Assembly (NCBI GenBank): GCA_049287305.1
Contig: JBAQFO010000014.1
Span: 128,453-192,452 of the forward strand
Direction of reading: 5' to 3'
DNA: 64,000 bases
Source of the DNA: Minisyncoccia bacterium
GTDB taxonomy: Bacteria; Patescibacteriota; Minisyncoccia; Phycocordibacterales; UBA9973
This document shows, piece after piece, positions 1 to 64,000 of the stretch. The notes beneath the pieces were generated by a model. That model ran no database searches and had not been told where the DNA came from. It saw nothing but the letters and a program-made list of their open reading frames with translations. The position numbers and the translations under genes are program-made. The number at the start of each line of letters is the position of its first letter. Positions within the stretch are counted from its first letter, which is position 1.

Positions 1-1093
1 AACAACCAAAAAGATTATTTGAGTTGAAGCAGTGGTCTGAGTAGTAAATATCATGAGAATCCACTATCTGCTGAGAGCCAATTACTTTATTGCTATCCAG
101 CATAGTGAGGACCTGGTAACATTCTGACCCTTCTCCCGTAAAAGACATGTCGTATGAGTCAATCGCACTTCTTACAGTAAAACAAAATTTTGAGTTCTCG
201 CCGCTCTTAATGTCAAAAGAATGATGAACATTGTGGGCATTGTATATGTGGTTTCCCGAAACACCGTTATTGTGAGAGCCAAAAAAAGCACGTTGCGGAA
301 TTTTTGTTCGTAATATATCACGTTCCTTCAAAATATACTCTAAACTTATTTTATTGCTTAATGGGTATTTCAGCACAAATTCTTTATATTTTTCTTTTGT
401 CACTGGTTTGTTAAAAATATAGTAAGATTTATTTACAAGACCTACACAACCTATGCAGTTAAGGCAGTTTCTACAGTCAAAAAGTCCGATACTGTCTACA
501 CAGCTCTCGCATTCCTGGGAATAAGATAGTTTTGTTGATCCCAAGCAATCAATGCATTCATAACAAGATTCTGATTTAAATAGATATAAATTGTCTATTG
601 AGTCTCGGCTATTCCAAACAATGTGGCCATAATCACAATCTTCATCGTCTAATCCGCCAAACACAAGGTAGCAATTCTTGCTTTGATTTATCTGATTGGA
701 ATACTCACAGTTTTCCGTCTGAGAATTCATAACAGCAACTCGCGGAACTAAGTTAAACAACTCTCTAAGCTGACTAAAAAACGGTTTCTTTTCGTCATAC
801 TCTATTCCGTAGGTCATAGGATTCCAGTCATCAGCCCACCACTCTGAAATAGAATATACTGGGAACAGAACATCCGGATTATACACGGTAACTATCATCT
901 CGCCAGATTTACTTGAGGGTCGTTTATATAATGTTTTAAAATTTCTAAAAAGCGTCCTTATTTGCTGTCTGCACATAGGACATTTTTCCGGAGAAGGCAC
1001 TCCCATTTTTTCATAAAATCCAAAATCATCAGGCTCTATTAAAAAGTCGTTTTTACAATTTTGACATATTCGGTTTTCGGTTTTATGTTCCAT
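1..1093 (-). CDS. Cysteine-rich zinc-ribbon protein, paralog of 40807..42513; 3' end runs off the window (not in the ORF track)
   Basis: Minus-strand ATG at 1091-1093. My manual translation reads MEHKTENRICQNCKNDFLIEPDDFGFYEK... then ...QTENCEY... and ...YIFNKPVTKEKYKEFVLKYPLSNK, in frame with no stops seen in the parts I checked. The N-terminal CxxC...C..C ribbon and the internal CxxC-x-NC-x-GC modules are collinear with the 568-aa ORF at 40807..42513. Confidence 0.6.
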   Translation of the reverse strand, partial: MEHKTENRICQNCKNDFLIEPDDFGFYEKMGVPSPEKCPMCRQQIRTLFRNFKTLYKRPSSKSGEMIVTVYNPDVLFPVYSISEWWADDWNPMTYGIEYDEKKPFFSQLRELFNLVPRVAVMNSQTENCEYSNQINQSKNCYLVFGGLDDEDCDYGHIVWNSRDSIDNLYLFKSESCYECIDCLGSTKLSYSQECESCVDSIGLFDCRNCLNCIGCVGLVNKSYYIFNKPVTKEKYKEFVLKYPLSNKISLEYILKERDILRTKIPQRAFFGSHNNGVSGNHIYNAHNVHHSFDIKSGENSKFCFTVRSAIDSYDMSFTGEGSECYQVLTMLDSNKVIGSQQIVDSHDIYYSDHCFNSNNLFGC

Positions 1094-1102
1094 ATTTTTA
1101 AT

Positions 1103-1528
1103 CTACGGGATGGCTGAAATTAAATTACTAACTGATATTTCAAGTTGATTCCTTACGGTTCTTGCAAAATCTAGGTTCTGGTTAAATGGATCAGGTATTT
1201 CCCAAAAAGTTACTTTACTGCTCTGTTTTACATATTCAGGAATATTTTCACTTGGGTTTATAACTATTACTTTATCAACTCCATTAAATATTTCTGGCGT
1301 TACTTGTTTTCTTGCACAATTAGAAACATCTATCCCTATTTCTTTCATAACTTCTACTATATTCATGTCTTTATCTTTTAGTTTTTGTCCTTCTCTATTG
1401 GAATTCTCTTTTACCACTTTTGTGCCAGCGGAGATTGCAACACCTTTTCCCTTGAAAAGATTATTAAAAATTGCTTCTGCGATCTGACTCCTTGCTACAT
1501 TGCCTGCACAAATAAATAAAATTTTCAT
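1103..1528 (-). CDS. Low-molecular-weight phosphotyrosine phosphatase / ArsC-type arsenate reductase
   Basis: N-terminal CAGNVARS P-loop (CX5R-S) in ILFICAGNVARSQIAEAI. Size of 141 aa is typical. Confidence 0.65.
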   Translation of the reverse strand: MKILFICAGNVARSQIAEAIFNNLFKGKGVAISAGTKVVKENSNREGQKLKDKDMNIVEVMKEIGIDVSNCARKQVTPEIFNGVDKVIVINPSENIPEYVKQSSKVTFWEIPDPFNQNLDFARTVRNQLEISVSNLISAIP

Positions 1529-2178
1529 AAATATGATTGTAGAATAATTTCTAAAGCTTTTAAGATATCTTCTTTTTTTATAAATAACTTATTTGCTCTG
1601 TCAAACTCCGGCATTAGTTCTATTGCCTCTTCTGTACACGAACAATGAACAAACAAATACGGAATCGTAAGTTGTTCTTTCTTTGCTGCGAGTAGAGTCC
1701 TGTACACCCAACTATTGCATGCATACTCACCCGCATCCTCAGAGATTTTTGATTCAAAAGGAATATTCGCTTCAGCAAAAAGTTTCTGCATGTTTTCTGT
1801 ATTCCATGCGGACAAATTGGTTTGCAGTTTTTCTTTTTCGGGTCGTGATGGGTCCAGCGGTTTATTATTTTCAAAAGAAGTAAGATATTTTTCATTGTTT
1901 ATCCAATTTATTCCATATCGCTCTAAACGAAATCCCTTTGCCTCAGATGCCATTCCAAAAGAAATAATTACATCAGCGCCTATCTCTTGTGCTTTTTTTA
2001 CTATTACTTCTCCCGGATTTTGTTCCCCTTCAGGGAATAATACAATTGCAGGAAAAATCAAAGAGTAAATTTCATGGTCTGCAATAACTTTTCCATCTGC
2101 AGATAGTGCCAGCCATTTAGTTGGGTTAGTTAAATATTTTCCGAAAGTTTCTGATCCTGTTATAAGCGCCTTTTTCAT
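1525..2178 (-). CDS. pcp: Pyroglutamyl-peptidase I (peptidase C15)
   Basis: ALITGSETFG N-terminus. Cys in EYACNSWVY and His in LFVHCS sit at the positions of the Pcp catalytic Cys/His. 217 aa. Confidence 0.55.
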   Translation of the reverse strand: MKKALITGSETFGKYLTNPTKWLALSADGKVIADHEIYSLIFPAIVLFPEGEQNPGEVIVKKAQEIGADVIISFGMASEAKGFRLERYGINWINNEKYLTSFENNKPLDPSRPEKEKLQTNLSAWNTENMQKLFAEANIPFESKISEDAGEYACNSWVYRTLLAAKKEQLTIPYLFVHCSCTEEAIELMPEFDRANKLFIKKEDILKALEIILQSYL

Positions 2179-5093
2179 TTCATTGAATTAGAAAATTTAT
2201 GATAAATAATATGGAGTTTTTTTACGTTTGTTTCGACTACTTTATTTTTGTCGGTAATAATAAACTTATCGTTATTTGTGACCTTGCCCAGCATGGTGTG
2301 CGGTATGTTCTTCACGACTTTTAGGAATGCAGAGACATTTTTAGGAGATACAGAAACCAATATCCTTCCTTGGCTTTCGGAAAATAGTTTTACTTCCGCG
2401 GAATTTGCCCCTCCCTGTAAATTTTTGATGGAAATATTGCATCCAATCATTCCTCCAACTAATGCCTTTGCAAGCGCTATTGCTAATCCTCCCGAAGTCA
2501 CTGAAAGCGAAGATGCTGCCAGTTCTTTTTGACTAATTTTTTCTACAGCTTTGTATATTTTTATATTTTTTACGGCATCAACTTTTGGCACGTTATTGCC
2601 GACATAACCCAGCATCTTGTAATATTCTCCCCCACCAAGCTCGTCATTAGTTTCTCCCAGCACATAAATTAAATCCCCAGGATTTTTAAATTCAGGTGAG
2701 ATAGTTTTATTTAAATTAGGCATTACCCCAATCGCGGATATTAAAAGAGTGGGGGGAATAGATATAGCCACCGAATTTCCACTTTCATCGTAGCCGTTAA
2801 AATCATTAAACATACTGTCCTTTCCGGAAATAAAAGGCGTGCCATAGCTTAGGGCGTAGTCGTAACATGCCCGGACCGCGCTTAAAAGCTGGCCTAAGCG
2901 CACGGGGTCTCCCGATGAACACCAGCAAAAGTTGTCCAGTATTGCCAAATGAGACATTGTGCCGCCGGACGCCACGGTGTTTCTAATGGCAGTATCAATC
3001 GCGCAAGCAGCCATATCATAGGTATTTATGTCTCCATAAGAAGGATAAGAACTTGAAGTAACAACGGCAGCTTTGGGGGAATTTAATATCGGGTGGAATA
3101 CTTGGGCGTCAGTATTGATGCGTCCTCTGCCAGAAAGGGGTTTAAGAACAGAGGAGGCTTGCACTTCGTGGTCGTATTGTTCCGAGATGAATGAAAATCC
3201 GGCAATATTTTTACTTCCCAGCAACATTTCCAATTCTTCGGTGTATGAATTTTTATTTGAAAATGTCGGCTCGGGATGGTTATGAATAACGGGTGCTGTA
3301 AATAATTGCTGTGAAGGTCTGCCGTCATGCAGGAATCCCATATCAATATCCATAATTTTTTTACCCGTGTATTTTACAATACATTTTCCCGAATTATTAA
3401 ATTTCCCAATAACAGTTGCTTCCACTCCCCTTTTGTCCATTAACTCCTGAAATATTTTCCAGTTATTTTTCGGCACAGAGAGAGTCATTCTTTCTTGTGA
3501 TTCAGAAATCCAAATTTCCCATGGACGAAGCCCCAGGTATTTTAAAGGAACTTTTTCTAAGTCCACCTCCACTCCCCCACACTCTTTTGCCATTTCAGCA
3601 ACCGAGCAAGACAATCCTCCGGCACCGTTGTCGGTGATACTGGTGTATAAGCCCATATCTCTCGCTTCTTTAGCAATCGCATCGCTTAATTTTTTTTGAG
3701 TTATGGGGTCTCCTATTTGGACAGCCGTTGCCGGAGAATTTGAATCCATTGCTACTGATGAAAACGTGGCTCCATGAATCCCATCCAAACCCACCCTTCC
3801 GCCAACCATTACGACATAATCCCCATTTTGTGCTGTTTTAAGATGAGAAGGCGCATTTTTTACTTTCCGAGGGATAATTCCTATAGTTCCGGCAAAAACT
3901 AGTGGTTTGGCGCGGTATCTGTCGTCAAATTTCAAAAAACCGGAAAGAGTCGGAATGCCTGAGCAATTTCCGCCAACGTTTATGCCTTTTATAACTCCGT
4001 CCATGATACGTTTCGGGGGAAGCATAGCTTGTGTCATCGCCCTATCCTTAAAATATTTTGTATCGTCTTCGGGCCGTCCCAAACAAAACCCGTAAAGGTT
4101 GGCGACAGGCCTTGCTCCCAATCCGAAACCAATGGTGTCCCTATTTACTCCGCCTATTCCCGTTATGGCTCCGCCAAAAGGGTCTAGAGCTGACGGGCTA
4201 TTATGAGTTTCTACTTTGTGGGTAATTAGATAATCTTTATCAAAAACTATCCCTCCGGAGTTGTCGGAAAATACCGATACGCAAAAATCTTTTTCTCCTT
4301 TTTGTTTTCGTATTAAATTTGTAGCGCCTTTGATGTATGTTTTATAAAGTCCGTCCACCACATCGTCTATCGGGTTGGCGAAAATAGTGTGTTTGCAATG
4401 CTCCGACCAAGTTTGCGCCAAGGATTCTATTTCAATATCTGTAGGGTTTCTTCCTAGCTCTGTAAAATATCTTTGAATTGCTTGCATTGACGGCAAGTCA
4501 AGAGCGAGCGGACCTCGTCGCTGCCCCTTCTCGTCTTTGACTCCTTCTTTGCCTATCCGCATCAACTCTTCTTCTCCTTCCGAAGCAATCGGAATTTCTA
4601 TAACGGGTTTGGATTTTTCAAGGATTACTTCCGGCGCCACCAGCGGAAAACCTTTTTTGTTTTTGATTTCACTAAAGTTTGCAACATAAGCTCTTTCTAT
4701 AAGAGGATTATAGAGAGACAAAGCCAACTTCTCCAGCTCACCTTCGTCTAGTTTTTCCGTAACTAAGAAAATTTTCGAAGTATAAACTTCCAGGGGGTCA
4801 CTACCCTTGAGGCCTAAAAGGTCAACAATTGTTTCCTTTGCGGTGTGTCCTGCGTTATCTGTCACCCCGGGCTTAAATCCGATTTCAATAGCGTGATGGA
4901 ATTTACCAACTTGAGGAAAAGAGTCTATGGAAAAGATTTCTATGGTGGGATTTGTGAGAGCTTGGGCGACCTTCTGTAATTTTTCCTTGCCTAATTTGTG
5001 GGTGATTAGATAGGATAAGACGGCGCTATTCTTAGCAAGACTTTTGTTTTTCGCCACGTATATCCGAGAAATCATATAGCTATAATATAGCAT
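2175..5093 (-). CDS. purL: Phosphoribosylformylglycinamidine synthase subunit PurL with a fused PurS-like N-terminal region
   Basis: FGAM synthase motifs SEHCKHTIF and KVETHNSPSALDPFGGAITGIGGVNRD. 972 aa with an N-terminal GVTDNAGHTAKE PurS-like segment. No purQ is adjacent. Confidence 0.8.
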   Translation of the reverse strand: MLYYSYMISRIYVAKNKSLAKNSAVLSYLITHKLGKEKLQKVAQALTNPTIEIFSIDSFPQVGKFHHAIEIGFKPGVTDNAGHTAKETIVDLLGLKGSDPLEVYTSKIFLVTEKLDEGELEKLALSLYNPLIERAYVANFSEIKNKKGFPLVAPEVILEKSKPVIEIPIASEGEEELMRIGKEGVKDEKGQRRGPLALDLPSMQAIQRYFTELGRNPTDIEIESLAQTWSEHCKHTIFANPIDDVVDGLYKTYIKGATNLIRKQKGEKDFCVSVFSDNSGGIVFDKDYLITHKVETHNSPSALDPFGGAITGIGGVNRDTIGFGLGARPVANLYGFCLGRPEDDTKYFKDRAMTQAMLPPKRIMDGVIKGINVGGNCSGIPTLSGFLKFDDRYRAKPLVFAGTIGIIPRKVKNAPSHLKTAQNGDYVVMVGGRVGLDGIHGATFSSVAMDSNSPATAVQIGDPITQKKLSDAIAKEARDMGLYTSITDNGAGGLSCSVAEMAKECGGVEVDLEKVPLKYLGLRPWEIWISESQERMTLSVPKNNWKIFQELMDKRGVEATVIGKFNNSGKCIVKYTGKKIMDIDMGFLHDGRPSQQLFTAPVIHNHPEPTFSNKNSYTEELEMLLGSKNIAGFSFISEQYDHEVQASSVLKPLSGRGRINTDAQVFHPILNSPKAAVVTSSSYPSYGDINTYDMAACAIDTAIRNTVASGGTMSHLAILDNFCWCSSGDPVRLGQLLSAVRACYDYALSYGTPFISGKDSMFNDFNGYDESGNSVAISIPPTLLISAIGVMPNLNKTISPEFKNPGDLIYVLGETNDELGGGEYYKMLGYVGNNVPKVDAVKNIKIYKAVEKISQKELAASSLSVTSGGLAIALAKALVGGMIGCNISIKNLQGGANSAEVKLFSESQGRILVSVSPKNVSAFLKVVKNIPHTMLGKVTNNDKFIITDKNKVVETNVKKLHIIYHKFSNSMK

Positions 5094-5141
5094 ACAAAAA
5101 CTAAAGACAAACAGCCTTTTTTCTGCTAGAATATCCCCAAT

Positions 5142-6152
5142 ATGAAAAATATCGTGACCGTTGGCGGAGGCACAGGAAGCTACACAGTTTTGTCGGGACT
5201 TAAGAATCTTTCAAATGTTTCTTTGGCGGCGCTTGTATCTATGTCGGACGATGGAGGCTCTACAGGAATCTTGCGAGACGAGCTTGGGGTCTTGCCGCCC
5301 GGGGACGTCAGACAGTGTTTGGTGGCGCTATCTGAACATACGGACATTGTGCGTAATCTGATGGGTTACCGCTTTGACGAAGGAACCCTGAAAGGCCATT
5401 CCTTCGGGAACATATTTTTAGCAGCCTTGGAAAAAGTGACGGGTGATTTTGCGCACGGAGTGGAAGTGGCGTCTGAAATTTTGAAAATAAAAGGAACGGT
5501 AATTCCTATCACCAAAGACAAAGCCGAGCTTTTAATGAGACTCGCGAACGGCAAAATAATAGAAGGAGAAGATAACATCCAAAACGACCAGGACATACAG
5601 AAATACGGATTAGAAAAATTATATTACAGTTCCGGGGTAACTTTGAGTGAAAAGGCTAAAGACGCAATCCTGGGAGCGGATTATATAATTCTAGGTCCGG
5701 GAAATTATTACTGCTCGGTGCTGCCTAATTTGGTGGTAGAAGGATTTACGGAAGTCATTTCCAAAACCACGGCAAAAATAATTTTTCCCGTAAACCTTAC
5801 CAACAAGTTAGAGCATACGATAAATTGGAAAGTTAGCGATTACGTGAAAGATATTGAAAAATATTTGGGTAGAAAAGTAGATGTTGTGCTGGTAAACAGT
5901 GAATTACCCACAAAGGAACAGATAGAAAAATATGAATTAAAAGAAGGAGAAGGTGTTTACGTGGAAGATGATTTTGAGGACCCGAGAGTAATTCGCGCTC
6001 CCCTTTTATCGCATGTTGTATATGTGAAGGGTGTTGGGGATGTTTTGCCAAGCACAAGAGGGTTCATCCGTCACGATTCGGAAAAAATAGCCAAGTGCGT
6101 TTATGAGATAATAAATACCCGCCTGAACGACCACTCAGTCGGGCAGGAATAA
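5142..6152 (+). CDS. YvcK/CofD-family protein (UPF0052, gluconeogenesis factor-like)
   Basis: VGGGTGSYTVLSGL...SMSDDGGSTGILRDELGVLPPGDVRQCLVAL is the family signature. Confidence 0.7.
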   Translation: MKNIVTVGGGTGSYTVLSGLKNLSNVSLAALVSMSDDGGSTGILRDELGVLPPGDVRQCLVALSEHTDIVRNLMGYRFDEGTLKGHSFGNIFLAALEKVTGDFAHGVEVASEILKIKGTVIPITKDKAELLMRLANGKIIEGEDNIQNDQDIQKYGLEKLYYSSGVTLSEKAKDAILGADYIILGPGNYYCSVLPNLVVEGFTEVISKTTAKIIFPVNLTNKLEHTINWKVSDYVKDIEKYLGRKVDVVLVNSELPTKEQIEKYELKEGEGVYVEDDFEDPRVIRAPLLSHVVYVKGVGDVLPSTRGFIRHDSEKIAKCVYEIINTRLNDHSVGQE

Positions 6153-6153
6153 C

Positions 6154-6750
6154 ATGAAATACATTTTTGATTTTGATGATGTTTTGTTTAAAAACACAGA
6201 CATGCTTAAGCCTAGAATTTTTCACATAATTTCTAGAGAGGCAGGGGTGACTGAAGAAAAAGTCAAAGAACGCTACCAAAAGAATCGAATAGAATTTTCG
6301 CTCGTTAATTTCATAAAAACATTTTTTACCGAGCCGGATATGTCAAAAATAGACCACATTTTCAAGGATATAATGAGTGAAAGCCATAAATTCTTAAATA
6401 TGGAACTAATAGAAGAGATAAAGAAGATAGATAAAAATGACTTATATATTGTTACTAACGGAGAAAATGATTTTAACTGGAGCAAGTTGGCCTATAGCGG
6501 GGTAATGGAATACTTTTTAACAGAACACATTGAAGTTGTGCCAGGGTCAAAACGGGATGCAATTCATAAAATTTGCGATGCAAATCCGAACGAAGAAATA
6601 ATTTTTATTGATGACAGGGACTATTTTATTGAAGATTTGGATAGTCCCAAACTTAAACCGTTATTGTATACGAAAGAAACTAGAGCCAGCGTGCATAAAA
6701 CGTTAAGAGAACTGTCTAAGAATCGCGCTTCTGAGTTAAGAATGAAATAA
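6154..6750 (+). CDS. HAD-superfamily hydrolase
   Basis: FDFDDVLF DxD motif at the N-terminus and a later IFIDDRDY motif. Its start overlaps the stop of the upstream gene. Confidence 0.5.
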   Translation: MKYIFDFDDVLFKNTDMLKPRIFHIISREAGVTEEKVKERYQKNRIEFSLVNFIKTFFTEPDMSKIDHIFKDIMSESHKFLNMELIEEIKKIDKNDLYIVTNGENDFNWSKLAYSGVMEYFLTEHIEVVPGSKRDAIHKICDANPNEEIIFIDDRDYFIEDLDSPKLKPLLYTKETRASVHKTLRELSKNRASELRMK

Positions 6751-6751
6751 T

Positions 6752-8167
6752 CTACCTCCAATATCTTTCTACGACATGATGTTCTTCGGGGCCGGTGCCG
6801 ACGTAAATAATTTTAGCGCCTAGCGTTGCCTCTAGAAATTTTACGTAAATCAGGGCTTCTTTCGGCAGCTTGTTGCCATAATCCGAGAGTTTTCCTTTCC
6901 ATGCCGGAAATGTTTTATAAATTGGTTTTATTTTAACCCTAGATAGGTCAAAGGGAATTTTTTCCGCTTTCTTTCCGTTTATTGAGTAAGCAACACATAC
7001 TTTTATTTGTTTTAAGCCGGAAAGGACATCAAGTTTGGTTAAGACGAGTTCTGTGGCGTTATTCATTTCAATCGCGTATTTCAAAAGCGGTATATCAATC
7101 CAGCCCGTTCGGCGGAGTCGTCCTGTGGTTGCGCCTATTTCGTGCCCTGCGCGCCTAAGGGCGACACCTTGCTCAAACTCACCTTTGCTATTTAAGTCGG
7201 GAAACGGGTATTTTGTCTTCTCTTCTATGTATTTCTTATCTCTACACCAAATTGCGGATTTTTCTCCGCCGAATTCAGTTGGGAAAGGACCTTCTCCTAC
7301 CTTTGTGACGTAGGCTTTTAGTATTCCAATAGCTCCGCCTATGTAGGACGGCGCTATCCCTAGTCCGGTGCCCACACCGCTTGCTATTGTGTGAGATGAA
7401 GTGACGAACGGATAGTGTCCGAATCTTACATCAAGCAAAGCCCCCTGAGCTCCTTCCGCTATTACTTTATTTCCTTTCTTGAGCGCTTCAAGAACCATTT
7501 GAGAAGAATCTATGTTTGGTAATGAGCGCAAAAATTCTACGCCTTTAAAAAACTTAGCTTCACCCTCCTTCAATTCTTTTTTTGAAAGTTCATATCCAAA
7601 AACCTTTCGAAGGGTAGTGCGGTGTTCTTCCGTAAGAGCTTTGTATTTTGTTTCAAAGTCTTTAAAGAATATATCTCCCACTCTTAGCGCTCTTCTTAGA
7701 GTAAGGTCGGTGTAAGACGGAGAAATCCCCTTCCCTGTTGAGCCGATTTTCTTTTTACCTTTTATTTTTTCTGAAACAGAATCCAATATTAAGTGGGTGG
7801 GAATAGTTAGTATGGCGTGAGGCGAGACAGAAATTCTATTCAAATAAGAAACATGAGTTGGAATCATCTGCGCTTCTTCCAGCAACGCGCTCGGGTTTAT
7901 AACCATACCTGCCCCAAGGTGTATATGGGCTTTGCCGAAAACCCCTGATGGTATGAGATGAAACACGTAGCAAACACCTCCGTGCCATATTGTATGTCCC
8001 GCGTTATTGCCTCCCTGGAATCTCACAATTAAATCATTTTTAGACAAGCCGGAGGCTATGCGAGCCACGCCTTTTCCCTTTCCTTCGTCTCCCCATTGTA
8101 GGCCAATAATAGGAGTAATTTTTGATGCCGATTTTTTTATATTTTTTACTCCTAATTTATTTTTCAT
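6752..8167 (-). CDS. purA: Adenylosuccinate synthetase
   Basis: GLQWGDEGKGKG...RFQGGNNAGHT signature. Confidence 0.9.
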   Translation of the reverse strand: MKNKLGVKNIKKSASKITPIIGLQWGDEGKGKGVARIASGLSKNDLIVRFQGGNNAGHTIWHGGVCYVFHLIPSGVFGKAHIHLGAGMVINPSALLEEAQMIPTHVSYLNRISVSPHAILTIPTHLILDSVSEKIKGKKKIGSTGKGISPSYTDLTLRRALRVGDIFFKDFETKYKALTEEHRTTLRKVFGYELSKKELKEGEAKFFKGVEFLRSLPNIDSSQMVLEALKKGNKVIAEGAQGALLDVRFGHYPFVTSSHTIASGVGTGLGIAPSYIGGAIGILKAYVTKVGEGPFPTEFGGEKSAIWCRDKKYIEEKTKYPFPDLNSKGEFEQGVALRRAGHEIGATTGRLRRTGWIDIPLLKYAIEMNNATELVLTKLDVLSGLKQIKVCVAYSINGKKAEKIPFDLSRVKIKPIYKTFPAWKGKLSDYGNKLPKEALIYVKFLEATLGAKIIYVGTGPEEHHVVERYWR

Positions 8168-8173
8168 AATTCA

Positions 8174-9673
8174 TTATTTGTTTTTGTAGTTAGGGGCGGG
8201 ACTTACCATGAAGATGTCATGGACATGGCTTTCATCGAGACCCGCGCGAGTAATTGTGTAAAAAGAGGAGTTTCGAAGTTTTTGTATGTTTTCCGCGCCC
8301 AAGTATCCCATTCCGGCTCGAAGCCCCCCGACATATTGATGTATAACGTCCGACAGAGCGCCTTTGTATGATACATGTCCAGAAACCCCTTCTGGGACGA
8401 GTTTCGTCAGGTCGTATTGGTCCTCCTGGAAATATCTGTCCTTCGAGCCTCTTTGCATTGCGCCCAAAGAACCCATGCCTCTATATTTTTTAAATTTTTG
8501 GTCATTCATGTTTATGGTGTCGCCAGGCGCTTCGTCTGTTCCCGCGAACATGCTTCCGGCCATAACGACATCCGCTCCGAATACCAAGGCTTTTACCACA
8601 TCTCCCGAATGCTTGATACCGCCATCAGCTATGACTGGAATATTTAATTTTTTACACACCTCGTAGACGGAAGAAACCGCGGAAAGTTGCGGCACGCCCA
8701 CGCCGGACACAATTCTCGTGGTGCAAATAGAGCCAGGGCCTATTCCAACCTTAATCGCGCTGGCTCCCGCTTTCGTGAGCGCTAGGGCGGCACTACCGGT
8801 AGCCACATTACCCGCGATGATATCCAATTTAGGAAAAGCTTTTCGGATTTTTTTTACAGCATCCAATACTCCCTTAGAATGTCCATGTGCCGTATCTACG
8901 CATACGACATCAACTCCTGCCTTCACCAAAGCTTCTACTTGAACCAAGACATCCGCTCCGGCTCCAACGGCTGCGCCGACACACAAACGACCAAGAGAAT
9001 CTTTTGTGGCGTTTGGGTATTCTTTTGATTTTGCTATATCGCGATAGGTAATCATTCCAACCAGTTTGTTGTTTTTATCCACCAATGGGAGTTTTTCTAT
9101 CCCGTATTGGCTGAACAGATTGTTGGCTTCCTCAATGTTGGTTTTTGGACCGCCGGTAATAAGTTTAGTGGTCATTATATTTTTTATAGGAGTTGATTCG
9201 TCTTTTTGAAAACGCATGTCGCGATTGGTGACAATTCCCACAAGTGAGCCGTCTTCTTCCACCACCGGGAATCCTCCGAAGTGGTATTTTTTCTGGATAT
9301 TAAAAACGTCGCCGACAGTGGCGGTAACGGGAATAGTTATCGGGTCTATGATTCGTCCTGATTCGTATCGCTTTACCCGCTCTACTTCGTGCGCTTGGTC
9401 TATGATGCCTAAGTTTTTGTGTATTATGCCTATTCCTCCCAATTCCGCTATAGCTATGGCCATCTTGGACTCCGTAACGGTATCCATTGCCGCGGACATA
9501 AATGGAATTTGAAGGCTGATGTTTTTTGTGAGTTTGGTTTTAGTAACAACATTTTTCGGAAGGACTTCGCTGTAATTCGGCACCAAAAGCACATCGTCAA
9601 AAGTAAGTCCTTGCCCTAAATCTTTTGGGGCGGAGTTCTTGCTTGTTTTTGAAGAAGTGTTTTTGTTGGGCAT
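8174..9673 (-). CDS. guaB: IMP dehydrogenase with CBS pair
   Basis: [12 protein letters not shown]-terminus, a CBS-domain insert, and the catalytic-loop region GSICTTR. Confidence 0.9.
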
Positions 9674-9691
9674 ATATTTTTTATACCATAT

Positions 9692-10108
9692 TTACACTAT
9701 TTTTGCTTGTTTTGTTTTTCGGTTCGCGAAGTAGGCATCCAATGAAAAAGAATCCGCTCCGTAGAGAAACGTGGAAATCGCTCCCATAGCCAAGCCAAAG
9801 TCCCTAACCCCAACGCCGTTGTAGCCAACAACGTAAGTAATGAGCAGTAAATGTAAAGCCGAGAGCAATCCTATTATTGTGGTAAAAAATCCCAGAAGCA
9901 AGAGAGTTCCTATAACTATTTCCATGGAACCGTTTATTATTACGAGAGTGCTTGCCTCAAATCCCGAAAGAGATGTTGCCCAGGATGGAATTAGCCCTAC
10001 CCAAGCGTTAGTATCTATAAGCTGTTGGACTCCAAACCACAAAATTACAAGCGCTACGCCTGTTCTGACAATGGTTGGAGCAATAACTTTCATTTTTTCT
10101 GATGACAT
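9692..10108 (-). CDS. DoxX-family membrane protein
   Basis: Four predicted TM helices and a DoxX-like profile. Confidence 0.45.
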   Translation of the reverse strand: MSSEKMKVIAPTIVRTGVALVILWFGVQQLIDTNAWVGLIPSWATSLSGFEASTLVIINGSMEIVIGTLLLLGFFTTIIGLLSALHLLLITYVVGYNGVGVRDFGLAMGAISTFLYGADSFSLDAYFANRKTKQAKIV

Positions 10109-10166
10109 ATCTAATTTTTTTTTAATTAATAATGTTTCAGCATTTTAGCATCCTGCGGGCGTGTTT

Positions 10167-10475
10167 TCAAGAATACTTTCTTACGCCTTCTTTTTTTAAA
10201 AGCGCAAGTTTGGTTTTCACTCCACCCTTGCCAGAATATCCGCCAAGGGCGCCATCGCTTCTTACAACCCTATGGCATGGGATTTTAGGAGCTAACGGGT
10301 TGGCTCCTACGGCATTTGCTACCGCCCGCACCGCGCTAGGCTTGCCAATGCGTCTGGCGAGTTCTTTGTAAGTTACCGTCTCCCCTTTCTTGATGCGCAA
10401 AAGCGCTCCCCATACTTTCTTTTGAAAAACAGTGCCTTTTAACTTTTCAATATCTGATTTATTAATTTTTTTCAT
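10167..10475 (-). CDS. ogt: Methylated-DNA-protein-cysteine methyltransferase, single-domain form
   Basis: TVTYKELA...IPCHRVV active-site motif. Confidence 0.75.
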   Translation of the reverse strand: MKKINKSDIEKLKGTVFQKKVWGALLRIKKGETVTYKELARRIGKPSAVRAVANAVGANPLAPKIPCHRVVRSDGALGGYSGKGGVKTKLALLKKEGVRKYS

Positions 10476-10586
10476 GGTTATTTATTTTTCAACATAGGCA
10501 TAAGTCTATTTTATCACAGCCATAAATTCCGGCAGTGTTTCCATTGGAATTACCTTATAGCGCTGCCACTCATGCAAAATGTTTTA

Positions 10587-11219
10587 TTATTCTACCAAAA
10601 CTGCGCTCACGACAAGACGCTCATCATGAGTCCGATATTCTTTGAGCCACGCCCCAGTGCATGTGATCAACCTCAAGATTTTTCCTTCTCTTATTCTGAA
10701 TATTTCCGGCACATTTTCGTTAAAATCATAAATTTCTGAGCCTGTAACCCTAAAATGTAGTCTTTTATTTTCGTCTGTGGTTATATAAATATCGTCGCCT
10801 TCTTTTAGATTTGAAAGCTTACTAAACACTGCCGGCAAGGATAAGCCATTATCCACATGCCCTGCTATTACCGCGCTTCCTATATTTCCGGGAACTGTCC
10901 CGTATTTATACCAGCCAACATTTCGAAAACTCCTCGGCGTAGCCATGTTTCCCTTTGCAGTTATTCCGACCTTTTGTATATCTGCATTAACGTTAATTTT
11001 TGGTATAGACAGAGCTATCGGATAACCTTTTGGAACTTTTTTTACCGCTTCTTCTTGCAAGCTCGCTGATTCCGAAGTTTCTAAAGGAATACCTATACTC
11101 ACTAAAGGCAATGGGATTTCGTCTGAAGGCGCATAAAAAACCGCATTTGAAAGGACCACCGCAAAAATGATAAGGGCTATGGTGACAACTATTATTAAGT
11201 GGTTTTTCTTGAGTTTCAT
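10587..11219 (-). CDS. Sortase (transpeptidase)
   Basis: N-terminal TM segment. IAGHVDNG (His) and LITCTGAW (TLxTC Cys) motifs. Confidence 0.75.
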   Translation of the reverse strand: MKLKKNHLIIVVTIALIIFAVVLSNAVFYAPSDEIPLPLVSIGIPLETSESASLQEEAVKKVPKGYPIALSIPKINVNADIQKVGITAKGNMATPRSFRNVGWYKYGTVPGNIGSAVIAGHVDNGLSLPAVFSKLSNLKEGDDIYITTDENKRLHFRVTGSEIYDFNENVPEIFRIREGKILRLITCTGAWLKEYRTHDERLVVSAVLVE

Positions 11220-11294
11220 TATTTATTAAAAATAATATCACCACAGAGGAAAAGACGGAAGCCTTATAAATGACAACCGTCTTTTCACTCGTGA

Positions 11295-11774
11295 TTAATA
11301 CTTTCGGGAAGGTTGGTTTAGGTAAATAAATCCAAGAAAAGCTATTAACCCTGAAACAGCCAGGAGGAGAATGTTGTTAAGCGCATTGCCTCCGTATCCT
11401 GTTGTCGGCAAACCCGGAGAATACACTGTCCCGCCGCCTGGCCCAAAGGTAGCTCCGTTACATACCCAGCCATTTATGATGCTGTATCCGTATATGGATG
11501 AACATCCATTCAGATAAGGTATAGCGACTGGTCCGCCGCTGCATGGCGACCCACTTACAACACTATATCCTAATGCGGAAGAACATCCGGGCAAGAATCC
11601 CATGTAGGCAGTCGAATTGCCATTACAAGAGTTTCCAGTAGTTACACTGTAGCCAAGACCGGAGGCACAGCCTGAAGGAAAGGAAGCAGTCTGAGCACTC
11701 GCGCTTGGTGCGCCCATGAGGCCAAAAACACCCAAAACAAACGCTAAGGATAGAATCAAAGAATAAATTTTCAC
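11295..11774 (-). CDS. LPXTG-anchored surface protein with three Cys-pair repeats
   Basis: Signal peptide. Three ~24-aa repeats of form GC-SxLGYS...G..C-G. C-terminal LPTTG, then a hydrophobic stretch, then an RKY tail. Confidence 0.7.
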   Translation of the reverse strand: MKIYSLILSLAFVLGVFGLMGAPSASAQTASFPSGCASGLGYSVTTGNSCNGNSTAYMGFLPGCSSALGYSVVSGSPCSGGPVAIPYLNGCSSIYGYSIINGWVCNGATFGPGGGTVYSPGLPTTGYGGNALNNILLLAVSGLIAFLGFIYLNQPSRKY

Positions 11775-11879
11775 TTTATTTTATAAGGCTAATAATAATT
11801 AAACAACGAATGGAGCCAACTTCGACTATTGTTGATTTCCATTTACTATATAAGACGATGTTGACCTTATTTTATTACA

Positions 11880-12584
11880 TTAATTTTCTTCCTCTTCGTC
11901 AATCCCGCTTTCTCCCCGAGCTCTTTCAAGCACAGACTCCAGGGCGTCTTTAGTCGAATCGCTCTCATATGAGTTCTCTTCTTTTTTTATTTGTTCCCTT
12001 ATCTTCTCTATTTTTTCTGAGTGTCTCTGAAGCTTTGACTCGAGTTCTGTTTCCAGAAATTCTTTCTCATAATTTTCTTTGCGCAGTTCGGCTTTTTTAT
12101 TTTTTATTTCTCTTATATTTTCATCAAAATCACCGAGGTTTTTCTGGATATCTTTCTCTAGTTTCTTGGTATTTTTTTTATTGAGTCTTCCTTTTTCTGC
12201 TAGTTTTTCAAATTCGTCTACCCTCCTTTCTATTTTTCTAGAATTATCTTTAGCTTTGCTTTCAGCGCTTCTGTGAAAAACAGCGGGGATTTTTTCAACG
12301 ACATTTGTTTTTACGCCGTAAAGCAAGTCTCCCGGCAGAGTGTCCAGGGAGGCAAAAGCAGTCGCGCTAGTGAGGGACAATATCAGTCCAGCCAGAATAC
12401 CAACCTTAACGTATCTGCTCTCTAGTAAAAAAGAAAATCTGAAGAAAGGACTAGGAGTTGAATATTTAAGCTTGGTATCAGAGCTTTCCTTTTTTATAGA
12501 AGTGGAGATACGCTCAAATAGACTCCTTTTTTCGGAATCCGATAGTGTGATTTCTTTTAATTTTTTAAATTCCTTCATTTTCAT
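11880..12584 (-). CDS. Putative anti-sigma factor / DUF5667-like single-pass membrane protein
   Basis: Sits immediately downstream of the ECF sigma gene. Has one TM helix and a K/E-rich coiled-coil ectodomain. The arrangement is common in Firmicutes and CPR. Confidence 0.45.
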   Translation of the reverse strand: MKMKEFKKLKEITLSDSEKRSLFERISTSIKKESSDTKLKYSTPSPFFRFSFLLESRYVKVGILAGLILSLTSATAFASLDTLPGDLLYGVKTNVVEKIPAVFHRSAESKAKDNSRKIERRVDEFEKLAEKGRLNKKNTKKLEKDIQKNLGDFDENIREIKNKKAELRKENYEKEFLETELESKLQRHSEKIEKIREQIKKEENSYESDSTKDALESVLERARGESGIDEEEEN

Positions 12585-12594
12585 TGTTTTATTT

Positions 12595-13110
12595 TTAGGC
12601 GTGAAGTTTTGATTTCAAGATACGCAAGCCTCTGTTGATTCGAACCGAAATAGTGTTGGCTGATTCTCCCAGAATAACGGCGATTTCTTTAGGAGTCAAT
12701 TCCTCAACAAATCGTAGATATATCGCTTCTCTGTATATGGGCTCCAGGCTGGCAATTTTTTCCTTCGCCATCTTGGCTTCAAGTAAAACATCTACGCCGA
12801 CAACATTTCCGTCAAACATATCCAGATACAGCTCTTTGTCCTCTGAATTTTCCCCGGGGAAGCTTTGTAGCGGCAAACTCTTCTTTTTCCTATACCAATC
12901 TATCACGAGATGTCTGGCGATTCGGTAAAGCAGGGCGCGTGGCTCATCAACTTTTTCTTTTTGCAGAGTCTGCCAGAAACGCAAATAGGTATCTGCCACT
13001 ATATCCATCGCCTGCTCTTTATCCGACACTCTATATAAGACAAAGCGGAAAAGGCCATCTGTGTTGTCGGCGTAGGCTTTTTCAAAGATTTTTTCTATGG
13101 ATAACTTCAT
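12595..13110 (-). CDS. RNA polymerase sigma factor, ECF subfamily
   Basis: Region 2 (RHLVIDWYRKK) and region 4 helix-turn-helix (LTPKEIAVILGESANTISVRINRG). Confidence 0.8.
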   Translation of the reverse strand: MKLSIEKIFEKAYADNTDGLFRFVLYRVSDKEQAMDIVADTYLRFWQTLQKEKVDEPRALLYRIARHLVIDWYRKKKSLPLQSFPGENSEDKELYLDMFDGNVVGVDVLLEAKMAKEKIASLEPIYREAIYLRFVEELTPKEIAVILGESANTISVRINRGLRILKSKLHA

Positions 13111-13296
13111 ACATGCAGACGATTAACGGCTCGGATACTTACTTATACTAGCATCAAATTTGTAATTATCCATTAATTTCAATCTAGGTAGTCAAATACG
13201 ATTTTGTCAGTAAGTATTTCTACCTTCTTTCGTCTGTGCTTTTAGGAGGATAACCTTTCCATCTTCCTAAGCATTATTAGTTAACATAAAAATATT

Positions 13297-14118
13297 ATGA
13301 AAAACAAGCAAAGTATCGCAACAGGTTTTGTTTTGTTAGCCTTATTGGGGGTGGGTTTAATTTCAACCCCGGCAATGGCGGACAATGAAAACAAAGGAAG
13401 TTCCAAAGGTTTTCTTAATGCCCAAGCTTCTTTAAAAGCCGATGCATTTATGAAAGCTGAAAATGCAACGGGTGTGGTTTTGGGTTCAAATAACTCGCTT
13501 AGAGTTATGGGGGCAAAAGTTACATCAGTTTCCGGAAGCGATATAAGCGCTACGGTTCCTTTCGGGAATAGTTCTCTTAACTTTGTTGTAAAGACAGATG
13601 CAGAGACTAAGTTAAACGGTAAAGTATTATCAGGCGCGTCCGCCCTAGCCGGGTTAAAAGCCGGAGACAAAATTAGCTTTGGCGGAACAATAACCTCTTC
13701 AACAAGCTCGTCAATAGTCGTTGACGGAGACCATGTAGTAAGTCAAGCTCTTTACGGAGGAATAAAATTAGAAGATAAAACTTCTTTCCAAGGTGAAGTG
13801 AAAGCGGTGAACTCTACCGACAGTTACTTTACTCTTAAACTTAAGAGTGGAGTAAGTGTTAAAGTCCTGATTTCAAGCTCAACTGTTATTACTTTAGATG
13901 GCGCAACTAAGCCCCTTTCTTCTCTGGAAGAAGGAGATGAAGTAAGACTAACAGGTGAATTGAATTCTGACGGAAGCGTGATTACTGCTTCCAAGGTCTC
14001 AGCTGAAAGCGAAGATAGTGACGACGAAGAAGACGATAACGATAATGACGACAAGGATGGAAGAAAAGAATTCAGAGGCGGTTTTTGGGGTAAAATCCAA
14101 AATTGGTTCTGGAGATAA
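13297..14118 (+). CDS. Secreted protein with acidic D/E-rich C-terminus
   Basis: Signal peptide MKNKQSIATGFVLLALLGVGLISTPAMA. Tail DDEEDDNDNDDKD...FWGKIQNWFWR. Confidence 0.5.
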   Translation: MKNKQSIATGFVLLALLGVGLISTPAMADNENKGSSKGFLNAQASLKADAFMKAENATGVVLGSNNSLRVMGAKVTSVSGSDISATVPFGNSSLNFVVKTDAETKLNGKVLSGASALAGLKAGDKISFGGTITSSTSSSIVVDGDHVVSQALYGGIKLEDKTSFQGEVKAVNSTDSYFTLKLKSGVSVKVLISSSTVITLDGATKPLSSLEEGDEVRLTGELNSDGSVITASKVSAESEDSDDEEDDNDNDDKDGRKEFRGGFWGKIQNWFWR

Positions 14119-14138
14119 AAATTAAATAAATTTTACCT

Positions 14139-14170
14139 AAAAAAGAGCCCTTAAAAGGGCTCTTTTTCTT
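14139..14170. terminator. Bidirectional rho-independent terminator between convergent genes
   Basis: AAAAAGAGCCCTT-AAA-AGGGCTCTTTTTCTT. Confidence 0.7.
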
Positions 14171-14179
14171 GAGGTAATA

Positions 14180-14464
14180 TTATAATTTTTCCTCAGCTTT
14201 GAAAAGTTCCATAATACTGCCCACAGCTTGACCGATTGCTAGGTCGTCGGCTTTCATATCCAATGATTTCTCGGTTGTGGCCTTTAGATAATTAAAAACC
14301 ATTTCATGAGAAATATCTCCTTTTTCATACATTGAAAAAATTTCGGCAGCGTAAGCATCATATTCCCTACGAGCATCAGGCATATCCGACACGCCTAAAG
14401 GGTCCCAATCTTTCAGTAAAATTGCGCTTATTTCTTTTATTAAAATTTCATTTTCGGGAGGCAT
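14180..14464 (-). CDS. Hypothetical protein
   Basis: 94-aa ORF with a protein-like composition. No recognisable motif. Confidence 0.35.
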   Translation of the reverse strand: MPPENEILIKEISAILLKDWDPLGVSDMPDARREYDAYAAEIFSMYEKGDISHEMVFNYLKATTEKSLDMKADDLAIGQAVGSIMELFKAEEKL

Positions 14465-14483
14465 GCTCGGATTATATCATATA

Positions 14484-15335
14484 TTAGAGATTTGTCGGGT
14501 CAGTCCTAACGTGCAGGTTTTCGTTCAGTCCGTTAATCTTCTCCATCTCGTCTTCCGATAGTTCAAAGTCAAATATCCCGATGTTCTCTTCTATGCGCTC
14601 CTTGTGGGTAGATTTAGGTATGGGGATGAGTCTATGCTGCACACTCCAACGAATTAAAACCTGGGCGTTACTTTTCCCATGCTTTTTTGCTATTTCGCTT
14701 ATTAAAATATTTCGCGAAATGTCACCACTTGCCAAAGGCGAATGCGCTTGGAGGCGGATGTTGTTCGCCTGGCAGTATTCAAGTAATTCTTTTTGAAATA
14801 AAAATGGATGAAATTCTACCTGGTCAACCGCCGGAGGCACCGTGGCATAGCCCTTCATTTCTTTAAGGTGGGCAATTGTATAATTTGAAACCCCAATGGC
14901 TTTGGCTTTCCCTGATTTGTAAATTTCTTCCATAGCGCGCCACGTCTCCTCTCTTTTATTTATGCTGACTTTCCGTTCCGGGTCTGCTGTCGGCCAGTGG
15001 ATTAAATATAAATCCACATACGCAAAACCAAGCTTCTCAAGCGACGTGTCTATGGCTTTAAGCGTGCTCTCGTAGCCCTGGTCTGAGTTGCCCAATTTTG
15101 TTGTTATAAATAATTCTTCTCTAGGAATCCCAGACTCTTTTATGGCTTTCCCCACCCCTTTTTCGTTGTCGTAAAGTTTTGCGGTGTCTATCAATCTGTA
15201 TCCGGCTTCTATTGCCCACTTTACTTCGTTAATAACAGGGTCCCCTTCTTCGGTGCGAAAAGTTCCAATGCCGATAATTGGCATAGTTGAGCCGTTGTTC
15301 AGAGTAACTCTTGATTTTAAATTTAAATTATCCAT
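14484..15335 (-). CDS. Aldo/keto reductase (2,5-diketo-D-gluconate reductase-like)
   Basis: MPIIGIGTF...LIDTAKLYDNEKGVG...ITTKL and IHWP motifs. Confidence 0.8.
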   Translation of the reverse strand: MDNLNLKSRVTLNNGSTMPIIGIGTFRTEEGDPVINEVKWAIEAGYRLIDTAKLYDNEKGVGKAIKESGIPREELFITTKLGNSDQGYESTLKAIDTSLEKLGFAYVDLYLIHWPTADPERKVSINKREETWRAMEEIYKSGKAKAIGVSNYTIAHLKEMKGYATVPPAVDQVEFHPFLFQKELLEYCQANNIRLQAHSPLASGDISRNILISEIAKKHGKSNAQVLIRWSVQHRLIPIPKSTHKERIEENIGIFDFELSEDEMEKINGLNENLHVRTDPTNL

Positions 15336-15442
15336 ATCTATTCAAAATTCATCAATTTTATTATATCAAATGTAGCGAAATTAAAAAATAATGAGGACGG
15401 GTTTATCAAAAAAACAAACTTTAACTATAAAAGAAAAGTCAC

Positions 15443-15489
15443 CCGGCACAGAAGTGTCAGGGACTCTTCTCTGCTACGGGTGACGGGAT
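15443..15489 (-). terminator. Long GC hairpin plus T-run terminator after the TrxR-like gene
   Basis: GTCACCCG...CGGGTGAC perfect 8-bp inverted repeat (extended to ~19 bp with mismatches), followed by TTTTCTTTT on the minus strand. Confidence 0.6.
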
Positions 15490-15490
15490 G

Positions 15491-16537
15491 CTACTTGAGG
15501 GCGAGATAACCGTGAATGTTCTGCACGGCCATTGCGCCTTCTGCGACGGCCGAGGCGATTCGCTTGATGGAGCCGTGGCGGACATCGCCAGCGGCGAAGA
15601 CTCCTGGCATTGAAGTCTCCATAAAGAAAGGTGGACGAGGCAGCTGAGTCAGACGCCAGTGACCGGTGGGAACGTCGTTACCAGTGTAAATCTGACCTCT
15701 CTCATCCAACGCGATGCCGTCCGGAAGCCACTTGGTTTTCGCTACGCTTCCGATGGAGATGAACATCTCCTTGGCGTTCACGACTTCATTCCCCGTCGGC
15801 GAGGTGATCACCACCGACTCAAGGCGGGGGTCGCCGTGAGCCTCTTTGACTTGGGAGTTGTAGTGCATGACGATGTTTGATGCCGCCTTGATGCGCTCGA
15901 TGAGGTATGCCGACATCGTGGAGGAAAGGGCCTCGTTTCTCACCACCATGTGAACCCGGCACCCTTTCTGCTTACAGAGAAAGATGACGGCCTGCCCTGC
16001 GGAGTTTGCTCCGCCGACCACAACCACATCCCCCTCGTATGACTCATCGACTTTCGGAGAGCCATACTTCACTCCCCGTCCGATGAGCCTGGCGACACCT
16101 TCCACTTCAAGAGGACGGTAAGACACGCCGAGCGCGAGAATGACGGTGCGAGTTGGGATGATGGTCCCATCTTCCGTAGTTACGAGAAGCTTGCCGTCCG
16201 ACTGCTGAACGTTGCTGACTCGTGCTGGCACCATGAAGACGGTGCCAAACTTCTCGCACTGAGAAATCGCTCGGTCTGCCAGCTCCTTACCAGTGACTCC
16301 CGCCGGGAAACCGAGAAAGTTCTCGATTGAAGTTGATTCTGCCGCCTGTCCGCCACAACCATCCGTGCTGCGTTCCACTATCAGGGTCGTCAGCCCCTCC
16401 GATTCGGCAGTGATAGCTGCCGACATTCCTGCCAGTGAGAATCTCATTCTGCTAAAGACTGCGGACAAAGGCCGGTATTTAATAAAATGCTTACTGACAT
16501 AAGAGAAGGAAAATTCGATGGAATACTTGTCTGGCAT
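15491..16537 (-). pseudogene. GC-rich TrxR-like flavoprotein oxidoreductase (FNR/TrxR fold, no CxxC); N-terminus replaced and GxGxxG degraded
   Basis: GDVRHGSIKRIASAVAEGAMA C-terminal FAD motif and VVVVGGANSAGQ NAD motif. The N-terminal dinucleotide motif reads FSLAGMSAA instead of GxGPAG. The first ~30 codons of the tracked ORF lie in AT-rich sequence with no homology. The gene body is markedly GC-rich. Confidence 0.5.
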
Positions 16538-17566
16538 CCAGATCGCCTTGCTCGAAATGCCGGAGACCTAGGAGCGATCGTAGACCTGTTAGATCAAAAG
16601 AGATTAATAGAGATAAGAACGTATAGTCAGCACTTCACAAATAATCCGAATGAGAAGTTTCTACTAATGATTCTTGGTAGTCAGGCAAAACTAGAGAATG
16701 ATAATAAAAGTATAAATGTAAAACGTGGATTAAAAACACAAGTCGAAAATGGATTATGGCCCAGTGTTGCTCCCACTGGGTATTTAAATGCAAAAAATAA
16801 AGATCAGAAATGTCATGTATTTGTTGACCCAGACAGAGCACCAGTCATGAAAGAGATCTTTGTAAAGGTGGGACACCAAGGATGGAGTGGTAGAAAAGTT
16901 TTTAGATGGCTCAAAGATATAAAATTTGTAACACGCACAGGCAAACCACTAACTCTTAGTAATATTTATGTAATCCTGAATAACCACTTCTACTATGGAA
17001 GCTTTGAGTACCCAAAGAAAAGTGGTCGATGGTTTCAAGGTAAGCACATACCGCTAATAACAAAAGATTTATACGATGATGTTCAGAAACAATTACACTT
17101 ACAAATAAAGGCTCATGGAAGAAATAAGGAATTTGCATTTACGCGAATGCTAACCTGCGGGGCATGTGAGTCTGGGGTCAGTGCGCAAGAAAAGTATAAA
17201 ACTCTAAAAGATGGTTCGGTAAATAAATACATTTATTATGGATGTACTAGAGCCAGAGATATAAACTGTAAAGAAGGATATATTGAAGAGAAAGTATTAA
17301 TAGACCAACTACTTGGGATAGTAGATAAAATAGATTTGGACAAATCAGGGATAAAGAAAAAGCTTGAAGTAGAAATTGAACGACATAAAAAATTCCATTC
17401 AGGAATAATGGGTAAACCAAAAGAAGAATATTCAGCCAAAGATGCTGACATAAGAAATTATGCAAAATATTTACTTACCGAGGGATCAGTATTTGAAAAA
17501 AGAGATTTGCTAGGCTGTTTAAAAAGTAAAATAAACTTAAAAAATAAAGTAGTTTCAATAAGTTAA
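16487..17566 (+). pseudogene. Large serine recombinase, 5'-truncated (catalytic Ser region missing)
   Basis: Starts inside the resolvase domain (GKFDGILVWHPDRLARNAGDL), about 70 aa short of the catalytic Ser. The recombinase domain and zinc ribbon (CGACESG...YYGCTRAR) are intact. A TAA sits immediately upstream in frame. Confidence 0.65.
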
Positions 17567-19017
17567 TTTACCTCCGGCCAAAAAGTATTTATTACATCAT
17601 CACCTAAAAATTCAGCAAGTTCTCCTGATGGTTTATTTTCACCAATACATTTTGCTACTCTTAATGTCCAAGGGATGTTTTTAGGACTCAAGATTTGAGA
17701 GAGTTGTTGAATTACATCTTTCAAATCATCATCTTTACGGTTCCAAGAATCGCAAGAATCCAAAAGTGTTTGTTTGGCGCCATATTTATTACTCTCAGAT
17801 TTAATTTTTAGTTTTGCTTCATCCCAATTATTTAACCCTAGAGATGAAAGAACTTCGTTAGAAAGAAAAAGGTTTTCAGATTCTCGACACGCAAGTTTGA
17901 TAAATTTTATATTTAACTGCTGATTGCTCTCATCTGCTATTGGTAGTGATTGATCGCCATCCAAAAGAGCATACCCAACTGGATTAGATTGATCTGACCT
18001 TAGGCTAGTAAATAACTTCTCTAAAGATTTTTGATAGTTTTTTACCTCTTCAGACCCACTACAAGGGATAACTGCAAGGGGAACTTTATGATATCTTGGT
18101 ATTTGGCTCCAAATTTTATTATCATCATCTCCCTCTACTAGTAATAGTGGTGCACCAAAAAGTGGACCCATCAAAGCATGCCCCCCTAAACAAGTAGAAA
18201 GTTCTTGTAACGCTTTATTGAATTTTATTGCCTTCTGTTCTTTTATTGAATTATTTAAATAAATAACACTAGTTTTTTCTTCACCATGATAACCAAGAGC
18301 AGAGAGTAACGTAGTACTATGTGTCGCAATTACTATCTGAACTTTATATTTATCAAGTAATTTAACTAAGAAATTTGCTAAGTGTTGTTGCAAGTCTGGA
18401 TGCAAGTGTGTATCAGGTTCATCAATAAGCAAAACTCTACTGGTTTGATTTTCTAATTCCCACATAGCACAAATAGTAAGCAGATCTATTGCTAGAGTTA
18501 AAATTTCTGCTTCCCCTGTACTTAAAGCATTAACACTGGATACAATATCATCATTATGTATTCTCTTTAGTTCAAAGGGAGGATTTTGACCTGTTATAGA
18601 AAATTGGAAATCGGGTAATAATATTTGTAGAGTATCTTCAATATCTTGAACATTAACAGGGCTGGCCGCTCCTCGCGAGGTCACATTACCAATTTTAATA
18701 AACAATGCTTGAATACGAGAAATTGATTCTTGACGATAAGTAGGAGAAAGATTATTTCTCCCTCTTCCAGCTCTGCTAGGAGCGGTCAGTTGTTCCTGCA
18801 TAATCCCAACATCATGAGTAATATCACCAGCTCTTTCTGGAGAAGTGTAATGATAAGTACTTTGATCAGTATCTCTAAGGAGTCTGAGTAAGCGACTTTT
18901 TCCAGATCCATTTTTACCGAACAAAACAGTAATCTCATTTAAATCCTTGAGTTCCCATTGTTCTGCACCAAGATATCCTGGTCTTACAATATTTAAATCT
19001 GAGAAATATTTTGCCAT
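17563..19017 (-). CDS. OLD-family ATP-dependent endonuclease (ABC ATPase + Toprim)
   Basis: Walker A GKNGSGKS, ABC signature LSTGEAEIL, Walker B VLLIDEPDTHLHP, H-loop ATHS. C-terminal Toprim has LLLVEGDDDNKIW (Glu) and LLDGDQS (DxD). Confidence 0.75.
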   Translation of the reverse strand: MAKYFSDLNIVRPGYLGAEQWELKDLNEITVLFGKNGSGKSRLLRLLRDTDQSTYHYTSPERAGDITHDVGIMQEQLTAPSRAGRGRNNLSPTYRQESISRIQALFIKIGNVTSRGAASPVNVQDIEDTLQILLPDFQFSITGQNPPFELKRIHNDDIVSSVNALSTGEAEILTLAIDLLTICAMWELENQTSRVLLIDEPDTHLHPDLQQHLANFLVKLLDKYKVQIVIATHSTTLLSALGYHGEEKTSVIYLNNSIKEQKAIKFNKALQELSTCLGGHALMGPLFGAPLLLVEGDDDNKIWSQIPRYHKVPLAVIPCSGSEEVKNYQKSLEKLFTSLRSDQSNPVGYALLDGDQSLPIADESNQQLNIKFIKLACRESENLFLSNEVLSSLGLNNWDEAKLKIKSESNKYGAKQTLLDSCDSWNRKDDDLKDVIQQLSQILSPKNIPWTLRVAKCIGENKPSGELAEFLGDDVINTFWPEVN

Positions 19018-19058
19018 AATTTTAACCCGTCTAGGTCCTTCGATACTAAACTAAACTG

Positions 19059-19129
19059 CTGGGAGACTAGGAATCGAACCTAGATTAAAGGCTTCAAAGG
19101 CCTCTGTCCTACCGTTAGACGATCTCCCA
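19059..19129 (-). tRNA. tRNA-Gln(UUG)
   Basis: Manual fold of TGGGAGA TC GTCT AACGGTA GGAC A GAGGC CTTTGAA GCCTT TAAT CTAGG TTCGATT CCTAG TCTCCCA G. U1:A72 is typical of bacterial tRNA-Gln. Anticodon UUG. Confidence 0.8.
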
Positions 19130-19133
19130 ATGT

Positions 19134-19370
19134 TTAAAACTTTAACAACAATTCTTTCTTACCCTTGGCCGTTTTGTAATATTTCTCTTTTCTGAAAGCT
19201 TCATACCTATCATCGCATGCTTCAGAATACAGAATTTCAAAAGGGATGCGGGATTTGGTGGATTTCACTTTGCCTGAATTATGATAACTTAGACGTTGCC
19301 CTAAATCATGCGTACACCCTACGTATAGATTACCATCCTTTTTGCTTTTCAAAACATAGACAAAGTGCAT
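19134..19370 (-). CDS. GIY-YIG nuclease superfamily small protein (UPF0213-like)
   Basis: MHFVYVLKSKKDGNLYVGCTHDLGQRLSYHN is a GIY-YIG core. 78 aa. Confidence 0.7.
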   Translation of the reverse strand: MHFVYVLKSKKDGNLYVGCTHDLGQRLSYHNSGKVKSTKSRIPFEILYSEACDDRYEAFRKEKYYKTAKGKKELLLKF

Positions 19371-19375
19371 ATGTT

Positions 19376-19447
19376 TTTGTCCTACCGTTAGCCTCGCCCA
19401 TAGGCTGGAGCCTGATGGCTACGGCCGAGGGACGATCTCCCAATATT
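19376..19447 (-). repeat. Partial duplicate of the tRNA-Gln 5' end (acceptor + D-arm, 25 nt) interrupted by a 40-nt GC-rich hairpin
   Basis: TGGGAGATCGT + CCCTCGGCCGTAGCCATCAGGCTCCAGCCTATGGGCGAGG + CTAACGGTAGGACA. It matches the tRNA at 19105-19131 on either side of the insert. Confidence 0.6.
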
Positions 19448-20495
19448 AACTAACTTTACCATCCTGCCCCAAAATCTTGACCAAAGCAAGCTCTAATGGC
19501 AATTCGGCGATAAAAGCGTTGTCCATTTGTTGATATGCTTCCAAAAACACAGCAAGGGCTGGAGAACGAAGCATTCCAGCTTTGTCTTCTTTTACCAGGT
19601 TTTTCAGAAATTCCATATCGGCTTCCGAAAGGTCCCCAACCATTTCTTCTTCAAGCTTTGGAGCATAACGCAAGATTATTGCCATTCGAAACTTTTGAAC
19701 AATAAGTTTGAAGAATAATTTAATATCCAGGTTGGCTTCTGACGCGGTCCGAATAGTAGTGATGCCTTTTTCCAAATCTTGGAGAGCTATGGCGGACAGC
19801 ACTTCATTTACCATGGTTGTTTTCGGTGCTCCTGTAATTTTCTCCACATCTTCCCTCTTTATTTTTTTACCTTTGGAAAAATTTACAACTTTTTGAAGTT
19901 CTCCGAGGGCGTCACGGAATGATCCGTCGGCGAGCACGGCCAGGAGCTCAGCGCTTCCCGCTTCCAAAGTAAAACCTTCTTTCTCCGCCACGTCTTCCAG
20001 GATATTCTTTAGTATTTTTTCTGTTGGTTTTTTGAAAGTGAAAACCTGACAACGGGAAATAATAGTTTCGGGAACTTTATGGAGCTCGGTCGTAGCCAAA
20101 ATAAATATCACGTGCTTTGGAGGTTCTTCCAATGTTTTCAAAAGCGCTCCCCAAGCATCCTTAGAAAGCATATGGACTTCATCTATTATGTAAACTTTAT
20201 ACTTGGAATCAAAAGGAAGAACTCGCACTCCATCACGAAGCTCTTTGATGTCTTCAATTCCCCTATTGGATGCGGCGTCTATTTCATAGAGGTCGTTCGC
20301 CGAGACGCCGATGTTTTCGGCAAAGATTCTTGCCACCGTGGTTTTACCCGTTCCCCGTGAGCCGACGAACAAATACGCGTGAGAAACTTTATTTGTTTTC
20401 ACTGAGCTTTCCAGCACATCCACTATGTGGTCTTGTCCCAGAACTTCCTTGAATTTTTGCGGTCGGTATTTCCTGTATAAAGCTAAATCGTGCAT
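19446..20495 (-). CDS. dnaX: DNA polymerase III subunit gamma/tau (short form)
   Basis: YRPQKFKEVLGQDHIV...HAYLFVGSRGTGKTT and downstream clamp-loader motifs (ISRCQ). Confidence 0.8.
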   Translation of the reverse strand: MHDLALYRKYRPQKFKEVLGQDHIVDVLESSVKTNKVSHAYLFVGSRGTGKTTVARIFAENIGVSANDLYEIDAASNRGIEDIKELRDGVRVLPFDSKYKVYIIDEVHMLSKDAWGALLKTLEEPPKHVIFILATTELHKVPETIISRCQVFTFKKPTEKILKNILEDVAEKEGFTLEAGSAELLAVLADGSFRDALGELQKVVNFSKGKKIKREDVEKITGAPKTTMVNEVLSAIALQDLEKGITTIRTASEANLDIKLFFKLIVQKFRMAIILRYAPKLEEEMVGDLSEADMEFLKNLVKEDKAGMLRSPALAVFLEAYQQMDNAFIAELPLELALVKILGQDGKVS

Positions 20496-20507
20496 AGCGT
20501 CAGTATA

Positions 20508-21461
20508 TCAAATATTTTTCAGAAAATCATTAGTTATAATCGCTACCTCCTCGGCGTTTTCAGCCTCCATAAGTTTCATCCGTAGCTCTTTTGCGCCGTC
20601 AAAACCGTTGACGTATGCCTTGTAGTGTTTTTTCATGATTGCGAAGTTTTTATGCTCTCTCAGTATTTCTTCGAAAAGCTTGGTGTGCTCTATCATTACT
20701 TTCAACTTCTCCTCTAAGGTTGGAGTAATTCCTTTAAACAGCCATGGATTACCGAAGATAGCTCGTCCCAACATGACCCCATCACACCCCGACTCTTTTA
20801 TTTTTTGTTCTCCGTCTTTTATATCCAAAACGTCCCCATTGCCAAAAATTAAAGTGTCTTTGTTCATCTCGTCGCGAATTTCAATGACACTCTTCATCAA
20901 ATCCCAGTGAGCCGGAACATCAGACATTTCTTTTCGAGTTCGTAAGTGCACAGTAAGCGCCGCCAAATCCTGCGACAAAAGTTCTCTAATCCAAGTGTTA
21001 ATTTCGTTTTTATTATATCCAATGCGTGTTTTCACCGATACGGGTAGCCCGCCTCCGCCCTCTTTCGCTGCTTGAATAATTTCCTTCGCGAGTTTCGGAT
21101 TTTTTATCATCGCCGCACCGGCGCATTGTTTTTCTATAGATTTATCCGGGCAGCCCATATTTATATCTATGCCGTCAAAGCCAAGTTCTTTGCATAGCTT
21201 GGAAGCTTCTCGGATATTCTCTACATTGGAACCAAATATTTGCGCCACAATGGGATGCTCATTCTTGGAAAATTTCAAATCTATCAGAAGTTTTTCCCGA
21301 GCTTTAGGGTGTGCCAGACCGTCCGCGGACACAAACTCGGTCCAAAAAACGTCTGGCTTGCCGTGTTTCGCTATTATCTGCCTAAAGGCGCAATCGGTTA
21401 CGTCTGCCATTGGCGCAAGGCAAAATATAGGTAGTTTTATTTGTTTCCAAAAATTATTCAT
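20508..21461 (-). CDS. dus: tRNA-dihydrouridine synthase
   Basis: CLAPMADVTDCAFRQI, FMN/TIM-barrel Dus motifs and catalytic Cys (NMGCP). The start is moved to MNNFWKQ at 21461, because the 57-aa tracked extension overlaps the upstream gene and is unlikely to be coding. Confidence 0.8.
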   Translation of the reverse strand: MNNFWKQIKLPIFCLAPMADVTDCAFRQIIAKHGKPDVFWTEFVSADGLAHPKAREKLLIDLKFSKNEHPIVAQIFGSNVENIREASKLCKELGFDGIDINMGCPDKSIEKQCAGAAMIKNPKLAKEIIQAAKEGGGGLPVSVKTRIGYNKNEINTWIRELLSQDLAALTVHLRTRKEMSDVPAHWDLMKSVIEIRDEMNKDTLIFGNGDVLDIKDGEQKIKESGCDGVMLGRAIFGNPWLFKGITPTLEEKLKVMIEHTKLFEEILREHKNFAIMKKHYKAYVNGFDGAKELRMKLMEAENAEEVAIITNDFLKNI

Positions 21462-21462
21462 A

Positions 21463-22359
21463 TCATTGCCCTCCAGAGGCGGGTAAAAACTTGAAATATA
21501 CCTTATTGCCGAAACGGAGGTCAATATACAAAAGCGATGAGTATTTATTCTTAAAGCCCGAAAGAAGAGGCTCGGTAGCCAGTGCGGCCTGTAAGTTCTC
21601 CGCCACTTTTTCCAAATCTGCCTCGGATTCAAAAATTATTTTAGGTCCTGCTGTGTTTGAATCGTTCCTTGCCAAGAACATTTCTATATCGCCGTCAGGT
21701 AGAACACTTATCATCACAGGGTCTGTTCCCATACCAGAGACAACATCTTTAAATAAAACCAATTGCTTGAAATTTTTCCCAGAAAAATACGAACCAATAG
21801 GGTTTTCTGCGGCGTTATTATCTAGTGCTCCGTAAAATTTAAAGTAAACTTCTCCGGAGAAGAACGGCGCTTCGTCAAAAATATATCCTTCGTTATCCAG
21901 GAAATAGCATTTATTTTCCTCCAGACGAAGAGTTTCTATCGGTGGGATTTCTCCACACCACATATATAAAGCTTCCCTTTCGGATACAGACACCACCAAG
22001 ATTTTTCTATCTCTGACGGATAGGTCAATTTTACCCAGACGAGAGAAGTTTTTCTGAAGTGTTGCCTTTATTGTCCCCTTTGGATAAAACAAAACATTTG
22101 TCTTCGGAAATAACCAAATATATTTTCCCGTAATCTGTTCTTCTACGGATGTTTTTATTAGATTGGTCTCAACAACTTTATTGCCTGAAATTTCAACCGA
22201 ACTTATATTCAGCCCTTCCACTTTGGACAGGTAGGTTCCCGTGGTAAATAGAACTGCGACCGCAAAAAGTAATATCAAAAATTTACGGACAACGGCATTC
22301 CGCCTTTGTTTTTTTAATTCCGCTAAGCGCGGAGAGCTGAGAACATTTCTCTTATGCAT
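21463..22359 (-). CDS. FtsQ/DivIB-like cell-division protein (POTRA)
   Basis: Basic cytoplasmic N-terminus, a single TM helix and a POTRA-like ectodomain. Weak. Confidence 0.4.
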   Translation of the reverse strand: MHKRNVLSSPRLAELKKQRRNAVVRKFLILLFAVAVLFTTGTYLSKVEGLNISSVEISGNKVVETNLIKTSVEEQITGKYIWLFPKTNVLFYPKGTIKATLQKNFSRLGKIDLSVRDRKILVVSVSEREALYMWCGEIPPIETLRLEENKCYFLDNEGYIFDEAPFFSGEVYFKFYGALDNNAAENPIGSYFSGKNFKQLVLFKDVVSGMGTDPVMISVLPDGDIEMFLARNDSNTAGPKIIFESEADLEKVAENLQAALATEPLLSGFKNKYSSLLYIDLRFGNKVYFKFLPASGGQ

Positions 22360-22360
22360 T

Positions 22361-23668
22361 TTATTTAATTACATCTTTCCCCATGAACTTTAGCAGGGCT
22401 TCGGGGACTTTTATGCTGCCATCCTCTTGCTGGTAGTTTTCTATTATTGCGATAAGAGTGCGGCCGATAGCCACCACGGTCGCGTCATTCATATGGACGG
22501 GTTCTATTTTCCCGTCGCTTCTCCTTACTCTGGTATTCAAACGACGAGACTGAAATCCTCCGGTGTAGTCAGAGCTATGCGTTTCTCTGTATTTATTCTG
22601 TCCGGGCATCCAGGTTTCTATATCAATCTGTCTAGTGTCAGGGAAACCCATGTCTCCGGTGCAGACTGACACCACTTGATAAGGTAGCTTTAAAGTTCTC
22701 AAAACATATTCCTGGATAGCGACCAAGAAATTTTGTTCCTGCATGGCGTTCTCAGGCAAAGAAAAAACTTCCATTTCCAGTTTATCAAACTGATGCTGGC
22801 GCAATATTCCGTTGGTATCTTTTCCCGCCGCTCCAGCCTCTCGGCGAAAGGCGGTAGAATATCCGGCATATCTTATGGGCAAATCTCTTTCTTCAAAAAT
22901 TTTATTCATGTGCATAGCGCCTAGGGTATGCTCGGCGCTTCCGATAAGCATCAAATCATCGTTCGGAAAGATATAATGCTCTTCGGGAGTCATATATCTC
23001 GCCATTTTTACCTGAACCACGGGCCTTATAAACACCGGCGGGATTACGGGCAGAAATTTGGAAGGGGTTATTGATACGTTGGCTTCTTCGGCGATTTTTT
23101 TCAGTGTTTCTTCGTTGGTTAAAAACTCCAAACACATTTGGATAAGCGCAAATTGCATCATAACCAAATCCCCCTTTAGGTAGGCGTACCTGGAACCCGA
23201 AACTTCCCCGGCAGTTTCAGTGTCAATTATCCCAAGCGCTTTTCCTATTTCGTAATGTTCTTTGGGGACAAAAGAAAACTGAGGTTTTTCTCCCCATGTT
23301 TTTACAACTTGGTTGCCGGTGTCGTCAGGGCCTTCGGGTGTATCTACGGAAGGAATGTTCGGTATCTTCAACATTATTTTTTGCCATTCCTCCATCGTAG
23401 CCTTTAGCTTTTCTTCTTTAGCTTTTATCTCATCTTTTACCACACGCATTTCCTCAATAAGCTGAATCTTGAGAGCTGAATCTTGGTTGCGTCCAATGTC
23501 ATTAGACACACGGTTTACTTCGCTGCGGAGTTCTTCAACTTCTTTTAGCTGGCTAAGGCGTTCGTCGTCCAGAGAAATTAGTTTTTCAATATCAACTTCA
23601 ACGCGCTTTTTATCCGCTCCGGCTTGCACGATATCTTTGTTTTCACGAATGAATTTTATATCCAACAT
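22361..23668 (-). CDS. serS: Seryl-tRNA synthetase
   Basis: Coiled-coil N-arm and class II motifs (FRREAGAAGKDTNGILRQHQFDKLE). Confidence 0.9.
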   Translation of the reverse strand: MLDIKFIRENKDIVQAGADKKRVEVDIEKLISLDDERLSQLKEVEELRSEVNRVSNDIGRNQDSALKIQLIEEMRVVKDEIKAKEEKLKATMEEWQKIMLKIPNIPSVDTPEGPDDTGNQVVKTWGEKPQFSFVPKEHYEIGKALGIIDTETAGEVSGSRYAYLKGDLVMMQFALIQMCLEFLTNEETLKKIAEEANVSITPSKFLPVIPPVFIRPVVQVKMARYMTPEEHYIFPNDDLMLIGSAEHTLGAMHMNKIFEERDLPIRYAGYSTAFRREAGAAGKDTNGILRQHQFDKLEMEVFSLPENAMQEQNFLVAIQEYVLRTLKLPYQVVSVCTGDMGFPDTRQIDIETWMPGQNKYRETHSSDYTGGFQSRRLNTRVRRSDGKIEPVHMNDATVVAIGRTLIAIIENYQQEDGSIKVPEALLKFMGKDVIK

Positions 23669-23716
23669 ATGTATATATTCTATATCAAAGCTGGTATAAT
23701 TACAAAGTTGATATTT

Positions 23717-24583
23717 ATGCAGATTAACAAACTGCCAAAAAATAAATTTCCAAAGGCTCTCTTAGAAATTCCCCAACCTCCGGAGAATCTTTGGGTTAAA
23801 GGCGAAATGCCTTCTGAAGACTTAATACATTTATGCGTTGTCGGCTCCCGTAAAAACACAAGTTACGGAAGAGATTGCTGTGAAAAAATAATCGCCGGAT
23901 TGAAAGGTTACCCCATAGTGATAGTATCAGGCTTGGCAATGGGGATAGATGCGATAGCCCACAAGAAAGCTTTATCGGTGGGGCTCAAAGCGCTAGTCTT
24001 TCCTGGTTCAGGATTATCACCTGAAGCAATGTATCCCAAAACAAACGTCCTGCTTGCGAATGAAATACTGGAAGCGGGCGGATGTTTAATATCGGAATTT
24101 GACCCCGACTTTAAAGCAACTCTTTGGAGTTTCGCTAAACGAAATAGATTAATGGCTGGAATTTCTAAAGCAGTTCTTATTATAGAAGCGGAAGAAAGGT
24201 CGGGCACGCTCATAACCGCGCGACTGACTACGGAATACAATAGAGATCTATTGGCTGTCCCAGGCTCAATTTTTTCTCCCAACTCTGTCGGTACAAACAA
24301 GCTTATCCGCCAAGGCGCTACCCCCGTCACCTGTGCCAACGACGTCCTGGAAGCCTTAGGATTTGAAATTCCCAAAAGCGAAGAAAAGCAAGCAAAGCTG
24401 TTTTTGGATTTGCTACCGGAAGAAAAAATGGTAGTAGACATTTTAAAAGAGCCTCTGCCTCGCGATGAGCTTATAAGGGCAATGAAAATGTCCGTGCCTA
24501 ACGCCAATGCCCTAATATCGGTGATGGAAATCAAGGGATTAATAAAAGAAGAAGTGGGTGAAATTAAAATTGATTTCAGGTAA
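23717..24583 (+). CDS. dprA: DNA-processing protein DprA (Smf)
   Basis: VVGSRKNTSYG...IVSGLAMGIDAIAHKKAL Rossmann motif. The start is moved to MQINKL, because the first 31 codons of the tracked ORF overlap the serS promoter region. Confidence 0.8.
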   Translation: MQINKLPKNKFPKALLEIPQPPENLWVKGEMPSEDLIHLCVVGSRKNTSYGRDCCEKIIAGLKGYPIVIVSGLAMGIDAIAHKKALSVGLKALVFPGSGLSPEAMYPKTNVLLANEILEAGGCLISEFDPDFKATLWSFAKRNRLMAGISKAVLIIEAEERSGTLITARLTTEYNRDLLAVPGSIFSPNSVGTNKLIRQGATPVTCANDVLEALGFEIPKSEEKQAKLFLDLLPEEKMVVDILKEPLPRDELIRAMKMSVPNANALISVMEIKGLIKEEVGEIKIDFR

Positions 24584-24639
24584 ATCATTCTATCTCCAAT
24601 TTGCGTTTAAAATATCTTTCGTGTAATACTTGGTAATCC

Positions 24640-26856
24640 ATGAAACTTTTAATTGTTGAGTCACCGTCGAAGGCCAAAACAATCGAGAAATATCTTGAGG
24701 GCGCTTTTACTGTGCGGGCGTCAGTAGGGCACATCCGTGACCTTCCGAAATCAAATAAGCAAGCAATAGATATTGAGGCGGGCTTTGTTCCACATTACGA
24801 AATTTCTAAAGGCAAGGAAAAAGTTGTTCATGAGTTACAAAGCTTAGCGAAAAAAGCGACTGAAATTCTACTGGCGACAGACCCCGACCGTGAAGGAGAA
24901 GCTATTGCTTGGCACATAGAAGAATTATTGAAAGCTGACAAGAAAGTAAAAGCTCCAATAGAAAGAGTTGCTTTCCACGAAATAACCAAAGAAGCCGTGG
25001 AAGAAGCGCTGCTTCATCCACGAAAAATAGACACCGCCCTCCGGAAAGCCCAAGAAGCCCGCAGGGTGCTGGACAGGCTTGTCGGCTACGATTTGTCAGG
25101 GTTAATTTGGAAAAAGGTTAGATACGGTCTTTCCGCGGGGCGCGTGCAGTCCCCTGCTCTTCGCATAATAATGGAGCGGGAACGGGAGATTCGAGCCTTT
25201 GTTCCTGAAAAATATTGGAAAATTTTAGGACTATTTGATACCGCCAAAAAAGACAAGCTCACCCTTGAATGCAGTGAAGAGCCGAGAGATGAGAAATTGG
25301 TTGAGAAAATATTAACAGAAGGTAAAAAGGGCGTTTGGGTGGTGAAAGACGTGAAAGAAAGCGAACAGAAACGCAGTCCCCGCGCGCCATTTACGACTTC
25401 CACTTTGCAGCAAACCGCAAGCTCCCGCTTAGGCTACTCGCCTTCCCGCACAATGCAGATTGCACAGAAACTTTACGAGGCAGGGCACATTACTTATATG
25501 CGAACAGACAGCACTAACTTATCCGCCACCGCTCAAGCTCAAATTGTTTCATTTGTGAAAAAAGAGTTTGGCACGGAATATGCCGAAGGAAGAATTTATA
25601 AAACAAAATCAAAAAATGCCCAGGAAGCTCACGAAGCTATCCGTCCTACACATATAGAAAATCTTCACTCAGGACACGACGACTACGACAAGCTTTATCG
25701 CCTGATATGGGAGCGAGCTGTCTCTTCTCAAATGACGGACGCGAAACTTTTGAAAACAAAAATAATCGCGACCATAGAGGGACACGAAAACCTGCCTCCG
25801 TTCGGCGCCGTAGGGTCTCGGCTTCTTTTCCCCGGCTGGCTAAAAGTAGACAGCGGAGCTCGCGGAGACGACGTGGAGCTACCACTATGCGCAAAGGGAG
25901 AAAAATTAAAATTACTGAATTTAATAAGTGAAGAGAAGTTTACCGAACCGCCAGGCAGATACAGCGAAGCCGGATTAGTGAAAGAGCTTGAGCAAAGAGG
26001 CATTGGCCGTCCTTCTACTTATGCGTCAATTATGCGAACCATAGAAGACCGTGGATACGTAAAAAAAGAAGGTAAAACATTGTTCCCAACGGATGTCGGT
26101 GAAGTCGTGTCGGATTTCCTGGAAGCGCATTTTGCGAATTACATTTCCGATACTTTTACCGCTGAGATGGAAGACCAGCTTGATGAAATTTCCAGAGGTG
26201 AACGCGAATACGAAAAAACCTTGAAAGATTTTTATGGTCCATTTCTAAAAGAAGTAAAGTTAAAAGAGAAACTTGAAAAAGCCACCAACTTAGGAGATGC
26301 TCCCGAAAATATTAAATGTCCCAAATGCGGAAGCCCGATGATAATCAAACTGTCGCGCGGAGGGAAATTTTATTCTTGTTCAAAATTCCCTGACTGCGAC
26401 GGAGCACTGATGCTGGACGGCACCGAATTAAAAGGCCCCGAAGAAACGGGCGAAATGTGTCCAAACTGTGGTGAAAAGAAAGGTAAGTCCGGCGGAGGCA
26501 AGCTCGTAATACGAACTAGGCGTGACGGCGGAGGAACATTTATTTCTTGTTCCCGATATCCTAAATGTAAATTTATTAAGCAAGACGAAGCGGAGCTGGC
26601 TAGAAAAAGAACCGGAGTGATGTGTCCAACGTGTAAAGTCGGAGATATTTCTGAACGACGTGGAAGATTTGGAATTTTTTATTCTTGTTCAAATTATCCT
26701 GATTGCAAATTTGCAATCAAAGCAAAACCAACCGGAAATATATGTAAAGAGTGCGGAAGCTTAATGATGGAAGGCACAAAAACGATACCGGAAAGATGTT
26801 CTAATAAAGCCTGCAAAATGCACAACCCACACAAAATTCCTAAAATTGAAGCATAA
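24640..26856 (+). CDS. topA: DNA topoisomerase I with C-terminal zinc ribbons
   Basis: Toprim MKLLIVESPSKAKTIEKYL, active-site region GHITYMRTDST, and three C4 ribbons (CPKCGS..., CPNCG..., CPTCK...). Confidence 0.9.
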   Translation: MKLLIVESPSKAKTIEKYLEGAFTVRASVGHIRDLPKSNKQAIDIEAGFVPHYEISKGKEKVVHELQSLAKKATEILLATDPDREGEAIAWHIEELLKADKKVKAPIERVAFHEITKEAVEEALLHPRKIDTALRKAQEARRVLDRLVGYDLSGLIWKKVRYGLSAGRVQSPALRIIMEREREIRAFVPEKYWKILGLFDTAKKDKLTLECSEEPRDEKLVEKILTEGKKGVWVVKDVKESEQKRSPRAPFTTSTLQQTASSRLGYSPSRTMQIAQKLYEAGHITYMRTDSTNLSATAQAQIVSFVKKEFGTEYAEGRIYKTKSKNAQEAHEAIRPTHIENLHSGHDDYDKLYRLIWERAVSSQMTDAKLLKTKIIATIEGHENLPPFGAVGSRLLFPGWLKVDSGARGDDVELPLCAKGEKLKLLNLISEEKFTEPPGRYSEAGLVKELEQRGIGRPSTYASIMRTIEDRGYVKKEGKTLFPTDVGEVVSDFLEAHFANYISDTFTAEMEDQLDEISRGEREYEKTLKDFYGPFLKEVKLKEKLEKATNLGDAPENIKCPKCGSPMIIKLSRGGKFYSCSKFPDCDGALMLDGTELKGPEETGEMCPNCGEKKGKSGGGKLVIRTRRDGGGTFISCSRYPKCKFIKQDEAELARKRTGVMCPTCKVGDISERRGRFGIFYSCSNYPDCKFAIKAKPTGNICKECGSLMMEGTKTIPERCSNKACKMHNPHKIPKIEA

Positions 26857-26861
26857 AAAAT

Positions 26862-26912
26862 AGCCGGCACTCACATTACTCCTTTCGGATGTGGCCGGCT
26901 ACTCGAGAGTTG
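26862..26912. terminator. Bidirectional terminator
   Basis: TAGCCGGC(AC)...GCCGGCTA 8-bp perfect stem with inner CACAT/ATGTG, followed by a T-run on the minus strand. Confidence 0.55.
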
Positions 26913-26991
26913 GAAGGTCTCTCACCTGATAGTGCTAGAAATGTCTAGCGGCATTGCCTGGTTTTAGTTCGCGCCAGGCTTGCGGGTGCGT

Positions 26992-27816
26992 TTATGGAAT
27001 CGGAGTAGTTGTCACACCCCGCGAAGGATTGTAGCGATACAGATACGTATCACATCTTCCTCCACCGTCCACGATGGTGACGAGGTTGTCTCCTTCGTAG
27101 ATGATGCCCTCCCCGTTATCAGGGTTGTAGAGCTCAACCTCCATTCCCTCAGGCGTTCGAGTGATGGATTCGTCCGAGAGGGCATAAAAGTTGACGAGAA
27201 CCCGAGCATCACCACTCTCTGTGATGACCTTCATGCGGTTGCTCACTTGCACTTCATTGATTCCGAAAGAAGGCGAGCCGTAGAAGTTCATGTCAGAGGA
27301 CAGGGTCACCATCTCCTCTCTCTCGGGGTCGAATACTCGAAGGAAAAGCGTCGGCGCTCCCTCCAGAGTCAGCATCGGTGGGATTTCGCCATACCAGAAC
27401 GAGATGAACCAGTCTCCCTCTTCTTCCACGGAGAAGGCGCCGGTATTGAAACGTTTCCCGGTCGGGTATTCAAGAATCGGGACTACCACCGAGAATCGGT
27501 GCAGGTGGCCTACGAAGGAAAGCACCTTGTAGGCGCTGTCCTTGACGATAGCGCCGTCGAACTCGGGGTCAGCTGAGGGATTGTGATTCGTCGACGCGAC
27601 GTTGCGTCGTGAACCTTCCTCACCCATGATGCGATTGATGAGCGCGTGGTCGTGAACGAGCCGGGTTCCGCTGCCGGGCTTGCCGATTTCGGACGTGGTG
27701 ACCTTTCTGACGCCGGTCGGGAGCTTGCGCTCCTGGCCCGACACGACGAAGGTCGCGAACGAGAAAACGACGGTCATGATGACGAGGAGCGCAGTGATGA
27801 GGTTACGGAGTTTCAT
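26992..27816 (-). CDS. Hypothetical secreted/membrane-anchored protein, GC-rich gene
   Basis: N-terminal hydrophobic anchor LITALLVIMTVVFSFATFVVS. 274 aa with no recognisable domain. 60-nt samples at 27001-27120 counted 50-57% GC. Confidence 0.5.
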   Translation of the reverse strand: MKLRNLITALLVIMTVVFSFATFVVSGQERKLPTGVRKVTTSEIGKPGSGTRLVHDHALINRIMGEEGSRRNVASTNHNPSADPEFDGAIVKDSAYKVLSFVGHLHRFSVVVPILEYPTGKRFNTGAFSVEEEGDWFISFWYGEIPPMLTLEGAPTLFLRVFDPEREEMVTLSSDMNFYGSPSFGINEVQVSNRMKVITESGDARVLVNFYALSDESITRTPEGMEVELYNPDNGEGIIYEGDNLVTIVDGGGRCDTYLYRYNPSRGVTTTPIP

Positions 27817-27935
27817 TGAATCCTCTTTCTTTCAGCCTGCCTTTCGGCCTCCGGCTGTCCTGTGATATAACAACACATTTTCACGGAAAAAGCAAGTTTT
27901 TCCGTACTGCGACAAAAAATGCTACAATCACATTT

Positions 27936-29408
27936 ATGGTAAGCCTTAAGGAAATTATTGAATTAATGGAGGGAGGCGTAACTAAGAAAGAGGAGGCTCT
28001 TCTAGCGAAAGCCTATACTTTCTCGGAAAAAGCCCATGAGGGGCAAAAAAGACTTTCCGGCGACCCATATTTTTTTCATGTTACCGAAACCGCAAAAATT
28101 CTTGCAAAGCTCGGGATGGACACTCAGACTATTCTGGCAGGTCTTTTGCACGACACTCTAGAAGATACGAAAACTACCGAAGAAGATATAAAGAGAGAAT
28201 TCGGGGATGATATTTTATTTTTAATAAAAGGCGTCACAAAGCTTGGAACCCTTAAATACCGCGGACATGAACGGCACGTTGAATCGCTCCGAAAATTCTT
28301 CGTAGCCATGGCGCAAGACTTGCGGGTGGTTATCATTAAATTTGCTGACCGGCTTCATAACTTGAGGACTTTGGAATTTATTCGGGAAGAAAAACGAAAA
28401 AGAATAGCAATAGAATCCATTGAAGTTTACGCTCCCCTTGCAAACCGCCTTGGTATGGGTAAATTAAAAGGAGACCTAGAAGACGCCGCCTTTCCTTACG
28501 CCTACCCTAAAGAATATAAAGAAATAGAAGAAATAATAAAAGAAAAGAAAGAACTATATGAAAAATATCTGGCGGAAGTCAGCGAAGAACTACAGAGAGA
28601 GTTGAAAAAAAATAAAATCAAGGTAGTAGAAGTAAACTACCGAATCAAGCACAAATATAGCCTGTATAAAAAGCTTTTAAAATACGACAAAGACATAGAC
28701 AAGATTTACGACATCGTGGCGCTACGGGTTGTGGTGGAAACAGTAGAAGAATGCTATAGAATTTTAGGAATTATCCATTCACTTTGGAATCCGCTACCTG
28801 GCAGAATTAAAGACTACATAGCTATTCCGAAACCCAACGGCTACCGCTCCATACATACTACAATTTTTACGGGCTTGGGCGGAATAGCAGAAATTCAAAT
28901 AAGAACCAAGGAAATGCACGCTGAGGCTGCTTATGGTATCGCGGCTCACTTTGCCTACAAGGAACGAAAAGGTAAAAGGATGGTAGAGGACAACAAGAGT
29001 AAATTTAAATGGGTGGAAGAATTAAAAGAACTGAACTATTACCCTAATGATCCTAGTAAATTCATTGACCACCTCAAGAAAGATTTCTTTAACGACCGAA
29101 TTTTTATTTTTACTCCCCAGGGAGACGTTATTGATATGCCCGAAGATTCTTGCCCATTGGACTTTGCCTATTCGGTTCATTCCGACATAGGCAACCATAC
29201 CTTTGGCGCGAAAGTTAACGGCAAAATGTCTCCTATTTTTTCAAAACTAAAAAACGGAGATATTGTAGAGATTGCCACCAAGAAAGACTCCCATCCTTCC
29301 AGTAAGTGGTTGGAATACGTGAAAACTACCGTGGCTAGAAAACATATTAAGTCATACTTGGAAAAAAATAGTCTATTGTCTAAACTAAAATCCTTCGGGA
29401 AAAGCTAG
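27936..29408 (+). CDS. rel: Bifunctional (p)ppGpp synthetase/hydrolase, short Rel (HD + synthetase + TGS, no ACT)
   Basis: HD motif HDTLEDT, synthetase YRSIHTT, TGS domain (NGKMSPIFSKLKNGDIVEI). Start at MVSLKEII, preceded by a TACAAT -10. Confidence 0.8.
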   Translation: MVSLKEIIELMEGGVTKKEEALLAKAYTFSEKAHEGQKRLSGDPYFFHVTETAKILAKLGMDTQTILAGLLHDTLEDTKTTEEDIKREFGDDILFLIKGVTKLGTLKYRGHERHVESLRKFFVAMAQDLRVVIIKFADRLHNLRTLEFIREEKRKRIAIESIEVYAPLANRLGMGKLKGDLEDAAFPYAYPKEYKEIEEIIKEKKELYEKYLAEVSEELQRELKKNKIKVVEVNYRIKHKYSLYKKLLKYDKDIDKIYDIVALRVVVETVEECYRILGIIHSLWNPLPGRIKDYIAIPKPNGYRSIHTTIFTGLGGIAEIQIRTKEMHAEAAYGIAAHFAYKERKGKRMVEDNKSKFKWVEELKELNYYPNDPSKFIDHLKKDFFNDRIFIFTPQGDVIDMPEDSCPLDFAYSVHSDIGNHTFGAKVNGKMSPIFSKLKNGDIVEIATKKDSHPSSKWLEYVKTTVARKHIKSYLEKNSLLSKLKSFGKS

Positions 29409-29415
29409 TTTGTTT

Positions 29416-30393
29416 CTAAACACTGAAGTGGGAAATATTATATAAATCCGCGTCATCCATGCCTTTGTCATCCGAAGTCGTGTCGTCTACCGGCGTTTCC
29501 GTAAGTGAAGCTTCCATGTTTTGCGCTATGTGATTGTCCAACATCTCAATTGGCTTCTTCTCTGTCTCCCCTTTCTGAATTAAATCCAAAATAGTGCGAA
29601 GGTCTTCCGTGGAAAAAAAATCTATTCTGATTTGCCCACCCAAATCTTTGCGGTCAATGTGTACGCGAGTGCCCAGTTTCTCTTGGAATTCTTCTTCAAG
29701 CTCCGTGATTTCAGGATCCGGCATGAACTCTTTCTTGCGCACTCGGTCGTAAGCTATTTTTCTTGCAAGCCGCTCAGCTTCACGCACGGTAATTTTTTTA
29801 TAAACTATTTCCTTAAATAAAACTATTTGTTCTTCGGGATGGTCAGCAAGCATCAAAATAGGGCGAGTGTGCCCTTCACTAATTTTACCCTCAGAAAGAG
29901 CCGTCAAAACTTCTTCTGGCAAACTCAAAATTCTAAGAGAGTTGGAAACATATTCTCGGCTTCTCCCCATCTTTTTAGCAATTTCATTATGGGTAAATTT
30001 AAATTCGGTTACGAGTCTGAAAAATGCTCTGGCTCTATCCACCGCGTTTAAATCTTCGCGCTGAAGATTCTCAATAATCGCAAGTTCCAGTTTCATTATA
30101 GCCGTATCTCCCGTGCGTATAATTACCGGAACTTGAGCCACTTGGGCAAGTTTTGCCGCTCTTAATCGGCGCTCTCCGGCGATAAGCTCATATTCGGTCA
30201 CTAAACCCTCTCCTCCCACTTTTTCTACCTCCACTCGGGACACAGTGAGCGGCTGCAACACTCCATATTGTTTTATAGAGTCTGCTAAGTCCTGGAGCCT
30301 AGCTTCGTCAAAATCTCTCCTAGGCTGGTAGGGATTCGGCTTTATTTTATCGGTATCAATCCAGAAAATTGAATTGGAATATAAGTTAGACAT
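29416..30393 (-). CDS. parB: ParB/Spo0J-family protein (no adjacent parA)
   Basis: ParB box GERRLRAAKLA, an HTH, and an acidic C-terminal tail. Confidence 0.8.
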   Translation of the reverse strand: MSNLYSNSIFWIDTDKIKPNPYQPRRDFDEARLQDLADSIKQYGVLQPLTVSRVEVEKVGGEGLVTEYELIAGERRLRAAKLAQVAQVPVIIRTGDTAIMKLELAIIENLQREDLNAVDRARAFFRLVTEFKFTHNEIAKKMGRSREYVSNSLRILSLPEEVLTALSEGKISEGHTRPILMLADHPEEQIVLFKEIVYKKITVREAERLARKIAYDRVRKKEFMPDPEITELEEEFQEKLGTRVHIDRKDLGGQIRIDFFSTEDLRTILDLIQKGETEKKPIEMLDNHIAQNMEASLTETPVDDTTSDDKGMDDADLYNISHFSV

Positions 30394-30520
30394 AAATTGA
30401 TTTTAACATAAACATTTTCTTTTTGATAATTGATTTATATGCACTTGTTGTGTATTATGTGTGCATTGCCCTTATCGCTTACTTACAAAGGATTGAGGGT
30501 AAAGCAGAGCAGTTTGCTTT

Positions 30521-30604
30521 GCCCAGGTGGCGGAATTGGTAGACGCGATAGACTCAAAATCTATTGATGGCAACATCATGAGAGTTCGATTCTCTCCCTG
30601 GGCA
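30521..30604 (+). tRNA. tRNA-Leu(CAA), class II long variable arm
   Basis: GCCCAGG...ATAGA CTCAAAA TCTAT...GAGAGTTCGATTCTCTC CCTGGGC A. Confidence 0.8.
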
Positions 30605-30699
30605 CATAGCAAGTAAATTTATTTGCTTACGCGGAGGAATCGAAAGGATTTTCGTTGTCGAGCAAAGTGAGACCGAAAATCACCTGGCTATGTAATAGC

Positions 30700-30720
30700 C
30701 GATTCTCTCCCTGGGCACAC
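30700..30720 (+). repeat. 20-nt direct repeat of the tRNA-Leu 3' end
   Basis: CGATTCTCTCCCTGGGCACA occurs at 30587-30606 (within the tRNA) and again at 30700-30719. Confidence 0.6.
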
Positions 30721-30737
30721 TAGTTAATATAAAAAGC

Positions 30738-32060
30738 ATGGCAAGAGAAACAAAAAATTCCACAGATTTGGAGATAAACGGCGGTAAGAAATTATCCGGC
30801 ACTATTTCAACGGGCTATTCAAAAAATGGCTCTGTTGGACTTTTGTGCGCCTCGCTCCTTAATAAGGGAAAAACTATACTCCACGGCATAGCCCGAATTG
30901 AAGAAGTCTACAGAATAATAGAAATATTGGAAAGTATAGGAGTTAAAGTTGAGTGGGTTGGTTCCAACACCGTAGAGCTCACTCCTCCGAAAGAATTTAA
31001 CGTAAAAAAATTAAACAAAGAATCAGCAGAGAAGACACGCTCCATTCTTATGTTCATCGGACCACTTTCACACTTCCTTCCTTCTTTTTATATTCCCCAC
31101 GCCGCCGGATGCCATTTAGGTAAGCGCACCATAGCCGCCCACAGGTACGCCTTGGAAGAATTGGGAATCAAAGTAGCTGTTACCGCGGATAGATACGAAA
31201 TCAAAACTGAAAAGTTTACTCCCGGAAATATCGTAATGTATGAGGCTGGCGATACTCCCGTGGAAAATGTGCTCACCGCTGCGGCTTTAATCCCCGGTAA
31301 AACCATCATTAAATTCACAAGCTCAAACTATCAAGTTCAGGAAATTTGTTTCTTCTTGGAAAAATGCGGAGTGAAAATTGAAGGCATTGGCACATCTACC
31401 TTGACTGTCCATGGAGTAAAAAGCATCAATAAAAAAATAGAATACAACAACAGCGAAGACCCTATAGAATCCATGACGCTGATTGCGGCAGCCATCGGCA
31501 CAGACTCAACTCTCACGATAACTCGATGCCCGATAGATTTTCTTCAGCTGGAATTATATAAACTTTTGAAAATGGGGTTGAAATATGAAATCATAAAAAC
31601 ATACAAAGCCGAAAACAAGAGAACGAACCTGGTAGACTTGATAATTTACCCTTCCAAGTTCATAGCGTTGGACGACAAAATCCACGCCAACCCATATCCA
31701 GGAATCAACATGGATAATTTGCCCTATTTTGTTATCCCAGCCATGAAAGCGAAGGGACAAACAATGATTCACGACTGGGCATACGAAAATCGAGCTATAT
31801 ATTTGACTGAAATCAATAGAATGGGAGCGCAAATAACTCTTGCCGACCCGCATCGACTCTATATAGAAGGCGGAACCAAGCTTCACCCTGCTCAAATGGT
31901 CTGCCCTCCAGCCCTAAGACCTTCCATGGTCATATTAATTGCCATGCTTTCTGCGCCAGGCGTTTCAATTCTTCGCAATGTATATATGATTCATCGCGGA
32001 TACGAAGAAATTGTAAAACGCTTAAATTCCATCGGAGCCGATATAAAAATTCTTGAATGA
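30738..32060 (+). CDS. murA: UDP-N-acetylglucosamine 1-carboxyvinyltransferase (EPT family)
   Basis: EPT fold signature. Catalytic Cys context AGCHLGKR. Confidence 0.65.
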   Translation: MARETKNSTDLEINGGKKLSGTISTGYSKNGSVGLLCASLLNKGKTILHGIARIEEVYRIIEILESIGVKVEWVGSNTVELTPPKEFNVKKLNKESAEKTRSILMFIGPLSHFLPSFYIPHAAGCHLGKRTIAAHRYALEELGIKVAVTADRYEIKTEKFTPGNIVMYEAGDTPVENVLTAAALIPGKTIIKFTSSNYQVQEICFFLEKCGVKIEGIGTSTLTVHGVKSINKKIEYNNSEDPIESMTLIAAAIGTDSTLTITRCPIDFLQLELYKLLKMGLKYEIIKTYKAENKRTNLVDLIIYPSKFIALDDKIHANPYPGINMDNLPYFVIPAMKAKGQTMIHDWAYENRAIYLTEINRMGAQITLADPHRLYIEGGTKLHPAQMVCPPALRPSMVILIAMLSAPGVSILRNVYMIHRGYEEIVKRLNSIGADIKILE

Positions 32061-32911
32061 AACCCTTTATCGTTGTAGTTCTCGGCCAAACAGCTACCGG
32101 CAAGAGCGCCTTGGCGGTAAAAATTGCAAAAAAATTAAACGGCGAAATAATTTCTGCCGATTCCAGACAGATATATAAGAGTTTAAATATAGGCACCGGC
32201 AAGATAGCAAAGAAAGAAATGCTCGGCGTTCCCCACCACTTGCTCGATGTGGCGAACCCTAAACTTAAATTTGCAGTTTCACAATACAAAAGCTTAGCGG
32301 ATAAAAAAATAAAAGAAATATTAGGGCGAGGCAAAACTCCCATCATTTGCGGAGGCACCGGATTTTACATAGATGCTGTAACTAAAGGCGTAGTATTCCC
32401 AGAAGTTCCACCAAACGCAAAATTGAGAAAAGTTTTAGAAAAGAAATCTGCCCTGGAATTATTTACGATACTTAAAAAACTGGACGCGAGACGGGCTAAA
32501 ACCATAGATAAAAACAATAAAACAAGACTAGTTAGAGCAATAGAGATAGTGGAGGCTTTGGGCAAAGTTCCTGCTGTTACCCAAGTAAAACCAAAATATA
32601 AATTTATTAAAATCGGATTGCATGTCCCGATCATTCAGTTACAGAAAAAAGTTGAGAAAAGGGTCGCCAACATGTTCAAGGAAGGCTTGTTAAAGGAAAT
32701 AGCTAAGTTAAAACGGTCAGGGATCTCGGATAAGCGATTGAAGGAGTTGGGATTTGAGTATTGGAACCCATCTCCCGAAAGAGTAATAATCGAGACAATA
32801 AAATACGCAAAACGCCAAATGACTTGGTTTAAAAGAGATAAAGAAATAAAATGGCTTAATGCGTCAAATTCAAAGGATGTTCACAGTAAAGCCTTAAAGC
32901 TTCTCAACTAA
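32057..32911 (+). CDS. miaA: tRNA dimethylallyltransferase
   Basis: P-loop LGQTATGKS, ADSRQIY, and GVPHHLLD. Confidence 0.85.
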   Translation: MKPFIVVVLGQTATGKSALAVKIAKKLNGEIISADSRQIYKSLNIGTGKIAKKEMLGVPHHLLDVANPKLKFAVSQYKSLADKKIKEILGRGKTPIICGGTGFYIDAVTKGVVFPEVPPNAKLRKVLEKKSALELFTILKKLDARRAKTIDKNNKTRLVRAIEIVEALGKVPAVTQVKPKYKFIKIGLHVPIIQLQKKVEKRVANMFKEGLLKEIAKLKRSGISDKRLKELGFEYWNPSPERVIIETIKYAKRQMTWFKRDKEIKWLNASNSKDVHSKALKLLN

Positions 32912-33523
32912 ACCAGGTATCTCATTAAATCTATACGTATTCGCGTCCGCGTCTACAAAGCTGTTTTTGGCGTATAAAATTATCTTCATTCCGGCATCCT
33001 TGGCCGCAATAACGTCCGTGGAAGTATCTCCTATATATACGCATTCTTCGGGTCTTAAATTAAGCTTCTCCGCGCAAAGAATTAAAGGGGCGGGATGAGG
33101 TTTGTGGTTTTCGGTATCTTCATACGACACTACGGCTTGGAAATATTTTTGAAGCGGAGCAAGCTGAGGCATTCCAAAAATACTGGATCTTATCCTGCTA
33201 GTCACTATCCCCAGCGCATATTTATTACTTAAGTCTTCTACAACCTCATACAAGTTTTTCGGCACATTGAGCATTTCGTGCGGATAGGGATGCTGATCTT
33301 TATCCGCCGCAGCCTGCCAAATTTTTTTAAGTTCTTCGGCAGAGGTCAATTTTGTAAGGCTTTTTATGGCATTTTGCATTGTGAGATGAACAAGTTCCCT
33401 GAAAGCTTCCCGGGTGGGTTCGGCAAAACCATATTTTTTCATCAAAACAGAGAAAAATTTCAAATTAGCCTCAAACGAATCCAGGAGTACGCCGTCTATG
33501 TCAAAAATTACCGCTTTAATCAT
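32894..33523 (-). CDS. HAD-family hydrolase (beta-phosphoglucomutase-like)
   Basis: VIFDIDGVLLDS motif I and the GDTSTD motif. Confidence 0.65.
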   Translation of the reverse strand: MIKAVIFDIDGVLLDSFEANLKFFSVLMKKYGFAEPTREAFRELVHLTMQNAIKSLTKLTSAEELKKIWQAAADKDQHPYPHEMLNVPKNLYEVVEDLSNKYALGIVTSRIRSSIFGMPQLAPLQKYFQAVVSYEDTENHKPHPAPLILCAEKLNLRPEECVYIGDTSTDVIAAKDAGMKIILYAKNSFVDADANTYRFNEIPGLVEKL

Positions 33524-33524
33524 T

Positions 33525-34196
33525 TTATACTTTAGAAAAAGGATTGAAGTTGGTTTTCGTATCGTAATAATCCTCCCCTTCTTTCTTTTTCAAGAAAGCG
33601 ACAACTCTATATGTAATCGGGGTGAACAGCACTTCAACTGCTGTTTTGAAAATATAATTTGAAATTATAATCGGAAGAATCAAAGAATTCGGCAAAATAC
33701 CGACGAAGGCAATTAAAACAAAAAGAGAGCTATCCACGAACTCTCCGACCACAGTAGAGCCAATAGTGCGGGTCCAGAGCCACTTCCCTTTTGTTTTTAT
33801 TTTCATTTTGGCGAGAATAAACGAATTGGAAAATGCTCCGGCAAAATAAGCAATCAGGCTCGCTAGCACCAACCTCGGGGTTAAGCCAAGTATCGCTTCA
33901 TAGGCCGCCTGGTTGCCCCAATCCGCTGCCGGAGGAAGTTTCCCCACAACAATGAAAACTACGGACATCATTAAAGCCATAAAAAATCCAAGCCATATGA
34001 CATTTCTTGATTTCCTGTATCCGTAAACCTCCGTGAGAATATCTCCGAAAATATATGATAAGGGAAATAATAAAGTGCCTCCGTCAAAAACAAACCATTT
34101 TAAATCCACGATTTTGGTGGACGCTATGTTTGAAACTAAGAGGACGGAAACAAAGAATACGCTTATTGCTCCGAGATATTTATAATTTTTTTCCAT
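33525..34196 (-). CDS. YhhQ-family queuosine-precursor transporter
   Basis: Polytopic membrane protein of ~220 aa with a FPLSYIFGDILTEVYGY segment. Confidence 0.55.
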   Translation of the reverse strand: MEKNYKYLGAISVFFVSVLLVSNIASTKIVDLKWFVFDGGTLLFPLSYIFGDILTEVYGYRKSRNVIWLGFFMALMMSVVFIVVGKLPPAADWGNQAAYEAILGLTPRLVLASLIAYFAGAFSNSFILAKMKIKTKGKWLWTRTIGSTVVGEFVDSSLFVLIAFVGILPNSLILPIIISNYIFKTAVEVLFTPITYRVVAFLKKKEGEDYYDTKTNFNPFSKV

Positions 34197-34201
34197 GAAT
34201 T

Positions 34202-35569
34202 TTAGTTAAAAGAAACGTTTTTAATATTAAGAAATTCTCTTAGTCCATAGTCCGACAATTCTCGTCCGTATCCGGATTTTTTAATCCCTCCAAACGGCGC
34301 CCGCGGGTCGGATTTTACCATATCGTTGATACAGACATTCCCAGCCTCAATATTAGGAATCAAACGCTTGGCTTTTTCCATATCGGAAGTAAAAATTGAA
34401 GCCCCCAACCCATACCTCGTATCGTTGGCAATTTCCACCACTTCTTTTTCGTTTCTAAATGAAATAATCGGAAGAACCGGGCCAAAAACTTCTTCATCAT
34501 ATACGGGCATCCCCTTGGTAACTTCAGTTAAAACCGTTGGCAGATAAAAATATCCTTTTCCTTCCTTTCTTTTGCCTCCACACATTATTTTTGCGCCCAG
34601 GGCCACGGAACTCTCTACTTGTTTTGAAACTTCAAGTAAAATTTGCTCCGTCGCAAGCGGACCGATATCCGTGTTTTTGTCACCAGGATCCCCTACTGAA
34701 AGTTTGGAAAACTCCTCGACTACTGCTTGGGTAAATTCTTCCTTTACGCTCTCCTCTACGATAAATCGCTTTGCTGAAATACAACTTTGTCCAGTGTTAC
34801 CCTGGAGCCTGGACATCACTGCGAATTTCGTCGCTGTTGCTATATCCGCGTCGGCAAATACGACAAATGGGTCGCTTCCACCAAGTTCAAGGACAACTTT
34901 TTTTATTTCTTGCCCGGCTACTTTTGCCACTTCGCTTCCTGCTTTCTCACTGCCAGTCAAAGAAACAGCAACAATTCGCGGGTCGCGGATTAATTTCTCA
35001 ACCCGTGAAGATGGGAGAAATAAGTTTTGAAATACTCCCTCCGGAAATCCGGCCGCCCGGAAGGATTCTTCTATGGCTGCCGCGCACTCGGGCACATTTG
35101 ACGCATGTTTAAGGACTCCGACGTTCCCGGCTATTATTGCGGGGACAGCAAAGCGATAAACCTGCCAAAATGGAAAATTCCAAGGCATAACGGCAAGCAC
35201 GACACCTAAAGGGTCAAACTCCACATATTGTTCCTTCTTTTCGGTGGGTAAAACTTGTGGAGCCAGCATGTTTTCAATATTGTCCGCATAGTAATCGCAA
35301 AGGAAAGCGCATTTTTCTATACCACCCGGTCCGGACTTCATTGTTTTGCCCATTTCAAGCATTTGTAGAGTTGATAATTCCTCGATGTGGCTACGTAAGT
35401 ATTCCCCAAGCTTGCGCATTAAATTTGCTCGTTCTTTTAGGGGAACTTTTCTCCAAGAGTTGAACGCAAGCGATGCTGTGGTAAGCTTCTGCTCCAATTC
35501 TTCCTCCGATATTTCATTGAACACTTTTGAAACTTCTTCTGTTGTTGGATTTTTGGATTGAATTGGCAT
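34202..35569 (-). CDS. NAD(P)-dependent aldehyde dehydrogenase
   Basis: ELGGSDP and catalytic GQSCISAKR motifs. Confidence 0.8.
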   Translation of the reverse strand: MPIQSKNPTTEEVSKVFNEISEEELEQKLTTASLAFNSWRKVPLKERANLMRKLGEYLRSHIEELSTLQMLEMGKTMKSGPGGIEKCAFLCDYYADNIENMLAPQVLPTEKKEQYVEFDPLGVVLAVMPWNFPFWQVYRFAVPAIIAGNVGVLKHASNVPECAAAIEESFRAAGFPEGVFQNLFLPSSRVEKLIRDPRIVAVSLTGSEKAGSEVAKVAGQEIKKVVLELGGSDPFVVFADADIATATKFAVMSRLQGNTGQSCISAKRFIVEESVKEEFTQAVVEEFSKLSVGDPGDKNTDIGPLATEQILLEVSKQVESSVALGAKIMCGGKRKEGKGYFYLPTVLTEVTKGMPVYDEEVFGPVLPIISFRNEKEVVEIANDTRYGLGASIFTSDMEKAKRLIPNIEAGNVCINDMVKSDPRAPFGGIKKSGYGRELSDYGLREFLNIKNVSFN

Positions 35570-35570
35570 A

Positions 35571-37232
35571 TTACTTAATTTTCTTATTTTTAATTCCCGC
35601 CAAAACTTGATTGGCTTTGTTATAGCTTATTGGACAGGATATGACATGAACCCCTTTTGAATTGATAACTTTTTTCAAAATAACTGCCAGGTCTTCCGCC
35701 TTGTTCACCTTATGTCCAATGGCTCCAAAACTATTTGCCAGCATTACAAAATCAGGGTTTTTAAAAGATAAAGCAAATGCGGGAAGTTTCATGCTTTTTT
35801 GCTTCCAGCGAATCATTCCAAGGCCTGAGTCATCCAGAATTAAAACAACCAGGTCAAGTTTCAGCCGAACTGCCGTTTCTAGCTCCGCGATGCTCATCAT
35901 TATACCGCCATCCCCGGATATCACCAATACTTTTTTCTTTGGATTAATCATTTTGGCGGCAATACCCGACGGAAGTCCGGCACCCATTGTGGCAAGAGCA
36001 TTATCCAACAACAAACTGTTTTGTTCGGCGCAAACCAAATTTCTGGCAACCCAAATCTTATACATCCCGTTATCCAACGCGAGTATCCCATCTTTTGGAA
36101 ATATTTTATCTATGTCTGACACAAGACGTTCGGGGCGAATTGGAAAATCTTTTGAGTCTGCAAATTTTGCTATATCTTTTTTCAGGGCGTTCTTGGTTTT
36201 GTAAAAAAATCTGAAATCCCATGAAGAGTTTATTTTTATTTCCTCGGAAAATCTCCAAAGGGTGTGGGAAATATCTCCAACAACTTCGTGGGTCGGAACA
36301 TACACTTCATCCACATCCGCGGGAGAAAAATTAATATGAATAACTTTGCAATGCTTGCCATCAAGGGTAATCGGCGGTTTTTCACTGATGTCATGACCAA
36401 TCATGATTACTAAGTCGGCATTACGGAGGGCTTGATGAACATAATCTCCTTCCGACAACGCGGTGGTTCCTATATAAAGCGGAGAATTTTCATTCTCAAC
36501 CCCTTTGCCCATCTGGGTGGACACGAAAGGAATGCCGGTTTTATTTAGAAATATTTCCAGCTGTTTACGCACCAGCTTCCTGTTTCCTCCTGCCGCTAGA
36601 ATAGCTAAGGGTCGTTTTGATTTCTCTATTTCCATTAGCGCATTTTTTATCGCCTTATCATCGGCGGATGGACGGCGAACTTTGTAAGGAGGTATCGGAA
36701 CGTTTTGACAGAATTCTTCAGCAATATCCTCGGGTAATTCCAAATGAACAGCGCCCGGACGCTCGGCTAATGCCAACTTAAAAGCTTCGCGAACCATGCT
36801 GGCTACTTTGTCTCCCGAAACAATGGTGGCTGAATATTTCGTGACAGGCGCCATCATTTTCACCACGTCCACGATTTGAAATTGTCCTTGTTTGCTTTTT
36901 TTAATCGGTTTTTGACCCGTAATCACCAAAAGAGGAATCCCCGCTAGCTGGGCATGCGCTACTCCGGTAAAAAGGTTCGTCGCCCCCGGTCCAAGAGTAG
37001 AAAGCGCCACACCAACTTTCCCCGTAAGTCTGCCTATCGTGGCTGCCATAAATGCCGCTCCTTGCTCGTGACGAGTGGTAATAAACTTTATCGTGGAATT
37101 CCTGAGCGCTTCCAAAAAAGCCAAATTTTCTTCACCTGGCACTCCGAAAACATATTCTACGCCCTCGGATTCCAGACACTCCACGAGTACTTCAGCCACG
37201 TTTTTTATTGAACTTTTTCTTTGGGATGCCAT
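35571..37232 (-). CDS. Thiamine-pyrophosphate enzyme, acetolactate synthase large-subunit-like
   Basis: GVPGEENLAFLEAL...TTRHEQGAAFMA pyrimidine module and a C-terminal TPP GDG motif (ISGDGG). Confidence 0.7.
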   Translation of the reverse strand: MASQRKSSIKNVAEVLVECLESEGVEYVFGVPGEENLAFLEALRNSTIKFITTRHEQGAAFMAATIGRLTGKVGVALSTLGPGATNLFTGVAHAQLAGIPLLVITGQKPIKKSKQGQFQIVDVVKMMAPVTKYSATIVSGDKVASMVREAFKLALAERPGAVHLELPEDIAEEFCQNVPIPPYKVRRPSADDKAIKNALMEIEKSKRPLAILAAGGNRKLVRKQLEIFLNKTGIPFVSTQMGKGVENENSPLYIGTTALSEGDYVHQALRNADLVIMIGHDISEKPPITLDGKHCKVIHINFSPADVDEVYVPTHEVVGDISHTLWRFSEEIKINSSWDFRFFYKTKNALKKDIAKFADSKDFPIRPERLVSDIDKIFPKDGILALDNGMYKIWVARNLVCAEQNSLLLDNALATMGAGLPSGIAAKMINPKKKVLVISGDGGIMMSIAELETAVRLKLDLVVLILDDSGLGMIRWKQKSMKLPAFALSFKNPDFVMLANSFGAIGHKVNKAEDLAVILKKVINSKGVHVISCPISYNKANQVLAGIKNKKIK

Positions 37233-37233
37233 G

Positions 37234-37878
37234 TTATTTATTATTTTTCTTATATCTTTCCATGTGTTTCGCCTCTACTTTGTGGGTTTTTTTAGCCTTG
37301 ATAATTTTCTCCATTGTCTGATTATCAACGATATCTTTAAATGTTCTCATAAAATTATCGAAATCAAAAAAGTAGTCTTTGTAATATGGGTTAATGAAAA
37401 AATCTCCCTGTCTCCATGTGGAAATACTGGCAACGTTATGCTGAAGAATTGCTTCAATTTTATCAAGCGAATGGCTAAAGTGGGCCTCCTGAGTTTTGTT
37501 TTCTTCCATTTCTTTCCAAAGAGAGAAAATTTCATTCCCTTTTTCTTTTGGTAGTTTCTTTACTATGCTTTTTATAGCTTTTTTCTCAGCTCTTTTTTTG
37601 TTTGCTTTTATATTGCGCATCGAAACTTCATGTGAAGGAATATCCCCGGTTATAGCCTCAGCCAAATCATGGATAATAACCATCTTTAATACTTTCAACA
37701 AATTTACTTTCGGCCTTATTTCGTCAGCTAGAATCATCGCCATAAGTCCTAACATCCATGAGTGCTCAGCAGTGCTTTCCTGTCTTTTAGGATTTGAAAG
37801 CCAAGAATGCCGAGTTGTTGTCTTTAGCTTTTCCGCCTTCTCGTAAAAATCTATGAAATTTTTAATTGATTTTTTCAT
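37234..37878 (-). CDS. HD-domain phosphohydrolase (YfbR-like)
   Basis: HSWMLG...IIHDLAE HD motif. Confidence 0.6.
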   Translation of the reverse strand: MKKSIKNFIDFYEKAEKLKTTTRHSWLSNPKRQESTAEHSWMLGLMAMILADEIRPKVNLLKVLKMVIIHDLAEAITGDIPSHEVSMRNIKANKKRAEKKAIKSIVKKLPKEKGNEIFSLWKEMEENKTQEAHFSHSLDKIEAILQHNVASISTWRQGDFFINPYYKDYFFDFDNFMRTFKDIVDNQTMEKIIKAKKTHKVEAKHMERYKKNNK

Positions 37879-38330
37879 AATTTCCCTTCTTTTATAAGCT
37901 GGATCGCAGATTTTCCTGTTTGGGTTTTAAAAGTTATTTCCTTTAAATTTAGCAATGCATCCATTATACTATCTACATGCTTAGGCACTGTATTTTTTGG
38001 TATCTTATCAATTTCAAAATATTCAATCTGGTCTGCTTCGTCGTTTAAAGTAGCTTCTCCCCCTGTAATCCTACATAAAAAAGAAAAGTTTATACTATTT
38101 TTCCCTAACTTATTATAAACTGCAAAAAGCTTAATAATCTCAACATCAAAACCAGTCTCTTCCTTCACTTCTCTTTTTACCCCTTCCACCGGAGATTCTC
38201 CTGTCTCTAAATTTCCTCCTGGTAGGTTCCATAAGTCGTAATCCCGCCTATGAACTAACAACACCCTTCCTTTTTCGTCGAAAATGACTCCAAATGCTAC
38301 CACAGTAAATTGTGTTTTATTTTCCGGCAT
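37875..38330 (-). CDS. NUDIX hydrolase
   Basis: Nudix box GGNLETGESPVEGVKREVKEETG. The start is moved to MPENKTQ. Confidence 0.7.
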   Translation of the reverse strand: MPENKTQFTVVAFGVIFDEKGRVLLVHRRDYDLWNLPGGNLETGESPVEGVKREVKEETGFDVEIIKLFAVYNKLGKNSINFSFLCRITGGEATLNDEADQIEYFEIDKIPKNTVPKHVDSIMDALLNLKEITFKTQTGKSAIQLIKEGKL

Positions 38331-38589
38331 TATTTTTACTCCACCATGTTTTAATAAAAGGCAAAGATAGGGTTGATAGCAGATATCCTGCTGCCGGAAC
38401 AAAAGCTTTAAGCCATGGGAAGGTGTCGTGAATAACCACTAGCCAAATTCCAGCGATAACGTATGTGACAATTGTAATAAATAATTTCCTTGTCCAGCTT
38501 ATTTCCCAAGCCTTGTCGGATTCCACTTTCAAATTCCTGTTCTTGATAAGTTCTACTTCTTTTTCTAAGTTTTGGATTTGTGGTTCCAT
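38317..38589 (-). CDS. Small membrane protein (hypothetical)
   Basis: Two predicted TM helices. Confidence 0.3.
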   Translation of the reverse strand: MEPQIQNLEKEVELIKNRNLKVESDKAWEISWTRKLFITIVTYVIAGIWLVVIHDTFPWLKAFVPAAGYLLSTLSLPFIKTWWSKNNAGK

Positions 38590-38758
38590 TAAATAATTTA
38601 TTTAAACAAAGATTAAGGGAATTGGTCACGAGTATTTTTCTGCTGAAAAATCTCTCGACCCCGCCTCGCGCCGTCGCGCTCCGGCTTTCGATTAGCCCTA
38701 TTGCCACGCAATGATGATATGCGCGCATAGTCATTTAGACTATGTTTACATATCATTG

Positions 38759-38829
38759 CGGGCGATGAGGGAATCGAACCCCCGACATCGGTTTTGGAGA
38801 CCGAAGTTATGCCACTTAACTAATCGCCC
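38759..38829 (-). tRNA. tRNA-Trp(CCA)
   Basis: GGGCGAT...TCGGT CTCCAAA ACCGA...GGGGGTTCGATTCCCTC ATCGCCC G. Confidence 0.75.
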
Positions 38830-38893
38830 TTGTTTTTAAAAGCTAAAAACGACCCTGAGGTCGTCTTTAGTATAGCAGAAAGGCGGAGAAAAT

Positions 38894-39052
38894 CTACTTC
38901 TTTACCTCTTTATGCTTGGTTTTCTTTTTACACCATTTGCAGAATTTGTTGAGCTCAATTTTCTTGGTGACAATCTTCTTGTTCTTGCTGGACCAGTAAT
39001 TTATGCGCTTACAGCCTCCACATCCGAGTTTTATAAGTCTATCTTGTGACAT
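38894..39052 (-). CDS. rpmG: 50S ribosomal protein L33 (below the ORF-track length cutoff)
   Basis: My translation is MSQDRLIKLGCGGCKRINYWSSKNKKIVTKKIELNKFCKWCKKKTKHKEVKK, which shows the L33 C4 zinc-ribbon pattern. Confidence 0.7.
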   Translation of the reverse strand: MSQDRLIKLGCGGCKRINYWSSKNKKIVTKKIELNKFCKWCKKKTKHKEVKK

Positions 39053-39091
39053 ATGGCTATATTAATACAGATTTGGCAATAAAGCAACTCC

Positions 39092-40060
39092 TTAGTTCAC
39101 CGTGGTTTTTAATTGTTTCTCTCTTTTAAATCGCTCCATAGCGAGGTCAATAAGTCTATCCAATAACTTGGTCTGAGGAATCCCTGATGCCTCCCAAAGC
39201 TTCGGATACATGCTTATGTTGGTAAATCCGGGTAAGGTATTTATTTCATTAACTAAAACTTCTCCATTTTTCTTTAGGAAAAAATCAACTCGCCCCAGCC
39301 CTTCACAGCTTAAAGCTTGAAATGTGCTTATCGCAAGCTCCTGAATTTTTTTCGCAGTTTTTTTGTCTATTTTCGCGGGTATTTCTGCTTTAGAGCCTTC
39401 CCCTTTATATTTTGCATCGTAAGAATAAAATTCCTCGTTCGCGATGATTTCTCCCGGGACTGAAGCCATTGGAAAGTCATTCCCCAGCACGGCGCATTCT
39501 ATCTCTCTGGCGTTAATAAATTCTTCCACAATTATTTTCGTATCGTAACGGAAAGCTTCCTTAATGGCTTTGTTGAATTCTTTCTTGTTTCGCGCTTTAC
39601 TCACTCCCACCGACGAGCCCATGTTGGCGGGTTTTATAAATACGGGCAAACCCAGAACTTTTTTTATTTTATTAAAATTTATTTCACCACTTTCTTTTAA
39701 AGTTATAAATTTTCCAATCGGAATACCCGCATCGCGAAGCAATCTTTTCATAACATCTTTATCCATCCCTACAGCCGAGCCCAATACTCCCGCCCCAACA
39801 AATGGCACTCCGGCAAGCTTAAGTAATCCTTGCATACTTCCATCCTCTCCAAAAGGCCCATGGAGAACAGGGAAAATCACGTCAAATTTCTTTACCATTT
39901 CGGCGTTAAACTTACCATCTCCGTTTATCTTGACCGGAGTAATTTTATATTTATTTTTATCTAGCGCTTTAATTACATTTTTAGCAGAACTAATAGAAAC
40001 TTCGTGTTCTGCCGACTTGCCTCCAAAAAGCACTGCCACCTTAAGCTTATTTTTTGCCAT
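39092..40060 (-). CDS. ddl: D-alanine--D-alanine ligase
   Basis: VAVLFGGKSAEHEVSISSA N-terminus and ATP-grasp motifs. Confidence 0.85.
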   Translation of the reverse strand: MAKNKLKVAVLFGGKSAEHEVSISSAKNVIKALDKNKYKITPVKINGDGKFNAEMVKKFDVIFPVLHGPFGEDGSMQGLLKLAGVPFVGAGVLGSAVGMDKDVMKRLLRDAGIPIGKFITLKESGEINFNKIKKVLGLPVFIKPANMGSSVGVSKARNKKEFNKAIKEAFRYDTKIIVEEFINAREIECAVLGNDFPMASVPGEIIANEEFYSYDAKYKGEGSKAEIPAKIDKKTAKKIQELAISTFQALSCEGLGRVDFFLKKNGEVLVNEINTLPGFTNISMYPKLWEASGIPQTKLLDRLIDLAMERFKREKQLKTTVN

Positions 40061-40075
40061 ACGCTCAATTATACA

Positions 40076-40804
40076 TTACTTATTTAAAATCGCATCCTTG
40101 AGCCCTCTAGGCACATTAGTAAGGCTTCTGGCGCCTTTTTTGGTGATTAGATACATATCTTCTATCCTTATGCCTCCGAAGCCTTTAAGGTATATCCCAG
40201 GCTCTACGGTCATTACACACCCAGCTGGGACAATATCTTCGCTCTTTGGCTTGAAATTCGGCCACTCATGAATGACCGTGCCTACTCCGTGGCCAAGCCC
40301 ATGCTTAAAATTATTTTTGTATTTTTTCGCTAAAAAACTTCGGGCCGAATTATCAATAACTTTCGCATTACGCTCTCCTTTTTCCAATTTTCTAATAGCT
40401 CGATTTTGCGCCTCAAGGACTGCTAAATATACTTTCTTCTGCTTCTCTGTTGGGATGCCCCAGAAATATGTGCGAGTCATGTCGGAACAATAATGGTTCC
40501 AGGTTGTCCCAAAATCAAACATAACAATATCTCCTTTCTTTAATTTTACATTAGAAGGCTCATGATGAATATCGGCGCTCCCTTTTCCGAAAGCCACAAT
40601 CGGAGGAAAGGATAAAATTGGCGCTCCGTTCTTCACGAAAGACTTTTTAATGAACTTAGCGACTTGAATCTCTGTAATCCCATCCGCTAGATAGCCTAAA
40701 ACATCCCTCAAAACTTTTTCACTTATTCTTTGGGCTTTTATAATACTGGACAACTCTTTTTTGTTCTTGACCGCTCGCACTTCATGAATTAATTTTGTTT
40801 TCAT
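40076..40804 (-). CDS. M24-family metallopeptidase (Xaa-Pro peptidase-like catalytic domain only)
   Basis: HGLGHGVGTVIHEWP motif and the metal ligands. Confidence 0.7.
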   Translation of the reverse strand: MKTKLIHEVRAVKNKKELSSIIKAQRISEKVLRDVLGYLADGITEIQVAKFIKKSFVKNGAPILSFPPIVAFGKGSADIHHEPSNVKLKKGDIVMFDFGTTWNHYCSDMTRTYFWGIPTEKQKKVYLAVLEAQNRAIRKLEKGERNAKVIDNSARSFLAKKYKNNFKHGLGHGVGTVIHEWPNFKPKSEDIVPAGCVMTVEPGIYLKGFGGIRIEDMYLITKKGARSLTNVPRGLKDAILNK

Positions 40805-40806
40805 TT

Positions 40807-42513
40807 TTAATATACTTCCTGTTTATAACAAGTCTCGCAATAAATTATCGGTGCGTAAGATTCGGTGTACACGGTTTCCACTTCCACACTGCATTTGCCA
40901 CAATTGCGTTTTATTAATTTCAACGGCGGGCGTTTGGCAATCCGGCGCATGTGTCGGACATCAAAACAAACCCGAGGTAAAGGAAGATTCATTCTCCGGT
41001 AAAAAGCCAGCTCGTTCGGCGTAATGCGATATGCCCCGACAGAAAATGGGCTATCTTTTTCACCGCACTCAATTACTTCTTTAAGGACGGAATCCTCAAC
41101 TTCCTCTATTGTCTCGGGCAGTTCCCCGCTTTTTATTGTTGTTTCATAATTCTTTTTTTCTTTATCTTTCCACCTATAACCTTTTTGTAAAGCTTCTTCT
41201 TTTGTCAAAGGGGAGAAATCGTAGGCGGCAGTTTCGTTATAGGCGAAAGTGGAAAGCTGTTCGGGAAAATGTTCCCCAAACCCATGCTTGAGTCCTCTAT
41301 TATCAACGAACGGCATATCTTTCATGTGCTCTATTATCTTGGTAACAAGAGCTTCGTAATCTTCTTTGGTGTATTTTTTATTTAAAATAGAATACTCGCC
41401 TTTCTTTAAGCCAATACATCCGAAGCAATTTCCAGCTCCGGGACAGGAGTCGCAGTAAGTAAGGTCATGAGCGCCCATCCAGCACTGGGTGGAAAAGGAA
41501 ATTCTGGAACAATTAATTCCGCAGTTCTCGGATTCATATATCAATTCCGAATTATTCCCCCACTCAAAGTAGTCCATACAGTCTTGGGCATCAAAAACCG
41601 AAAAAAGAAACTTGCCGTCCTTAACACTAAGTGAATCAAATGATTGGTGGACGTTTTTGGAATTAGAAAACCAATTACCGGAAACATTTTCAGATTTCAC
41701 CGAGTTAATTGCTTTTTGCGGGAATTTTTTTCTGAATTCGGGAAATTCTCTCTCCATTTTTTCTATTCCGGTTGCGGTGTGAAGCCCAAGTTCCTTCAAT
41801 TTTTCAAAATACTCTTCTTTGGAGTAAGGCTCGTTCCAAATATGAAATTCTTTATTCACAAGGTTTACGCAACCGACGCAATTGGAACAATTCCTGCAAG
41901 AATACAAGAAAGAGGAGTCCCGGCAATTACTGCTTTCCTGGGAGAATCTAGTATTGTAAGAATTCTCGCAGTTAATACATTCATAGCAAAGTTCTAAGTT
42001 GTTAACCCAGGCGCAGTCACTAGTGTCTTTTATTCTTTCAACCACATAAGAATAAAAAGAATCCGTCGGACTCGTTGCCCTGAAAACCATGTAAGAATTC
42101 TTTGGGTCGGTGACTCTGTGAACGTAAGGGCTGTTCACGGACATCCCCTGACGAACCAAGGACATCTTCGGAACCTTGTTTAGAAGCTCTTGGAATTGTT
42201 CAAAGAAGGGTTTTGAAAAATCATAATCAATTCCATAGTCATATGGATTCCAGTCGTCGGAATACCATTCCTCTGTTTCGTAAACAGGAAATGGGGCCTC
42301 AATCGGATACATGGAAAAAATGTCTTTTCCGCTTAAGTCGCTTTTCCGCTTATATAAAACTCTTTCCCCGGTGCTTGCCAAACGTCGGACGAAGCGGCAA
42401 TCCGGACAAAATGTCGGGGGCAGAACTTTTATTTTTTCGTAAAATCCAAAATCATCCGTTTCTATAATAAAATCTTTTTTACAATTTTGACAATTCTTTG
42501 TTTCGGATTGCAT
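40807..42513 (-). CDS. Cysteine-rich protein with terminal zinc ribbons and internally duplicated CxxC/NC/GC modules; paralog of 1..1093
   Basis: N-terminal CQNCKKDF...CPDCR, C-terminal CGKCS...CETC. Two internal modules of form C..C.NC.GC(V/I).L.NK...I.N..Y(S/T)KE(E/D)Y. Confidence 0.55.
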   Translation of the reverse strand: MQSETKNCQNCKKDFIIETDDFGFYEKIKVLPPTFCPDCRFVRRLASTGERVLYKRKSDLSGKDIFSMYPIEAPFPVYETEEWYSDDWNPYDYGIDYDFSKPFFEQFQELLNKVPKMSLVRQGMSVNSPYVHRVTDPKNSYMVFRATSPTDSFYSYVVERIKDTSDCAWVNNLELCYECINCENSYNTRFSQESSNCRDSSFLYSCRNCSNCVGCVNLVNKEFHIWNEPYSKEEYFEKLKELGLHTATGIEKMEREFPEFRKKFPQKAINSVKSENVSGNWFSNSKNVHQSFDSLSVKDGKFLFSVFDAQDCMDYFEWGNNSELIYESENCGINCSRISFSTQCWMGAHDLTYCDSCPGAGNCFGCIGLKKGEYSILNKKYTKEDYEALVTKIIEHMKDMPFVDNRGLKHGFGEHFPEQLSTFAYNETAAYDFSPLTKEEALQKGYRWKDKEKKNYETTIKSGELPETIEEVEDSVLKEVIECGEKDSPFSVGAYRITPNELAFYRRMNLPLPRVCFDVRHMRRIAKRPPLKLIKRNCGKCSVEVETVYTESYAPIIYCETCYKQEVY

Positions 42514-42542
42514 GATTTTCTGTTCTACAATTCTACAGACTT

Positions 42543-43691
42543 TTAAAACAACTTCGCCACGTCGTGGTAGGTAATGACAAGCATAAGAGTGATTAGGATA
42601 ATAAATCCAATCATGTTCGCGGTGTTGGCTATTTTGGGGTTTATGTGTGAACCTTTTATTTTTTCTATAAGCAGGAAGAAGAGCCGTCCGCCATCAAGCG
42701 CCGGGAATGGGAAAAGGTTTATGATTGCCAAATTTATGGAAATAAGAGCGGCAAAAGAAAGAAGGTAGACGAAACCAAATTCGTATGCGTCCCCTACTAT
42801 ACCTACCATACCCACCGGTCCGGTAACTGCTGCCATGCTGCCTTCGCCCTGTATAGCCTGCCCCAGAAGGCTAAAAAGCCCCACCACGGTGCCTTTGGTG
42901 ACCGATAGGGTTAGCTTCAGTCCTTCGTAGAAAGCCCTATGGACAGGCAATTTTGCGGTTCCAACTTGGTCCATTGAAATACCTATAATTAAATCTTTAC
43001 CTTCTTCTCTCGTAGGAACAACTTGGGCGAATTCACCACCTATTTCATCTGCATAATCCATTTTTTGCCCCTTACCACGAATGTATTCTATCCAAAGCGG
43101 ATATTCTTCATTAGCTTGTGTATGGCTTGTTATGAAATTCTTAAGTTCTTCAGGATTCGGATTTCGTAAATAATCTTCAGGGTTCGCAGAATACGGCATT
43201 GAAATTTCAATTATTTTATCCCCGACTTTCAATCCGGCTTTTTCCGCGGGAGATTCTTTTGCGATGGAAGTTATCACAAGGTTTACGTTTTCCAAATCGT
43301 ATCCGGCAGGAGCAGAACCGACAGATGTCGGAAGTCCTGATATAAATCCGACGGAAAATAAAAACCACGCAAGCATAAAGTTCATAAACACTCCGGCAAA
43401 AAGCACTATGGCTTGTTGCCATTTCGGCTTGTTTATAAAACTCCTCTTAGCGTCCGGTCCACTTACGCTCTCTTCATCCGGACTTTCGCCAAAAATTTTT
43501 ACGAAGCCTCCAAGAGGCAATAAATTGAAAGTGTATTCGGTCTCCCCTTTTTTAAATCCAAATAGTTTCGGAGGAAATCCGAATCCGAATTCGTCTACTC
43601 GGATGCCAAATTTTTTGGCAGTAAAAAAATGCCCAAATTCGTGGACCAGAACCAGCACCAATAAAATTACGACAAAAATTACAATACTCAT
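42543..43691 (-). CDS. rseP: RIP metalloprotease RseP (site-2 protease)
   Basis: HEFGHFF zinc motif, a PDZ domain, and LPLGGFV. Confidence 0.85.
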   Translation of the reverse strand: MSIVIFVVILLVLVLVHEFGHFFTAKKFGIRVDEFGFGFPPKLFGFKKGETEYTFNLLPLGGFVKIFGESPDEESVSGPDAKRSFINKPKWQQAIVLFAGVFMNFMLAWFLFSVGFISGLPTSVGSAPAGYDLENVNLVITSIAKESPAEKAGLKVGDKIIEISMPYSANPEDYLRNPNPEELKNFITSHTQANEEYPLWIEYIRGKGQKMDYADEIGGEFAQVVPTREEGKDLIIGISMDQVGTAKLPVHRAFYEGLKLTLSVTKGTVVGLFSLLGQAIQGEGSMAAVTGPVGMVGIVGDAYEFGFVYLLSFAALISINLAIINLFPFPALDGGRLFFLLIEKIKGSHINPKIANTANMIGFIILITLMLVITYHDVAKLF

Positions 43692-43697
43692 TTAATA

Positions 43698-44249
43698 TTA
43701 TCCCATTACTTCCTTCTCTTTCCTGTCAAAAACAGCTTCCAGGTTTCCGTTCGCTTCATTTATAATTTTCTGCAACTCCTCTTTTGCTCTGAATTTATCG
43801 TCTTCGGTCATTTCCGCATTTTTTTCTTTGGCTTCAATGTCTTCCATTACTGCTTCCCGTTCGCGCCTGACAGTGATGCGGCTTTCTTCCAGTTTTTCTT
43901 TAAGAACCTTCACCAGAGTCTGCCTGGTTTCGGTTGTAAGTTGAGGGAAAATAACTCTGAGCCCTTGGTCGTCGGTTGCTACCGATAATCCCAAGTTTGC
44001 TCCCACAATGGCTTTTTCTATACCTTTAACTTGAGTTTTGTCCCAAGGAGCGATACGTAGAGTTTTCGGGTCTTCAATAGATACTGACGCAACATTTTTT
44101 AGCGCCACGAATGAGCCATAGGATTCTACAGAAATACCGTCAAGAACCATCGGAGACGCCCGTCCAATATTTAATTGGCTATATTCTTTACTCAGAAATT
44201 CTTCTATTTTTTTAAGTTCGGCTTTGAAATTTGAAAAATTATATTGCAT
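43698..44249 (-). CDS. frr: Ribosome recycling factor
   Basis: 183-aa protein with an RRF profile. Confidence 0.8.
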   Translation of the reverse strand: MQYNFSNFKAELKKIEEFLSKEYSQLNIGRASPMVLDGISVESYGSFVALKNVASVSIEDPKTLRIAPWDKTQVKGIEKAIVGANLGLSVATDDQGLRVIFPQLTTETRQTLVKVLKEKLEESRITVRREREAVMEDIEAKEKNAEMTEDDKFRAKEELQKIINEANGNLEAVFDRKEKEVMG

Positions 44250-44278
44250 ATTCTTTATTGTAACATTTTTTAATAATT

Positions 44279-45046
44279 TTATAAACTGGGAGTTATTAAC
44301 GCCACGGATTCCATTAAACTCTTAGAAGAAGAGCCCGGCATGCGGAGAAATTCGCGGACTTTAAAAAAATGCGCAAAGCAATTCTCTGGAAAATTATGCC
44401 GTCTTGACCCTTCCCCGATTACGGGGTGGGACTTACGCCACTCAAAATTTTCCAGAGAATTGCGATGTAAGGTCAGTTCCAGTGCGTTTAAAAATTTAAT
44501 AGCTTTAGAACGGGCGGAATCGGACGAAATAATTTCATTCCCTTCTTCGTCTTCTTCATCATTTTCCGTGAGCAACTCTTTTATAAAGTCAATCCTGGCC
44601 GGAAGCGACATCGCGATAAATTCTTCGGCCTTCTTTGCTTCTTCCTCCACGTGTGACATGGAAGGAATCAAGTAGAACCTGGAAACCAAAGTTTTCAAAA
44701 GAGCATTGGTGTCCGGAACTATAAGGAAAAAGTGGGTATTCTGTATTGGTTCTTCAAACATCTTAAGTAAGGTATTTTGAGCTTCCAGCAGAAAATTATT
44801 CGCAGTGATAATAAAAATTCTCTTTTCGGTGGAAAAACTTTTTTGCGAAGCGAATGCTTTCAGGTTGCGCGCATCATCAATTTTAAAAGAATCCTGGTGA
44901 ATGTGAATAAAATCGGAATTACCGGTTGTCTTTATTCCGATGCTTTCCAAGAAAGATTTTATTGTCGGCACTATTTCTTCACGAACGCCTTCAATTAAAT
45001 ACGCATGGTGTAAATTCTCTTTATCAAAATAGTCTCCGAGATTCAT
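44279..45046 (-). CDS. holB: DNA polymerase III delta-prime-like clamp-loader subunit (divergent)
   Basis: HAYLIEG, LLKMFEEP, FFLI and LKTLVSRF motifs, collinear with delta-prime. Confidence 0.55.
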   Translation of the reverse strand: MNLGDYFDKENLHHAYLIEGVREEIVPTIKSFLESIGIKTTGNSDFIHIHQDSFKIDDARNLKAFASQKSFSTEKRIFIITANNFLLEAQNTLLKMFEEPIQNTHFFLIVPDTNALLKTLVSRFYLIPSMSHVEEEAKKAEEFIAMSLPARIDFIKELLTENDEEDEEGNEIISSDSARSKAIKFLNALELTLHRNSLENFEWRKSHPVIGEGSRRHNFPENCFAHFFKVREFLRMPGSSSKSLMESVALITPSL

Positions 45047-46060
45047 TTATTTTTTACTTAACACAGTCTTTTTATAAACATCCAGATGTTCAAGCGCTAT
45101 TCCTGTGCCTTTAACCACACAGAAAAGTGGGTCTTCCGCCAAAGTAGCCTTAACTCCGGTTTTCCTGTAAACCAAGTCAGTGAGATTGCGTAATTGAGAA
45201 GAACCTCCGGTCATAATTATCCCATGGTCTATGATATCGGACGCAAGTTCAGGAGGAGTTTCTTGGAGCACGTCTTTAATAGCTTTAATAATATGCTTAA
45301 GTTCGGTATCTATCGCCTTCACTATTTCGTTGGTTCCCACCTGGGCTGAACGGGGTAAGCCTTGGATAAAATCCCGGCCTTTGATAGTTACTCTAAGCTC
45401 TTCTTCAAGTGGAATCGCAGCCCCGATTTTTATTTTTACTTCTTCGGCAGTCCTGTCTCCGATAGCCAGATTGAAGGTTTTTTTGATGTAGTCGGCTATG
45501 GCGGCATCAATTTTATTGCCAGCAAATTTTACGGATGTGGAAGCAACTATTCCACCCAAAGATATCACCGCAACATCCGTCGTTCCGCCACCGATATCCA
45601 CCACCATGTATCCTGTAGATTCGTAAATCGGAATCCCCGCGCCTATTGCCGCAAGAATCGGCTCTTTCACCACGTAAGCATTTCTTGCTCCCGCGCGTAT
45701 AGCTGCTTCTATAACGGCACGACGTTCTGTAGAAGTAACTCCCGCAGGAACCGAAACCATCACATCAGGTTTGAAAAAACTGAATTTACCCATAGCTTTT
45801 CCTATAAAATACCGGAGCATCGCTTCGGTTACCCGATAGTCCGCTATCACTCCGTCCTTCATTGGGCAATAAGTGATAATAGATTCCGGAGTTTTTCCAA
45901 TCATATTCTTGGCCTCAAATCCTATCGCCAGTATTTTATTATCTTGTTCCGAAACAGCCACCACGGAAGGCTCATTAAGCACGATTCCTTTTCCCGGAGA
46001 AAAAACAAGGGTATTGGCCGTGCCCAAATCTATCCCTAATTTGCGTGAAAAAATTCCCAT
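45047..46060 (-). CDS. mreB: Rod-shape-determining protein MreB
   Basis: IDLGTANTLVF and actin-fold motifs. Confidence 0.9.
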   Translation of the reverse strand: MGIFSRKLGIDLGTANTLVFSPGKGIVLNEPSVVAVSEQDNKILAIGFEAKNMIGKTPESIITYCPMKDGVIADYRVTEAMLRYFIGKAMGKFSFFKPDVMVSVPAGVTSTERRAVIEAAIRAGARNAYVVKEPILAAIGAGIPIYESTGYMVVDIGGGTTDVAVISLGGIVASTSVKFAGNKIDAAIADYIKKTFNLAIGDRTAEEVKIKIGAAIPLEEELRVTIKGRDFIQGLPRSAQVGTNEIVKAIDTELKHIIKAIKDVLQETPPELASDIIDHGIIMTGGSSQLRNLTDLVYRKTGVKATLAEDPLFCVVKGTGIALEHLDVYKKTVLSKK

Positions 46061-46108
46061 ATGAGACTAATATAACACAGTTTTATGCTAGAATGAAATT
46101 AATAAATT

Positions 46109-48055
46109 ATGAAAGTCATATCCGTAATACCTCTAAAAAAAGGCATCTTGAAGGGAGACCTGACTTACTTCACCAGCTTGGATGTCAGACCTGGCAACAT
46201 TGTAACCGTGCCCATAAGAAGTAAAAAAACCTTAGCTCTGGTTATATCTTCCGCTTCACTATCTGAAACAAAGGGCGACGTAAAAGGCATGAATTTTAAT
46301 TTGAAAAAAGTTACGGAAAACATGGGAGAATCGGTTTTCTTGAAGGAATTCCTTGATACCATTTTTGATGCCTGCGATTATTTCGTCCAAAACAAAACCC
46401 GAGCCATAGCTTCTTTTATTCCCGCCATATTTATAGAAAAATACGAAAAACTTTCCAAGATTCGACATGATGAGGTAAATTTAAAAAAGAACGCCCATGT
46501 CGGGGAGAAAAATATAAAATCTGAAAAATTAGTTTTTCAGTATCCGTTTTCTGACAGAATTTCAATTTATAAAACTCTTGTCCGGGAATCTTTCGCCAGA
46601 GGCAAGTCGGTGTTCCTAGTTTTACCCACCGAAAGCGATATTTTGAAATTCGAAAGCGCCCTATCCAAGGGAATTGAGCAATTTACTTTCTCCTTATATA
46701 GCGGAATAAGCGCCAATAAAAATCTGGGGACATATGAAAAAATAATAACTTCCTCTCATCCAGTGCTAATTATAGGAACGGCGCCTTTTCTTTCAATACC
46801 AAAAACAGATATCGGCACTATTATCCTTGAGCACGAAAACTCAAGCGCTTACAAAATGATTGCTAGGCCATATTTTGACCTTCGGTTTTTCGTGGAACTT
46901 TACGCCTCAAAAATCAAAGCTAAATTTATAATGGGCGACGAAATACTCAGATATGAAACAATAGGCCGGATGGAAAGAGACCATTTACACCCTCTTCATC
47001 CCCTTTCTTATAGGATAGACTTTGCGGGACAGATAGAAATTCCCAAGGCTCCGGAAAAAACAGATAAGAAAAAATTTCAAATTCTTAAAGAAGAAAGCAT
47101 AAAAGAAATAAGTTCCGCGCTCCAAAGCAAGAAAAACATTTTTATATTTTCTCTGCGGAAAGGCTTGGCTACTCAGACACTATGTAAGGACTGTGGAGAA
47201 ACCGTAAGCTGCCCGGAATGCAGCACTCCCCTTGTGCTGTATTTATCGCACCAAGGCAAGAAAAGGATGTTCGCCTGCAATCGCTGTGAGCGGGAAATGG
47301 AAGGAGATATCGCTTGTAGTTCATGTAAAAGCTGGAATCTGATTCCGCTCGGAATTGGGACAGATACGGTTTACGAAGAAATATCCAAACTTTTTCCACA
47401 AGCAAAAATTTTCAAATTAGACAAAGAGTCGACAAAAACAGCCAAGGGAGCAAAAGAGGTAATAAAAGAATTTGAATCTACTCCCGGCGGAATTCTTATT
47501 GGAACCGAAATGACATTTTTCTACTTGAAAAAAGAGGTCCCGTTTTCTATCATCGCTTCTTTTGACTCGCTTTGGAGTATCCCAAACTTTAGGATGAGTG
47601 AAAAAATAATCCAGATAATCCTTTCAACACTAAGCGTAACCGAAGAAAAATTAATAATCCAAACCAAAAATGAGAAGGATGGGATTATCCAAGGAATAAA
47701 ATCCGCCAACTTAATGCCTTTCGTGCGTGAAGAACTGGAAGACAGGAAAAGACTTGAATATCCTCCATTTAAAAAATTTATAAAAATCAGCCACACGGGA
47801 GATAAAGAGCAGACAATGCGAGCCCGAAAATTTCTAGAAGAATCGCTCGCCGAATATTCCCCTGAAATATTTAGCGGGTTCATCGCAAAAATAAAAGGGA
47901 AATATGTAACTAACGCTCTCATAAAAATGGAGCCAAAAAAATGGTCCTTGCAAGAAATAGTGACGGACGGAAGTATAGACCAAAACCTGCTTCTCAAGTT
48001 ATCTTCTCTGCCACCTTTATTTGAAATAATAGTAGACCCGGAAGACTTGTTGTAA
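46109..48055 (+). CDS. priA: PriA-like primosomal protein with degenerate helicase motifs
   Basis: 3'-DNA-binding N-domain and the C4/C4 zinc region (CKDCGETVSCPECS...CNRCE...CSSCKS) are conserved. The Walker A position reads FSDRISIY and the DEEH position reads EHEN. Confidence 0.6.
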   Translation: MKVISVIPLKKGILKGDLTYFTSLDVRPGNIVTVPIRSKKTLALVISSASLSETKGDVKGMNFNLKKVTENMGESVFLKEFLDTIFDACDYFVQNKTRAIASFIPAIFIEKYEKLSKIRHDEVNLKKNAHVGEKNIKSEKLVFQYPFSDRISIYKTLVRESFARGKSVFLVLPTESDILKFESALSKGIEQFTFSLYSGISANKNLGTYEKIITSSHPVLIIGTAPFLSIPKTDIGTIILEHENSSAYKMIARPYFDLRFFVELYASKIKAKFIMGDEILRYETIGRMERDHLHPLHPLSYRIDFAGQIEIPKAPEKTDKKKFQILKEESIKEISSALQSKKNIFIFSLRKGLATQTLCKDCGETVSCPECSTPLVLYLSHQGKKRMFACNRCEREMEGDIACSSCKSWNLIPLGIGTDTVYEEISKLFPQAKIFKLDKESTKTAKGAKEVIKEFESTPGGILIGTEMTFFYLKKEVPFSIIASFDSLWSIPNFRMSEKIIQIILSTLSVTEEKLIIQTKNEKDGIIQGIKSANLMPFVREELEDRKRLEYPPFKKFIKISHTGDKEQTMRARKFLEESLAEYSPEIFSGFIAKIKGKYVTNALIKMEPKKWSLQEIVTDGSIDQNLLLKLSSLPPLFEIIVDPEDLL

Positions 48056-48099
48056 TTTTCAGCACATATGCTATCTTCGTAGTGAAAGGAGCTCTTCGT

Positions 48100-48255
48100 A
48101 TGAGCGTAGTCGAGGGCAAAACTCCCGTCGAGAACGACAATGCGCACTGGGAAGGCGCAGCAGACGAACCCCACACCCCAACTGCATCAACAACACCTCT
48201 TTTTGAGTGGCCTTATCCCGACGAGGGCCACGGGGAGGAAGCTCACGAAAAGTGA
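48100..48255 (+). CDS. Small acidic protein (51 aa) in a GC-rich island
   Basis: AAAGGAG Shine-Dalgarno 8 nt upstream. MSVVEGKTPVENDNAHWEGAADEPHTPTASTTPLFEWPYPDEGHGEEAHEK. Confidence 0.4.
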   Translation: MSVVEGKTPVENDNAHWEGAADEPHTPTASTTPLFEWPYPDEGHGEEAHEK

Positions 48256-48269
48256 GGAAGGAGCCGGAA

Positions 48270-48452
48270 ATGGCCAACGAAGAATGGTCAGACGCCAACA
48301 TTGGAGGATGTTGTAGCGGAACAGGCCCCGGAGGGCAGTCCATCGCCGACACCTCCGATTCCAACGACCCGAACGACCCCGTCGTCGTCACCAGCGACGG
48401 ATCTCGAATCCACACCAACGTTCGGAGTCCCGATGAATTGGTGGGAAAGTAA
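48270..48452 (+). CDS. Small acidic protein (60 aa) with GGCCSGTGPGG motif in a GC-rich island
   Basis: GGAAGGAG SD 6 nt upstream. MANEEWSDANIGGCCSGTGPGGQSIADTSDSNDPNDPVVVTSDGSRIHTNVRSPDELVGK. The tracked 81-aa ORF begins further upstream, but this ATG is the SD-supported one. Confidence 0.4.
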   Translation: MANEEWSDANIGGCCSGTGPGGQSIADTSDSNDPNDPVVVTSDGSRIHTNVRSPDELVGK

Positions 48453-48456
48453 TCCA

Positions 48457-48497
48457 CCGCCTGAAGAGAAGCGACCGCGCTCTCACAGGCGGTTTCT
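48457..48497. terminator. Hairpin plus T-run terminator
   Basis: CCGCCTG...CAGGCGG 7-bp stem followed by TTTCTCTTTTT. Confidence 0.5.
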
Positions 48498-48501
48498 CTT
48501 T

Positions 48502-49173
48502 TTAGGCAACTATAACCGTAAACTCCCCTCTTTGTTTTTCTTTATTGTTTACAAAATATTCCAAAACTTCGGTCGGTGTTCCGGTTTTAAATTCCTCATA
48601 AATTTTAGTAAGTTCACGCGCCACGCAAACTTTTTTATCAGGGCAAAATTTCACCAAGGATTCAAGAGTTTTTAAAATTCTATGAGGTGATTCGTAAAAC
48701 GCCATTGTTCTCTTGGATTCCGCAATTTCTTTAAATAATGTTTCTCGGCCTTTTTTGTGAGGGAGAAAGCCCAAGAAAGTAAATTCATGAGTTGGAAGTC
48801 CCGAACCCGAAAGCGCGGTAATAAGAGCGGTGGCTCCGGGAATTGGAGTCACCTCTATTTCGGGAAGATTTTCTTTTATTTTAGAAACTAGCAATGCTCC
48901 CGGGTCGGAAATTCCCGGCGTTCCAGCATCGGAAACAAGCGCCAGATTTTTCCCCTCTCGCAGAAGCTCAAAAATTTTATCGGTTTTCCCCAGCTTACTC
49001 TGAGCGTGATAGCTCATGGTCGGCTTCTTGATATCAAATTTATCCAAAATCTTTTTGGTTTCTCGGGTATCTTCACACAATATCACGTCAACACTTTTAA
49101 GTGTTTCTATAGCTCGGAGTGTGATGTCACCCATATTCCCGATTGGCGTGGCTACAATGTAAAATTTAGTCAT
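48502..49173 (-). CDS. rsmI: 16S rRNA (cytidine1402-2'-O)-methyltransferase
   Basis: YIVATPIGNMGDIT...ILCEDTR motif. Confidence 0.85.
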   Translation of the reverse strand: MTKFYIVATPIGNMGDITLRAIETLKSVDVILCEDTRETKKILDKFDIKKPTMSYHAQSKLGKTDKIFELLREGKNLALVSDAGTPGISDPGALLVSKIKENLPEIEVTPIPGATALITALSGSGLPTHEFTFLGFLPHKKGRETLFKEIAESKRTMAFYESPHRILKTLESLVKFCPDKKVCVARELTKIYEEFKTGTPTEVLEYFVNNKEKQRGEFTVIVA

Positions 49174-49182
49174 ATAAATAAA

Positions 49183-49548
49183 TCAATGCTCTGGGATATC
49201 TTTTTCATGGATTCTCGCTGTTTCTTCCCTTTTATCCAGTATATCGCAAAATATTAAATTTGGTTCCGAAATATCTGTGGTAGTCGCGCCAGACTCAATG
49301 GCTATATCTTTTAATTTTTCCAATATCCTGTCGCACTCCACGATAACTTCTTCTATGCTTATTTCTTTTACATAAAATTTAGAGGCGACCATACTCCAGT
49401 CTTCTTCCACTGCGGCTAATTTTGGGTTCTTGAATTTTTCTTTAGGATTCGTGAATTTTTCTCTGATAAGATAACCAAAACCGTTAATAAGTTTTTTCTT
49501 TTTCTTATATTGCTCTTGTTGTTCAACCCCGGGTGCGCTCTCTTTCAT
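49183..49548 (-). CDS. Hypothetical protein
   Basis: 121-aa ORF, no motif. Confidence 0.3.
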   Translation of the reverse strand: MKESAPGVEQQEQYKKKKKLINGFGYLIREKFTNPKEKFKNPKLAAVEEDWSMVASKFYVKEISIEEVIVECDRILEKLKDIAIESGATTTDISEPNLIFCDILDKREETARIHEKDIPEH

Positions 49549-49561
49549 GTTTATGTGAACA

Positions 49562-49954
49562 TTATTTTACAGATTCGCCACTGTCGTCTAAAAGCATTTT
49601 TTGTATTTGTTTTACTATCTCTTCGTTTCGAGCCATTAAATTCTCGTATGAAAGCTGTTCTTTGGACAAATGGGCAGTTTCTTCCGCAAACTCCATCATT
49701 TCTTCTAATACAGCGATCGCAACAGGCAAGGCTTCGTGTATTGGAATTAGTTTAGCTTCAAACCTGTTCACGGCATCGGCGAGGCGCTCTCTCCACTCAT
49801 CAATGGTATCCCTAAATTCTTCTCTAGTTTCTGCAGGTAAGTTCTCTCGGATAACTTCCCCGAGACCAATAATTAGTTTACCTTTTTCGTAAAACTCTGC
49901 TTGTTTCCTTATGAGTTCTATTGTATTTCGGGGTCCGGGTGGTTTTAAGTCCAT
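49562..49954 (-). CDS. Hypothetical helical protein
   Basis: 130-aa ORF, no motif. Confidence 0.35.
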   Translation of the reverse strand: MDLKPPGPRNTIELIRKQAEFYEKGKLIIGLGEVIRENLPAETREEFRDTIDEWRERLADAVNRFEAKLIPIHEALPVAIAVLEEMMEFAEETAHLSKEQLSYENLMARNEEIVKQIQKMLLDDSGESVK

Positions 49955-49991
49955 ACAATAATTATAAATTAAAACACCGCAATGTAAACCT

Positions 49992-50441
49992 TTATTTTCT
50001 GTATTTTTTAGTTCTCCATTTATCCGCTATTTTTACTCGGGTAAGCGAACGCTCGAGTTCCGCTTCGAAGTGTTCAAAGTCCACCACATCCTTATTTTTC
50101 ATTTTTTCTTTCAATTCGTCCGCTCGAGCTTTCGCCTGTTCTATTTTCTCGTCAGAGAGCTCCGCCATGTGTTCCGCGAAGTCAGCCAGAACGGCAACCT
50201 CCGTTGTGCCTTGCTCGTTGTGCTTTATCTCCACAAATCCTCCTACCACTGCCATTGGCACAAGCTCTCCGCCAGAGTAAGCCACGACATCCCCTGATGA
50301 AAGCCCCGTTATTAGCGGAATATGGTCCGGCAGAACTGTTATTTCCCCTAAAAGCGTAGGCAGGCTCACCTGGTCAACCATCTCTTCCAAAACCAGTCTT
50401 TCGGGAGTAACAATTTTAAGTTTTAGTTGTTTTGTGTTCAT
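49992..50441 (-). CDS. atpC: ATP synthase F1 epsilon subunit
   Basis: LKIVTPERLVLEEMVDQVSLPTLLGEITVLPDH. The start is moved to MNTKQ. Confidence 0.8.
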   Translation of the reverse strand: MNTKQLKLKIVTPERLVLEEMVDQVSLPTLLGEITVLPDHIPLITGLSSGDVVAYSGGELVPMAVVGGFVEIKHNEQGTTEVAVLADFAEHMAELSDEKIEQAKARADELKEKMKNKDVVDFEHFEAELERSLTRVKIADKWRTKKYRK

Positions 50442-50607
50442 TTTTAATCCTTGCCCGTCCAAAGCTTTAGCGAAGGAGGGTTAATTGTTTTGACATAAGT
50501 ATTCTTTTAAATTACTTTTTAAAATGACTTGCGAACGCGACTGGCGTGAGCACGAGGAATTTTTTACCAAAAAAATATCCGTGCATTTTAAAAAGTGAAT
50601 TTAAAAA

Positions 50608-51987
<1,380 letters not shown>

Positions 51988-52011
51988 TTATTAATTATTA
52001 ATTTTAATTTT

Positions 52012-52902
52012 TTAATTGACACTTGCCATCCCTGCGCTTATCTCCGATATCTCTCTGGTAATGTTCGCCTGCCTTGCTTTGTTGAACATTAGGGTGAGGT
52101 CATCAATCATTTCTCCCGAAGCATCCGAAGCATTCTTCATGGCTATCATTCTGGCGGACTGCTCTGAAGCGTTGGACTCCAGAATCATTTGGTAAACCTG
52201 CATTCGGGTAATCTTTTCGGCAAGCATCGTTATTAATTTATCAAAATCTCCTTCAAACAAATAATCGGTTTTGTTCTCTGATTGTTTTTCTTCGGCATTT
52301 TCTATCGCCCCTTTCACCTCTTTTTTTGAAATAGGAAGAAGCTGCTTGACTGTCGGCTTCTGAGCCAGGGCCGAGGTGAAGTGGGTGTATGATATGTAAA
52401 CTTTTTTGTATCCGCCATTCCTGTATTCGTCCACTATAAGCTTGGAAAGAGGCAGAACATCTCTGAGGCCTATGTTCACATCGGGGATATCGGTAAATGC
52501 TCCAGTAATATTTTGATTTATTCTCCTCATCGCCACATCTCCCTTTTTCCCCACAGTTACAATGTCGGTTTCTGCTTCGTTCCCAAGTTGTTTTAATTTC
52601 TGTAACGTTGATTTTATAACCTGAGAGTTATAACCTCCACATAGACCCCTATTGGAAGTAATGAGCACGATAAGATTTTTGCCTTCCGCCTGTTCGTTCC
52701 AAAACGGATCGGTTGATTTTTCAATGTTAGCGGCAACAGAAGCCAGAATTTCGGAAGAATACTCCGCATATAAACGCGAAGCAAGCGTAGAATAAACCGC
52801 GCGCTTCATCTTTGAAGCAGCCACAAGCTCCATGGCTTTGGTTATTTTCTTGGTGTTCTTTACGCTTTTTATTCTTCTTTTAATTTCTTTTGTTCCTGCC
52901 AT
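52012..52902 (-). CDS. atpG: ATP synthase F1 gamma subunit
   Basis: MAGTKEIKRRIKSVKNTKKITKAMELVAASK. Confidence 0.9.
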   Translation of the reverse strand: MAGTKEIKRRIKSVKNTKKITKAMELVAASKMKRAVYSTLASRLYAEYSSEILASVAANIEKSTDPFWNEQAEGKNLIVLITSNRGLCGGYNSQVIKSTLQKLKQLGNEAETDIVTVGKKGDVAMRRINQNITGAFTDIPDVNIGLRDVLPLSKLIVDEYRNGGYKKVYISYTHFTSALAQKPTVKQLLPISKKEVKGAIENAEEKQSENKTDYLFEGDFDKLITMLAEKITRMQVYQMILESNASEQSARMIAMKNASDASGEMIDDLTLMFNKARQANITREISEISAGMASVN

Positions 52903-52917
52903 AACAATATTTACCGA

Positions 52918-54417
52918 CTAATTAAAATTCTTTTTAAAGTCTTCAATTACTTTCTTGAGCTCTTCTTCGCCTTTGTCACTCCACATTTTCTTTTCGGTAA
53001 TTTCTTTATAGAATCCTTTAGCATTATGCTCGCTGTATTCTATGAGACCGCTTTCAAAGGCTTTTATTTTTTCTACCGGCACGTCATCCATATACCCCTT
53101 GGTAAGAGCGTATAGCGTCACAACCTGATGTTCTGTTTTCACAGGCGCATATTGAAGCTGTTTCAAAACTTCCACTGCTCTCTTACCGCGTTCCAATTGT
53201 CGTTTAGTATTGTCATCCAGGTCCGACCCGAATTGAGAGAAGGCTTCCAGTTCCCGGAACTGCGCAAGGTCAAGTTTTAAGGTTCCGGCCACTTTTTTCA
53301 TGGCTTTAATTTGAGCACTGGAACCCACACGGGACACGGATGAACCCACATTTACCGCTGGTCGGATTCCTTTGTAGAACAAATCAGTCTCCAAGAATAT
53401 CTGTCCGTCAGTTATAGAAATCACGTTGGTAGGAATGTAAGCAGATATATCTCCGGCTTGAGTTTCAATAATTGGGAAAGCTGTAATGGACCCACCTCCA
53501 TATTTCTCGTTACGTCGGCAAGCTCGTTCCAAAAGCCTGGAATGCAAATAAAAAACGTCTCCGGGATACGCTTCACGGCCGGGAGGGCGTCGCAGTAAGA
53601 GAGAAATTTCACGGTATGCGACAGCATGCTTGGAAAGGTCATCGTAAATTATCAGCACGTCTTTTCCTTGGTCCATAAAGTATTCGGCAATGGATACTCC
53701 GGTATAAGGAGCGATATAAGAAAGTGAAGCGGCTTCGGATGCTCCGGCAGAAACTATGACGGTGTATTTCATCGCACCGCCCTCTTCCAGGCGAGCTTCA
53801 ATTTTTCTAAGTTTGGAATCTTTCTGTCCGATTGAGACATACACGCAAATCATGTTTTGGCCTTTTTGGTTTAAAATAGCGTCAATAGCAATAGCGGTTT
53901 TCCCAGTCTGGCGGTCTCCGATGATAAGTTCTCGCTGTCCGCGTCCTACGGGAATAATTGCGTCAATAACCTTTATACCTGTTGCCACCGGCTGGTCAAC
54001 AGAAAGTCTGGTCACGACTCCGGGAGCCACCTTTTCAATAGGGTAAGTTTTTGTTGATTTAATAGCGCCTTTGCCATCTATAGGCACACCGATGGCGTTT
54101 ACCACCCGGCCTAAGATATCATCCGACACCGGAATTTCAAGAATTCTCCCGGTTGCCTTGACCTCATCCCCTTCTTTTATGTTGGCAAAATCTCCAAAGA
54201 TGATTACCCCCACCAAGTCTTCTTCCAAGTTAAGAGCAACTCCGGTGCTGCCGTTCGGGAAAGTCACCATTTCCGAAGATTTAATATCGGAAAGTCCGGA
54301 AACTTTCGCGATTCCGTCAAAAACTTCTAACACCTTTCCAACCTTCTCTACCTTAACCTGAGCGGAAAAATTTTCTATTTCTCTTTTTAAATTTTCTACA
54401 ATGTGATTTGTGCTCAT
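52918..54417 (-). CDS. atpA: ATP synthase F1 alpha subunit
   Basis: P-loop GDRQTGKT. Confidence 0.95.
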
Positions 54418-54824
54418 ATGGTCTTTGTTAGGTGTGCTTGTAATTTTTTAATTTTGTTTTTTATACTTAAATCTATTACTTCGTCATTTATCTCTGCTCT
54501 CCATCCTCCCAGCAACCTCTCGTCCAACTTCTCTTCCAAAATTATTTCTTTTCCCCCATAGCGTTCCGATAATGCTCGAGCTAGGTTCTTTCGGGTGGCG
54601 TCACTGAGTTTTTTCGCGGTGTAAATTTTTGCTTCTATTTTTCCCTCTTCCGTATTTATTATTTTATTCAAACGCTCCATGATGTCTGGCGCCTTGGACA
54701 ACAGCCTTCTTTTGGCGAGAAAATTCACGACTTCGGCATAGGCACGAGACTGCTCGTTCTTGTCTTTGCCTTGGAGTGCTAAGTATATCGCCCGAGCTAT
54801 GTTGTTGTTGGAAATTGCTGCCAT
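54414..54824 (-). CDS. atpH: ATP synthase delta (OSCP) subunit, short
   Basis: Position in the operon and an OSCP-like C-terminus. Confidence 0.65.
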
Positions 54825-54829
54825 AATAT

Positions 54830-55321
54830 TTATATCTTCTTCAGCTCATTTACCGTTTTATCATTAAAAGAATCATCTATTTTGGTTCCTATTAATTTTT
54901 CCGTGGCGGCAAGCGTCAGTGTTACTATTTCCTTTTTCGCTTCTTCCACCATCTTTATTTTCTCCGCTTCCAGGGTCTTTTTCCCGTTTTCAATAATGCC
55001 TGTTACTTCAGCTTTTGCATCTTCCAGCATCTGAGCTCGTTTTGTCTCGGCTTCTTTTTTGCCTTCTTGAAAAATTTTATTTGCTTCGGCTTTTGCGCGC
55101 ACCAGGGCTTCGCTGTATTCTGCTTCGGTTTTTGCCAGAGTTGAGGCGTTGGCCTTAGCGTCATCTATGCCCTTCGCTATTTTCTCGCTTCTTTCCTCCA
55201 TAAGCTTGGAAAGCGGCTTCAAGGCAAAAATATATAAAACCACGAAGACGACTCCGAAGTTTACCGCTTGGGCGATGATTATTTTCCAATCTATGTGAAA
55301 TGTAGAAATTATTGATTCCAT
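54830..55321 (-). CDS. atpF: ATP synthase Fo b subunit
   Basis: N-terminal TM helix plus a long charged helix. Confidence 0.75.
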   Translation of the reverse strand: MESIISTFHIDWKIIIAQAVNFGVVFVVLYIFALKPLSKLMEERSEKIAKGIDDAKANASTLAKTEAEYSEALVRAKAEANKIFQEGKKEAETKRAQMLEDAKAEVTGIIENGKKTLEAEKIKMVEEAKKEIVTLTLAATEKLIGTKIDDSFNDKTVNELKKI

Positions 55322-55427
55322 TTGCTTGATTATAATTTGTAAATACTCCGGACACGGCTTCTATTTTCCGAGAACATCACGGGATGCGCCCAGAAACTAG
55401 CAGCCGTAGCTACTAGGTTGAGAGTGG

Positions 55428-56793
<1,366 letters not shown>

Positions 56794-56794
56794 A

Positions 56795-57118
56795 TTAATT
56801 TTTCTCCGTTTCTTTTATTTTCTTAATATAATCTTTTACCACTCTTACCATGCCAACGCAGGTCACCACGAAACCAACCCCCGTAAAGATAAAAAATATT
56901 ATCGGCTCGGTGCCAAACTTTTTGTCCAACATTTTCCCAAAAACAAGCGCGCAGACAATCGGAATGACTATCCAGGTAGAAATCTGGCTAAATATCTGGA
57001 TGCCTGCAACCCACCCTACCATGCCCTTCTTGGGGCTTGAATCCACTTTATTCTCTTTTAAATTTGTCTCTTCCACAAAAACAAAGCCGTTTAGGGGCTT
57101 TCGGATAGTATAAAGCAA
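56795..57118 (-). CDS. AtpZ/AtpI-like small membrane protein
   Basis: Sits directly upstream of atpB. Two TM helices. Confidence 0.4.
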   Translation of the reverse strand: MLYTIRKPLNGFVFVEETNLKENKVDSSPKKGMVGWVAGIQIFSQISTWIVIPIVCALVFGKMLDKKFGTEPIIFFIFTGVGFVVTCVGMVRVVKDYIKKIKETEKN

Positions 57119-57186
57119 AAGAGCCTCTGATGCAACAGCCTTAATTATTGCTTATAAGTATTAATTTTGTTATAGTTTTTCCTATT

Positions 57187-57258
57187 GAGCGTGTAGTTCA
57201 GTGGTAGAACGCTGTCCTGATAAGACAGAGGTCGATGGTCCGATTCCATCCACGCTCA
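57187..57258 (+). tRNA. tRNA-Ile(GAU)
   Basis: GAGCGTG TA GTTC AGTGGTA GAAC G CTGTC CTGATAA GACAG AGGTC GATGG TCCGATT CCATC CACGCTC A. Confidence 0.8.
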
Positions 57259-57300
57259 CAGACAAAAAACAAAAAACCGCATTCCTGCGGCTTTTTGTTT
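57259..57300. terminator. Bidirectional terminator
   Basis: AAAAAACCGC-attcct-GCGGCTTTTTGTTT. Confidence 0.65.
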
Positions 57301-57318
57301 CAAAAACTAATTTAAATA

Positions 57319-57633
57319 TTAGTATTCTCTTCGTCCTCCACCACCGTATCCACCGTTTCCTCCACTAGATCGTGGGGGTCGAGCTTCCATAGGGCGAGCT
57401 TCATTGACTGTAAGTTTGCGTCCTTCGAAATCTTGGTCGTTGAACATAGAGATAGCTTTCGCTGCTTCATCCTGAGATGACATTTCTACGAATCCAAAAC
57501 CCTTTGAACGACCAGACATTTTGTCCATGATAATCACAGCAGAAACAACGTTTCCAGCTTGTGCGAAGAGGTCCCTAAGGGCGTCTTCTTGAGTGCTGTA
57601 AGGGAGTCCCCCTACATATAGCTTTGTAGCCAT
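57319..57633 (-). CDS. RRM-type RNA-binding protein with Gly-rich tail
   Basis: RNP1 KGFGFVEM and RNP2 LYVGGL. The tail is SSGGNGGYGGGGRREY. Confidence 0.85.
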   Translation of the reverse strand: MATKLYVGGLPYSTQEDALRDLFAQAGNVVSAVIIMDKMSGRSKGFGFVEMSSQDEAAKAISMFNDQDFEGRKLTVNEARPMEARPPRSSGGNGGYGGGGRREY

Positions 57634-57790
57634 ACTTTTATACTTCTCCCGTTTTTGAAAAATCGGGCAAAAACTATTTAATAAACCTGCTACAAAGAGT
57701 AATCTTTCTAGCCGGCGTAGAAACTCTTTTTCGCTAAATGAGGCCTACAAAAAAATAATACCATATAAAAAATAAAATGCAATCGGCAGA

Positions 57791-57847
57791 AAACTTTTTC
57801 GTCCTTTTGGACTCATCAGGCAAGACACACATCTTGCGAAAGCCCGG
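57791..57847 (-). ncRNA. Candidate type-III hammerhead ribozyme
   Basis: Minus-strand RNA GGGCUUU C^ GCAAGA-UGUGUG-UCUUGC CUGAUGA GUCC-AAAA-GGAC GAAA AAGUUUU. It has NUH = UUC at the cleavage site, stem I of 6 bp, core CUGAUGA, stem II GUCC/GGAC (G10.1:C11.1), core GAAA, and an open stem III AAAGUUU/GGGCUUU. Confidence 0.45.
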
Positions 57848-57958
57848 ACAGAATGATGCTGTCCGACCTGGAGGAACTCCAGGATTTTGATGTTGGCCGG
57901 CTGACGCGCGGCCTGACGATTCCTGTTTTAGTGGCGAAGGAACATTTCGCGTGGAGGG

Positions 57959-58453
57959 TCAGTGGCGGCGAGGAGGAAGCGTGATAATGCTGAATTCGAA
58001 ACTGTGGACTGGATTCGAATCCTCCTGTGGATGCCGACAGAGACAGTTCGGACAGATCGGGTCCGTCGTCGCGAGCTTCCAGTTGGCGCGAAGGACGAGT
58101 CCTTCGGTACCAAAGAGGTCGAACTCTGCTTGGACCGCCGACCAGAAGAAGCTGGTGGCCGCCTGAAGCTGGCCGGCGATCTTGTTCGTCCGGCTCGCGA
58201 GTTCGTGCATTTCCTCCGGCATCATCTGGTTGAGGTCGTCGAAGGTGAGTCGCTGAACCTTGGCGACTTCAGCGTTGCGCTGCTCTGTCAGCCGGCAGAT
58301 GAGCGCCCAAAGCTTCTGGAGCTCTTCCGAAAGAATGCCGGCCTCCTCCTCGCCCGCGTACGTGCGGATCAGTTTGAGGCGGTCTCCAGCGATGGCAACC
58401 TCATCTGGCGTGACGGTGGCGAGATGTTCCAGGAGTCTTTCGATCAGTTTCAA
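57959..58453 (-). CDS. Hypothetical soluble protein, GC-rich gene, probable TTG start
   Basis: AGGAGA SD 6 nt before the TTG. 164 aa with a CPNCLC motif near the C-terminus. The antisense 173-aa ORF is Arg-rich and was rejected. Confidence 0.45.
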   Translation of the reverse strand: MKLIERLLEHLATVTPDEVAIAGDRLKLIRTYAGEEEAGILSEELQKLWALICRLTEQRNAEVAKVQRLTFDDLNQMMPEEMHELASRTNKIAGQLQAATSFFWSAVQAEFDLFGTEGLVLRANWKLATTDPICPNCLCRHPQEDSNPVHSFEFSIITLPPRRH

Positions 58454-58565
58454 GGTGATTCTCCTATTCTGCTATTAAACTAACCTTATTGAATTAGCCA
58501 CAGCTTCAAAAAAATAAAAAATTATTACTCTCTTGAAACTATGGCTAAAATGTAAAGAACGCTAC

Positions 58566-58626
58566 ATACTCTGGCATTATAGCACACTTTATACCAGTTT
58601 GTCAAGTAAAAAACCCTTACTAATCA
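58566..58626 (-). promoter_or_regulatory. Repeat module copy A: terminator hairpin (of the DUF805 gene) plus TTGACA-N18-TATAAT promoter facing 57959..58453
   Basis: Minus strand reads AACCTTGATTAGTAAGGGTTTTTT then TTGACAaactggtataaagtgtgcTATAAT. About 85% identical to copy B at 59897..59955. Confidence 0.55.
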
Positions 58627-58680
58627 AGGTTTTTTACTGCGCATGTAATAATAGTTTTACAAATTTATTATTTATGATAT

Positions 58681-59106
58681 TTACGCAACGGGAGCAACAG
58701 CAGGAGGAGTAGGCGCTGCTGGCATTCCCTTTGGGTTTTGGCCGTATTTGTTGTCTCCGGCATCCGAATCTCGGCACAAGAACACCAAAAGAACTATCCA
58801 TCCTACTATGGGAATAAGCCACATAAACCACCACCAACCGCTGTGGTTAGTATCGTGCAATCTTCTGATAGTCACGGCGATAGAAGGCACCAACACAGCC
58901 AAAGAGTAAAGAGATGTCAGCACGCCTGTTTCGTAAGTAAATGCTCCCATGTTTTTTGTAATGTTCAAACCCGTAACAGATTCAACAATGGATAAACCAA
59001 TGCTGATAAGAAAGTTGAAGAGCACGAACATCCAAAACTCTCGTCTCCTTGACCTGCCGTCAAACATCGCGTATTTTTTAAAAACAACCGTTTTAAATTC
59101 TTCCAT
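58681..59106 (-). CDS. DUF805-family inner-membrane protein
   Basis: RRLHDTNHSGWWWFMWLIPIVGWIVLLVFL signature. Confidence 0.6.
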   Translation of the reverse strand: MEEFKTVVFKKYAMFDGRSRRREFWMFVLFNFLISIGLSIVESVTGLNITKNMGAFTYETGVLTSLYSLAVLVPSIAVTIRRLHDTNHSGWWWFMWLIPIVGWIVLLVFLCRDSDAGDNKYGQNPKGMPAAPTPPAVAPVA

Positions 59107-59272
59107 GTTTATAATATTTGTTATGAATAATTAATACACACGAATTATACAATATTCAATAAAAATTAGTAAAGGCCATTCAACGTTTGAAGAATGGCCT
59201 CTGATTGTCTGCTCACGCGAGACCTACGGTCCTTATTTTTTTGCGCGGGGGAAACTTCCCGCTTCGTCATCG

Positions 59273-59875
59273 TCAGAGAATTTCTTTCAGTCGGACAAGC
59301 CGGCTCAGGAAAACACTGACGGCGTTGAGACTCACCCATCCGAGCCAGACATGGACCAGCTCCATCTCCGGCCGGTGTCGCCAGAACATCGGCAACACCG
59401 CTTCCCACGTCAGAAACAAGACGTATGGGAAGACGACGAAGAGGATGATCAGATTACCCAACTGCCTGAGTGGCGGAATACTGGTCAGAAGCCAGAATCC
59501 AACGCAGGCCAGAAGAGCAACCTTGGCGCCGTCGGGAACGTGGTACCACGCGTAGTTGTTCCGTAGCCACGCTCCGACGCACAGCGCAGCGAAGACGATG
59601 AAGATCAATACGACGTGGTTGAATCGAACCCCTCCCGCAGCGCGAGCGACGAGCCGCTTGCCCGTTTCCGCCATCGTCGGGAAACTCCTGACGAGTAAGT
59701 AGACGAGGTATACGAGAAGAACTGCCTTCATGTGCAACCGTGGAAGATACGAGTAGCTGTTCCACAGAAGCATTATGAAGACGAGAACCAAGAACTTCAC
59801 GACCCATGTCATGAACTTCTCGAATGTCGTCAACCCCATGAACTTGAAAATGTACTTCGCGAACTCTCCAAACAT
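59273..59875 (-). CDS. Hypothetical polytopic membrane protein, GC-rich gene
   Basis: AGGAGG SD 8 nt before the ATG (MFGEFAKY...). Roughly five hydrophobic helices. The tracked ORF start at 59926 is the TTG of the promoter -35 box. Confidence 0.5.
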   Translation of the reverse strand: MFGEFAKYIFKFMGLTTFEKFMTWVVKFLVLVFIMLLWNSYSYLPRLHMKAVLLVYLVYLLVRSFPTMAETGKRLVARAAGGVRFNHVVLIFIVFAALCVGAWLRNNYAWYHVPDGAKVALLACVGFWLLTSIPPLRQLGNLIILFVVFPYVLFLTWEAVLPMFWRHRPEMELVHVWLGWVSLNAVSVFLSRLVRLKEIL

Positions 59876-59896
59876 CGGTGAATCCTCCTGCCGCAT

Positions 59897-59955
59897 ATTA
59901 TAGCACACTTTATCCCATTTTGTCAAATAAAAAACCCTTTATTCTTAAGGGTCTT
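59897..59955 (-). promoter_or_regulatory. Repeat module copy B: TTGACA-N18-TATAAT promoter abutting the SD of 59273..59875, plus an upstream hairpin and T-run (probable prfA terminator)
   Basis: Minus strand reads ACCCTTAAGAATAAAGGGTTTTTT then TTGACAaaatgggataaagtgtgcTATAATatgcggcAGGAGGattcaccgATG. Confidence 0.55.
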
Positions 59956-59985
59956 TTACCTTCTGTGTTGAAAAAATTTCTTGTT

Positions 59986-60957
59986 TTATTCCTCCTCCTC
60001 GTCCCCTACGGCACCGGATTCTATGTCATTAATTATATCGCTTATATCCCCTTCCATTATTTTCGGCAAATTGTGCCAGGATTTTTTGATGCGATGGTCA
60101 GTCACTCGGTCTTGGGCAAAATTATATGTTCGTATTTTCTCGCTTCGGTCTCCGGAACCTATTTGGCCCTTTCTAATCCCCGCATGCTTAGCAGCTTCTT
60201 TTTCTTCTTCCAGTTGTTGAAGTTTATTTGTTAAAATAAGCATCGCTTGTTCTCTGTTGGCAAGCTGGCTCCTTTCGTTTGTTGACCTAACGTCAAGACC
60301 AGTTGGTTTATGAATTATACGAACAGCAGTTTCAACTTTGTTAACATTCTGTCCGCCTTTTCCACCGGAGCGAGAATACTCCATTTCAAATTCTGCTGGG
60401 TTTACTATAAAAGTTATTTTCTTACGAATAGGAAGCACTGCCACTGACGCCGTGGAGGTGTGCACTCGTCCGTTCTTCTCGGTTGCGGGGATTCTTTGGA
60501 CTCTGTGGACTCCGGTTTCGTAGCGCATTTTTTTATAAACATCCCGCCCTTTTATTTCAAAACTTGCTTCCTTGTAGCCGGAAAGGTCGCTCTTTGACTC
60601 ATAGTTTACTTTCCATTGCCACTTCTCCGCTTCGGAAAACTTTTCATACATATGCGCCAGCTCCCACGCAAAAAGAGAAGCCTCGTCTCCTCCGGCTCCC
60701 GCCCTTACTTCAAGCACAATTTCATTGGGAAATTCTTCGGCTTCTTTGTCTTTGTCTAAAATATCTTGAACTTGTTTTTCTATTCTTTCCCTTTCTTCCT
60801 GGAGAGTCTTCAATTCTTTCCCAGCCAGCTCGTGAAGTGTGTCGTCAGAGTCCAGCATCTCCCGAACTTCCGCTTCTTCGCGCGCCAAACGCTCAAGCTC
60901 TCCCGCAAGGTAGCTTGTGTTGTGATTCTTTTTAAGTTCTTCTAGATCAAGAGACAT
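59986..60957 (-). CDS. prfA: Peptide chain release factor 1
   Basis: GGQ motif (GGQNVNKVETAVR) and the RF1-type PAT tripeptide (RIPATEKNGRVHTS). Confidence 0.85.
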   Translation of the reverse strand: MSLDLEELKKNHNTSYLAGELERLAREEAEVREMLDSDDTLHELAGKELKTLQEERERIEKQVQDILDKDKEAEEFPNEIVLEVRAGAGGDEASLFAWELAHMYEKFSEAEKWQWKVNYESKSDLSGYKEASFEIKGRDVYKKMRYETGVHRVQRIPATEKNGRVHTSTASVAVLPIRKKITFIVNPAEFEMEYSRSGGKGGQNVNKVETAVRIIHKPTGLDVRSTNERSQLANREQAMLILTNKLQQLEEEKEAAKHAGIRKGQIGSGDRSEKIRTYNFAQDRVTDHRIKKSWHNLPKIMEGDISDIINDIESGAVGDEEEE

Positions 60958-61062
60958 ATCATCAAAAAATTAAAGTTATATAATTTTTTAGAATGGTCTG
61001 GCTGGGATAGGGACCCAGGAACCCGAGGACCTTATAAAAAATTGATATAACTTTAATTTTAT

Positions 61063-61284
61063 TTACTTTTTTGCCTTAGCAGAAGAAGCCGCTTGTCGCT
61101 TTTTGAATCGTTCTACACGGCCAGCAGTATCCATTATTTTTTCGTTTCCAGTATAAAAAGGGTGGCATTGGCTGCAGATTTCCATTGCAATAGAAGGCAT
61201 AGTGGAACCAACCTCAAAAACCGCTCCGCAGGCGCAGGTCGCTTTTGTCTTTAAATCATATTTTGGGTGTGTTGCTTTTTTCAT
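61063..61284 (-). CDS. rpmE: 50S ribosomal protein L31
   Basis: [11 protein letters not shown]...CACGAVF...[10 protein letters not shown]. Confidence 0.9.
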
Positions 61285-61307
61285 AACTTTTTTAGGTTAT
61301 CACACAA

Positions 61308-62696
61308 TTATTGATTAAGCAAATCTATATTAGCTTGAATTTTGGCTTTGTGGGACATTACCCCGTTGCTGTAACCGCACGTAGTTCCTCCGGAACCGTA
61401 ATATCTGCATGCCGCTTTATGTTGAAGAGCGGCACTTGTGCCGACAGCTCCCAAATCCGTTAAATACATAGCTGAGGCCATAAAGGCGTCTTTTGGAGCC
61501 CAAGGATTAGCGTCATACCCCAGTAAAGTCTTCAATCGTCCTTCAAAGAGCGTCCAGGTAGTGGGAATAAATTGCGCGGGTCCCATGGCTCCTCCGTATC
61601 CCGCCACTCCGGCGATAGGACAAGAAACAGCTGTCTGATTCCACACAAGTCCGAGCTTGGCGGTAATTCTTAGAAAATCATCAACATCTCCTTTTCTTCC
61701 GGCCATCCCCATAGGCTTCATTACATTCGCAAAGGCAGTTCCAGTATTTTTACCTACCCCCGCTCCCGTCGTCTGATTAGTCAAATAACACTGCCCCACA
61801 TTTGAACCCAGATTGCTTTCTTGAGTAAGTATTGCCAAAAGGAACGCCGGCTCAATCCCAGTCAACTTTTGCGCATCATTGGCGTAAGTAAGCGCTGTTC
61901 CGAAGTCAATCTTCGTTGAAATCCCGGCAAGCGGGAATAATGCAGCGCGAATTCTATCTGCCTGCACCTTCTTTTCAGCGGCAAGCTTCAAATAAGCAGC
62001 CTCAGTTTGCTGGCTTATGGATAGAAGTTTTTTCTTTTCGGCCTCCGATACGGAAACTTTCTGCTGAGCATTTTCCAGTTCCGCTTTTGCATCCGTCTCC
62101 GCGTCTTGTTTTTTTTCTAAATCTTGTTTTGCAATTTCCGTCTCTGTTTTGACTCCTCGGATGGTATCTACGGAATTTTTAACCGCTTGCTTGATAGAAG
62201 CATAGGATTCCACGTCGCTGTAAAAATTGGAAACGCTTTCGTCCGAAAGGATAAGGTGAACCATATTTTCGTTATCAAACTCGTTCGTATTTCTTAACAG
62301 CTGAGCGAGAGATTGGTGTTCCTTTTTTATTTTTTGAGAAAGAGAATTAATGGTGTTATTCTTTTCGGCTATGTGAACTTTCAGCTGGGCAATAACCAAA
62401 GCCCTGGCTTTCACCTTGGTCTTGAGGGCGTTAATCTGGCTTGTCAGGTAATTGACATCTCCTTTAAGAGTGCCTGTTTGCTTCTGCTGTTCTTTTTGCT
62501 TCTGCAGAAGTTCCGCTAGCTGGGCTTCTATTTGGCTTAGTTCCTTACGGCAATAGTCTTTATCGGACTCGCTGGAAGAAGAGGTGAGCTTCATGCAGTC
62601 AAAAGCGGCATTTGAAGTATGCTTTAAAGGGTTCCAAAATAAAGATATTATTACAATAAAAAAAGCTATGACCGTATTTCTCACCATAGCTTCCAT
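61308..62696 (-). CDS. Secreted coiled-coil protein with C-terminal lytic-transglycosylase (SLT-like) domain
   Basis: Signal/TM segment, a long coiled coil, then AILTQESNLGS (catalytic-Glu context) and AMYL motifs. Confidence 0.5.
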   Translation of the reverse strand: MEAMVRNTVIAFFIVIISLFWNPLKHTSNAAFDCMKLTSSSSESDKDYCRKELSQIEAQLAELLQKQKEQQKQTGTLKGDVNYLTSQINALKTKVKARALVIAQLKVHIAEKNNTINSLSQKIKKEHQSLAQLLRNTNEFDNENMVHLILSDESVSNFYSDVESYASIKQAVKNSVDTIRGVKTETEIAKQDLEKKQDAETDAKAELENAQQKVSVSEAEKKKLLSISQQTEAAYLKLAAEKKVQADRIRAALFPLAGISTKIDFGTALTYANDAQKLTGIEPAFLLAILTQESNLGSNVGQCYLTNQTTGAGVGKNTGTAFANVMKPMGMAGRKGDVDDFLRITAKLGLVWNQTAVSCPIAGVAGYGGAMGPAQFIPTTWTLFEGRLKTLLGYDANPWAPKDAFMASAMYLTDLGAVGTSAALQHKAACRYYGSGGTTCGYSNGVMSHKAKIQANIDLLNQ

Positions 62697-62726
62697 TATA
62701 TCATATTTTGAGAGAAAGTTAGTATT

Positions 62727-63395
62727 TTAACCTGCTTTTTCCTCCTTAGCGGGAGCTTCCGCGCCTGCTTCACCTTCCTCTTCTTTCTTGCCTTTCTTCT
62801 CTACTTCAATAGCGGACAAATCAACAGGCGCAACTTCTTCCTCTTTCTCTTCCACTTGAGCCACGATAGAAGCAACCACGTCTGTTCCCTCTGTGATTGC
62901 AACTACTCCTGCCGGTAATTTAATGTCGGAAACAACCACGCTGTCTTCCAGAGTATTAAGCGAAGAAACGTCTACTGTGAGGTTGTGAGGAAGGTCAGCA
63001 GGAAGAGCCTCCACTTCTATTTCGTGAAGCACTTTAACGAGGTTTCCGATTCCGCTCTTTACCGCGCCCGCAATGCCGTCAAAGACAAGCGGAACTTTAA
63101 CGTGTATCTTTTTCTTCATATCTATCGCCAGGAAATCAGCGTGTATCGGCTCGCCGGTTATGGGGTCTACCTGGACTTCGTGGATAAGGACATCAACTCC
63201 TCCTTCTGGCATGTCTATCTTAACAGCGGAAGATTCTCCCGCATCTCTCCAGATTTTCTTAAATTCTACTTTAGAAAGCGCAATATGGGTGGTTTCTTTT
63301 CCGGCACCGTAAAAAACAGCCGGGATGTCCCCTGCTTTTCGAATAACTTCTAGTTTTTCTCCCCCTGCTCTCTTTTTAGCTTTTATTGCGAACAT
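62727..63395 (-). CDS. rplY: 50S ribosomal protein L25 / Ctc form with acidic tail
   Basis: L25 N-domain profile and an E/K-rich C-terminus. Confidence 0.7.
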   Translation of the reverse strand: MFAIKAKKRAGGEKLEVIRKAGDIPAVFYGAGKETTHIALSKVEFKKIWRDAGESSAVKIDMPEGGVDVLIHEVQVDPITGEPIHADFLAIDMKKKIHVKVPLVFDGIAGAVKSGIGNLVKVLHEIEVEALPADLPHNLTVDVSSLNTLEDSVVVSDIKLPAGVVAITEGTDVVASIVAQVEEKEEEVAPVDLSAIEVEKKGKKEEEGEAGAEAPAKEEKAG

Positions 63396-63431
63396 GAATA
63401 CATTATATATAAAAACCGGAAAATTGCAAAT

Positions 63432-64000
63432 CTAAACGGAATGCTTGGCGTCATGCTCCACCGCCACGTGTGAAGCAATATATTCCTTCGTGCCTCCAGT
63501 GCTTTTCGTGGGAACTTTCTTCCCGGCGTTAAAAATATTTTGGGGATCAAACATGGTCTTTATTTTTCTGAAAACTTCCAGCATGTTGTCTCCATACATT
63601 TTACCCAGGTAGGGGGTGCGAATAAGTCCGTCATTGTGTTCGGCCGACATGGAGCCATGATATTTCATCACTAGGTCAAAAACTTTTTCTCCCACCTCCA
63701 AAATAGTTTTGGCTGTGTCTTTCCGCTTGAAGTCCATAAGCGGAATCACGTGGAAATTCCCATCTCCCGCGTGCCCAGCTAAAGTAAAAACCAATTTGGA
63801 TTTATATTGGTCCAATATATCCTTGAGCTCCGGAACGAACTTGGGCAAAAATTCCGGACGCACAATGACATCATCCACGAAGGGTGCCGTTCTCATTCCG
63901 CGAACATGCTTCCGCAGGAGGGCAAAACTCTCCCGCCGGATATCCCAATATTTATTGGCCTCTACCTCTGACTCCGTTATGTGAACTTTGAGTTTGAAAT
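63432..64000 (-). CDS. FAD-linked oxidase (GlcD/D-lactate dehydrogenase-like), C-terminal part; N-terminus lies beyond the window end
   Basis: FAD-oxidase C-domain motif GHAGDGNFH. The reading frame stays open through to 64000. Confidence 0.65.
   Translation of the reverse strand, partial: FKLKVHITESEVEANKYWDIRRESFALLRKHVRGMRTAPFVDDVIVRPEFLPKFVPELKDILDQYKSKLVFTLAGHAGDGNFHVIPLMDFKRKDTAKTILEVGEKVFDLVMKYHGSMSAEHNDGLIRTPYLGKMYGDNMLEVFRKIKTMFDPQNIFNAGKKVPTKSTGGTKEYIASHVAVEHDAKHSV

Follow-up and report, generated by a model that had tools for sequence, protein, structure and literature searches.

A predicted ECF-type promoter links a sigma factor module to a small LPTTG protein and its sortase in a Minisyncoccia genome

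Introduction

The envelope-stress ECF sigma factors SigX, SigM, SigV and SigW of Bacillus subtilis are proteins of about 170 aa that contain only regions 2 and 4, are encoded ahead of a membrane protein gene and are expressed from autoregulated promoters. The Bacillus ECF consensus is TGxAAC-N16-17-CGTx. Sortases that are encoded beside their own substrate and depend on a non-housekeeping sigma factor are represented by YhcS-YhcR of B. subtilis and by SrtC with BasH/BasI of B. anthracis. The surface-coat proteins known as chaplins have domains that are weakly charged and contain Cys. Chaplins are small and secreted, and in Streptomyces their genes are directly activated by the ECF sigma factor sigma-BldN, which has an adjacent membrane anti-sigma factor, RsbN; some of them (the long chaplins) are fixed to the wall by class E sortases (PMC4255298).

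Much of bacterial diversity belongs to the ultrasmall Patescibacteria, whose gene regulation and envelope construction have barely been studied experimentally. Here, we describe, using profile searches, comparison of related loci, motif statistics and RNA folding, a locus from a Minisyncoccia/Paceibacteria (Patescibacteria) MAG in which a sigma factor module and a substrate-sortase module seem to be linked by a predicted ECF-type promoter. The analysed DNA is a stretch of 64 kb, referred to below as the window.

Results

Gene layout

Four co-directional genes on the minus strand and a divergent gene on the plus strand make up the locus, together with three predicted promoters and a hairpin:

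10587..11219, minus strand: membrane-anchored sortase, closest to class F (210 aa; PF04203)
11240..11295, minus strand: terminator-like hairpin and U-rich tract between the substrate and sortase genes, from folding energy
11295..11774, minus strand: sortase substrate, an LPTTG protein (159 aa; GTG start)
11854..11879, minus strand: ECF-type promoter predicted for the substrate gene (TGTAAT-N16-CGTC)
11880..12584, minus strand: DUF5667 single-pass membrane protein, candidate anti-sigma partner (234 aa; PF18915)
12595..13110, minus strand: ECF (group 4) sigma-70 family sigma factor (171 aa; Pfam and TIGR02937)
13118..13143, minus strand: predicted autoregulatory ECF promoter of the sigma gene, AGTAAG-N16-CGTC
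13209..13234, plus strand: ECF promoter predicted for the DUF5666 gene (AGTAAG-N16-CGTC)
13297..14118, plus strand: divergent secreted DUF5666 protein, member of the sigma module (273 aa; PF18914)

A first-pass annotation of this DNA had described the minus-strand genes as a tightly spaced set encoding an ECF sigma factor, a membrane protein, an LPXTG-type protein and a sortase. Reading frames and family matches confirm all four, with coordinates unchanged; the close spacing applies to the sigma and DUF5667 genes, where the second begins 10 nt past the stop codon of the first, but not to the remaining gaps of 105 nt and 75 nt. Each of the four proteins has many homologues, and NCBI records of Minisyncoccia MAGs contain the exact substrate and sortase sequences, so that these are real genes and not chance reading frames. 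Taken singly, the parts (an ECF sigma factor, a sortase, an LPXTG protein) are of ordinary, known kinds. The five proteins of the locus gave no defence-system match in PADLOC, and positions 10400-13400 gave no match to Rfam at E <= 1.

The sigma factor and its partners

The sigma factor consists of regions 2 and 4 only (Pfam Sigma70_r2, 42.2 bits; Sigma70_r4_2, 45.1 bits). With 171 aa and 64.1 bits against the sigma70-ECF model TIGR02937 (cut-off 42.9), it belongs to the ECF (group 4) sigma factors, and the autoregulated -35/-10 promoter that it is predicted to have in common with its targets is in keeping with this assignment. It resembles the B. subtilis factors in size, in region content and in the membrane protein gene that follows, but the HMM similarity is partial: the best scores against the named equivalogs in NCBIfam (SigW, SigX, SigM, SigV and the BldN family) are 55-69 bits, well below the respective cut-offs of 126-260. 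Orthologues in two related loci, L030 and L031, are 73-79% identical to it. In L003, L022 and L027 the sigma factor encoded beside the substrate belongs to a second ECF subgroup (group 2), 30-36% identical to the window sigma factor; the 64-kb window contains no second sigma gene.

The product of the following gene matches DUF5667 (PF18915, 35.8 bits; cut-off 27) and has a conserved N-terminal stretch of about 55 aa, then a transmembrane segment (approximately residues 58-78) and the motif TLPGDLLYGVK. L007, L023, L030, L031 and the P0003 locus likewise have a sigma gene followed by a DUF5667 gene. The protein is encoded directly after the sigma factor and is predicted to cross the membrane once, with its N-terminus in the cytoplasm; from this position and topology, we infer that it acts as the anti-sigma factor. 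The earlier proposal of an anti-sigma partner is borne out in its genetic part, a membrane protein gene right after the sigma gene, but not at the level of domains: profiles detected no anti-sigma domain (zf-HC2, RskA or similar) in the protein or in its 22 homologues, and the HxxxCxxC motif is absent from its sequence. These 22 are all that a homologue search with the protein returned, and all are close orthologues, so that the search gives the anti-sigma role no independent support. The partner thus differs from those of the B. subtilis ECF factors, as it has no ZAS or RsiW-type domain. A literature search found no mention of DUF5667.

The divergent gene encodes a DUF5666 protein (PF18914, 28.1 bits; cut-off 27). 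In L007 a divergent DUF5666 homologue likewise adjoins the sigma gene, and in L030 and L031 the same position is taken by a divergent gene of comparable length (about 265-270 aa).

A promoter motif common to both modules

The 64 kb contain the core GTAA-N17-CGTC at exactly three sites (1.04 expected): one ahead of the sigma gene, one ahead of the DUF5666 gene and one ahead of the substrate gene. The element at the sigma gene ends 7 nt ahead of the ATG, which implies, as a prediction from sequence, a leaderless mRNA; it stands at an equal distance from the ATG in L007, L023, L030 and L031, and the DUF5666 promoter is conserved in L007, L030 and L031. The element at the substrate gene starts right after the DUF5667 stop codon. 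Its exact form is unique in the 64 kb and is found upstream of the substrate gene in 9 of 22 loci; at 9/10 or better (at most one mismatch) it is present there in 14 of 22 loci, as against 2.4% of control windows (P ~6e-18), and a good motif is absent in 8 of 22. It is found in relatives with or without an adjacent sigma gene. Elsewhere in the loci of relatives, the motif stands ahead of genes for small membrane or secreted proteins of the envelope type.

Between the modules there is a consistent difference in the -35 hexamer, which is AGTAAG at the sigma and DUF5666 genes and TGTAAT at the substrate gene. Among relatives, the group-1-like sigma gene of L023 has TGTAAG, L027 has a CGGC variant at both its group-2 sigma gene (TGTAAT-N16-CGGC) and its substrate gene, and L030, which carries a group-1 sigma factor, has TGTAAT-N16-CGTC also ahead of another surface-type gene. 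The sigma factor probably recognises (A/T)GTAA(G/T)-N16-CGTC. Such a promoter is similar to those of the B. subtilis ECF factors in its autoregulation, its xGxAAx -35 and its CGTC -10 some 16 nt away, and it differs in that the -35 ends in AAG or AAT, not AAC; an apparently leaderless sigma mRNA and the divergent DUF5666 gene also set the module apart.

The first-pass annotation had suggested looking for ECF promoters upstream of 13110 and 11774, and sites that are conserved in relatives lie at both. Control of the substrate by the sigma factor, which it had assumed, gains support from the common core, from its restriction to three sites in 64 kb and from this conservation. A scan of the locus for the sigma-70 consensus gave only weak 9/12 matches. 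We found no ECF promoter described in Patescibacteria in a literature search, and the predicted promoter appears to be new for this phylum. Within the 5' UTR of the substrate gene, a hairpin (about 11809-11843) that seemed by eye to be conserved in L007, L011 and L001 was dropped since it did not stand out above shuffled sequences (z -0.3 to -1.6).

Synteny and the hairpin

In 20 of 22 related loci the substrate and sortase genes are neighbours that point in the same direction, which agrees with the initial view of the small protein as a dedicated sortase substrate. The supposed tight coupling of this pair to the sigma and DUF5667 genes is not borne out: these immediately precede the substrate gene in just 3 of 23 loci, and a sigma gene is found within about 1.1 kb upstream in 7 of 23, in four different arrangements. 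The sigma-DUF5667 pair with its divergent DUF5666 gene also occurs without substrate and sortase, and the latter two occur without a sigma gene. Both modules are set in a common conserved neighbourhood (Dus, holB ... DoxX, IMPDH, AdSS), and their proximity may therefore partly be inherited synteny.

The hairpin between the substrate and sortase genes has a folding energy of -30.7 kcal/mol (z = -6.9), which none of 200 shuffled sequences attained. Its 18-nt loop explains why it received no standard terminator call. Analogous hairpins, made of an A-tract, a stem and a T-tract and differing in sequence, occur in 13 of 20 loci; other loci have overlapping TAATG junctions between substrate and sortase.

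The substrate

The substrate comprises a signal peptide (residues 1-27, with cleavage between ASA and QT), three Cys-pair repeats, LPTTG, a transmembrane segment and an SRKY tail. The repeats, GCASGLGYSVTTGNSC, GCSSALGYSVVSGSPC and GCSSIYGYSIINGWVC, have a period of 28 aa. Their number is as first described, but the spacing given then, GC-SxLGYS-x4-G-x2-C, has to be corrected to GC-x-S-x-x-GYS-x3-G-x2-C. The C-terminus, with 22 mainly hydrophobic residues between LPTTG and SRKY, is an LPXTG sorting signal and agrees with the earlier description (LPTTG, a hydrophobic stretch, RKY). All 63 homologues are from Patescibacteria; [LF]PxTG is kept in 58 of 59 family members, and the six Cys are invariant. 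The mature protein of 97 aa contains no D, E, K, R or H at all, and Lys is absent from the mature domain in 50 of 59 family members.

That the repeat is unclassified, as had been stated, holds after a search of the mature domain against Pfam, which gave no match even at E <= 10. The whole substrate had no match in Pfam, NCBIfam or PDB, Pfam and NCBIfam models placed no known wall-binding domain (PG_binding_1, LysM, SH3b or others) in the repeat region, and a PDB profile search with the repeat found no sequence relative. AlphaFold2 models built from 23 and 61 sequences had pLDDT values of 57 and 60, and a Foldseek search of PDB with the low-confidence model gave no match. No description of the family turned up in a literature search.

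The sortase

The sortase scores 80.6 bits against PF04203 (cut-off 26.6), and 20 homologues all keep H121, C187 (in LITCTG) and R201, the catalytic residues expected of the sortase superfamily; the His and Cys align with those of PDB 4d70. Among the NCBIfam class models, class F is best by 80 bits (F 115.6, E 35, D 33, C 31). The class suggested by HMM is thus F, as it is in the NCBI record for an identical protein, but the score is below the curated cut-off of 166 for the class F model NF033748, and the enzyme is best described as class-F-like. With class F sortases of Actinobacteria, such as SrtF of Cutibacterium acnes, it has in common the fold family, the H-C-R triad, the N-terminal membrane anchor and an LPXTG-type substrate; it differs in belonging to a Patescibacteria-specific clade of more than 470 homologues and, from class F and housekeeping sortases alike, in being paired with one small dedicated substrate, not many. 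Like YhcS and SrtC, it is encoded beside its own substrate and is predicted to be under an alternative sigma factor. Those systems, however, have class D sortases, LPNTA-type signals, sporulation sigma factors in place of an ECF factor, and substrates that are large enzymes or unrelated proteins.

Sortases and disulfide machinery of the DsbA/VKOR type are common in the CPR (PMC6744442). In one related locus, L005, a VKOR gene lies near the substrate-sortase pair.

The same repeat in large surface proteins

A repeat unit of 25-30 aa, P-x-GC-x-S-x-x-G-[YFW]-S-x-x-x-G-x-x-C, recurs in large surface proteins of Patescibacteria that carry Ig-like, CARDB, PKD or TIG domains. PG_binding_1 accompanies it in 17 of 20 large proteins, as a neighbour of the repeat and not as the repeat itself, and in protein P0202 the repeat stands directly ahead of LPTTG and behind Big_2 domains. 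The large PG_binding_1 proteins resemble the small substrate in that they have the same unit, come from the same phylum and are secreted and wall-associated. They are 200-1675 aa long, with up to about 10 or more repeats besides Ig-like domains, and are mostly attached non-covalently via PG_binding_1, in contrast to the window protein, which consists of the triplet alone with a covalent LPXTG anchor. Because the repeat of the larger proteins lies beside PG_binding_1 or LPXTG, we infer that the small protein most likely serves as a structural element embedded in the wall or close to it, and not as a pilus subunit.

Discussion

The locus is best read from its sequence as two linked modules, not one obligate operon, with a predicted ECF-type promoter common to both as the link between them. 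We give a probability of roughly 60% to the reading in which an autoregulated sigma/DUF5667/DUF5666 module drives the LPTTG substrate and its own sortase through this promoter. The first module would comprise the autoregulated ECF sigma factor, the co-transcribed DUF5667 membrane protein and the divergent secreted DUF5666 protein, and the second the small LPTTG protein followed by its sortase. An envelope signal would release the sigma factor, and the substrate gene would be transcribed; most transcripts would end at the hairpin after the substrate, and read-through would provide for the sortase at a lower level. Export of the substrate and cleavage after ASA would follow, its three Cys pairs (predicted as C36-C50, C64-C78 and C91-C105) would become oxidised, and the sortase would cut between LPT and TG and link the charge-free, Gly/Ser/Tyr-rich module of 97 aa to peptidoglycan. 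The wall-linked small protein may then remodel the envelope surface.

How far does the arrangement of the genes itself bear on their control? The first-pass annotation had taken the four genes for a single operon, that is, one transcript from the sigma promoter and an obligate sigma-controlled display unit. All four are indeed co-directional, their order is kept in two relatives whose substrates are 73-75% identical, and a search for terminator-like hairpins behind the DUF5667 gene gave none, so that transcripts begun at the sigma promoter are likely to run on into the substrate gene. The substrate nevertheless has a predicted promoter of its own that is conserved even where no sigma gene is nearby, there is a strong terminator-like hairpin ahead of the sortase gene, and the full arrangement is confined to 3 of 23 loci, each half occurring elsewhere without the other. 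On these three grounds we rejected the single operon as the main model, and we regard it as quite improbable. More weight, if still little, goes to the possibility that the adjacency is inherited synteny and that TGTAAT-N16-CGTC is read by a paralogous ECF sigma factor encoded elsewhere in the genome. Since a second subgroup stands beside the substrate in L003, L022 and L027, such a paralogue could be the true regulator; the low identity between the two subgroups, the common conserved neighbourhood of the modules, the consistent TGTAAT of substrate genes, where group-1 sigma genes and DUF5666 genes have AGTAAG or TGTAAG, and the match between the group-2 sigma and substrate promoters of L027 all fit with it. 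Yet the window contains no second sigma gene, no locus contains both subgroups together, and the core is common to all three sites and found nowhere else in the window. A TGTAAT site is also present in L030, where the sigma factor is of group 1, and the group-1-like sigma gene of L023 has TGTAAG. We consider this explanation unlikely.

The role of the substrate allows for another view, in which it would serve attachment to host cells as an adhesin or as a subunit of a sortase-assembled pilus; the first-pass annotation had suggested either an adhesin or a pilus-tip-like element. Patescibacteria are largely episymbionts, whose surface proteins are expected to mediate attachment, and among the domains that accompany the repeat in large surface proteins are Ig-like, CARDB, PKD and TIG domains. 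In those proteins, however, the repeat adjoins the wall anchor, binding would more likely fall to the Ig-like domains, and the mature domain of the window protein has only 97 aa. We give this view, for adhesin and pilus subunit alike, very little likelihood. A sortase-assembled pilin was rejected: the mature substrate is uncharged and, like most of its family, has no Lys and so no isopeptide nucleophile, a pilin motif is missing, the locus has a single sortase gene, and the sortase reaches 31 bits against a class C cut-off of 160, far below its class F score. The proteins of the Pam pilus, described in a preprint, are unrelated to those of the locus.

The preferred reading, a sigma module acting on a small wall-linked protein, has its nearest functional parallel in sigma-BldN and the chaplins, as the target here is also small, Cys-containing and charge-free. 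The parallel is one of function only: there is no sequence relationship, neither a chaplin nor any other Pfam match being found at E <= 10, and the window sigma factor scores 57.7 bits against the BldN family cut-off of 206. The sorting signal is LPTTG in place of LAxTG, the sortase is class-F-like in place of class E, and its gene adjoins that of the substrate. Speculatively, and with only a modest chance of being right, the repeat may represent a new Patescibacteria-specific module for wall interaction or self-association, and the three-repeat LPXTG protein an ECF-induced, charge-free coat, a counterpart of the chaplin system that would alter the charge, hydrophobicity or accessibility of the wall during envelope stress or host contact; the DUF5667 and DUF5666 proteins would then form a new module for sensing ECF signals.

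In conclusion, the value of the locus lies in the link between ordinary parts and an uncharacterised repeat. It yields a concrete predicted ECF promoter consensus with a small predicted regulon, DUF5667 and DUF5666 as a candidate new anti-sigma/sensor pair, and a minimal, conserved substrate for a sortase that consists of an unclassified repeat with predicted disulfides, a repeat that recurs in many large surface proteins of the phylum.

Results

The four reverse-strand open reading frames of the first-pass annotation are all found as it had them, but the single operon it proposed resolves into two separable modules: a sigma module, which also includes a divergent DUF5666 gene, and a substrate-sortase pair. 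The identical substrate and the identical sortase are found among deposited Minisyncoccia MAG sequences, which places the window in the Patescibacteria (CPR), class Paceibacteria/Minisyncoccia.

Genes and predicted promoters, in window positions
12595-13110, reverse strand: ECF sigma gene, 171 aa; Sigma70_r2 and r4_2 (Pfam); TIGR02937 at 64.1 bits (NCBIfam cut-off 42.9 bits)
11880-12584, reverse strand: DUF5667 gene, 234 aa (Pfam/NCBIfam scan)
11295-11774, reverse strand: substrate gene, 159 aa, GTG start; no family match
10587-11219, reverse strand: sortase gene, 210 aa; PF04203 at 80.6 bits
11854-11879, reverse strand: predicted substrate-gene promoter, TGTAAT-N16-CGTC, directly after the DUF5667 stop codon
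13118-13143, reverse strand: predicted sigma-gene promoter, AGTAAG-N16-CGTC, 7 nt before the sigma ATG
13209-13234, forward strand: predicted DUF5666-gene promoter, core GTAA-N17-CGTC

Synteny of the two modules

The tight spacing described earlier holds for the sigma/DUF5667 junction (10 nt) but not for the following two (105 and 75 nt). We compared 22 distinct loci with DNA encoding a substrate homologue and one with gene calls only (related loci carry L numbers, homologous proteins P numbers). The sortase gene directly follows the substrate gene in 20 of the 22, the exceptions being L010 and L029, which strongly supports a dedicated sortase substrate. A co-directional sigma-DUF5667 pair directly upstream of the substrate gene, however, is confined to three closely related loci (the window, L007 and the P0003 locus), and in L030 and L031, found through DUF5667 orthologues, the sigma module (sigma and DUF5667 genes plus a divergent gene of ~265-270 aa) stands without a substrate-sortase pair. 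In L011, which lies on the same contig as L014 and whose substrate is 73% identical, DUF5667 is reduced to its last ~40 codons (1551-1652, reading ELESKLKRHSEKIEKIREEEGEDALESVLERVRSLRND*), preceded by three short direct repeats (GTCCTTGCTAGGCA-like) and directly followed by the predicted substrate-gene promoter, here CGTAAT-N16-CGTC; this remnant reflects either a lineage deletion of sigma/DUF5667 or an assembly artefact.

Both modules are set among conserved housekeeping genes (Dus, holB-like ... DoxX, IMPDH, adenylosuccinate synthetase), so part of their closeness may be inherited. Yet in 7 of 23 loci the ~1.1 kb upstream of the substrate gene include a sigma gene, and its placement takes four forms: co-directional and accompanied by DUF5667, co-directional but lacking it (L022, L027), divergent (L003), and divergent and accompanied by DUF5667 (L023). 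A single inherited arrangement does not readily account for this recurrence. In L005 (2306-5232), two sortase genes flank the substrate gene. Downstream of the window sortase gene, an O6-methylguanine methyltransferase homologue (10167-10475, reverse strand) of only 102 aa consists of the catalytic C-terminal DNA_binding_1 domain, the usual N-terminal domain being missing.

The substrate and its repeat

The substrate starts with a signal peptide (ending ASA|QT), continues with three repeats of 28 aa that follow the formula GC-x-S-x-x-GYS-x3-G-x2-C, and closes with LPTTG, a hydrophobic stretch and SRKY. Clustering at 90% leaves 63 members in its family, all those with a source name from Patescibacteria; they are uniformly ~160 aa long, with three or sometimes four repeats, six invariant cysteines and [LF]PxTG. 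The mature anchored part in the window (97 aa; GRAVY +0.26) has 20 Gly, 16 Ser and 7 Tyr residues and is devoid of Asp, Glu, Lys, Arg and His; across the family a mature domain averages 0.15 Lys, 0.44 Arg and 1.5 Asp+Glu. Lysine is absent from 50 of 59 members, which excludes polymerisation through lysine isopeptide bonds and contradicts the pilus role that had been suggested.

No Pfam family matches the repeat, even at E <= 10, confirming it as unclassified, and no PDB sequence does; two AlphaFold2 runs on the substrate reached a pLDDT of 57-60, and a Foldseek search with this low-pLDDT model gave no match. A profile run against 1.84 billion representatives returned 389 matches, many of them proteins of 200-1675 aa bearing arrays of the same type of repeat. 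PG_binding_1 is present in 17 of the 20 large proteins scanned, usually just N-terminal to the repeats, alongside CARDB, PKD, TIG, BACON or Kre9-like Ig-type domains, and P0202 runs from two Big_2 domains through three repeats to LPTTG. This proximity to PG_binding_1 or LPTTG marks the repeat as a wall-proximal module that recurs among the surface proteins of Patescibacteria; by sequence the window substrate is that module alone.

With paired cysteines 13 residues apart, each repeat may form one disulfide. An enrichment in DsbA/MdbA-like and VKOR proteins is known for CPR genomes (PMC6744442), and the VKOR disulfide-bond gene ~1.3 kb upstream of the substrate gene in L005 fits oxidative folding of the repeats. 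The C-N-G-T after the second Cys of repeat 3 (residues 105-108; window ~11451-11462, reverse strand) is invariant or nearly so in the family. Such N-x-S/T sequons, 1-3 in each protein, stand after the Cys pair of most repeats and may be a glycosylation site or just part of the fold.

Sortase, DUF5667 and DUF5666

H121, C187 (in LITCTG) and R201 of the sortase are invariant across 20 homologues, the His and Cys aligning with solved sortases. HMM classification gives class F as the best NCBIfam class (115.6 bits, a lead of 80 bits, below the curated cut-off of 166 bits), and the NCBI record names it class F; the enzyme is thus class-F-like by its sequence profile. More than 470 homologues were found, all those with a source name from Patescibacteria MAGs; sortases are common in CPR (PMC6744442).

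The DUF5667 protein, whose gene keeps its pairing with a sigma gene, has a conserved N-terminal 55 residues, a single TM segment and, outside the cytoplasm, a coiled-coil region opening with TLPGDLLYGVK. These features and the 10-nt spacing from the sigma gene speak for a role as anti-sigma factor. Against it, no anti-sigma domain was detectable in the protein or its 22 homologues, and we found nothing on DUF5667 in the literature; the role is plausible but unproven. The DUF5666 protein (13297-14118, forward strand) ends in a strongly acidic tract, SEDSDDEEDDNDNDDKD, and an aromatic tail, GFWGKIQNWFWR; its gene adjoins a 94-aa open reading frame (14180-14464, reverse strand) without Pfam or NCBIfam matches.

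A predicted ECF-type promoter and a gap hairpin

Classic ECF promoters, such as those of B. subtilis SigX, SigM, SigV and SigW, combine an xGxAAx-type -35 with a CGTC -10, 16 nt apart, and ECF sigmas are typically autoregulated. Elements of this type were found upstream of both the sigma and the substrate genes, where the first-pass annotation had proposed to look for one. TGTAAT-N16-CGTC occurs exactly once in the 64 kb, at the substrate gene. Relatives carry such an element 50-170 nt ahead of the substrate start, both in loci with a neighbouring sigma gene and in loci lacking one. Nine of 22 loci have an exact copy, and 14 of 22 have one that agrees at 9 or more of the 10 positions, a level reached in 2.4% of 2,444 control windows of 200 nt (binomial P ~6e-18). 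The core GTAA-N17-CGTC is present exactly three times in the window (1.04 expected), ahead of the substrate, sigma and divergent DUF5666 genes, and this shared core supports sigma control of the substrate. L007, L030 and L031 keep both the sigma and the DUF5666 site, at equivalent positions and with conserved sequence, and L023 keeps the sigma site. In L007 (3647-3669), AGTAAG-N16-CGTC overlaps the called sigma start, which is for that reason probably 22 nt too far upstream; the ATG at 3669 yields an N-terminus matching that of the window sigma. The 6-7 nt between CGTC and ATG suggest a leaderless sigma mRNA.

A hairpin in the predicted substrate 5' UTR (11809-11843, reverse strand; ATGGAAATCAAC, a loop with AGTCGAAG, then GTTGGCTCCAT) has the same position in L007, L011 and L001 and gives the impression of conservation, including what look like compensatory changes in L001 (AAGGA/TCCTT); its stability is not above that of shuffled sequence (z -0.3 to -1.6). 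The 75-nt substrate-sortase gap holds a long hairpin (-30.7 kcal/mol, z -6.9; 0 of 200 shuffles fold as well) with a U-rich tract 3' of it. Gap hairpins with A-tract, stem and T-tract, differing in sequence, occur in 13 of 20 loci; in L016, L018, L021 and L023 the two reading frames overlap or adjoin one another (through TAATG in L016 and L018), an arrangement that points to co-transcription. The most economical reading of the hairpin is a leaky terminator, allowing much substrate and little enzyme.

Discussion

In the mechanism we favour, with a probability of about 0.6 for the whole, an envelope signal would free sigma from DUF5667, and sigma would transcribe its own gene, the DUF5666 gene and the substrate gene. 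Most transcripts would stop at the gap hairpin, read-through supplying the sortase; the substrate would be secreted, oxidised and linked by the sortase to peptidoglycan at LPT|TG, and the wall would gain an uncharged layer or spacer stapled by disulfides.

Is the neighbouring sigma the one that acts on the substrate gene? A paralogous sigma with overlapping specificity could conceivably do so in the window genome, as the -35 is consistently TGTAAT at substrate promoters versus AGTAAG or TGTAAG at the sigma and DUF5666 promoters of the window-like sigma subgroup (group 1), and the sigmas adjoining the substrate gene in L003, L022 and L027 form a subgroup with only 30-36% identity to the window sigma. 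Against this, the 64 kb hold no second sigma gene. Further TGTAAT-N16-CG(T/G)C sites (L003 252-276 and 1211-1235; L022 1966-1990; L030 7812-7837) precede genes for a secreted protein of 259 aa, a DUF4342 protein, a membrane protein of 83 aa with a resemblance, by eye, to the GlsB/YeaQ stress membrane proteins, and an fn3-like protein of 389 aa. The genes concerned are candidate members of one ECF regulon with the substrate, and their small membrane or secreted products are consistent with an envelope regulon.

The regulatory layout of control by the neighbouring sigma resembles that of the ECF sigmas of envelope stress in B. subtilis, the enzyme is similar to class F sortases, and the gene pairing is similar to that of YhcS-YhcR and other dedicated sortase-substrate pairs. 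In the way it would work, the system comes closest to Streptomyces sigma-BldN/RsbN, where chaplin genes are activated and long chaplins are sortase-anchored (PMC4255298); the substrate, however, has no chaplin homology and the window sigma falls outside the BldN family. What would be new here is an ECF-regulated sortase substrate in Patescibacteria, made of an unclassified repeat, and the pairing of substrate and sortase with an uncharacterised DUF5667/DUF5666 sensing module.

Follow-up and report, generated by a model that had tools for sequence, protein, structure and literature searches.

Five discrete GC-rich islands interrupt a 64-kb stretch of DNA (64,000 nucleotides; hereafter the window) from a Minisyncoccia/Paceibacteria-type CPR genome, and we see about an even chance that they are cassettes from a long-lasting GC-rich pool of accessory genes, most of them orphans, that circulates in this CPR clade.

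Composition and genomic context of the islands

The first-pass annotation, made from the sequence alone, had picked out five GC-rich segments in an AT-rich backbone, and measurement confirms them (54-58% vs 41% GC): from island 1 to island 5 the segment GC is 0.568, 0.552, 0.569, 0.585 and 0.537, against 0.411 for the remainder of the window. The codon-usage and GC analysis that it had proposed separates the same genes. While 60 backbone ORFs have a GC of 0.415 ± 0.036 (maximum 0.482) and a GC3 of 0.397 ± 0.061 (maximum 0.535), the island ORFs lie at 0.54-0.59 (z = 3.5-4.9) and 0.56-0.73 (z = 2.6-5.5), respectively, no other ORF deviates, and the island genes alone are GC3 outliers among the ~65 genes of the window. 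Their RSCU correlates negatively with that of the backbone, and their proteins contain less Lys (3.7 vs 9.1%) and Ile (5.2 vs 8.1%) and more Val, Arg, Pro and Trp. By our estimate, codon positions 1-3, codon choice and amino-acid usage of the islands fit a gene pool of ~55-60% GC and not this genome. GGA (Gly) and CGA (Arg) usage in the GC-rich genes is backbone-like; GC steps up at the CDS boundaries, and the spacers remain AT-rich. GC-rich genes share a codon dialect across genomes (r = 0.80-0.86), although much of this correlation simply reflects GC3. Matching of the codon dialect to candidate donor types was set aside as non-discriminating, generic high-GC genomes giving r = 0.7-0.85 and higher-GC CPR genomes ~0.7.

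Host genes had been said to lie on either side of every island, and gene annotation of the flanks bears this out (Table 1); the backbone is that of a cellular chromosome, with PrfA, ATP synthase, TopA and RelA. Comparison with sister genomes found islands 2-5 missing from the orthologous slots, which are empty or otherwise filled: RelA lies 25 bp from TopA in the P0015 contig (island 2), rsmI immediately adjoins priA in L011 (island 3), and prfA immediately adjoins the RRM gene in both L011 and L017, where the whole block 57791-59985 between these two genes, with islands 4 and 5, is missing. These four islands are therefore accessory insertions. The DUF805 gene, though backbone-like in composition, is part of this inserted block. 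GC-rich genes are missing from most of the related loci that surround the ATP synthase operon, and the pattern is patchy.

The islands are not chimeras, because they are reproduced in independent Logan assemblies and in two NCBI MAGs, which carry identical island proteins. Logan contigs from runs SRR28062879 and SRR28062869 are 100% identical to the window; one (L006) crosses islands 4 and 5 plus both flanks, and L001-L003 cross the right junctions of islands 1 and 2 (one or two runs). The earlier argument that a chimeric join cannot explain the islands holds at contig level except on the left side of islands 1 and 2, where Logan contigs end: two runs have a break at the island 1 junction, with a 27-nt overlap between contigs (15432-15458), and one contig stops at 26913, the left edge of island 2. 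These breaks might reflect a branch point in the assembly graph.

We found no end repeats, att sites or target duplications common to the islands, save the terminator-promoter module of islands 4 and 5. The only mobility gene is the truncated serine integrase near tRNA-Gln beside island 1, and none of the islands has flanking repeats. Known structured RNAs were ruled out as an identity for the islands, since Rfam scans of the window (gathering and permissive) gave four tRNAs, one sub-threshold hammerhead and nothing else. The window also encodes DprA.

Table 1. Features of the islands and their surroundings (window coordinates)
Feature	Coordinates	Strand	Description
Island 1	15440-16475	-	GC-rich segment with 5'-truncated thioredoxin-reductase-like flavoprotein gene; neighbours aldo/keto reductase and integrase
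Island 1 CDS, probable remnant	15491-16447	-	318 aa
Mobile-element remnant	16487-19129	.	Degenerate, AT-rich; context of island 1
Large serine integrase	16487-17566	+	N-truncated; Resolvase domain match begins only at profile position 55 (of 145)
OLD/AriA-like ATPase	17563-19017	-	PADLOC AriAB/OLD matches
tRNA-Gln	19058-19129	-	Within island 1 context
Island 2	26866-27870	-	Orphan gene segment; neighbours TopA and RelA
Island 2 CDS	26992-27816	-	274 aa; predicted N-terminal membrane/signal helix, beta-rich remainder
Island 3	48056-48500	+	GC-rich spacer, PriA-like gene to rsmI
Island 3 candidate mini-ORF one	48100-48255	+	51 aa, SD-preceded
Island 3 candidate mini-ORF two	48270-48452	+	60 aa, SD-preceded; annotated by NCBI
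Islands 4 and 5, gene order			RRM protein, island 4, DUF805, island 5, PrfA
Island 4 3' element	57791-57958	-	Conserved GC-rich non-coding, ~165 nt
Candidate type III hammerhead ribozyme	57791-57845	-	3' end of island 4 3' element
Island 4 CDS	57959-58453	-	164-aa helical-bundle protein (predicted), conserved FFW and DPxCxxCGxRH motifs
Island 4 expression module	58454-58637	-	AT-rich; terminator hairpin of upstream DUF805 gene, promoter, leader
Island 4 promoter (predicted)	58576-58605	-	Perfect TTGACA-N18-TATAAT, 12/12 match, with TG
DUF805 membrane protein gene	58681-59106	-	Pfam DUF805 E = 1e-35; GC 0.446
Island 5 cassette	59166-59959	-	Second terminator-promoter module, SD, orphan CDS, 3' hairpins
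Island 5 3' hairpins	59166-59272	-	Downstream of CDS
Island 5 orphan CDS	59273-59875	-	200 aa, ~5 predicted membrane segments, SD AGGAGG
Island 5 promoter (predicted)	59897-59926	-	12/12 consensus match
Island 5 terminator-promoter module	59897-59959	-	84% identical over 63 nt to 58576-58637

Genes and expression signals of the islands

ORF length, codon-position pattern, predicted membrane helices, family conservation and a confident predicted fold together show islands 1, 2, 4 and 5 to be coding. Each island had been described as holding one ORF, or two mini-ORFs, behind good SD sites, which is right overall; the exceptions are the 5'-truncated ORF of island 1 and the mini-ORFs of island 3, which are not demonstrably coding.

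The island 1 gene (GC 0.57, GC3 0.665) matches Pfam Pyr_redox_2 (E = 3e-28; 99.4 bits vs a cut-off of 26.1) starting at profile position 10. In alignment A1 its protein lacks the N-terminal MKNYDLxVVGGGP and with it the first glycines of GxGxxG; where reductase homologues have VVGGGPAG, homology of the window copy begins at AGMSAA, after an unrelated RMRFSL, and the intact N-terminal GxGxxG FAD-binding motif is missing. Because the first strand and these glycines are missing, island 1 is probably a gene remnant. The adjoining mobile-element remnant has a GC of 0.35 and a GC3 of 0.20-0.26, and its integrase matches the PHROG_95 integrase (E = 6e-54).

The island 2 gene (GC 0.558; GC1/2/3 = 0.56/0.41/0.69) is preceded by the SD AAGAGGA and followed by a 3' hairpin and then a T-run at ~26866-26905, and the probability that its ORF lacks a stop by chance is 3e-5. 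Its protein has a TM-like segment at residues 1-29 and no Pfam, PHROG or PADLOC match, and the single-sequence structure prediction (pLDDT 37.5) was too poor for use. Island 3 (GC 0.57) contains two candidate mini-ORFs that are too short for coding to be demonstrated: the probability of no stop is 0.13-0.18, and there is no clear GC3 > GC1 > GC2 pattern. Its RNA fold z is -3.3 on the + strand, with no Rfam match. The hairpin at ~48454-48502 is the conserved rsmI terminator, and this hairpin alone is in common with L017 (49 nt, 86%). L013 and L017 have GC-rich mini-ORFs in this slot too, but these are not homologous to island 3, with which only the terminator is shared.

The island 4 gene (GC 0.59, GC3 0.73) encodes a protein with 27 distant homologues (alignment A2) and an AlphaFold model of pLDDT 84.6, with no informative fold or family match. 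Its 5' leader (~120 nt, SD AGGAGA) is 65% identical, with conserved blocks, to the L090 leader upstream of P0131, and this non-coding leader is better conserved than the CDS. The 3' element is homologous to L090 ~5690-5865 and terminates in a candidate hammerhead with a complete CUGAUGA/GAAA/UC core and helices I-III in the cmscan alignments of both window and L090. Its scores, 37.3 bits for the window copy (E = 1.9e-4 over the whole window) and 34.8 bits for that of L090, fall below the Rfam RF00008 gathering score of 48.5, and its predicted cleavage site is GCUUUC^G, near 57838. The interval first assigned to island 4 is GC-rich as described but ends inside this hammerhead, whereas the tract extends into the conserved 3' element. 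The island 5 gene has a GC of 0.54 and a GC3 of 0.73, and TM-like segments are predicted in its protein. The two perfect sigma-70 consensus promoters in the 64 kb are those predicted to drive islands 4 and 5, and across ~45 CPR loci five of ten such promoters precede GC-rich sequence. For islands 1-3, no promoter and terminator of their own are evident.

Homologues of the islands and the search for a donor

Relatives could be traced for islands 1 and 4. Of four further members of the island 4 family that we examined, three are single genes of high GC (0.52-0.56) within AT-rich contigs, and two sit in the window's slot or neighbourhood. In the window, L090, L091 and L174 the family has a GC of 0.52-0.59 in AT-rich flanks; the L174 copy lies immediately upstream of the RRM gene that adjoins island 4 in the window, and in L090 the copy is found downstream of prfA, behind a homologous promoter and leader. 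The sole counterpart to what would have marked the islands as native, a close homologue of low GC in a relative, is L092, a distant family member with a backbone-like GC of 0.44. Four-fold sites between the family copies are saturated, and the copies are mutually about equidistant at 29-40% identity, even though the window and L090 are closely related (91% for PrfA), a pattern that fits allele or cassette exchange or diversifying selection.

The closest homologues of the island 1 reductase (57-72% identity) are stand-alone proteins of ~325 aa with a GC of 0.55-0.57 in backbones of 0.37-0.47, two of them clearly CPR, and the clade is found in four different genomic contexts. In L007 and L009 the reductase is syntenic, its divergence is 59% vs 55-85% for the neighbours, and its saturated four-fold sites have a G+C of 0.50-0.65 vs 0.15-0.40 in the syntenic neighbours. 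High GC is not intrinsic to the reductase family: non-CPR relatives match the GC of their own genomes, including the low-GC L093. Outside the low-GC clade the relatives are 40-46% identical and come from soil bacteria of 0.60-0.70 GC, and a metagenome scan with the reductase returned only these, with no further low-GC clade members. With this saturation of four-fold sites among the copies, islands 1 and 4 cannot be explained simply as recent imports that have yet to ameliorate.

The first-pass annotation had read the islands as repeated horizontal acquisitions from high-GC donors, for example a host or partner organism. In favour of acquisition, the islands are discrete, non-chimeric, absent from sister slots and foreign-looking in composition, but the protein search for donor lineages identified none. 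A search of 5.8 billion proteins, including Logan assemblies of the same sequencing runs, gave no homologue of island 2 or island 5; island 2 matches nothing in viral, phage or plasmid collections (IMG/VR; tblastn against INPHARED and PLSDB), nor does island 5 in phage or plasmid collections (tblastn against INPHARED and PLSDB). A phage or plasmid origin of the orphan proteins was rejected, as PHROG, PADLOC, IMG/VR, INPHARED and PLSDB scans were all negative for the proteins searched, and no reservoir of ~57% GC, either element or organism, was found. The proposal of a host or partner donor is not borne out, since the closest relatives of islands 1 and 4 lie in low-GC, mostly CPR-type contigs (backbones 0.33-0.47); these relatives are usually GC-rich themselves (0.52-0.57), and some are in the same chromosomal slot. 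Among GC-rich genes from other CPR loci, nine of ten are without any Pfam domain. Most detected transfers into Patescibacteria originate from other Patescibacteria (PMC12455944), and a full-text literature search found no account of GC-rich orphan islets in CPR genomes.

Origin of the islands

We propose that each island may be a small self-contained accessory cassette in an intergenic slot between conserved housekeeping genes, the slots being recombination-prone variable positions that related genomes leave empty or fill with different AT-rich genes or unrelated GC-rich orphans. The pool, of ~0.52-0.61 GC, would comprise fast-evolving, mostly orphan, often membrane or secreted proteins common to related low-GC CPR genomes. 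Exchange would most likely proceed by DNA uptake, for which DprA is at hand, and recombination, either via conserved flanks (promoter and leader, 3' element, neighbouring core genes) or via mobile elements, as the integrase and tRNA gene next to island 1 might suggest. Rapid turnover, or a strong force on composition, would then keep the CDSs from drifting to the AT-rich backbone. The common pool, the way cassettes are exchanged and any function are our inferences from the observations above; a surface or interaction role of the island proteins is only suggested by their membrane features and rapid divergence. Against the pool model, the AT-rich, native-looking promoters and leaders fit long residence better than repeated import. 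A further weakness of the model is that only two of the five islands have detectable relatives, and islands 2, 3 and 5 would be assigned to the pool by composition and codon dialect only. The islands have no recombination site or flanking repeat in common, L092 has backbone-like GC and occurrence is patchy, all of which also run against the model.

If the islands were recent independent transfers from a high-GC cellular donor, such as an epibiont's host, their GC would be high because it is not yet ameliorated. This would agree with a composition at all codon positions and an amino-acid usage resembling, by estimate, a ~57% GC genome, with the absence from sister genomes, with the integrase and tRNA gene next to island 1 and the presence of DprA, and with the high-GC soil relatives of the reductase beyond the low-GC clade. 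However, we consider recent transfer unlikely, given the missing donor homologues of islands 2 and 5, the closest relatives of islands 1 and 4, which are GC-rich in low-GC genomes, in some cases in the same slot, with saturated synonymous sites, and the regulatory regions, which are AT-rich and conserved between CPR genomes. Alternatively, the genes could be native and vertically inherited, with the CDS GC kept high by selection (acting, for example, on how stable or structured the mRNA is, on a special mode of translation or on escape from a nuclease specific for A/U) or by GC-biased gene conversion at recombination-prone loci. The window, L090 and L174 do combine the same slot and a homologous AT-rich promoter and leader with a GC-rich CDS, the syntenic L007/L009 reductase shows neighbour-like divergence with four-fold sites still GC-rich at saturation, and backbone-like GGA and CGA usage and the GC jumps at CDS boundaries between AT-rich spacers point the same way. 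We nevertheless find vertical inheritance doubtful: the genes are absent from many close relatives, the four contexts of the reductase indicate mobility, the GC shift extends to amino-acid composition and so goes beyond what translational selection explains, family members can be low in GC, as L092 and L093 demonstrate, and no known mechanism acts on these genes only.

Part of the GC-rich sequence, notably island 3, might be non-coding, either structured RNA or what is left of an element, with ORFs owed only to the scarcity of stop codons in GC-rich DNA. The short ORFs of island 3, their lack of a clear codon-position pattern and the fold z would be expected on this account, and part of the island 4 GC-rich tract is non-coding structured RNA; the missing Rfam match of island 3, the SD at correct spacing before both mini-ORFs and the coding character of the other four islands make it quite improbable. 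Even less credence, indeed hardly any, is given to an assembly or binning artefact that would have joined pieces of some high-GC organism's DNA into a CPR contig. The contig breaks at the left edges of islands 1 and 2 would be compatible with splicing, but against it stand the junctions that Logan contigs do cross, the identical proteins in two MAGs, the coincidence of the boundaries with SD sites, start and stop codons, promoters and terminators, and homologous cassettes in the same slot of other assemblies.

Significance and relation to known systems

Atypical GC is routinely taken as a time-limited sign of recent transfer, and foreign and orphan genes are usually AT-richer than their host. 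The islands deviate upward in GC, and the two traceable families repeat this across low-GC genomes, CPR-type where identifiable. It is conceivable, if improbable, that orphan genes in Paceibacteria-type CPR hold GC-rich CDSs (~0.52-0.61) far beyond synonymous saturation, the composition being actively maintained in these genes only; GC-rich orphans would then sit at fixed slots behind AT-rich native consensus promoters, kept by DNA or mRNA selection or by biased conversion at cassette-exchange hotspots. Such maintenance, if true, would run counter both to the standard view of amelioration and to the rule of AT-rich foreign and orphan genes. Should the pattern prove general, dating by composition would go wrong for such genes, and CPR genomes would contain a separate, recognisable set of proteins that diversify rapidly and are often membrane-associated; these would be natural candidates for roles in host interaction or conflict.

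The islands are like horizontally acquired islets in their discrete deviant GC and codon usage and sister-locus absence, and in island 1 lying near an integrase and a tRNA gene; they differ in being single genes ~15 points GC-richer than the host with no donor found, in the absence of a mobility gene or flanking repeat at four of the five, and in homologues that are GC-rich in other low-GC genomes despite saturated synonymous divergence. Islands 4 and 5 resemble phage morons as single genes with their own strong predicted promoter, deviant composition, precise insertion between conserved genes and their own 3' end signal (hairpins in island 5, the candidate-ribozyme-bearing 3' element in island 4), but the backbone is a cellular chromosome with no prophage, and PHROG and viral searches of the orphan proteins were negative. 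Unlike integron gene cassettes, the islands have no attC-like boundary repeat in common, and the sole recombinase is the truncated serine integrase. Hypervariable allelic cassettes, such as O-antigen/capsule loci and immunity-gene arrays, have fixed slots and recombining conserved flanks and often keep atypical GC for long; the islands share the fixed slot, conserved flanks, divergent alleles (40% vs 91% PrfA identity) and persistent atypical composition, but are single small genes with an upward GC deviation, known here from between-genome comparison. Island 1 has full-length family similarity to thioredoxin-reductase-like FAD/NAD(P) oxidoreductases but differs in its missing N-terminal strand and glycines. 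The island 4 candidate shares with type III hammerheads the complete catalytic core, three helices and the UC cleavage site, conserved in L090, and differs in its sub-threshold score and in ending a 3' UTR element after a GC-rich CDS. The cassettes also bring compact regulatory parts, namely consensus promoters, a conserved leader and a candidate 3' hammerhead, that are directly testable.

Composition and coding content of the islands

The first-pass annotation had described five GC-rich islands, each with one ORF or two mini-ORFs, in an AT-rich backbone, and had attributed them to repeated horizontal acquisition from high-GC donors, for example the host or partner of an epibiont. The compositional part of this description is confirmed: islands 1 to 5 have 56.8, 55.2, 56.9, 58.5, and 53.7% GC, respectively, against 41.1% outside them (window mean 42.0%). 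The sixty backbone genes from a simple non-overlapping ORF call on the window have a GC of 0.415 ± 0.036 (maximum 0.482) and a GC3 of 0.397 ± 0.061 (maximum 0.535), and the island ORFs, with GC 0.54-0.59 and GC3 0.56-0.73, are the sole outliers toward high GC among the window genes. Coding frames were picked by the codon-position pattern GC3 > GC1 > GC2, and islands 1, 2, 4, and 5 each hold a single ORF (chance of such length at island GC, P = 3e-5 to 5e-3). Island 3 holds two mini-ORFs, each preceded by a Shine-Dalgarno (SD) site; their length is too small to prove coding, and we consider it quite unlikely that the GC-rich sequence of this island is partly non-coding.

Features in the window, their counterparts on locus L090, and matching Logan contigs
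Feature	Position in window	Strand	Remarks
Two neighbouring genes	1103-2178		GC3 0.22-0.26, outliers opposite in direction to the islands
Island 1 ORF (reductase)	15491-16447	minus	318 aa
Element remnant at tRNA-Gln	16487-19129		GC 0.35; integrase, ATPase, tRNA-Gln
DprA gene	23624-24583
Island 2 ORF	26992-27816	minus	274 aa
Island 3 mini-ORFs	48100-48255; 48270-48452	plus
RRM-protein gene	57319-57633
RRM promoter and leader	57634-57790	minus
Candidate hammerhead	57791-57845	minus	L090 5808-5862
3' UTR element	57846-57958	minus	L090 about 5690-5807
Island 4 ORF	57959-58453	minus	164 aa
Island 4 leader	58454-58575	minus	L090 6394-6520
Module upstream of island 4	58576-58637
Island 5 ORF	59273-59875	minus	200 aa
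Module upstream of island 5	59897-59959
Logan contig L001	26913-30384		starts at left edge of island 2
Logan contig L002	15432-19086
Logan contig L003	16064-17618
Logan contigs L004, L005			both end at 15458
Logan contig L006	57610-60855		islands 4 and 5 with both flanks

Assembly support

End-to-end chimeric joins do not explain all five islands, as had been argued from the sequence. By exact look-up, the window belongs to a MAG of Minisyncoccia (CPR/Patescibacteria). Two NCBI MAGs (locus tags WAV15_ and WA095_) carry identical island proteins, as do Logan assemblies from two runs, and Logan contigs L001-L006 are 100% identical to the window, one of them spanning islands 4 and 5. For islands 1 and 2, the left junction lies at a contig end: at island 1, contigs of two runs stop with a 27-nt overlap (15432-15458) within a hairpin arm, and at island 2, one contig terminates at 26913. 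These ends may mark a graph branch, and the breaks could come from strains that have or lack the island, or from alternative alleles, in the samples. Because the island edges match SD sites, start or stop codons, promoters, and terminators, and because other, unrelated assemblies have homologous cassettes in the same slot, a chimera is very unlikely, and we give almost no credence to an assembly artefact behind the islands.

Slots of the islands in related genomes

Syntenic regions of related CPR species were found by a scan with AtpG. The prfA/RRM slot, which holds islands 4 and 5, is empty in L011 and L017, where the promoter of the RRM gene directly follows the prfA stop, and is filled by other AT-rich genes in L010 and L027. 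The rsmI/priA slot of island 3 is empty in L011 and carries an AT-rich gene in L010 and other small GC-rich ORFs in L013 and L017; the latter were ruled out as island 3 homologues, having only the rsmI terminator in common. The TopA/RelA slot of island 2 is empty in the 196 kb contig encoding P0015, where RelA and TopA are 25 bp apart. With the slots of islands 2-5 empty or differently filled in relatives, the islands occupy recurrent variable slots. Island 2 itself is an orphan gene whose product starts with a membrane or signal helix and is predicted to be beta-rich thereafter. The gene for DprA (DNA-processing protein A; Pfam E = 6.5e-63) adjoins TopA, ~2.4 kb upstream of island 2, which would fit an ability to take up DNA by natural transformation.

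Island 1 carries the gene of a thioredoxin-reductase-like flavoprotein (Pfam Pyr_redox_2) without its 5' end: homologues begin MKNYDLxVVGGGPAG, and the alignment starts only at AGMSAA. Head-to-head with it lies a large serine integrase, whose start overlaps the truncated ORF and which lacks its N-terminal catalytic part (Resolvase profile matched only from position 55; PHROG_95 match); beyond it are an OLD/AriA(PARIS)/Gabija-like ATPase and tRNA-Gln. The simplest reading is that a single deletion took both 5' ends. The truncated reductase beside the truncated integrase thus makes island 1 a remnant within a decayed, otherwise AT-rich mobile element.

Homologues of the island proteins

The reductase is the only island protein with a match in Pfam, PHROGs, or PADLOC. 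For islands 2 and 5, a collection of 5.8 billion proteins yielded no homologue, and neither gave a hit in translated searches of phage and plasmid records; scanning viral contigs for island 2 was likewise negative. The closest reductase relatives (57-72% identity, ~325 aa) come from other low-GC genomes, where four different contexts are seen; one is that of the P0015 contig, which has gene order in common with the window. In L007, L009, and L173, the reductase gene has GC 0.55-0.57 and GC3 0.61-0.69 against backbones of 0.37-0.47. It is syntenic in L007 and L009, among typical CPR genes, and has diverged (59%) to the same degree as the housekeeping genes next to it (55-85%). Distant relatives (40-46% identity) in soil bacteria of 0.60-0.70 GC match the composition of their own backbones, and the homologue in the low-GC genome L093 has GC3 0.33, so the family is not inherently GC-rich.

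With an exhaustive HMMER search, 27 distant relatives of the island 4 protein (24-42% identity) were recovered, in which the FFW and DPxCxxCGxRH motifs are conserved. We compared the window with four further members whose contigs were examined. The gene has GC 0.59 in the window (backbone 0.415), 0.56 in L090 (backbone 0.44-0.49), 0.52 in L174 (flanking bins 0.24-0.38), and 0.55 in L091 (flanking genes 0.33-0.36); in L092, at 0.44 in surroundings of about 0.45, it is no outlier. It lies downstream of prfA in the window, between a DUF805 gene and the RRM gene, and also in L090, with homologous promoter and leader; in L174 it is immediately upstream of the same RRM gene and leader. The island 4 protein is confidently predicted to form a helical bundle with a Cys/His knuckle, and the model had no informative structural neighbour. 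Two giant proteins, P0139 (2742 aa) and P0152 (1325 aa), match the C-terminal FFW/CxxC region of the island 4 family, P0139 in eight separate stretches; in large proteins the motif may act as a repeatable unit.

Regulatory elements of islands 4 and 5

Islands 4 and 5 and the DUF805 gene, which has backbone-like GC, make up a 2.2 kb block that separates prfA from the RRM-protein gene. Upstream of each island is a 63-nt module (copies 84% identical) with a terminator hairpin and a perfect TTGACA-N18-TATAAT promoter with extended -10; these two are the only perfect consensus promoters (TTGACA-N16-19-TATAAT) in the window. The AT-rich 5' leader of island 4 (~120 nt) is conserved in L090, and its blocks UUAGCCAUAG and CUGUGGCUAA could pair into a long hairpin. 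It has no match in Rfam and is possibly a cis-regulatory element not yet described.

A GC-rich non-coding 3' UTR element of ~110 nt separates the island 4 stop codon from a candidate type III hammerhead ribozyme at the 3' end. Its 5' part is ~88% identical between the window and L090, and its mid hairpins differ by changes that, in these two sequences only, are apparently compensatory. The candidate hammerhead has the full CUGAUGA/GAAA core, a UC cleavage site, and stems I-III, and scores 37.3 bits in the window and 34.8 bits in L090, below the Rfam gathering score of 48.5. It occurs once in the window and, among 1.9 Mb of loci, only there (with its own Logan contig L006) and in L090; the exact 28-nt core pattern was not found in IMG/VR. 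The adjacent RRM gene has its own promoter and ~130-nt 5' leader, 62-66% identical across L010, L011, L017, and L174. This leader closes with the conserved hairpin GCCCGAUUUUUCAAAAACGGG immediately ahead of the SD site, a sequence arrangement that suggests autoregulation.

Persistence of the high GC and origin of the islands

At conserved four-fold sites, third bases are identical between copies at 0.29-0.37, versus 0.25-0.29 expected at saturation, and most housekeeping neighbours are likewise near saturation. Four-fold G+C is 0.50-0.65 in the reductase and 0.60-0.88 in the island 4 family (housekeeping comparators 0.15-0.63). The island 4 copies are roughly equidistant (29-40% identity), including those of the window and L090, two loci with 91% identity between their PrfA proteins and 65% identity, with long conserved blocks, between their non-coding island 4 leaders. 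Saturated sites, retained GC, and equidistant copies mean that a single recent un-ameliorated import is no explanation; either repeated exchange from a GC-rich pool via conserved flanks or active GC maintenance does explain the persistence.

The islands favour CTC, GTC, ATC, AAG, CAG, and CGN codons, and this usage correlates among islands (r = 0.39-0.75), negatively with the backbone, and with GC-rich genes of L007, L009, and L090 (r = 0.80-0.86). Generic high-GC genomes also reach r = 0.7-0.85, so the usage names no donor. Backbone-like GGA (Gly) and CGA (Arg) usage is a weak hint of long residence. Lys and Ile are low and Val, Arg, Pro, and Trp high in the island proteins; the bias thus extends to non-synonymous sites, arguing against pure translational selection. 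Other CPR genomes carry single GC-rich orphan genes (GC 0.51-0.61) in runs or scatters amid AT-rich genes, 4-6 per 7-21 kb locus (L009 1-21000, L007 4000-12000, L060 4700-18900, L090 3990-7006). Nine of ten sampled lack a Pfam domain, and membrane or lipoprotein signals are present in several. The distribution is patchy: around the ATP synthase operon, most related loci contain no GC-rich genes.

The claim of acquisition from high-GC donors therefore holds in part: the islands are real and, for islands 2-5, absent from the corresponding slots of relatives, but the searches turned up no donor, and the nearest relatives belong to low-GC genomes, which makes direct recent transfer from a high-GC host unlikely. 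Native genes with actively maintained GC would account for the same-slot and AT-rich promoter data but explain neither the mobility nor the amino-acid shift, and we regard this origin as improbable. With about even confidence, we interpret the islands as autonomous accessory cassettes from a persistent GC-rich pool circulating among related low-GC CPR genomes. Such a pool would be made of fast-evolving, mostly orphan genes, and the cassettes would land in recombination-prone slots.

The islands behave like compositional genomic islets; islands 4 and 5 also resemble phage morons, but are placed in the chromosome, and the combination of fixed slots and deep alleles recalls hypervariable cassette loci with lasting atypical GC. 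As a rule, the AT content of orphan and foreign genes exceeds that of their hosts. Unlike these systems, the islands deviate upward in GC, are single genes, lack mobility marks in four of five cases, and have GC-rich homologues that recur in other AT-rich genomes. Full-text searches of the literature gave no description of such GC-rich islets in CPR genomes. PMC12455944 reports that the transfers detected into Patescibacteria are mostly from other members of that group, a pattern compatible with an intra-CPR pool.

Follow-up and report, generated by a model that had tools for sequence, protein, structure and literature searches.

Two described groups of anti-phage proteins come closest to the gene at the centre of this analysis. 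PARIS combines an AriA ABC ATPase with an AriB DUF4435 Toprim nuclease, and single-gene AriAB fusions are included in it (Rousset et al. 2022, PMC9122126; Burman et al. 2024, PMC11464382; PMC12409363). Class 1 OLD nucleases, such as P2 Old and the Thermus scotoductus OLD (PDB 6P74), form the second group (review PMC10568477). Two other known systems are relevant to the neighbouring tRNA gene. Mitochondrial mobile endonuclease ORFs (mORFs) carry a replacement copy of the end of their target gene, as in Allomyces atp6 and Glomus atp6, atp9, cox2 and nad3 (PMC3630166), and phage T4 SegB is a free-standing GIY-YIG homing endonuclease located in a tRNA gene cluster (PMC2330249).

The DNA analysed here, referred to as the window, is a 64,000-nucleotide stretch of a Minisyncoccia (Patescibacteria) contig. 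Three items lie downstream of its tRNA-Gln gene, namely an ABC-ATPase+Toprim gene, a large serine recombinase remnant and a thioredoxin reductase-like (TrxR-like) gene (Table 1). We consider it likely that positions 15438-19057, which start at the 3' flank of the tRNA, are the immobilised remnant of a large-serine-recombinase-type mobile island that carried a defence cargo and later suffered a deletion. The original prediction had listed these three genes and the tRNA, and all four are present where it placed them; its list was incomplete, as it missed a GIY-YIG gene and a palindrome-interrupted copy of part of the tRNA-Gln gene.

Table 1. Features of the tRNA-Gln locus (positions in the window)
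Feature	Position	Strand	Evidence
GC-rich inverted repeat followed by a T-run	15438..15484 (arms 15438-15445 / 15477-15484)	-	read from sequence
TrxR-like FAD/NAD(P) flavoprotein gene	15491..16435 (homology); ORF 15491..16537	-	Pfam, NCBIfam, alignment to P0122-P0129
Head-to-head deletion junction of the TrxR-like and recombinase genes, both 5'-truncated	16433..16438	.	homology limits
Large serine recombinase remnant	16439..17566; longest ORF 16487..17566	+	Pfam, NCBIfam, homolog alignments
Single-chain ABC ATPase + Toprim nuclease gene (PARIS AriAB-like / OLD superfamily), 484 aa, intact	17563..19017	-	PADLOC, Pfam, AF2, Foldseek
20-mer TTTAGTATCGAAGGACCTAG	19031..19050	-	18/20 shared with L004/L005
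tRNA-Gln(UUG), intact	19058..19129	-	ARAGORN; Rfam 64.8 bits
Stand-alone GIY-YIG nuclease gene, 78 aa	19134..19370	-	Pfam PF01541, E=7e-17
Displaced copy of tRNA-Gln nt 1-26	19378..19442 (nt 1-12 at 19431-19442, nt 13-26 at 19378-19391)	-	sequence comparison

The nuclease gene is convergent with the recombinase gene, and their stop codons overlap. Its best PADLOC profile is the fused PARIS AriAB (97 bits, E=2.8e-28), well above GajA (58.5 bits) and Old (52.7 bits), although the match spans residues 126-397 only and the profile is longer than the protein by about 200 residues. AriAB is also the top match, and the sole profile to span the ATPase-Toprim boundary, in 24/24 family members tested. 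The earlier assignment to the OLD family is correct at the superfamily level; the best specific match is to PARIS AriAB. Pfam AAA_21 and AAA_15 both match the protein; DUF4435 scores 17.3 bits, below its cut-off of 27, and OLD-like_TOPRIM is below threshold. Across the family, DUF4435 matches 6/24 members, OLD-like_TOPRIM weakly 5/24 and SMC_N 24/24.

Twenty-four members picked from several named lineages (Patescibacteria, Gemmatimonadaceae, Pyrinomonadaceae) align with a mean column identity of 62%. K40, D199/E200, H233, E295, D353/D355 and E379/E381 are invariant in this alignment, and the Walker A and B, signature, H-loop, Toprim Glu, DxD and ExE motifs show no variation. The nuclease is intact, as had been proposed. 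The AF2 model of the full-length protein has a pLDDT of 87 and matches retron Eco8 OLD, TsOLD 6p74 and GajA over 580-650 columns in Foldseek. The C-terminal domain (pLDDT 90) found no match in a PDB sequence search, and its only credible Foldseek matches, the XccOLD Toprim domain 6njw and AriB 8ux9_A/8v46_D, are weak (TM 0.26-0.36). A profile of this domain collects only 292 clusters (50% identity) among 1.84 billion representatives; among the 150 clusters listed, nearly all full-length members share the architecture of about 480 aa, and none of the family was found in IMG/VR. The Toprim domain of this nuclease is a distinct subfamily.

With PARIS the protein shares an AAA_15/AAA_21-type ABC ATPase joined to a Toprim nuclease, the conserved Toprim Glu and DxD, and a location on a mobile element beside its integrase at a tRNA-associated site. 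PARIS was reportedly discovered at a P4-satellite hotspot, a parallel to the tRNA-flank island here. The differences are that it is one chain of 484 aa instead of AriA and AriB of 464 + 306 aa or a fused profile of 694 positions, that DUF4435 is below threshold, and that PARIS frees AriB dimers, which is impossible in a fused protein. With Class 1 OLD proteins it shares a single gene and chain, an N-terminal ABC ATPase, a C-terminal Toprim domain with an acidic metal site, a lack of a partner gene, a mobile-element location and a matching fold. It is shorter (484 aa versus 528-586 aa), the helical insertion of its ATPase is reduced, its scores are weaker than to AriAB, and it has no OLD-like_TOPRIM match.

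By analogy with both groups, the ABC ATPase domain would keep the Toprim nuclease inactive and sense a phage-derived trigger; an ATP-dependent rearrangement would then release the E295/D353xD355/E379xE381 metal site for cleavage of nucleic acid, which may destroy phage DNA or lead to abortive infection. We lean towards a PARIS-like mode, in which the target would be tRNA or other RNA, over OLD-like DNA cutting. That the protein is instead a stand-alone, ATP-modulated DNA nickase or 5'-3' exonuclease acting on phage DNA, with neither tRNA cleavage nor trigger-induced abortive infection, is rather unlikely in our judgement. Such a Class 1 OLD-like activity would suit a single polypeptide with an ABC ATPase followed by Toprim and no conserved partner gene, the match of the full model to TsOLD 6p74 over 580 columns, the marginal lead of XccOLD 6njw (E=2.6e-3) over AriB (7e-3) for the isolated C-terminal domain, and the few OLD-like_TOPRIM matches. 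However, it sits poorly with the lead of AriAB over Old and GajA, with the DUF4435 matches and with an ATPase helical insertion that falls far short of the OLD dimerisation domain in length. Neither the profile nor the fold evidence speaks to the substrate.

The contexts of nuclease homologs are of a defence type. Their neighbours are GmrSD, an EcoRV-type R-M system or an intact recombinase, and since the partner genes vary, the nuclease is a single-gene system. Every Patescibacterial case sits downstream of a tRNA, only 2 of about 9 Patescibacterial contexts pair the nuclease with the recombinase, and in 12/13 loci its GC is below that of the flanks. The kinds of neighbours and the low GC make it highly improbable that the protein is a housekeeping repair or recombination factor of Patescibacteria (RecF/SbcC/OLD-like), a reading to which the SMC/RecF-type ABC ATPase (SMC_N) and the strong conservation would lend themselves. 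The small number of clusters also argues against it, as does the patchy distribution of the gene, which is missing from the dnaX-tRNA-Gln region, over about 8 kb to each side of dnaX, in 8/8 relatives examined.

The recombinase has the Resolvase + Recombinase + Zn-ribbon layout of SCCmec CcrA/B, XisF-type excision elements and serine-integrase prophages; its top NCBIfam match is CcrB, and XisF is also among the best. Of the Resolvase domain it keeps the C-terminal two-thirds, and the other two domains are present. The Pfam Resolvase match begins at profile position 55, and the longest ORF opens at an internal ATG. Compared with the 447-aa L004 and 443-aa L183 homologs, 68 and 65 residues are missing, in good agreement with the predicted loss of about 70 residues, and the catalytic Ser (YARKS[T/S]E) lies in the missing part. 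As its catalytic domain is truncated, the gene is a pseudogene. Large-serine-recombinase islands resemble this locus in having the recombinase gene near one element end and ends without long direct repeats, but differ in their complete catalytic domain and in the insertion site, here a tRNA 3' flank without defined att sites. Insertion at a tRNA 3' flank is more typical of tyrosine integrases.

The TrxR-like gene is compositionally foreign and GC-rich. At 57.6% GC, against 42.0% for the whole window and 34.8% for nuclease plus recombinase, it forms the top 1-kb GC peak of the window (z ~ +3.8); its GC3 is 0.61, compared with 0.20-0.26 for nuclease and recombinase and 0.42-0.46 for dnaX and the AKR gene. 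The inverted repeat, which looks like the terminator of the gene, marks where this GC-rich block begins on the left, near the GC step at about 15400-15440. The ORF matches Pfam Pyr_redox_2 (E=3e-28) from profile position 10 onward. Aligned to full-length homologs of 323-328 aa (P0122-P0129), it is short of 13 N-terminal residues (MKNYDLIVVGGGP), a stretch that holds beta-1 and the first two Gly of GxGxxG; its start codon is lost with them, and the remainder is an open frame. The predicted destruction of this motif is thus correct, as is the high GC, but since only 13 residues are missing the gene is 96% complete and not a small fragment. No member of this subfamily in the alignment has a CxxC motif.

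The truncated ends of the two genes abut in head-to-head orientation. TrxR homology on the minus strand starts at or before 16432-16435, and recombinase homology on the plus strand starts at 16439, exactly where the blastn match of the window to L183 begins, with an in-frame TGA just before it (16436-38). A junction had been expected at 16440-16490; it exists, about 5 nt further left. The arrangement fits a single deletion. An assembly chimera, suggested by the sharp GC step and the two abutting truncated genes, is extremely improbable. Logan contig L001 (SRA run SRR28062879) matches 15432..19086 at 100% over 3655 bp, ending at 15432, and crosses both junctions of the GC-rich block, although its reads are possibly those of the MAG itself. 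Furthermore, P0126, a close homolog of the TrxR-like protein, has neighbours of the kind usual in such small genomes, and the L169 homolog is likewise GC-rich relative to its flanks.

Intact counterparts of the island exist. In L004/L005 the order is tRNA-Ser, nuclease (75% identity) and a convergent intact 447-aa recombinase (57% identity). In L183 it is tRNA-Gln, other cargo and an intact 443-aa recombinase (64% identity to the remnant); this cargo, between the tRNA-Gln flank and the recombinase, matches HEPN defence profiles. The nuclease cassette or element has a conserved end, marked by the 20-mer of Table 1, which lies 7-8 nt past the tRNA both in the window (tRNA-Gln) and in L004/L005 (tRNA-Ser). 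The homology between the window and L183, with the same tRNA and different cargo, ends at 19048. The island genes are absent from 8/8 relatives that keep ftsQ-dus-dnaX-tRNA-Gln (within 8 kb of dnaX, or less where the contig ends).

Because of these intact counterparts and relatives without the island, the original prediction of an accessory patch, in which a decayed integrative element delivered a defence nuclease to tRNA-Gln, is supported, except that the AKR gene, taken there as core, lacks a syntenic counterpart in the nearest relatives and its core status is not shown. Neither of the two findings that it had named as refuting it, missing Toprim residues and conserved core synteny, is seen, because these residues are invariant and the island is missing from the conserved synteny. 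A search for att repeats and a second element end identified none, so it is from the architecture that we infer recombinase-mediated insertion.

In intact relatives the tRNA is followed by a short conserved end, then by defence cargo that can be swapped, and last by a convergent recombinase gene. Such an island, with the 484-aa protein as its single-gene cargo, would have inserted at the tRNA-Gln 3' flank. A later deletion would have fused recombinase codon ~66-69 head to head with codon ~14 of the neighbouring divergent TrxR-like gene, depriving each gene of its promoter and start codon and the recombinase of its catalytic serine, and leaving an element unable to excise, with its cargo fixed in place. 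The TrxR-like gene perhaps has no relation to the mobile element. It is possible, though doubtful, that the whole patch is a hotspot mosaic, in which nuclease cassette, recombinase and TrxR-like gene arrived separately at a variable tRNA-Gln flank and the deletion joined unrelated neighbours. The opposite GC of the nuclease-recombinase pair and the TrxR-like gene is consistent with this, as are the absence of the TrxR-like gene beside the recombinase in L004 or L183, the ordinary chromosomal contexts of its relatives, and an entire 9.7-19.4 kb interval unlike L009; module shuffling is indicated by a nuclease cassette end that matches L004 in combination with a recombinase nearer to the L183 one. 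However, the convergent nuclease-recombinase pair is kept in two lineages, and for these two genes the mosaic is largely compatible with a single mobile island, differing mainly on the membership of the TrxR-like gene.

On the other side of the tRNA, the GIY-YIG gene lies 4 nt upstream of the intact copy, between it and the displaced 5' fragment, which directly follows the dnaX stop and is split by a 39-nt GC-rich imperfect palindrome (19392-19430). At the displaced fragment, the AATAT-TGGGAG junction has exactly the sequence of the empty L016 site. The GIY-YIG protein has 123 homologs, mostly in Patescibacteria; the gene occupies the same position in L170, L172/L183, L173, L177 and L179, and the composite of fragment, palindrome, GIY-YIG gene and intact tRNA is conserved in 6/6 related loci. 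Like mORFs and SegB, the cassette is a free-standing GIY-YIG ORF inserted in a gene and patchy among close relatives. With mORFs it shares a duplicated terminal portion that keeps the gene whole, the displaced native portion being a remnant, and with SegB the association with tRNA genes. Unlike both, its target is a bacterial tRNA gene, the duplicated part is the 5' end (13-26 nt), the protein has only 78-105 aa, among which no DNA-binding domain can be recognised, the displaced fragment is split by a GC-rich palindrome that is strictly conserved, and the intact tRNA copy has an unaltered sequence. In summary, an island carrying an OLD/PARIS-type anti-phage nuclease is an ordinary sort of defence island, whereas the GIY-YIG/palindrome cassette at the same tRNA gene is unusual and the more novel lead.

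On the minus strand of the window, the genes follow the order ftsQ-like, dus, dnaX and tRNA-Gln. A DnaX scan of species-representative genomes yielded eight Paceibacteria/Parcubacteria relatives (DnaX identity 50-76%), in all of which the ftsQ-dus-dnaX block is kept, except that dus is inverted in one of them (L015). The tRNA-Gln gene is present in all eight and lies immediately past dnaX in five. In none of the eight was a homolog of any of the three island genes found at up to 8 kb from dnaX (or as far as the contig extends, where it ends sooner), which supports the original prediction that the 15.4-19.1 kb segment is accessory. In the closest relative, L009 (76%), dnaX is followed by 3.7 kb of unrelated genes and then by IMPDH and purA, the window counterparts of which lie at 6752-9673. 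As the dnaX-IMPDH interval of L009 is unrelated, the whole 9.7-19.4 kb interval of the window is variable. The prediction had also taken the AKR gene bordering the island (14484..15335) to be core, but it has no syntenic counterpart in the relatives checked. The segment from IMPDH to the island (9673-15335), which encodes a sortase, an ECF sigma factor with a DUF5667 protein, a DUF5666 secreted protein, a 94-aa ORF and the AKR, has no counterpart at the same locus in L009 or in a second relative, L016. This extends the variable region downstream of tRNA-Gln from 4 kb to about 9.8 kb.

Two of the island genes are truncated. The recombinase ORF, read from the ATG at 16487, gives a Resolvase match that starts at position 55 of the 145 in the Pfam profile, a Recombinase domain (PF07508, E=5e-14) and a zinc ribbon (PF13408, Zn_ribbon_recom, E=4e-5), which we counted as present at 24.2 bits, slightly below the 25.3-bit cut-off. 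When the frame is read upstream, recombinase homology extends to 16439 (ESHSAKDCGQRPVFNK...) and is preceded by an in-frame TGA at 16436-38. Compared with the intact 447-aa protein of L004 (a locus with tRNA-Ser and the nuclease) and the 443-aa protein of L183 (a locus with tRNA-Gln and other cargo), the remnant is short of 68 and 65 residues, respectively, in line with the predicted loss of about 70 N-terminal residues. In both comparisons the lost stretch takes in the nucleophile motif YARKS(T/S)E, which in L004 reads YARKSTE and lies in residues 1-68. Hence, the remnant of the Resolvase domain lacks the nucleophilic Ser of a functional large serine recombinase.

The TrxR-like ORF matches Pyr_redox_2 from position 10 of the Pfam profile. 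Its closest full-length homologs (323-328 aa, 52-72% identity) have N-termini that start MKNYDLIVVGGGPAGMSAAI, and their alignment to the window protein shows that the latter is kept from ...AGMSAAI on. The gene is short of 13 codons only, and with them it has lost the start codon, strand beta-1 and the first two Gly of the dinucleotide-binding motif, so that the GxGxxG of thioredoxin reductases is gone. The remaining frame is open over about 314 codons, and the NCBI protein call is 311 aa long, from an internal Met. No CxxC is present in the alignment of the window protein and its full-length homologs, and TIGR01292 gives 180.7 bits against an NCBIfam cut-off of 343. "TrxR-like" is the right level of description for this subfamily, which has no CxxC and scores far under the TrxR equivalog cut-off.

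At the junction, TrxR homology starts at or before 16432-16435 on the minus strand and recombinase homology starts at 16439 on the plus strand, which is exactly where the blastn match to L183 begins. The two genes are divergent and the 5' end of each is gone; one deletion across the divergent promoter region would explain both truncations. A chimeric assembly is disfavoured because a Logan contig from run SRR28062879 matches 15432..19086 at 100%, and this match argues against a chimera with the proviso that the MAG and the Logan contig possibly come from the same reads. The ends of the two Logan contigs that carry the nuclease were also of note. L001 (equal to window 15432-19086) and L005 (equal to L004 7804-15446) both break off within the adjoining tRNA, 27-29 nt in from its 3' end, and the other end of L001 is the left edge of the GC-rich block. 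These ends suggest assembly-graph branch points, as would arise if the samples contained other alleles, or repeats, at the boundaries of the island.

With a GC content of 57.6% (GC3 0.61), the TrxR-like gene forms the top 1-kb GC peak of the window, which averages 42.0%. Whether or not it was once part of the element, either is possible. Its 72%-identical homolog in L169 is also GC-rich relative to its flanks (55% versus 43%), and on a further contig the homolog P0126 lies near a 79-aa GIY-YIG gene. The second-highest GC peak of the window reaches about 53-54% over 1 kb, and an ORF on either strand overlaps with it (table).

The nuclease and recombinase genes are convergent and nearly abut, with overlapping stops in the window and a 34-nt gap in L004. 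In the latter, which belongs to another lineage, the pair is kept with protein identities of 75% for the nuclease and 57% for the recombinase, and the recombinase is intact. The motif TTTAGTATCGA(A/G)GGACC(T/G)AG follows the 3' ends of two different tRNAs, the tRNA-Gln of the window and the tRNA-Ser of L004, after 7-8 nt, although the remaining spacer differs. It does not occur again among 169 loci, and the 20-mer was not found after the tRNAs of four other nuclease islands (L002, L006, L090, L110). The motif indicates where a conserved end of the cassette or element lies; the tRNA-flank sequence contains CCCAGCAGTTTAGTTT. In L183, a 13-kb Logan contig, tRNA-Gln is followed by the same AGTTTAGTTT as in the window, by a Ymh/HEPN protein matching the PD-Lambda-3_B and Aga_HEPN profiles, by a 279-aa protein and by an intact recombinase. 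The latter shares 64% identity with the window remnant, the first 75 residues retained there being almost the same. Since the DNA homology between the window and L183 ends at 19048 and restarts at the recombinase, the tRNA flank and the recombinase gene, at its 3' end, bound a fixed slot in which cargo is exchanged. The convergent pair, the common post-tRNA motif and this cargo swap support the proposal that a recombinase element delivered the nuclease.

No att-like direct repeats of the 3' end or the middle of tRNA-Gln were found across the whole window, where only an upstream 5' fragment is repeated. That no tRNA-derived direct repeat marks a distal end is expected of serine recombinases. 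A promoter and terminator scan of the region gave counts not above those of shuffled sequence.

The nuclease gene itself is intact, as had been predicted. Its product matches the Pfam families AAA_21 and AAA_15 with 70.0 and 66.0 bits (E about 1e-18), above the respective PARIS detection thresholds of 27 and 32 bits (PMC9122126), and an ATPase of this type was matched in 24 of 24 family members. DUF4435 (PF14491) reaches 17.3 bits (E=0.0042, residues 292-390), under its 27-bit threshold, and is matched at E<=0.01 in only six of the 24. The best PADLOC match, in the window protein and in all 24 members, is the fused-PARIS AriAB (PDLC02981; 97 bits, E=2.8e-28; a PADLOC profile, not DefenseFinder's own, the cut-offs of which were not applied). 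It aligns nuclease residues 126-397 with profile positions 269-533 of 694 and is the sole PADLOC profile to cross the ATPase-Toprim boundary; AriA, PtuA, GajA and Old come next and align with the ATPase only.

A protein search returned 993 relatives, the top 120 of which are all about 475-520 aa long and at least 48% identical. In the 24-member alignment, the Walker A motif GKNGSGKS (K40), the signature S166-x-G-E, Walker B D199/E200, H233 and a CLGGHALMGPLF linker are invariant. The same is true of the Toprim motifs LLVEGDD (E295, in LLVEGDDD), DxD (D353/D355, LLDGD) and ExEN (E379/E381), so that the catalytic residues, the absence of which would have spoken against a nuclease, are in place. 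The AlphaFold2 model has a pLDDT of 87 overall and 90 over residues 262-484. In Foldseek, the whole model matches the retron Eco8 OLD protein, PtuA, TsOLD (6p74, E=1.7e-7, 580 columns) and GajA. For the C-terminal domain, the only matches beyond noise are the Toprim region of XccOLD (6njw, E=2.6e-3, prob 0.97), which is the top one, and AriB of the PARIS complex (8ux9_A at 7e-3, also 8v46_D), with low TM-scores of 0.26-0.36. A HMMER search with the profile of this domain found only 292 proteins among 1.84 billion cluster representatives; of the 150 matches listed, nearly all full-length ones are about 470-520 aa long and carry the domain at about 255-490. No relevant match was found among PDB sequences.

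Rousset et al. (PMC9122126) described PARIS in a two-gene form and as fusions into a single gene, and located it in an integrase-adjacent hotspot of P4 satellites. Its AriB subunit is a tRNA-cleaving Toprim nuclease, which is released from the AriA scaffold on sensing phage proteins (PMC11464382; PMC12409363). The window protein agrees with PARIS in ATPase type, fused AriAB profile and Toprim Glu and DxD, but fails the DUF4435 threshold. Class 1 OLD enzymes are single-chain DNA nucleases (PMC10568477), and like them the window protein has its ABC ATPase at the N-terminus and its Toprim domain at the C-terminus of one chain and is encoded by a stand-alone gene with no conserved partner. It has no match to OLD-like_TOPRIM (PF20469) at E<=0.01, and the family has weak matches in five of 24 members (best 5e-4). 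A Gabija system would have a UvrD/PcrA-like helicase, GajB, which was found beside the nuclease neither in the window nor in any homolog locus. For a retron or Septu, no RT or HNH (PtuB) gene adjoins the nuclease in the window, and Rfam finds a tRNA alone at the locus, with no retron ncRNA. The nuclease is a distinct compact subfamily of the OLD/PARIS superfamily, with the Class 1 OLD architecture, the fused-PARIS profile as best match and scores under the individual Pfam Toprim-family thresholds. Its mode of action may be either PARIS-like or that of Class 1 OLD.

The neighbours of the nuclease differ in every context examined. It comes after a GmrSD-type restriction gene in L002/L003, after an HTH/EcoRV/Dam-type R-M system in L006-L008, and is followed by the intact convergent recombinase in L004/L005; the island starts downstream of a tRNA in all three (Ala, Ala and Ser, respectively). 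As its partners vary in this way, the nuclease probably works as a single-gene unit. Its GC content is below that of the flanks in 12 of 13 loci. Distant homologs outside Patescibacteria have no tRNA within 6 kb. A phage origin is unsupported, as an IMG/VR scan for relatives gave no confirmed match. L004 and L005 also carry a bAvd and reverse transcriptase pair, resembling a diversity-generating retroelement, a few kb from the intact recombinase element, together with a 126-nt repeat (88% identity) that may be a template/variable repeat pair.

In summary, the predicted decayed integrative island with a defence nuclease is real and its reading essentially right, and it is an ordinary kind of object. 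The more unusual feature is a composite that the prediction had missed although it falls within the predicted coordinates. It occupies the minus-strand interval from the dnaX stop (19446-48) to the intact tRNA, where a tRNA-Gln 5' fragment is interrupted by a palindrome and followed by a small GIY-YIG ORF (table).

Coordinates of features in the window and in homologous loci
Feature	Locus	Position	Strand	Remark
TrxR-like gene	window	15491..16435	-	
Recombinase remnant	window	16439..17566	+	
Nuclease gene	window	17563..19017	-	
tRNA-Gln(UUG), intact	window	19058..19129	-	
tRNA-Gln nt 1-12	window	19442-19431	-	after dnaX and TAT
Palindrome, 39 nt	window	19430-19392	-	GC-rich, imperfect; CCTCGGCCGTAGCC...GCCTATGGGCGAGG
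tRNA-Gln nt 13-26	window	19391-19378	-	then 7 nt
GIY-YIG ORF, 78 aa	window	19370-19134	-	Pfam E=7e-17; then 4 nt and intact tRNA
Composite	window	19134-19442	-	
Composite	L170	2925-3315		
Composite	L172	2930-3312		same as L183
Composite	L173	3017-3393		
Composite	L177	2437-2811		
Composite	L179	2446-2822		
tRNA-Gln nt 1-30 duplication	L011	9036-9206		
Palindrome copy in dnaX, 27 nt	L009	8612-8638		CCTCGGCCATAGACCTACGGGCGAGG; window counterpart ~19865
HEPN_AbiU2	L170	4063-4812		
Ymh/HEPN protein	L183	4202-4993		
AbiEii gene	L183	10729-12682		
bAvd + reverse transcriptase	L004	14535-15503		
bAvd + reverse transcriptase	L005	6732-7643		
TrxR-like homolog	L169	1602-2573		
Second GC peak	window	26750-27800		
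ORF at second GC peak	window	26980..27576	+	
ORF at second GC peak	window	26992..27816	-	

The GIY-YIG domain (PF01541) scores 61.9 bits against a gathering cut-off of 22.6. The junction past dnaX, AATAT/TGGGAG, does not differ from that of L016, in which dnaX-tRNA-Gln is "empty"; the upstream piece is therefore the displaced native 5' end of tRNA-Gln, and the intact tRNA uses a second copy. The same composite stands directly upstream of tRNA-Gln in all six distinct loci found for the GIY-YIG homologs (61-80% identity), with ORFs of 78-105 aa and an anticodon of UUG in three loci and CUG in three. Random decay of the upstream piece was rejected on account of this recurrence. The split copy is not explained by a group I intron or an intron-containing tRNA either: Rfam gives the intact tRNA only, at the gathering threshold and at E<=1, and the interval is too short for a ribozyme plus an ORF. 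The fragment agrees with the acceptor sequence of the local tRNA (TGCGGGA in L177 and L179, TGGGAGA elsewhere) and gathers point changes, as expected of a remnant. Although the window and L183 share only about 76% identity over the whole GIY-YIG/tRNA-Gln segment, the arms of the palindrome are essentially the same at every locus. In L179, the palindrome lies at tRNA position 5/6, not 12/13, and in the opposite orientation, and L173 has a 25-nt short form; when folded, all forms give the same stem with a G-G mismatch.

The cassette is not present at the dnaX-tRNA-Gln junction of L016, L014 or L010, and no GIY-YIG homolog lies at up to 8 kb from dnaX in L009, which has its tRNA-Gln inverted. Such presence or absence at one conserved target among relatives is what a free-standing homing endonuclease would show, and we regard this role as putative. 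In L011, directly past dnaX and about 100 nt upstream of the intact gene, nt 1-30 of tRNA-Gln are independently duplicated with one mismatch and with neither a GIY-YIG ORF nor a palindrome; this may be a deletion derivative of the cassette. Relative to the window, the dnaX gene of L009 has an in-frame insertion of 27 nt that is a copy of the window palindrome. At this very codon, dnaX carries different insertions in L016 and L170, which are also GC-rich and palindromic but 30 nt long. These insertions recall the Rickettsia palindromic elements, which insert into coding genes. The 3' flank of tRNA-Gln beside the cassette looks like a recurrent defence hotspot, with other genes of defence type in relatives: HEPN_AbiU2 in L170 and, in L183, the Ymh/HEPN protein and, about 6 kb farther, AbiEii.

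Our tentative proposal, put forward as a possibility rather than an expectation, is that the GIY-YIG gene, the palindrome and the duplicated tRNA-Gln 5' end together make up a previously undescribed minimal mobile cassette of Patescibacteria, next to which the tRNA-Gln flank repeatedly holds defence cargo (AriAB-like in the window). It would home into tRNA-Gln genes (UUG and CUG) and rebuild the tRNA with its own 5'-end copy. The palindrome would serve the nuclease as a recognition, immunity or mobilisation site and, as the L009 copy suggests, may also spread alone into protein-coding genes. A literature search found no description of a bacterial tRNA-Gln GIY-YIG cassette, which is not proof of novelty. 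Its closest analogues on record are mitochondrial mobile endonuclease ORFs, with which a replacement gene end arrives while the native end persists as a remnant (PMC3630166), and SegB, a free-standing GIY-YIG homing endonuclease in the T4 tRNA cluster (PMC2330249). If mobile as proposed, the cassette would be a bacterial, tRNA-targeting counterpart of the former.

Patescibacteria have tiny genomes and a poorly charted defence repertoire. The interest of the island lies in a compact PARIS/OLD-like subfamily and in clean evidence for a cargo slot on Patescibacteria serine-recombinase elements. The locus shows a single-chain relative of PARIS/OLD, about 480 aa long, circulating in Patescibacteria, Gemmatimonadaceae and Pyrinomonadaceae. 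Its vehicles are serine-recombinase elements and tRNA-flank islands, where the cargo changes in a fixed slot between the tRNA and the recombinase gene. As a putative natural minimal ATPase-gated Toprim effector, it could help tell the essentials of the PARIS and OLD mechanisms; from a fused chain, for example, no free nuclease subunit could be released. Mobility, if real, would make the GIY-YIG/palindrome/tRNA-Gln composite a novel kind of very small selfish element, by which an essential RNA gene is targeted yet not destroyed.
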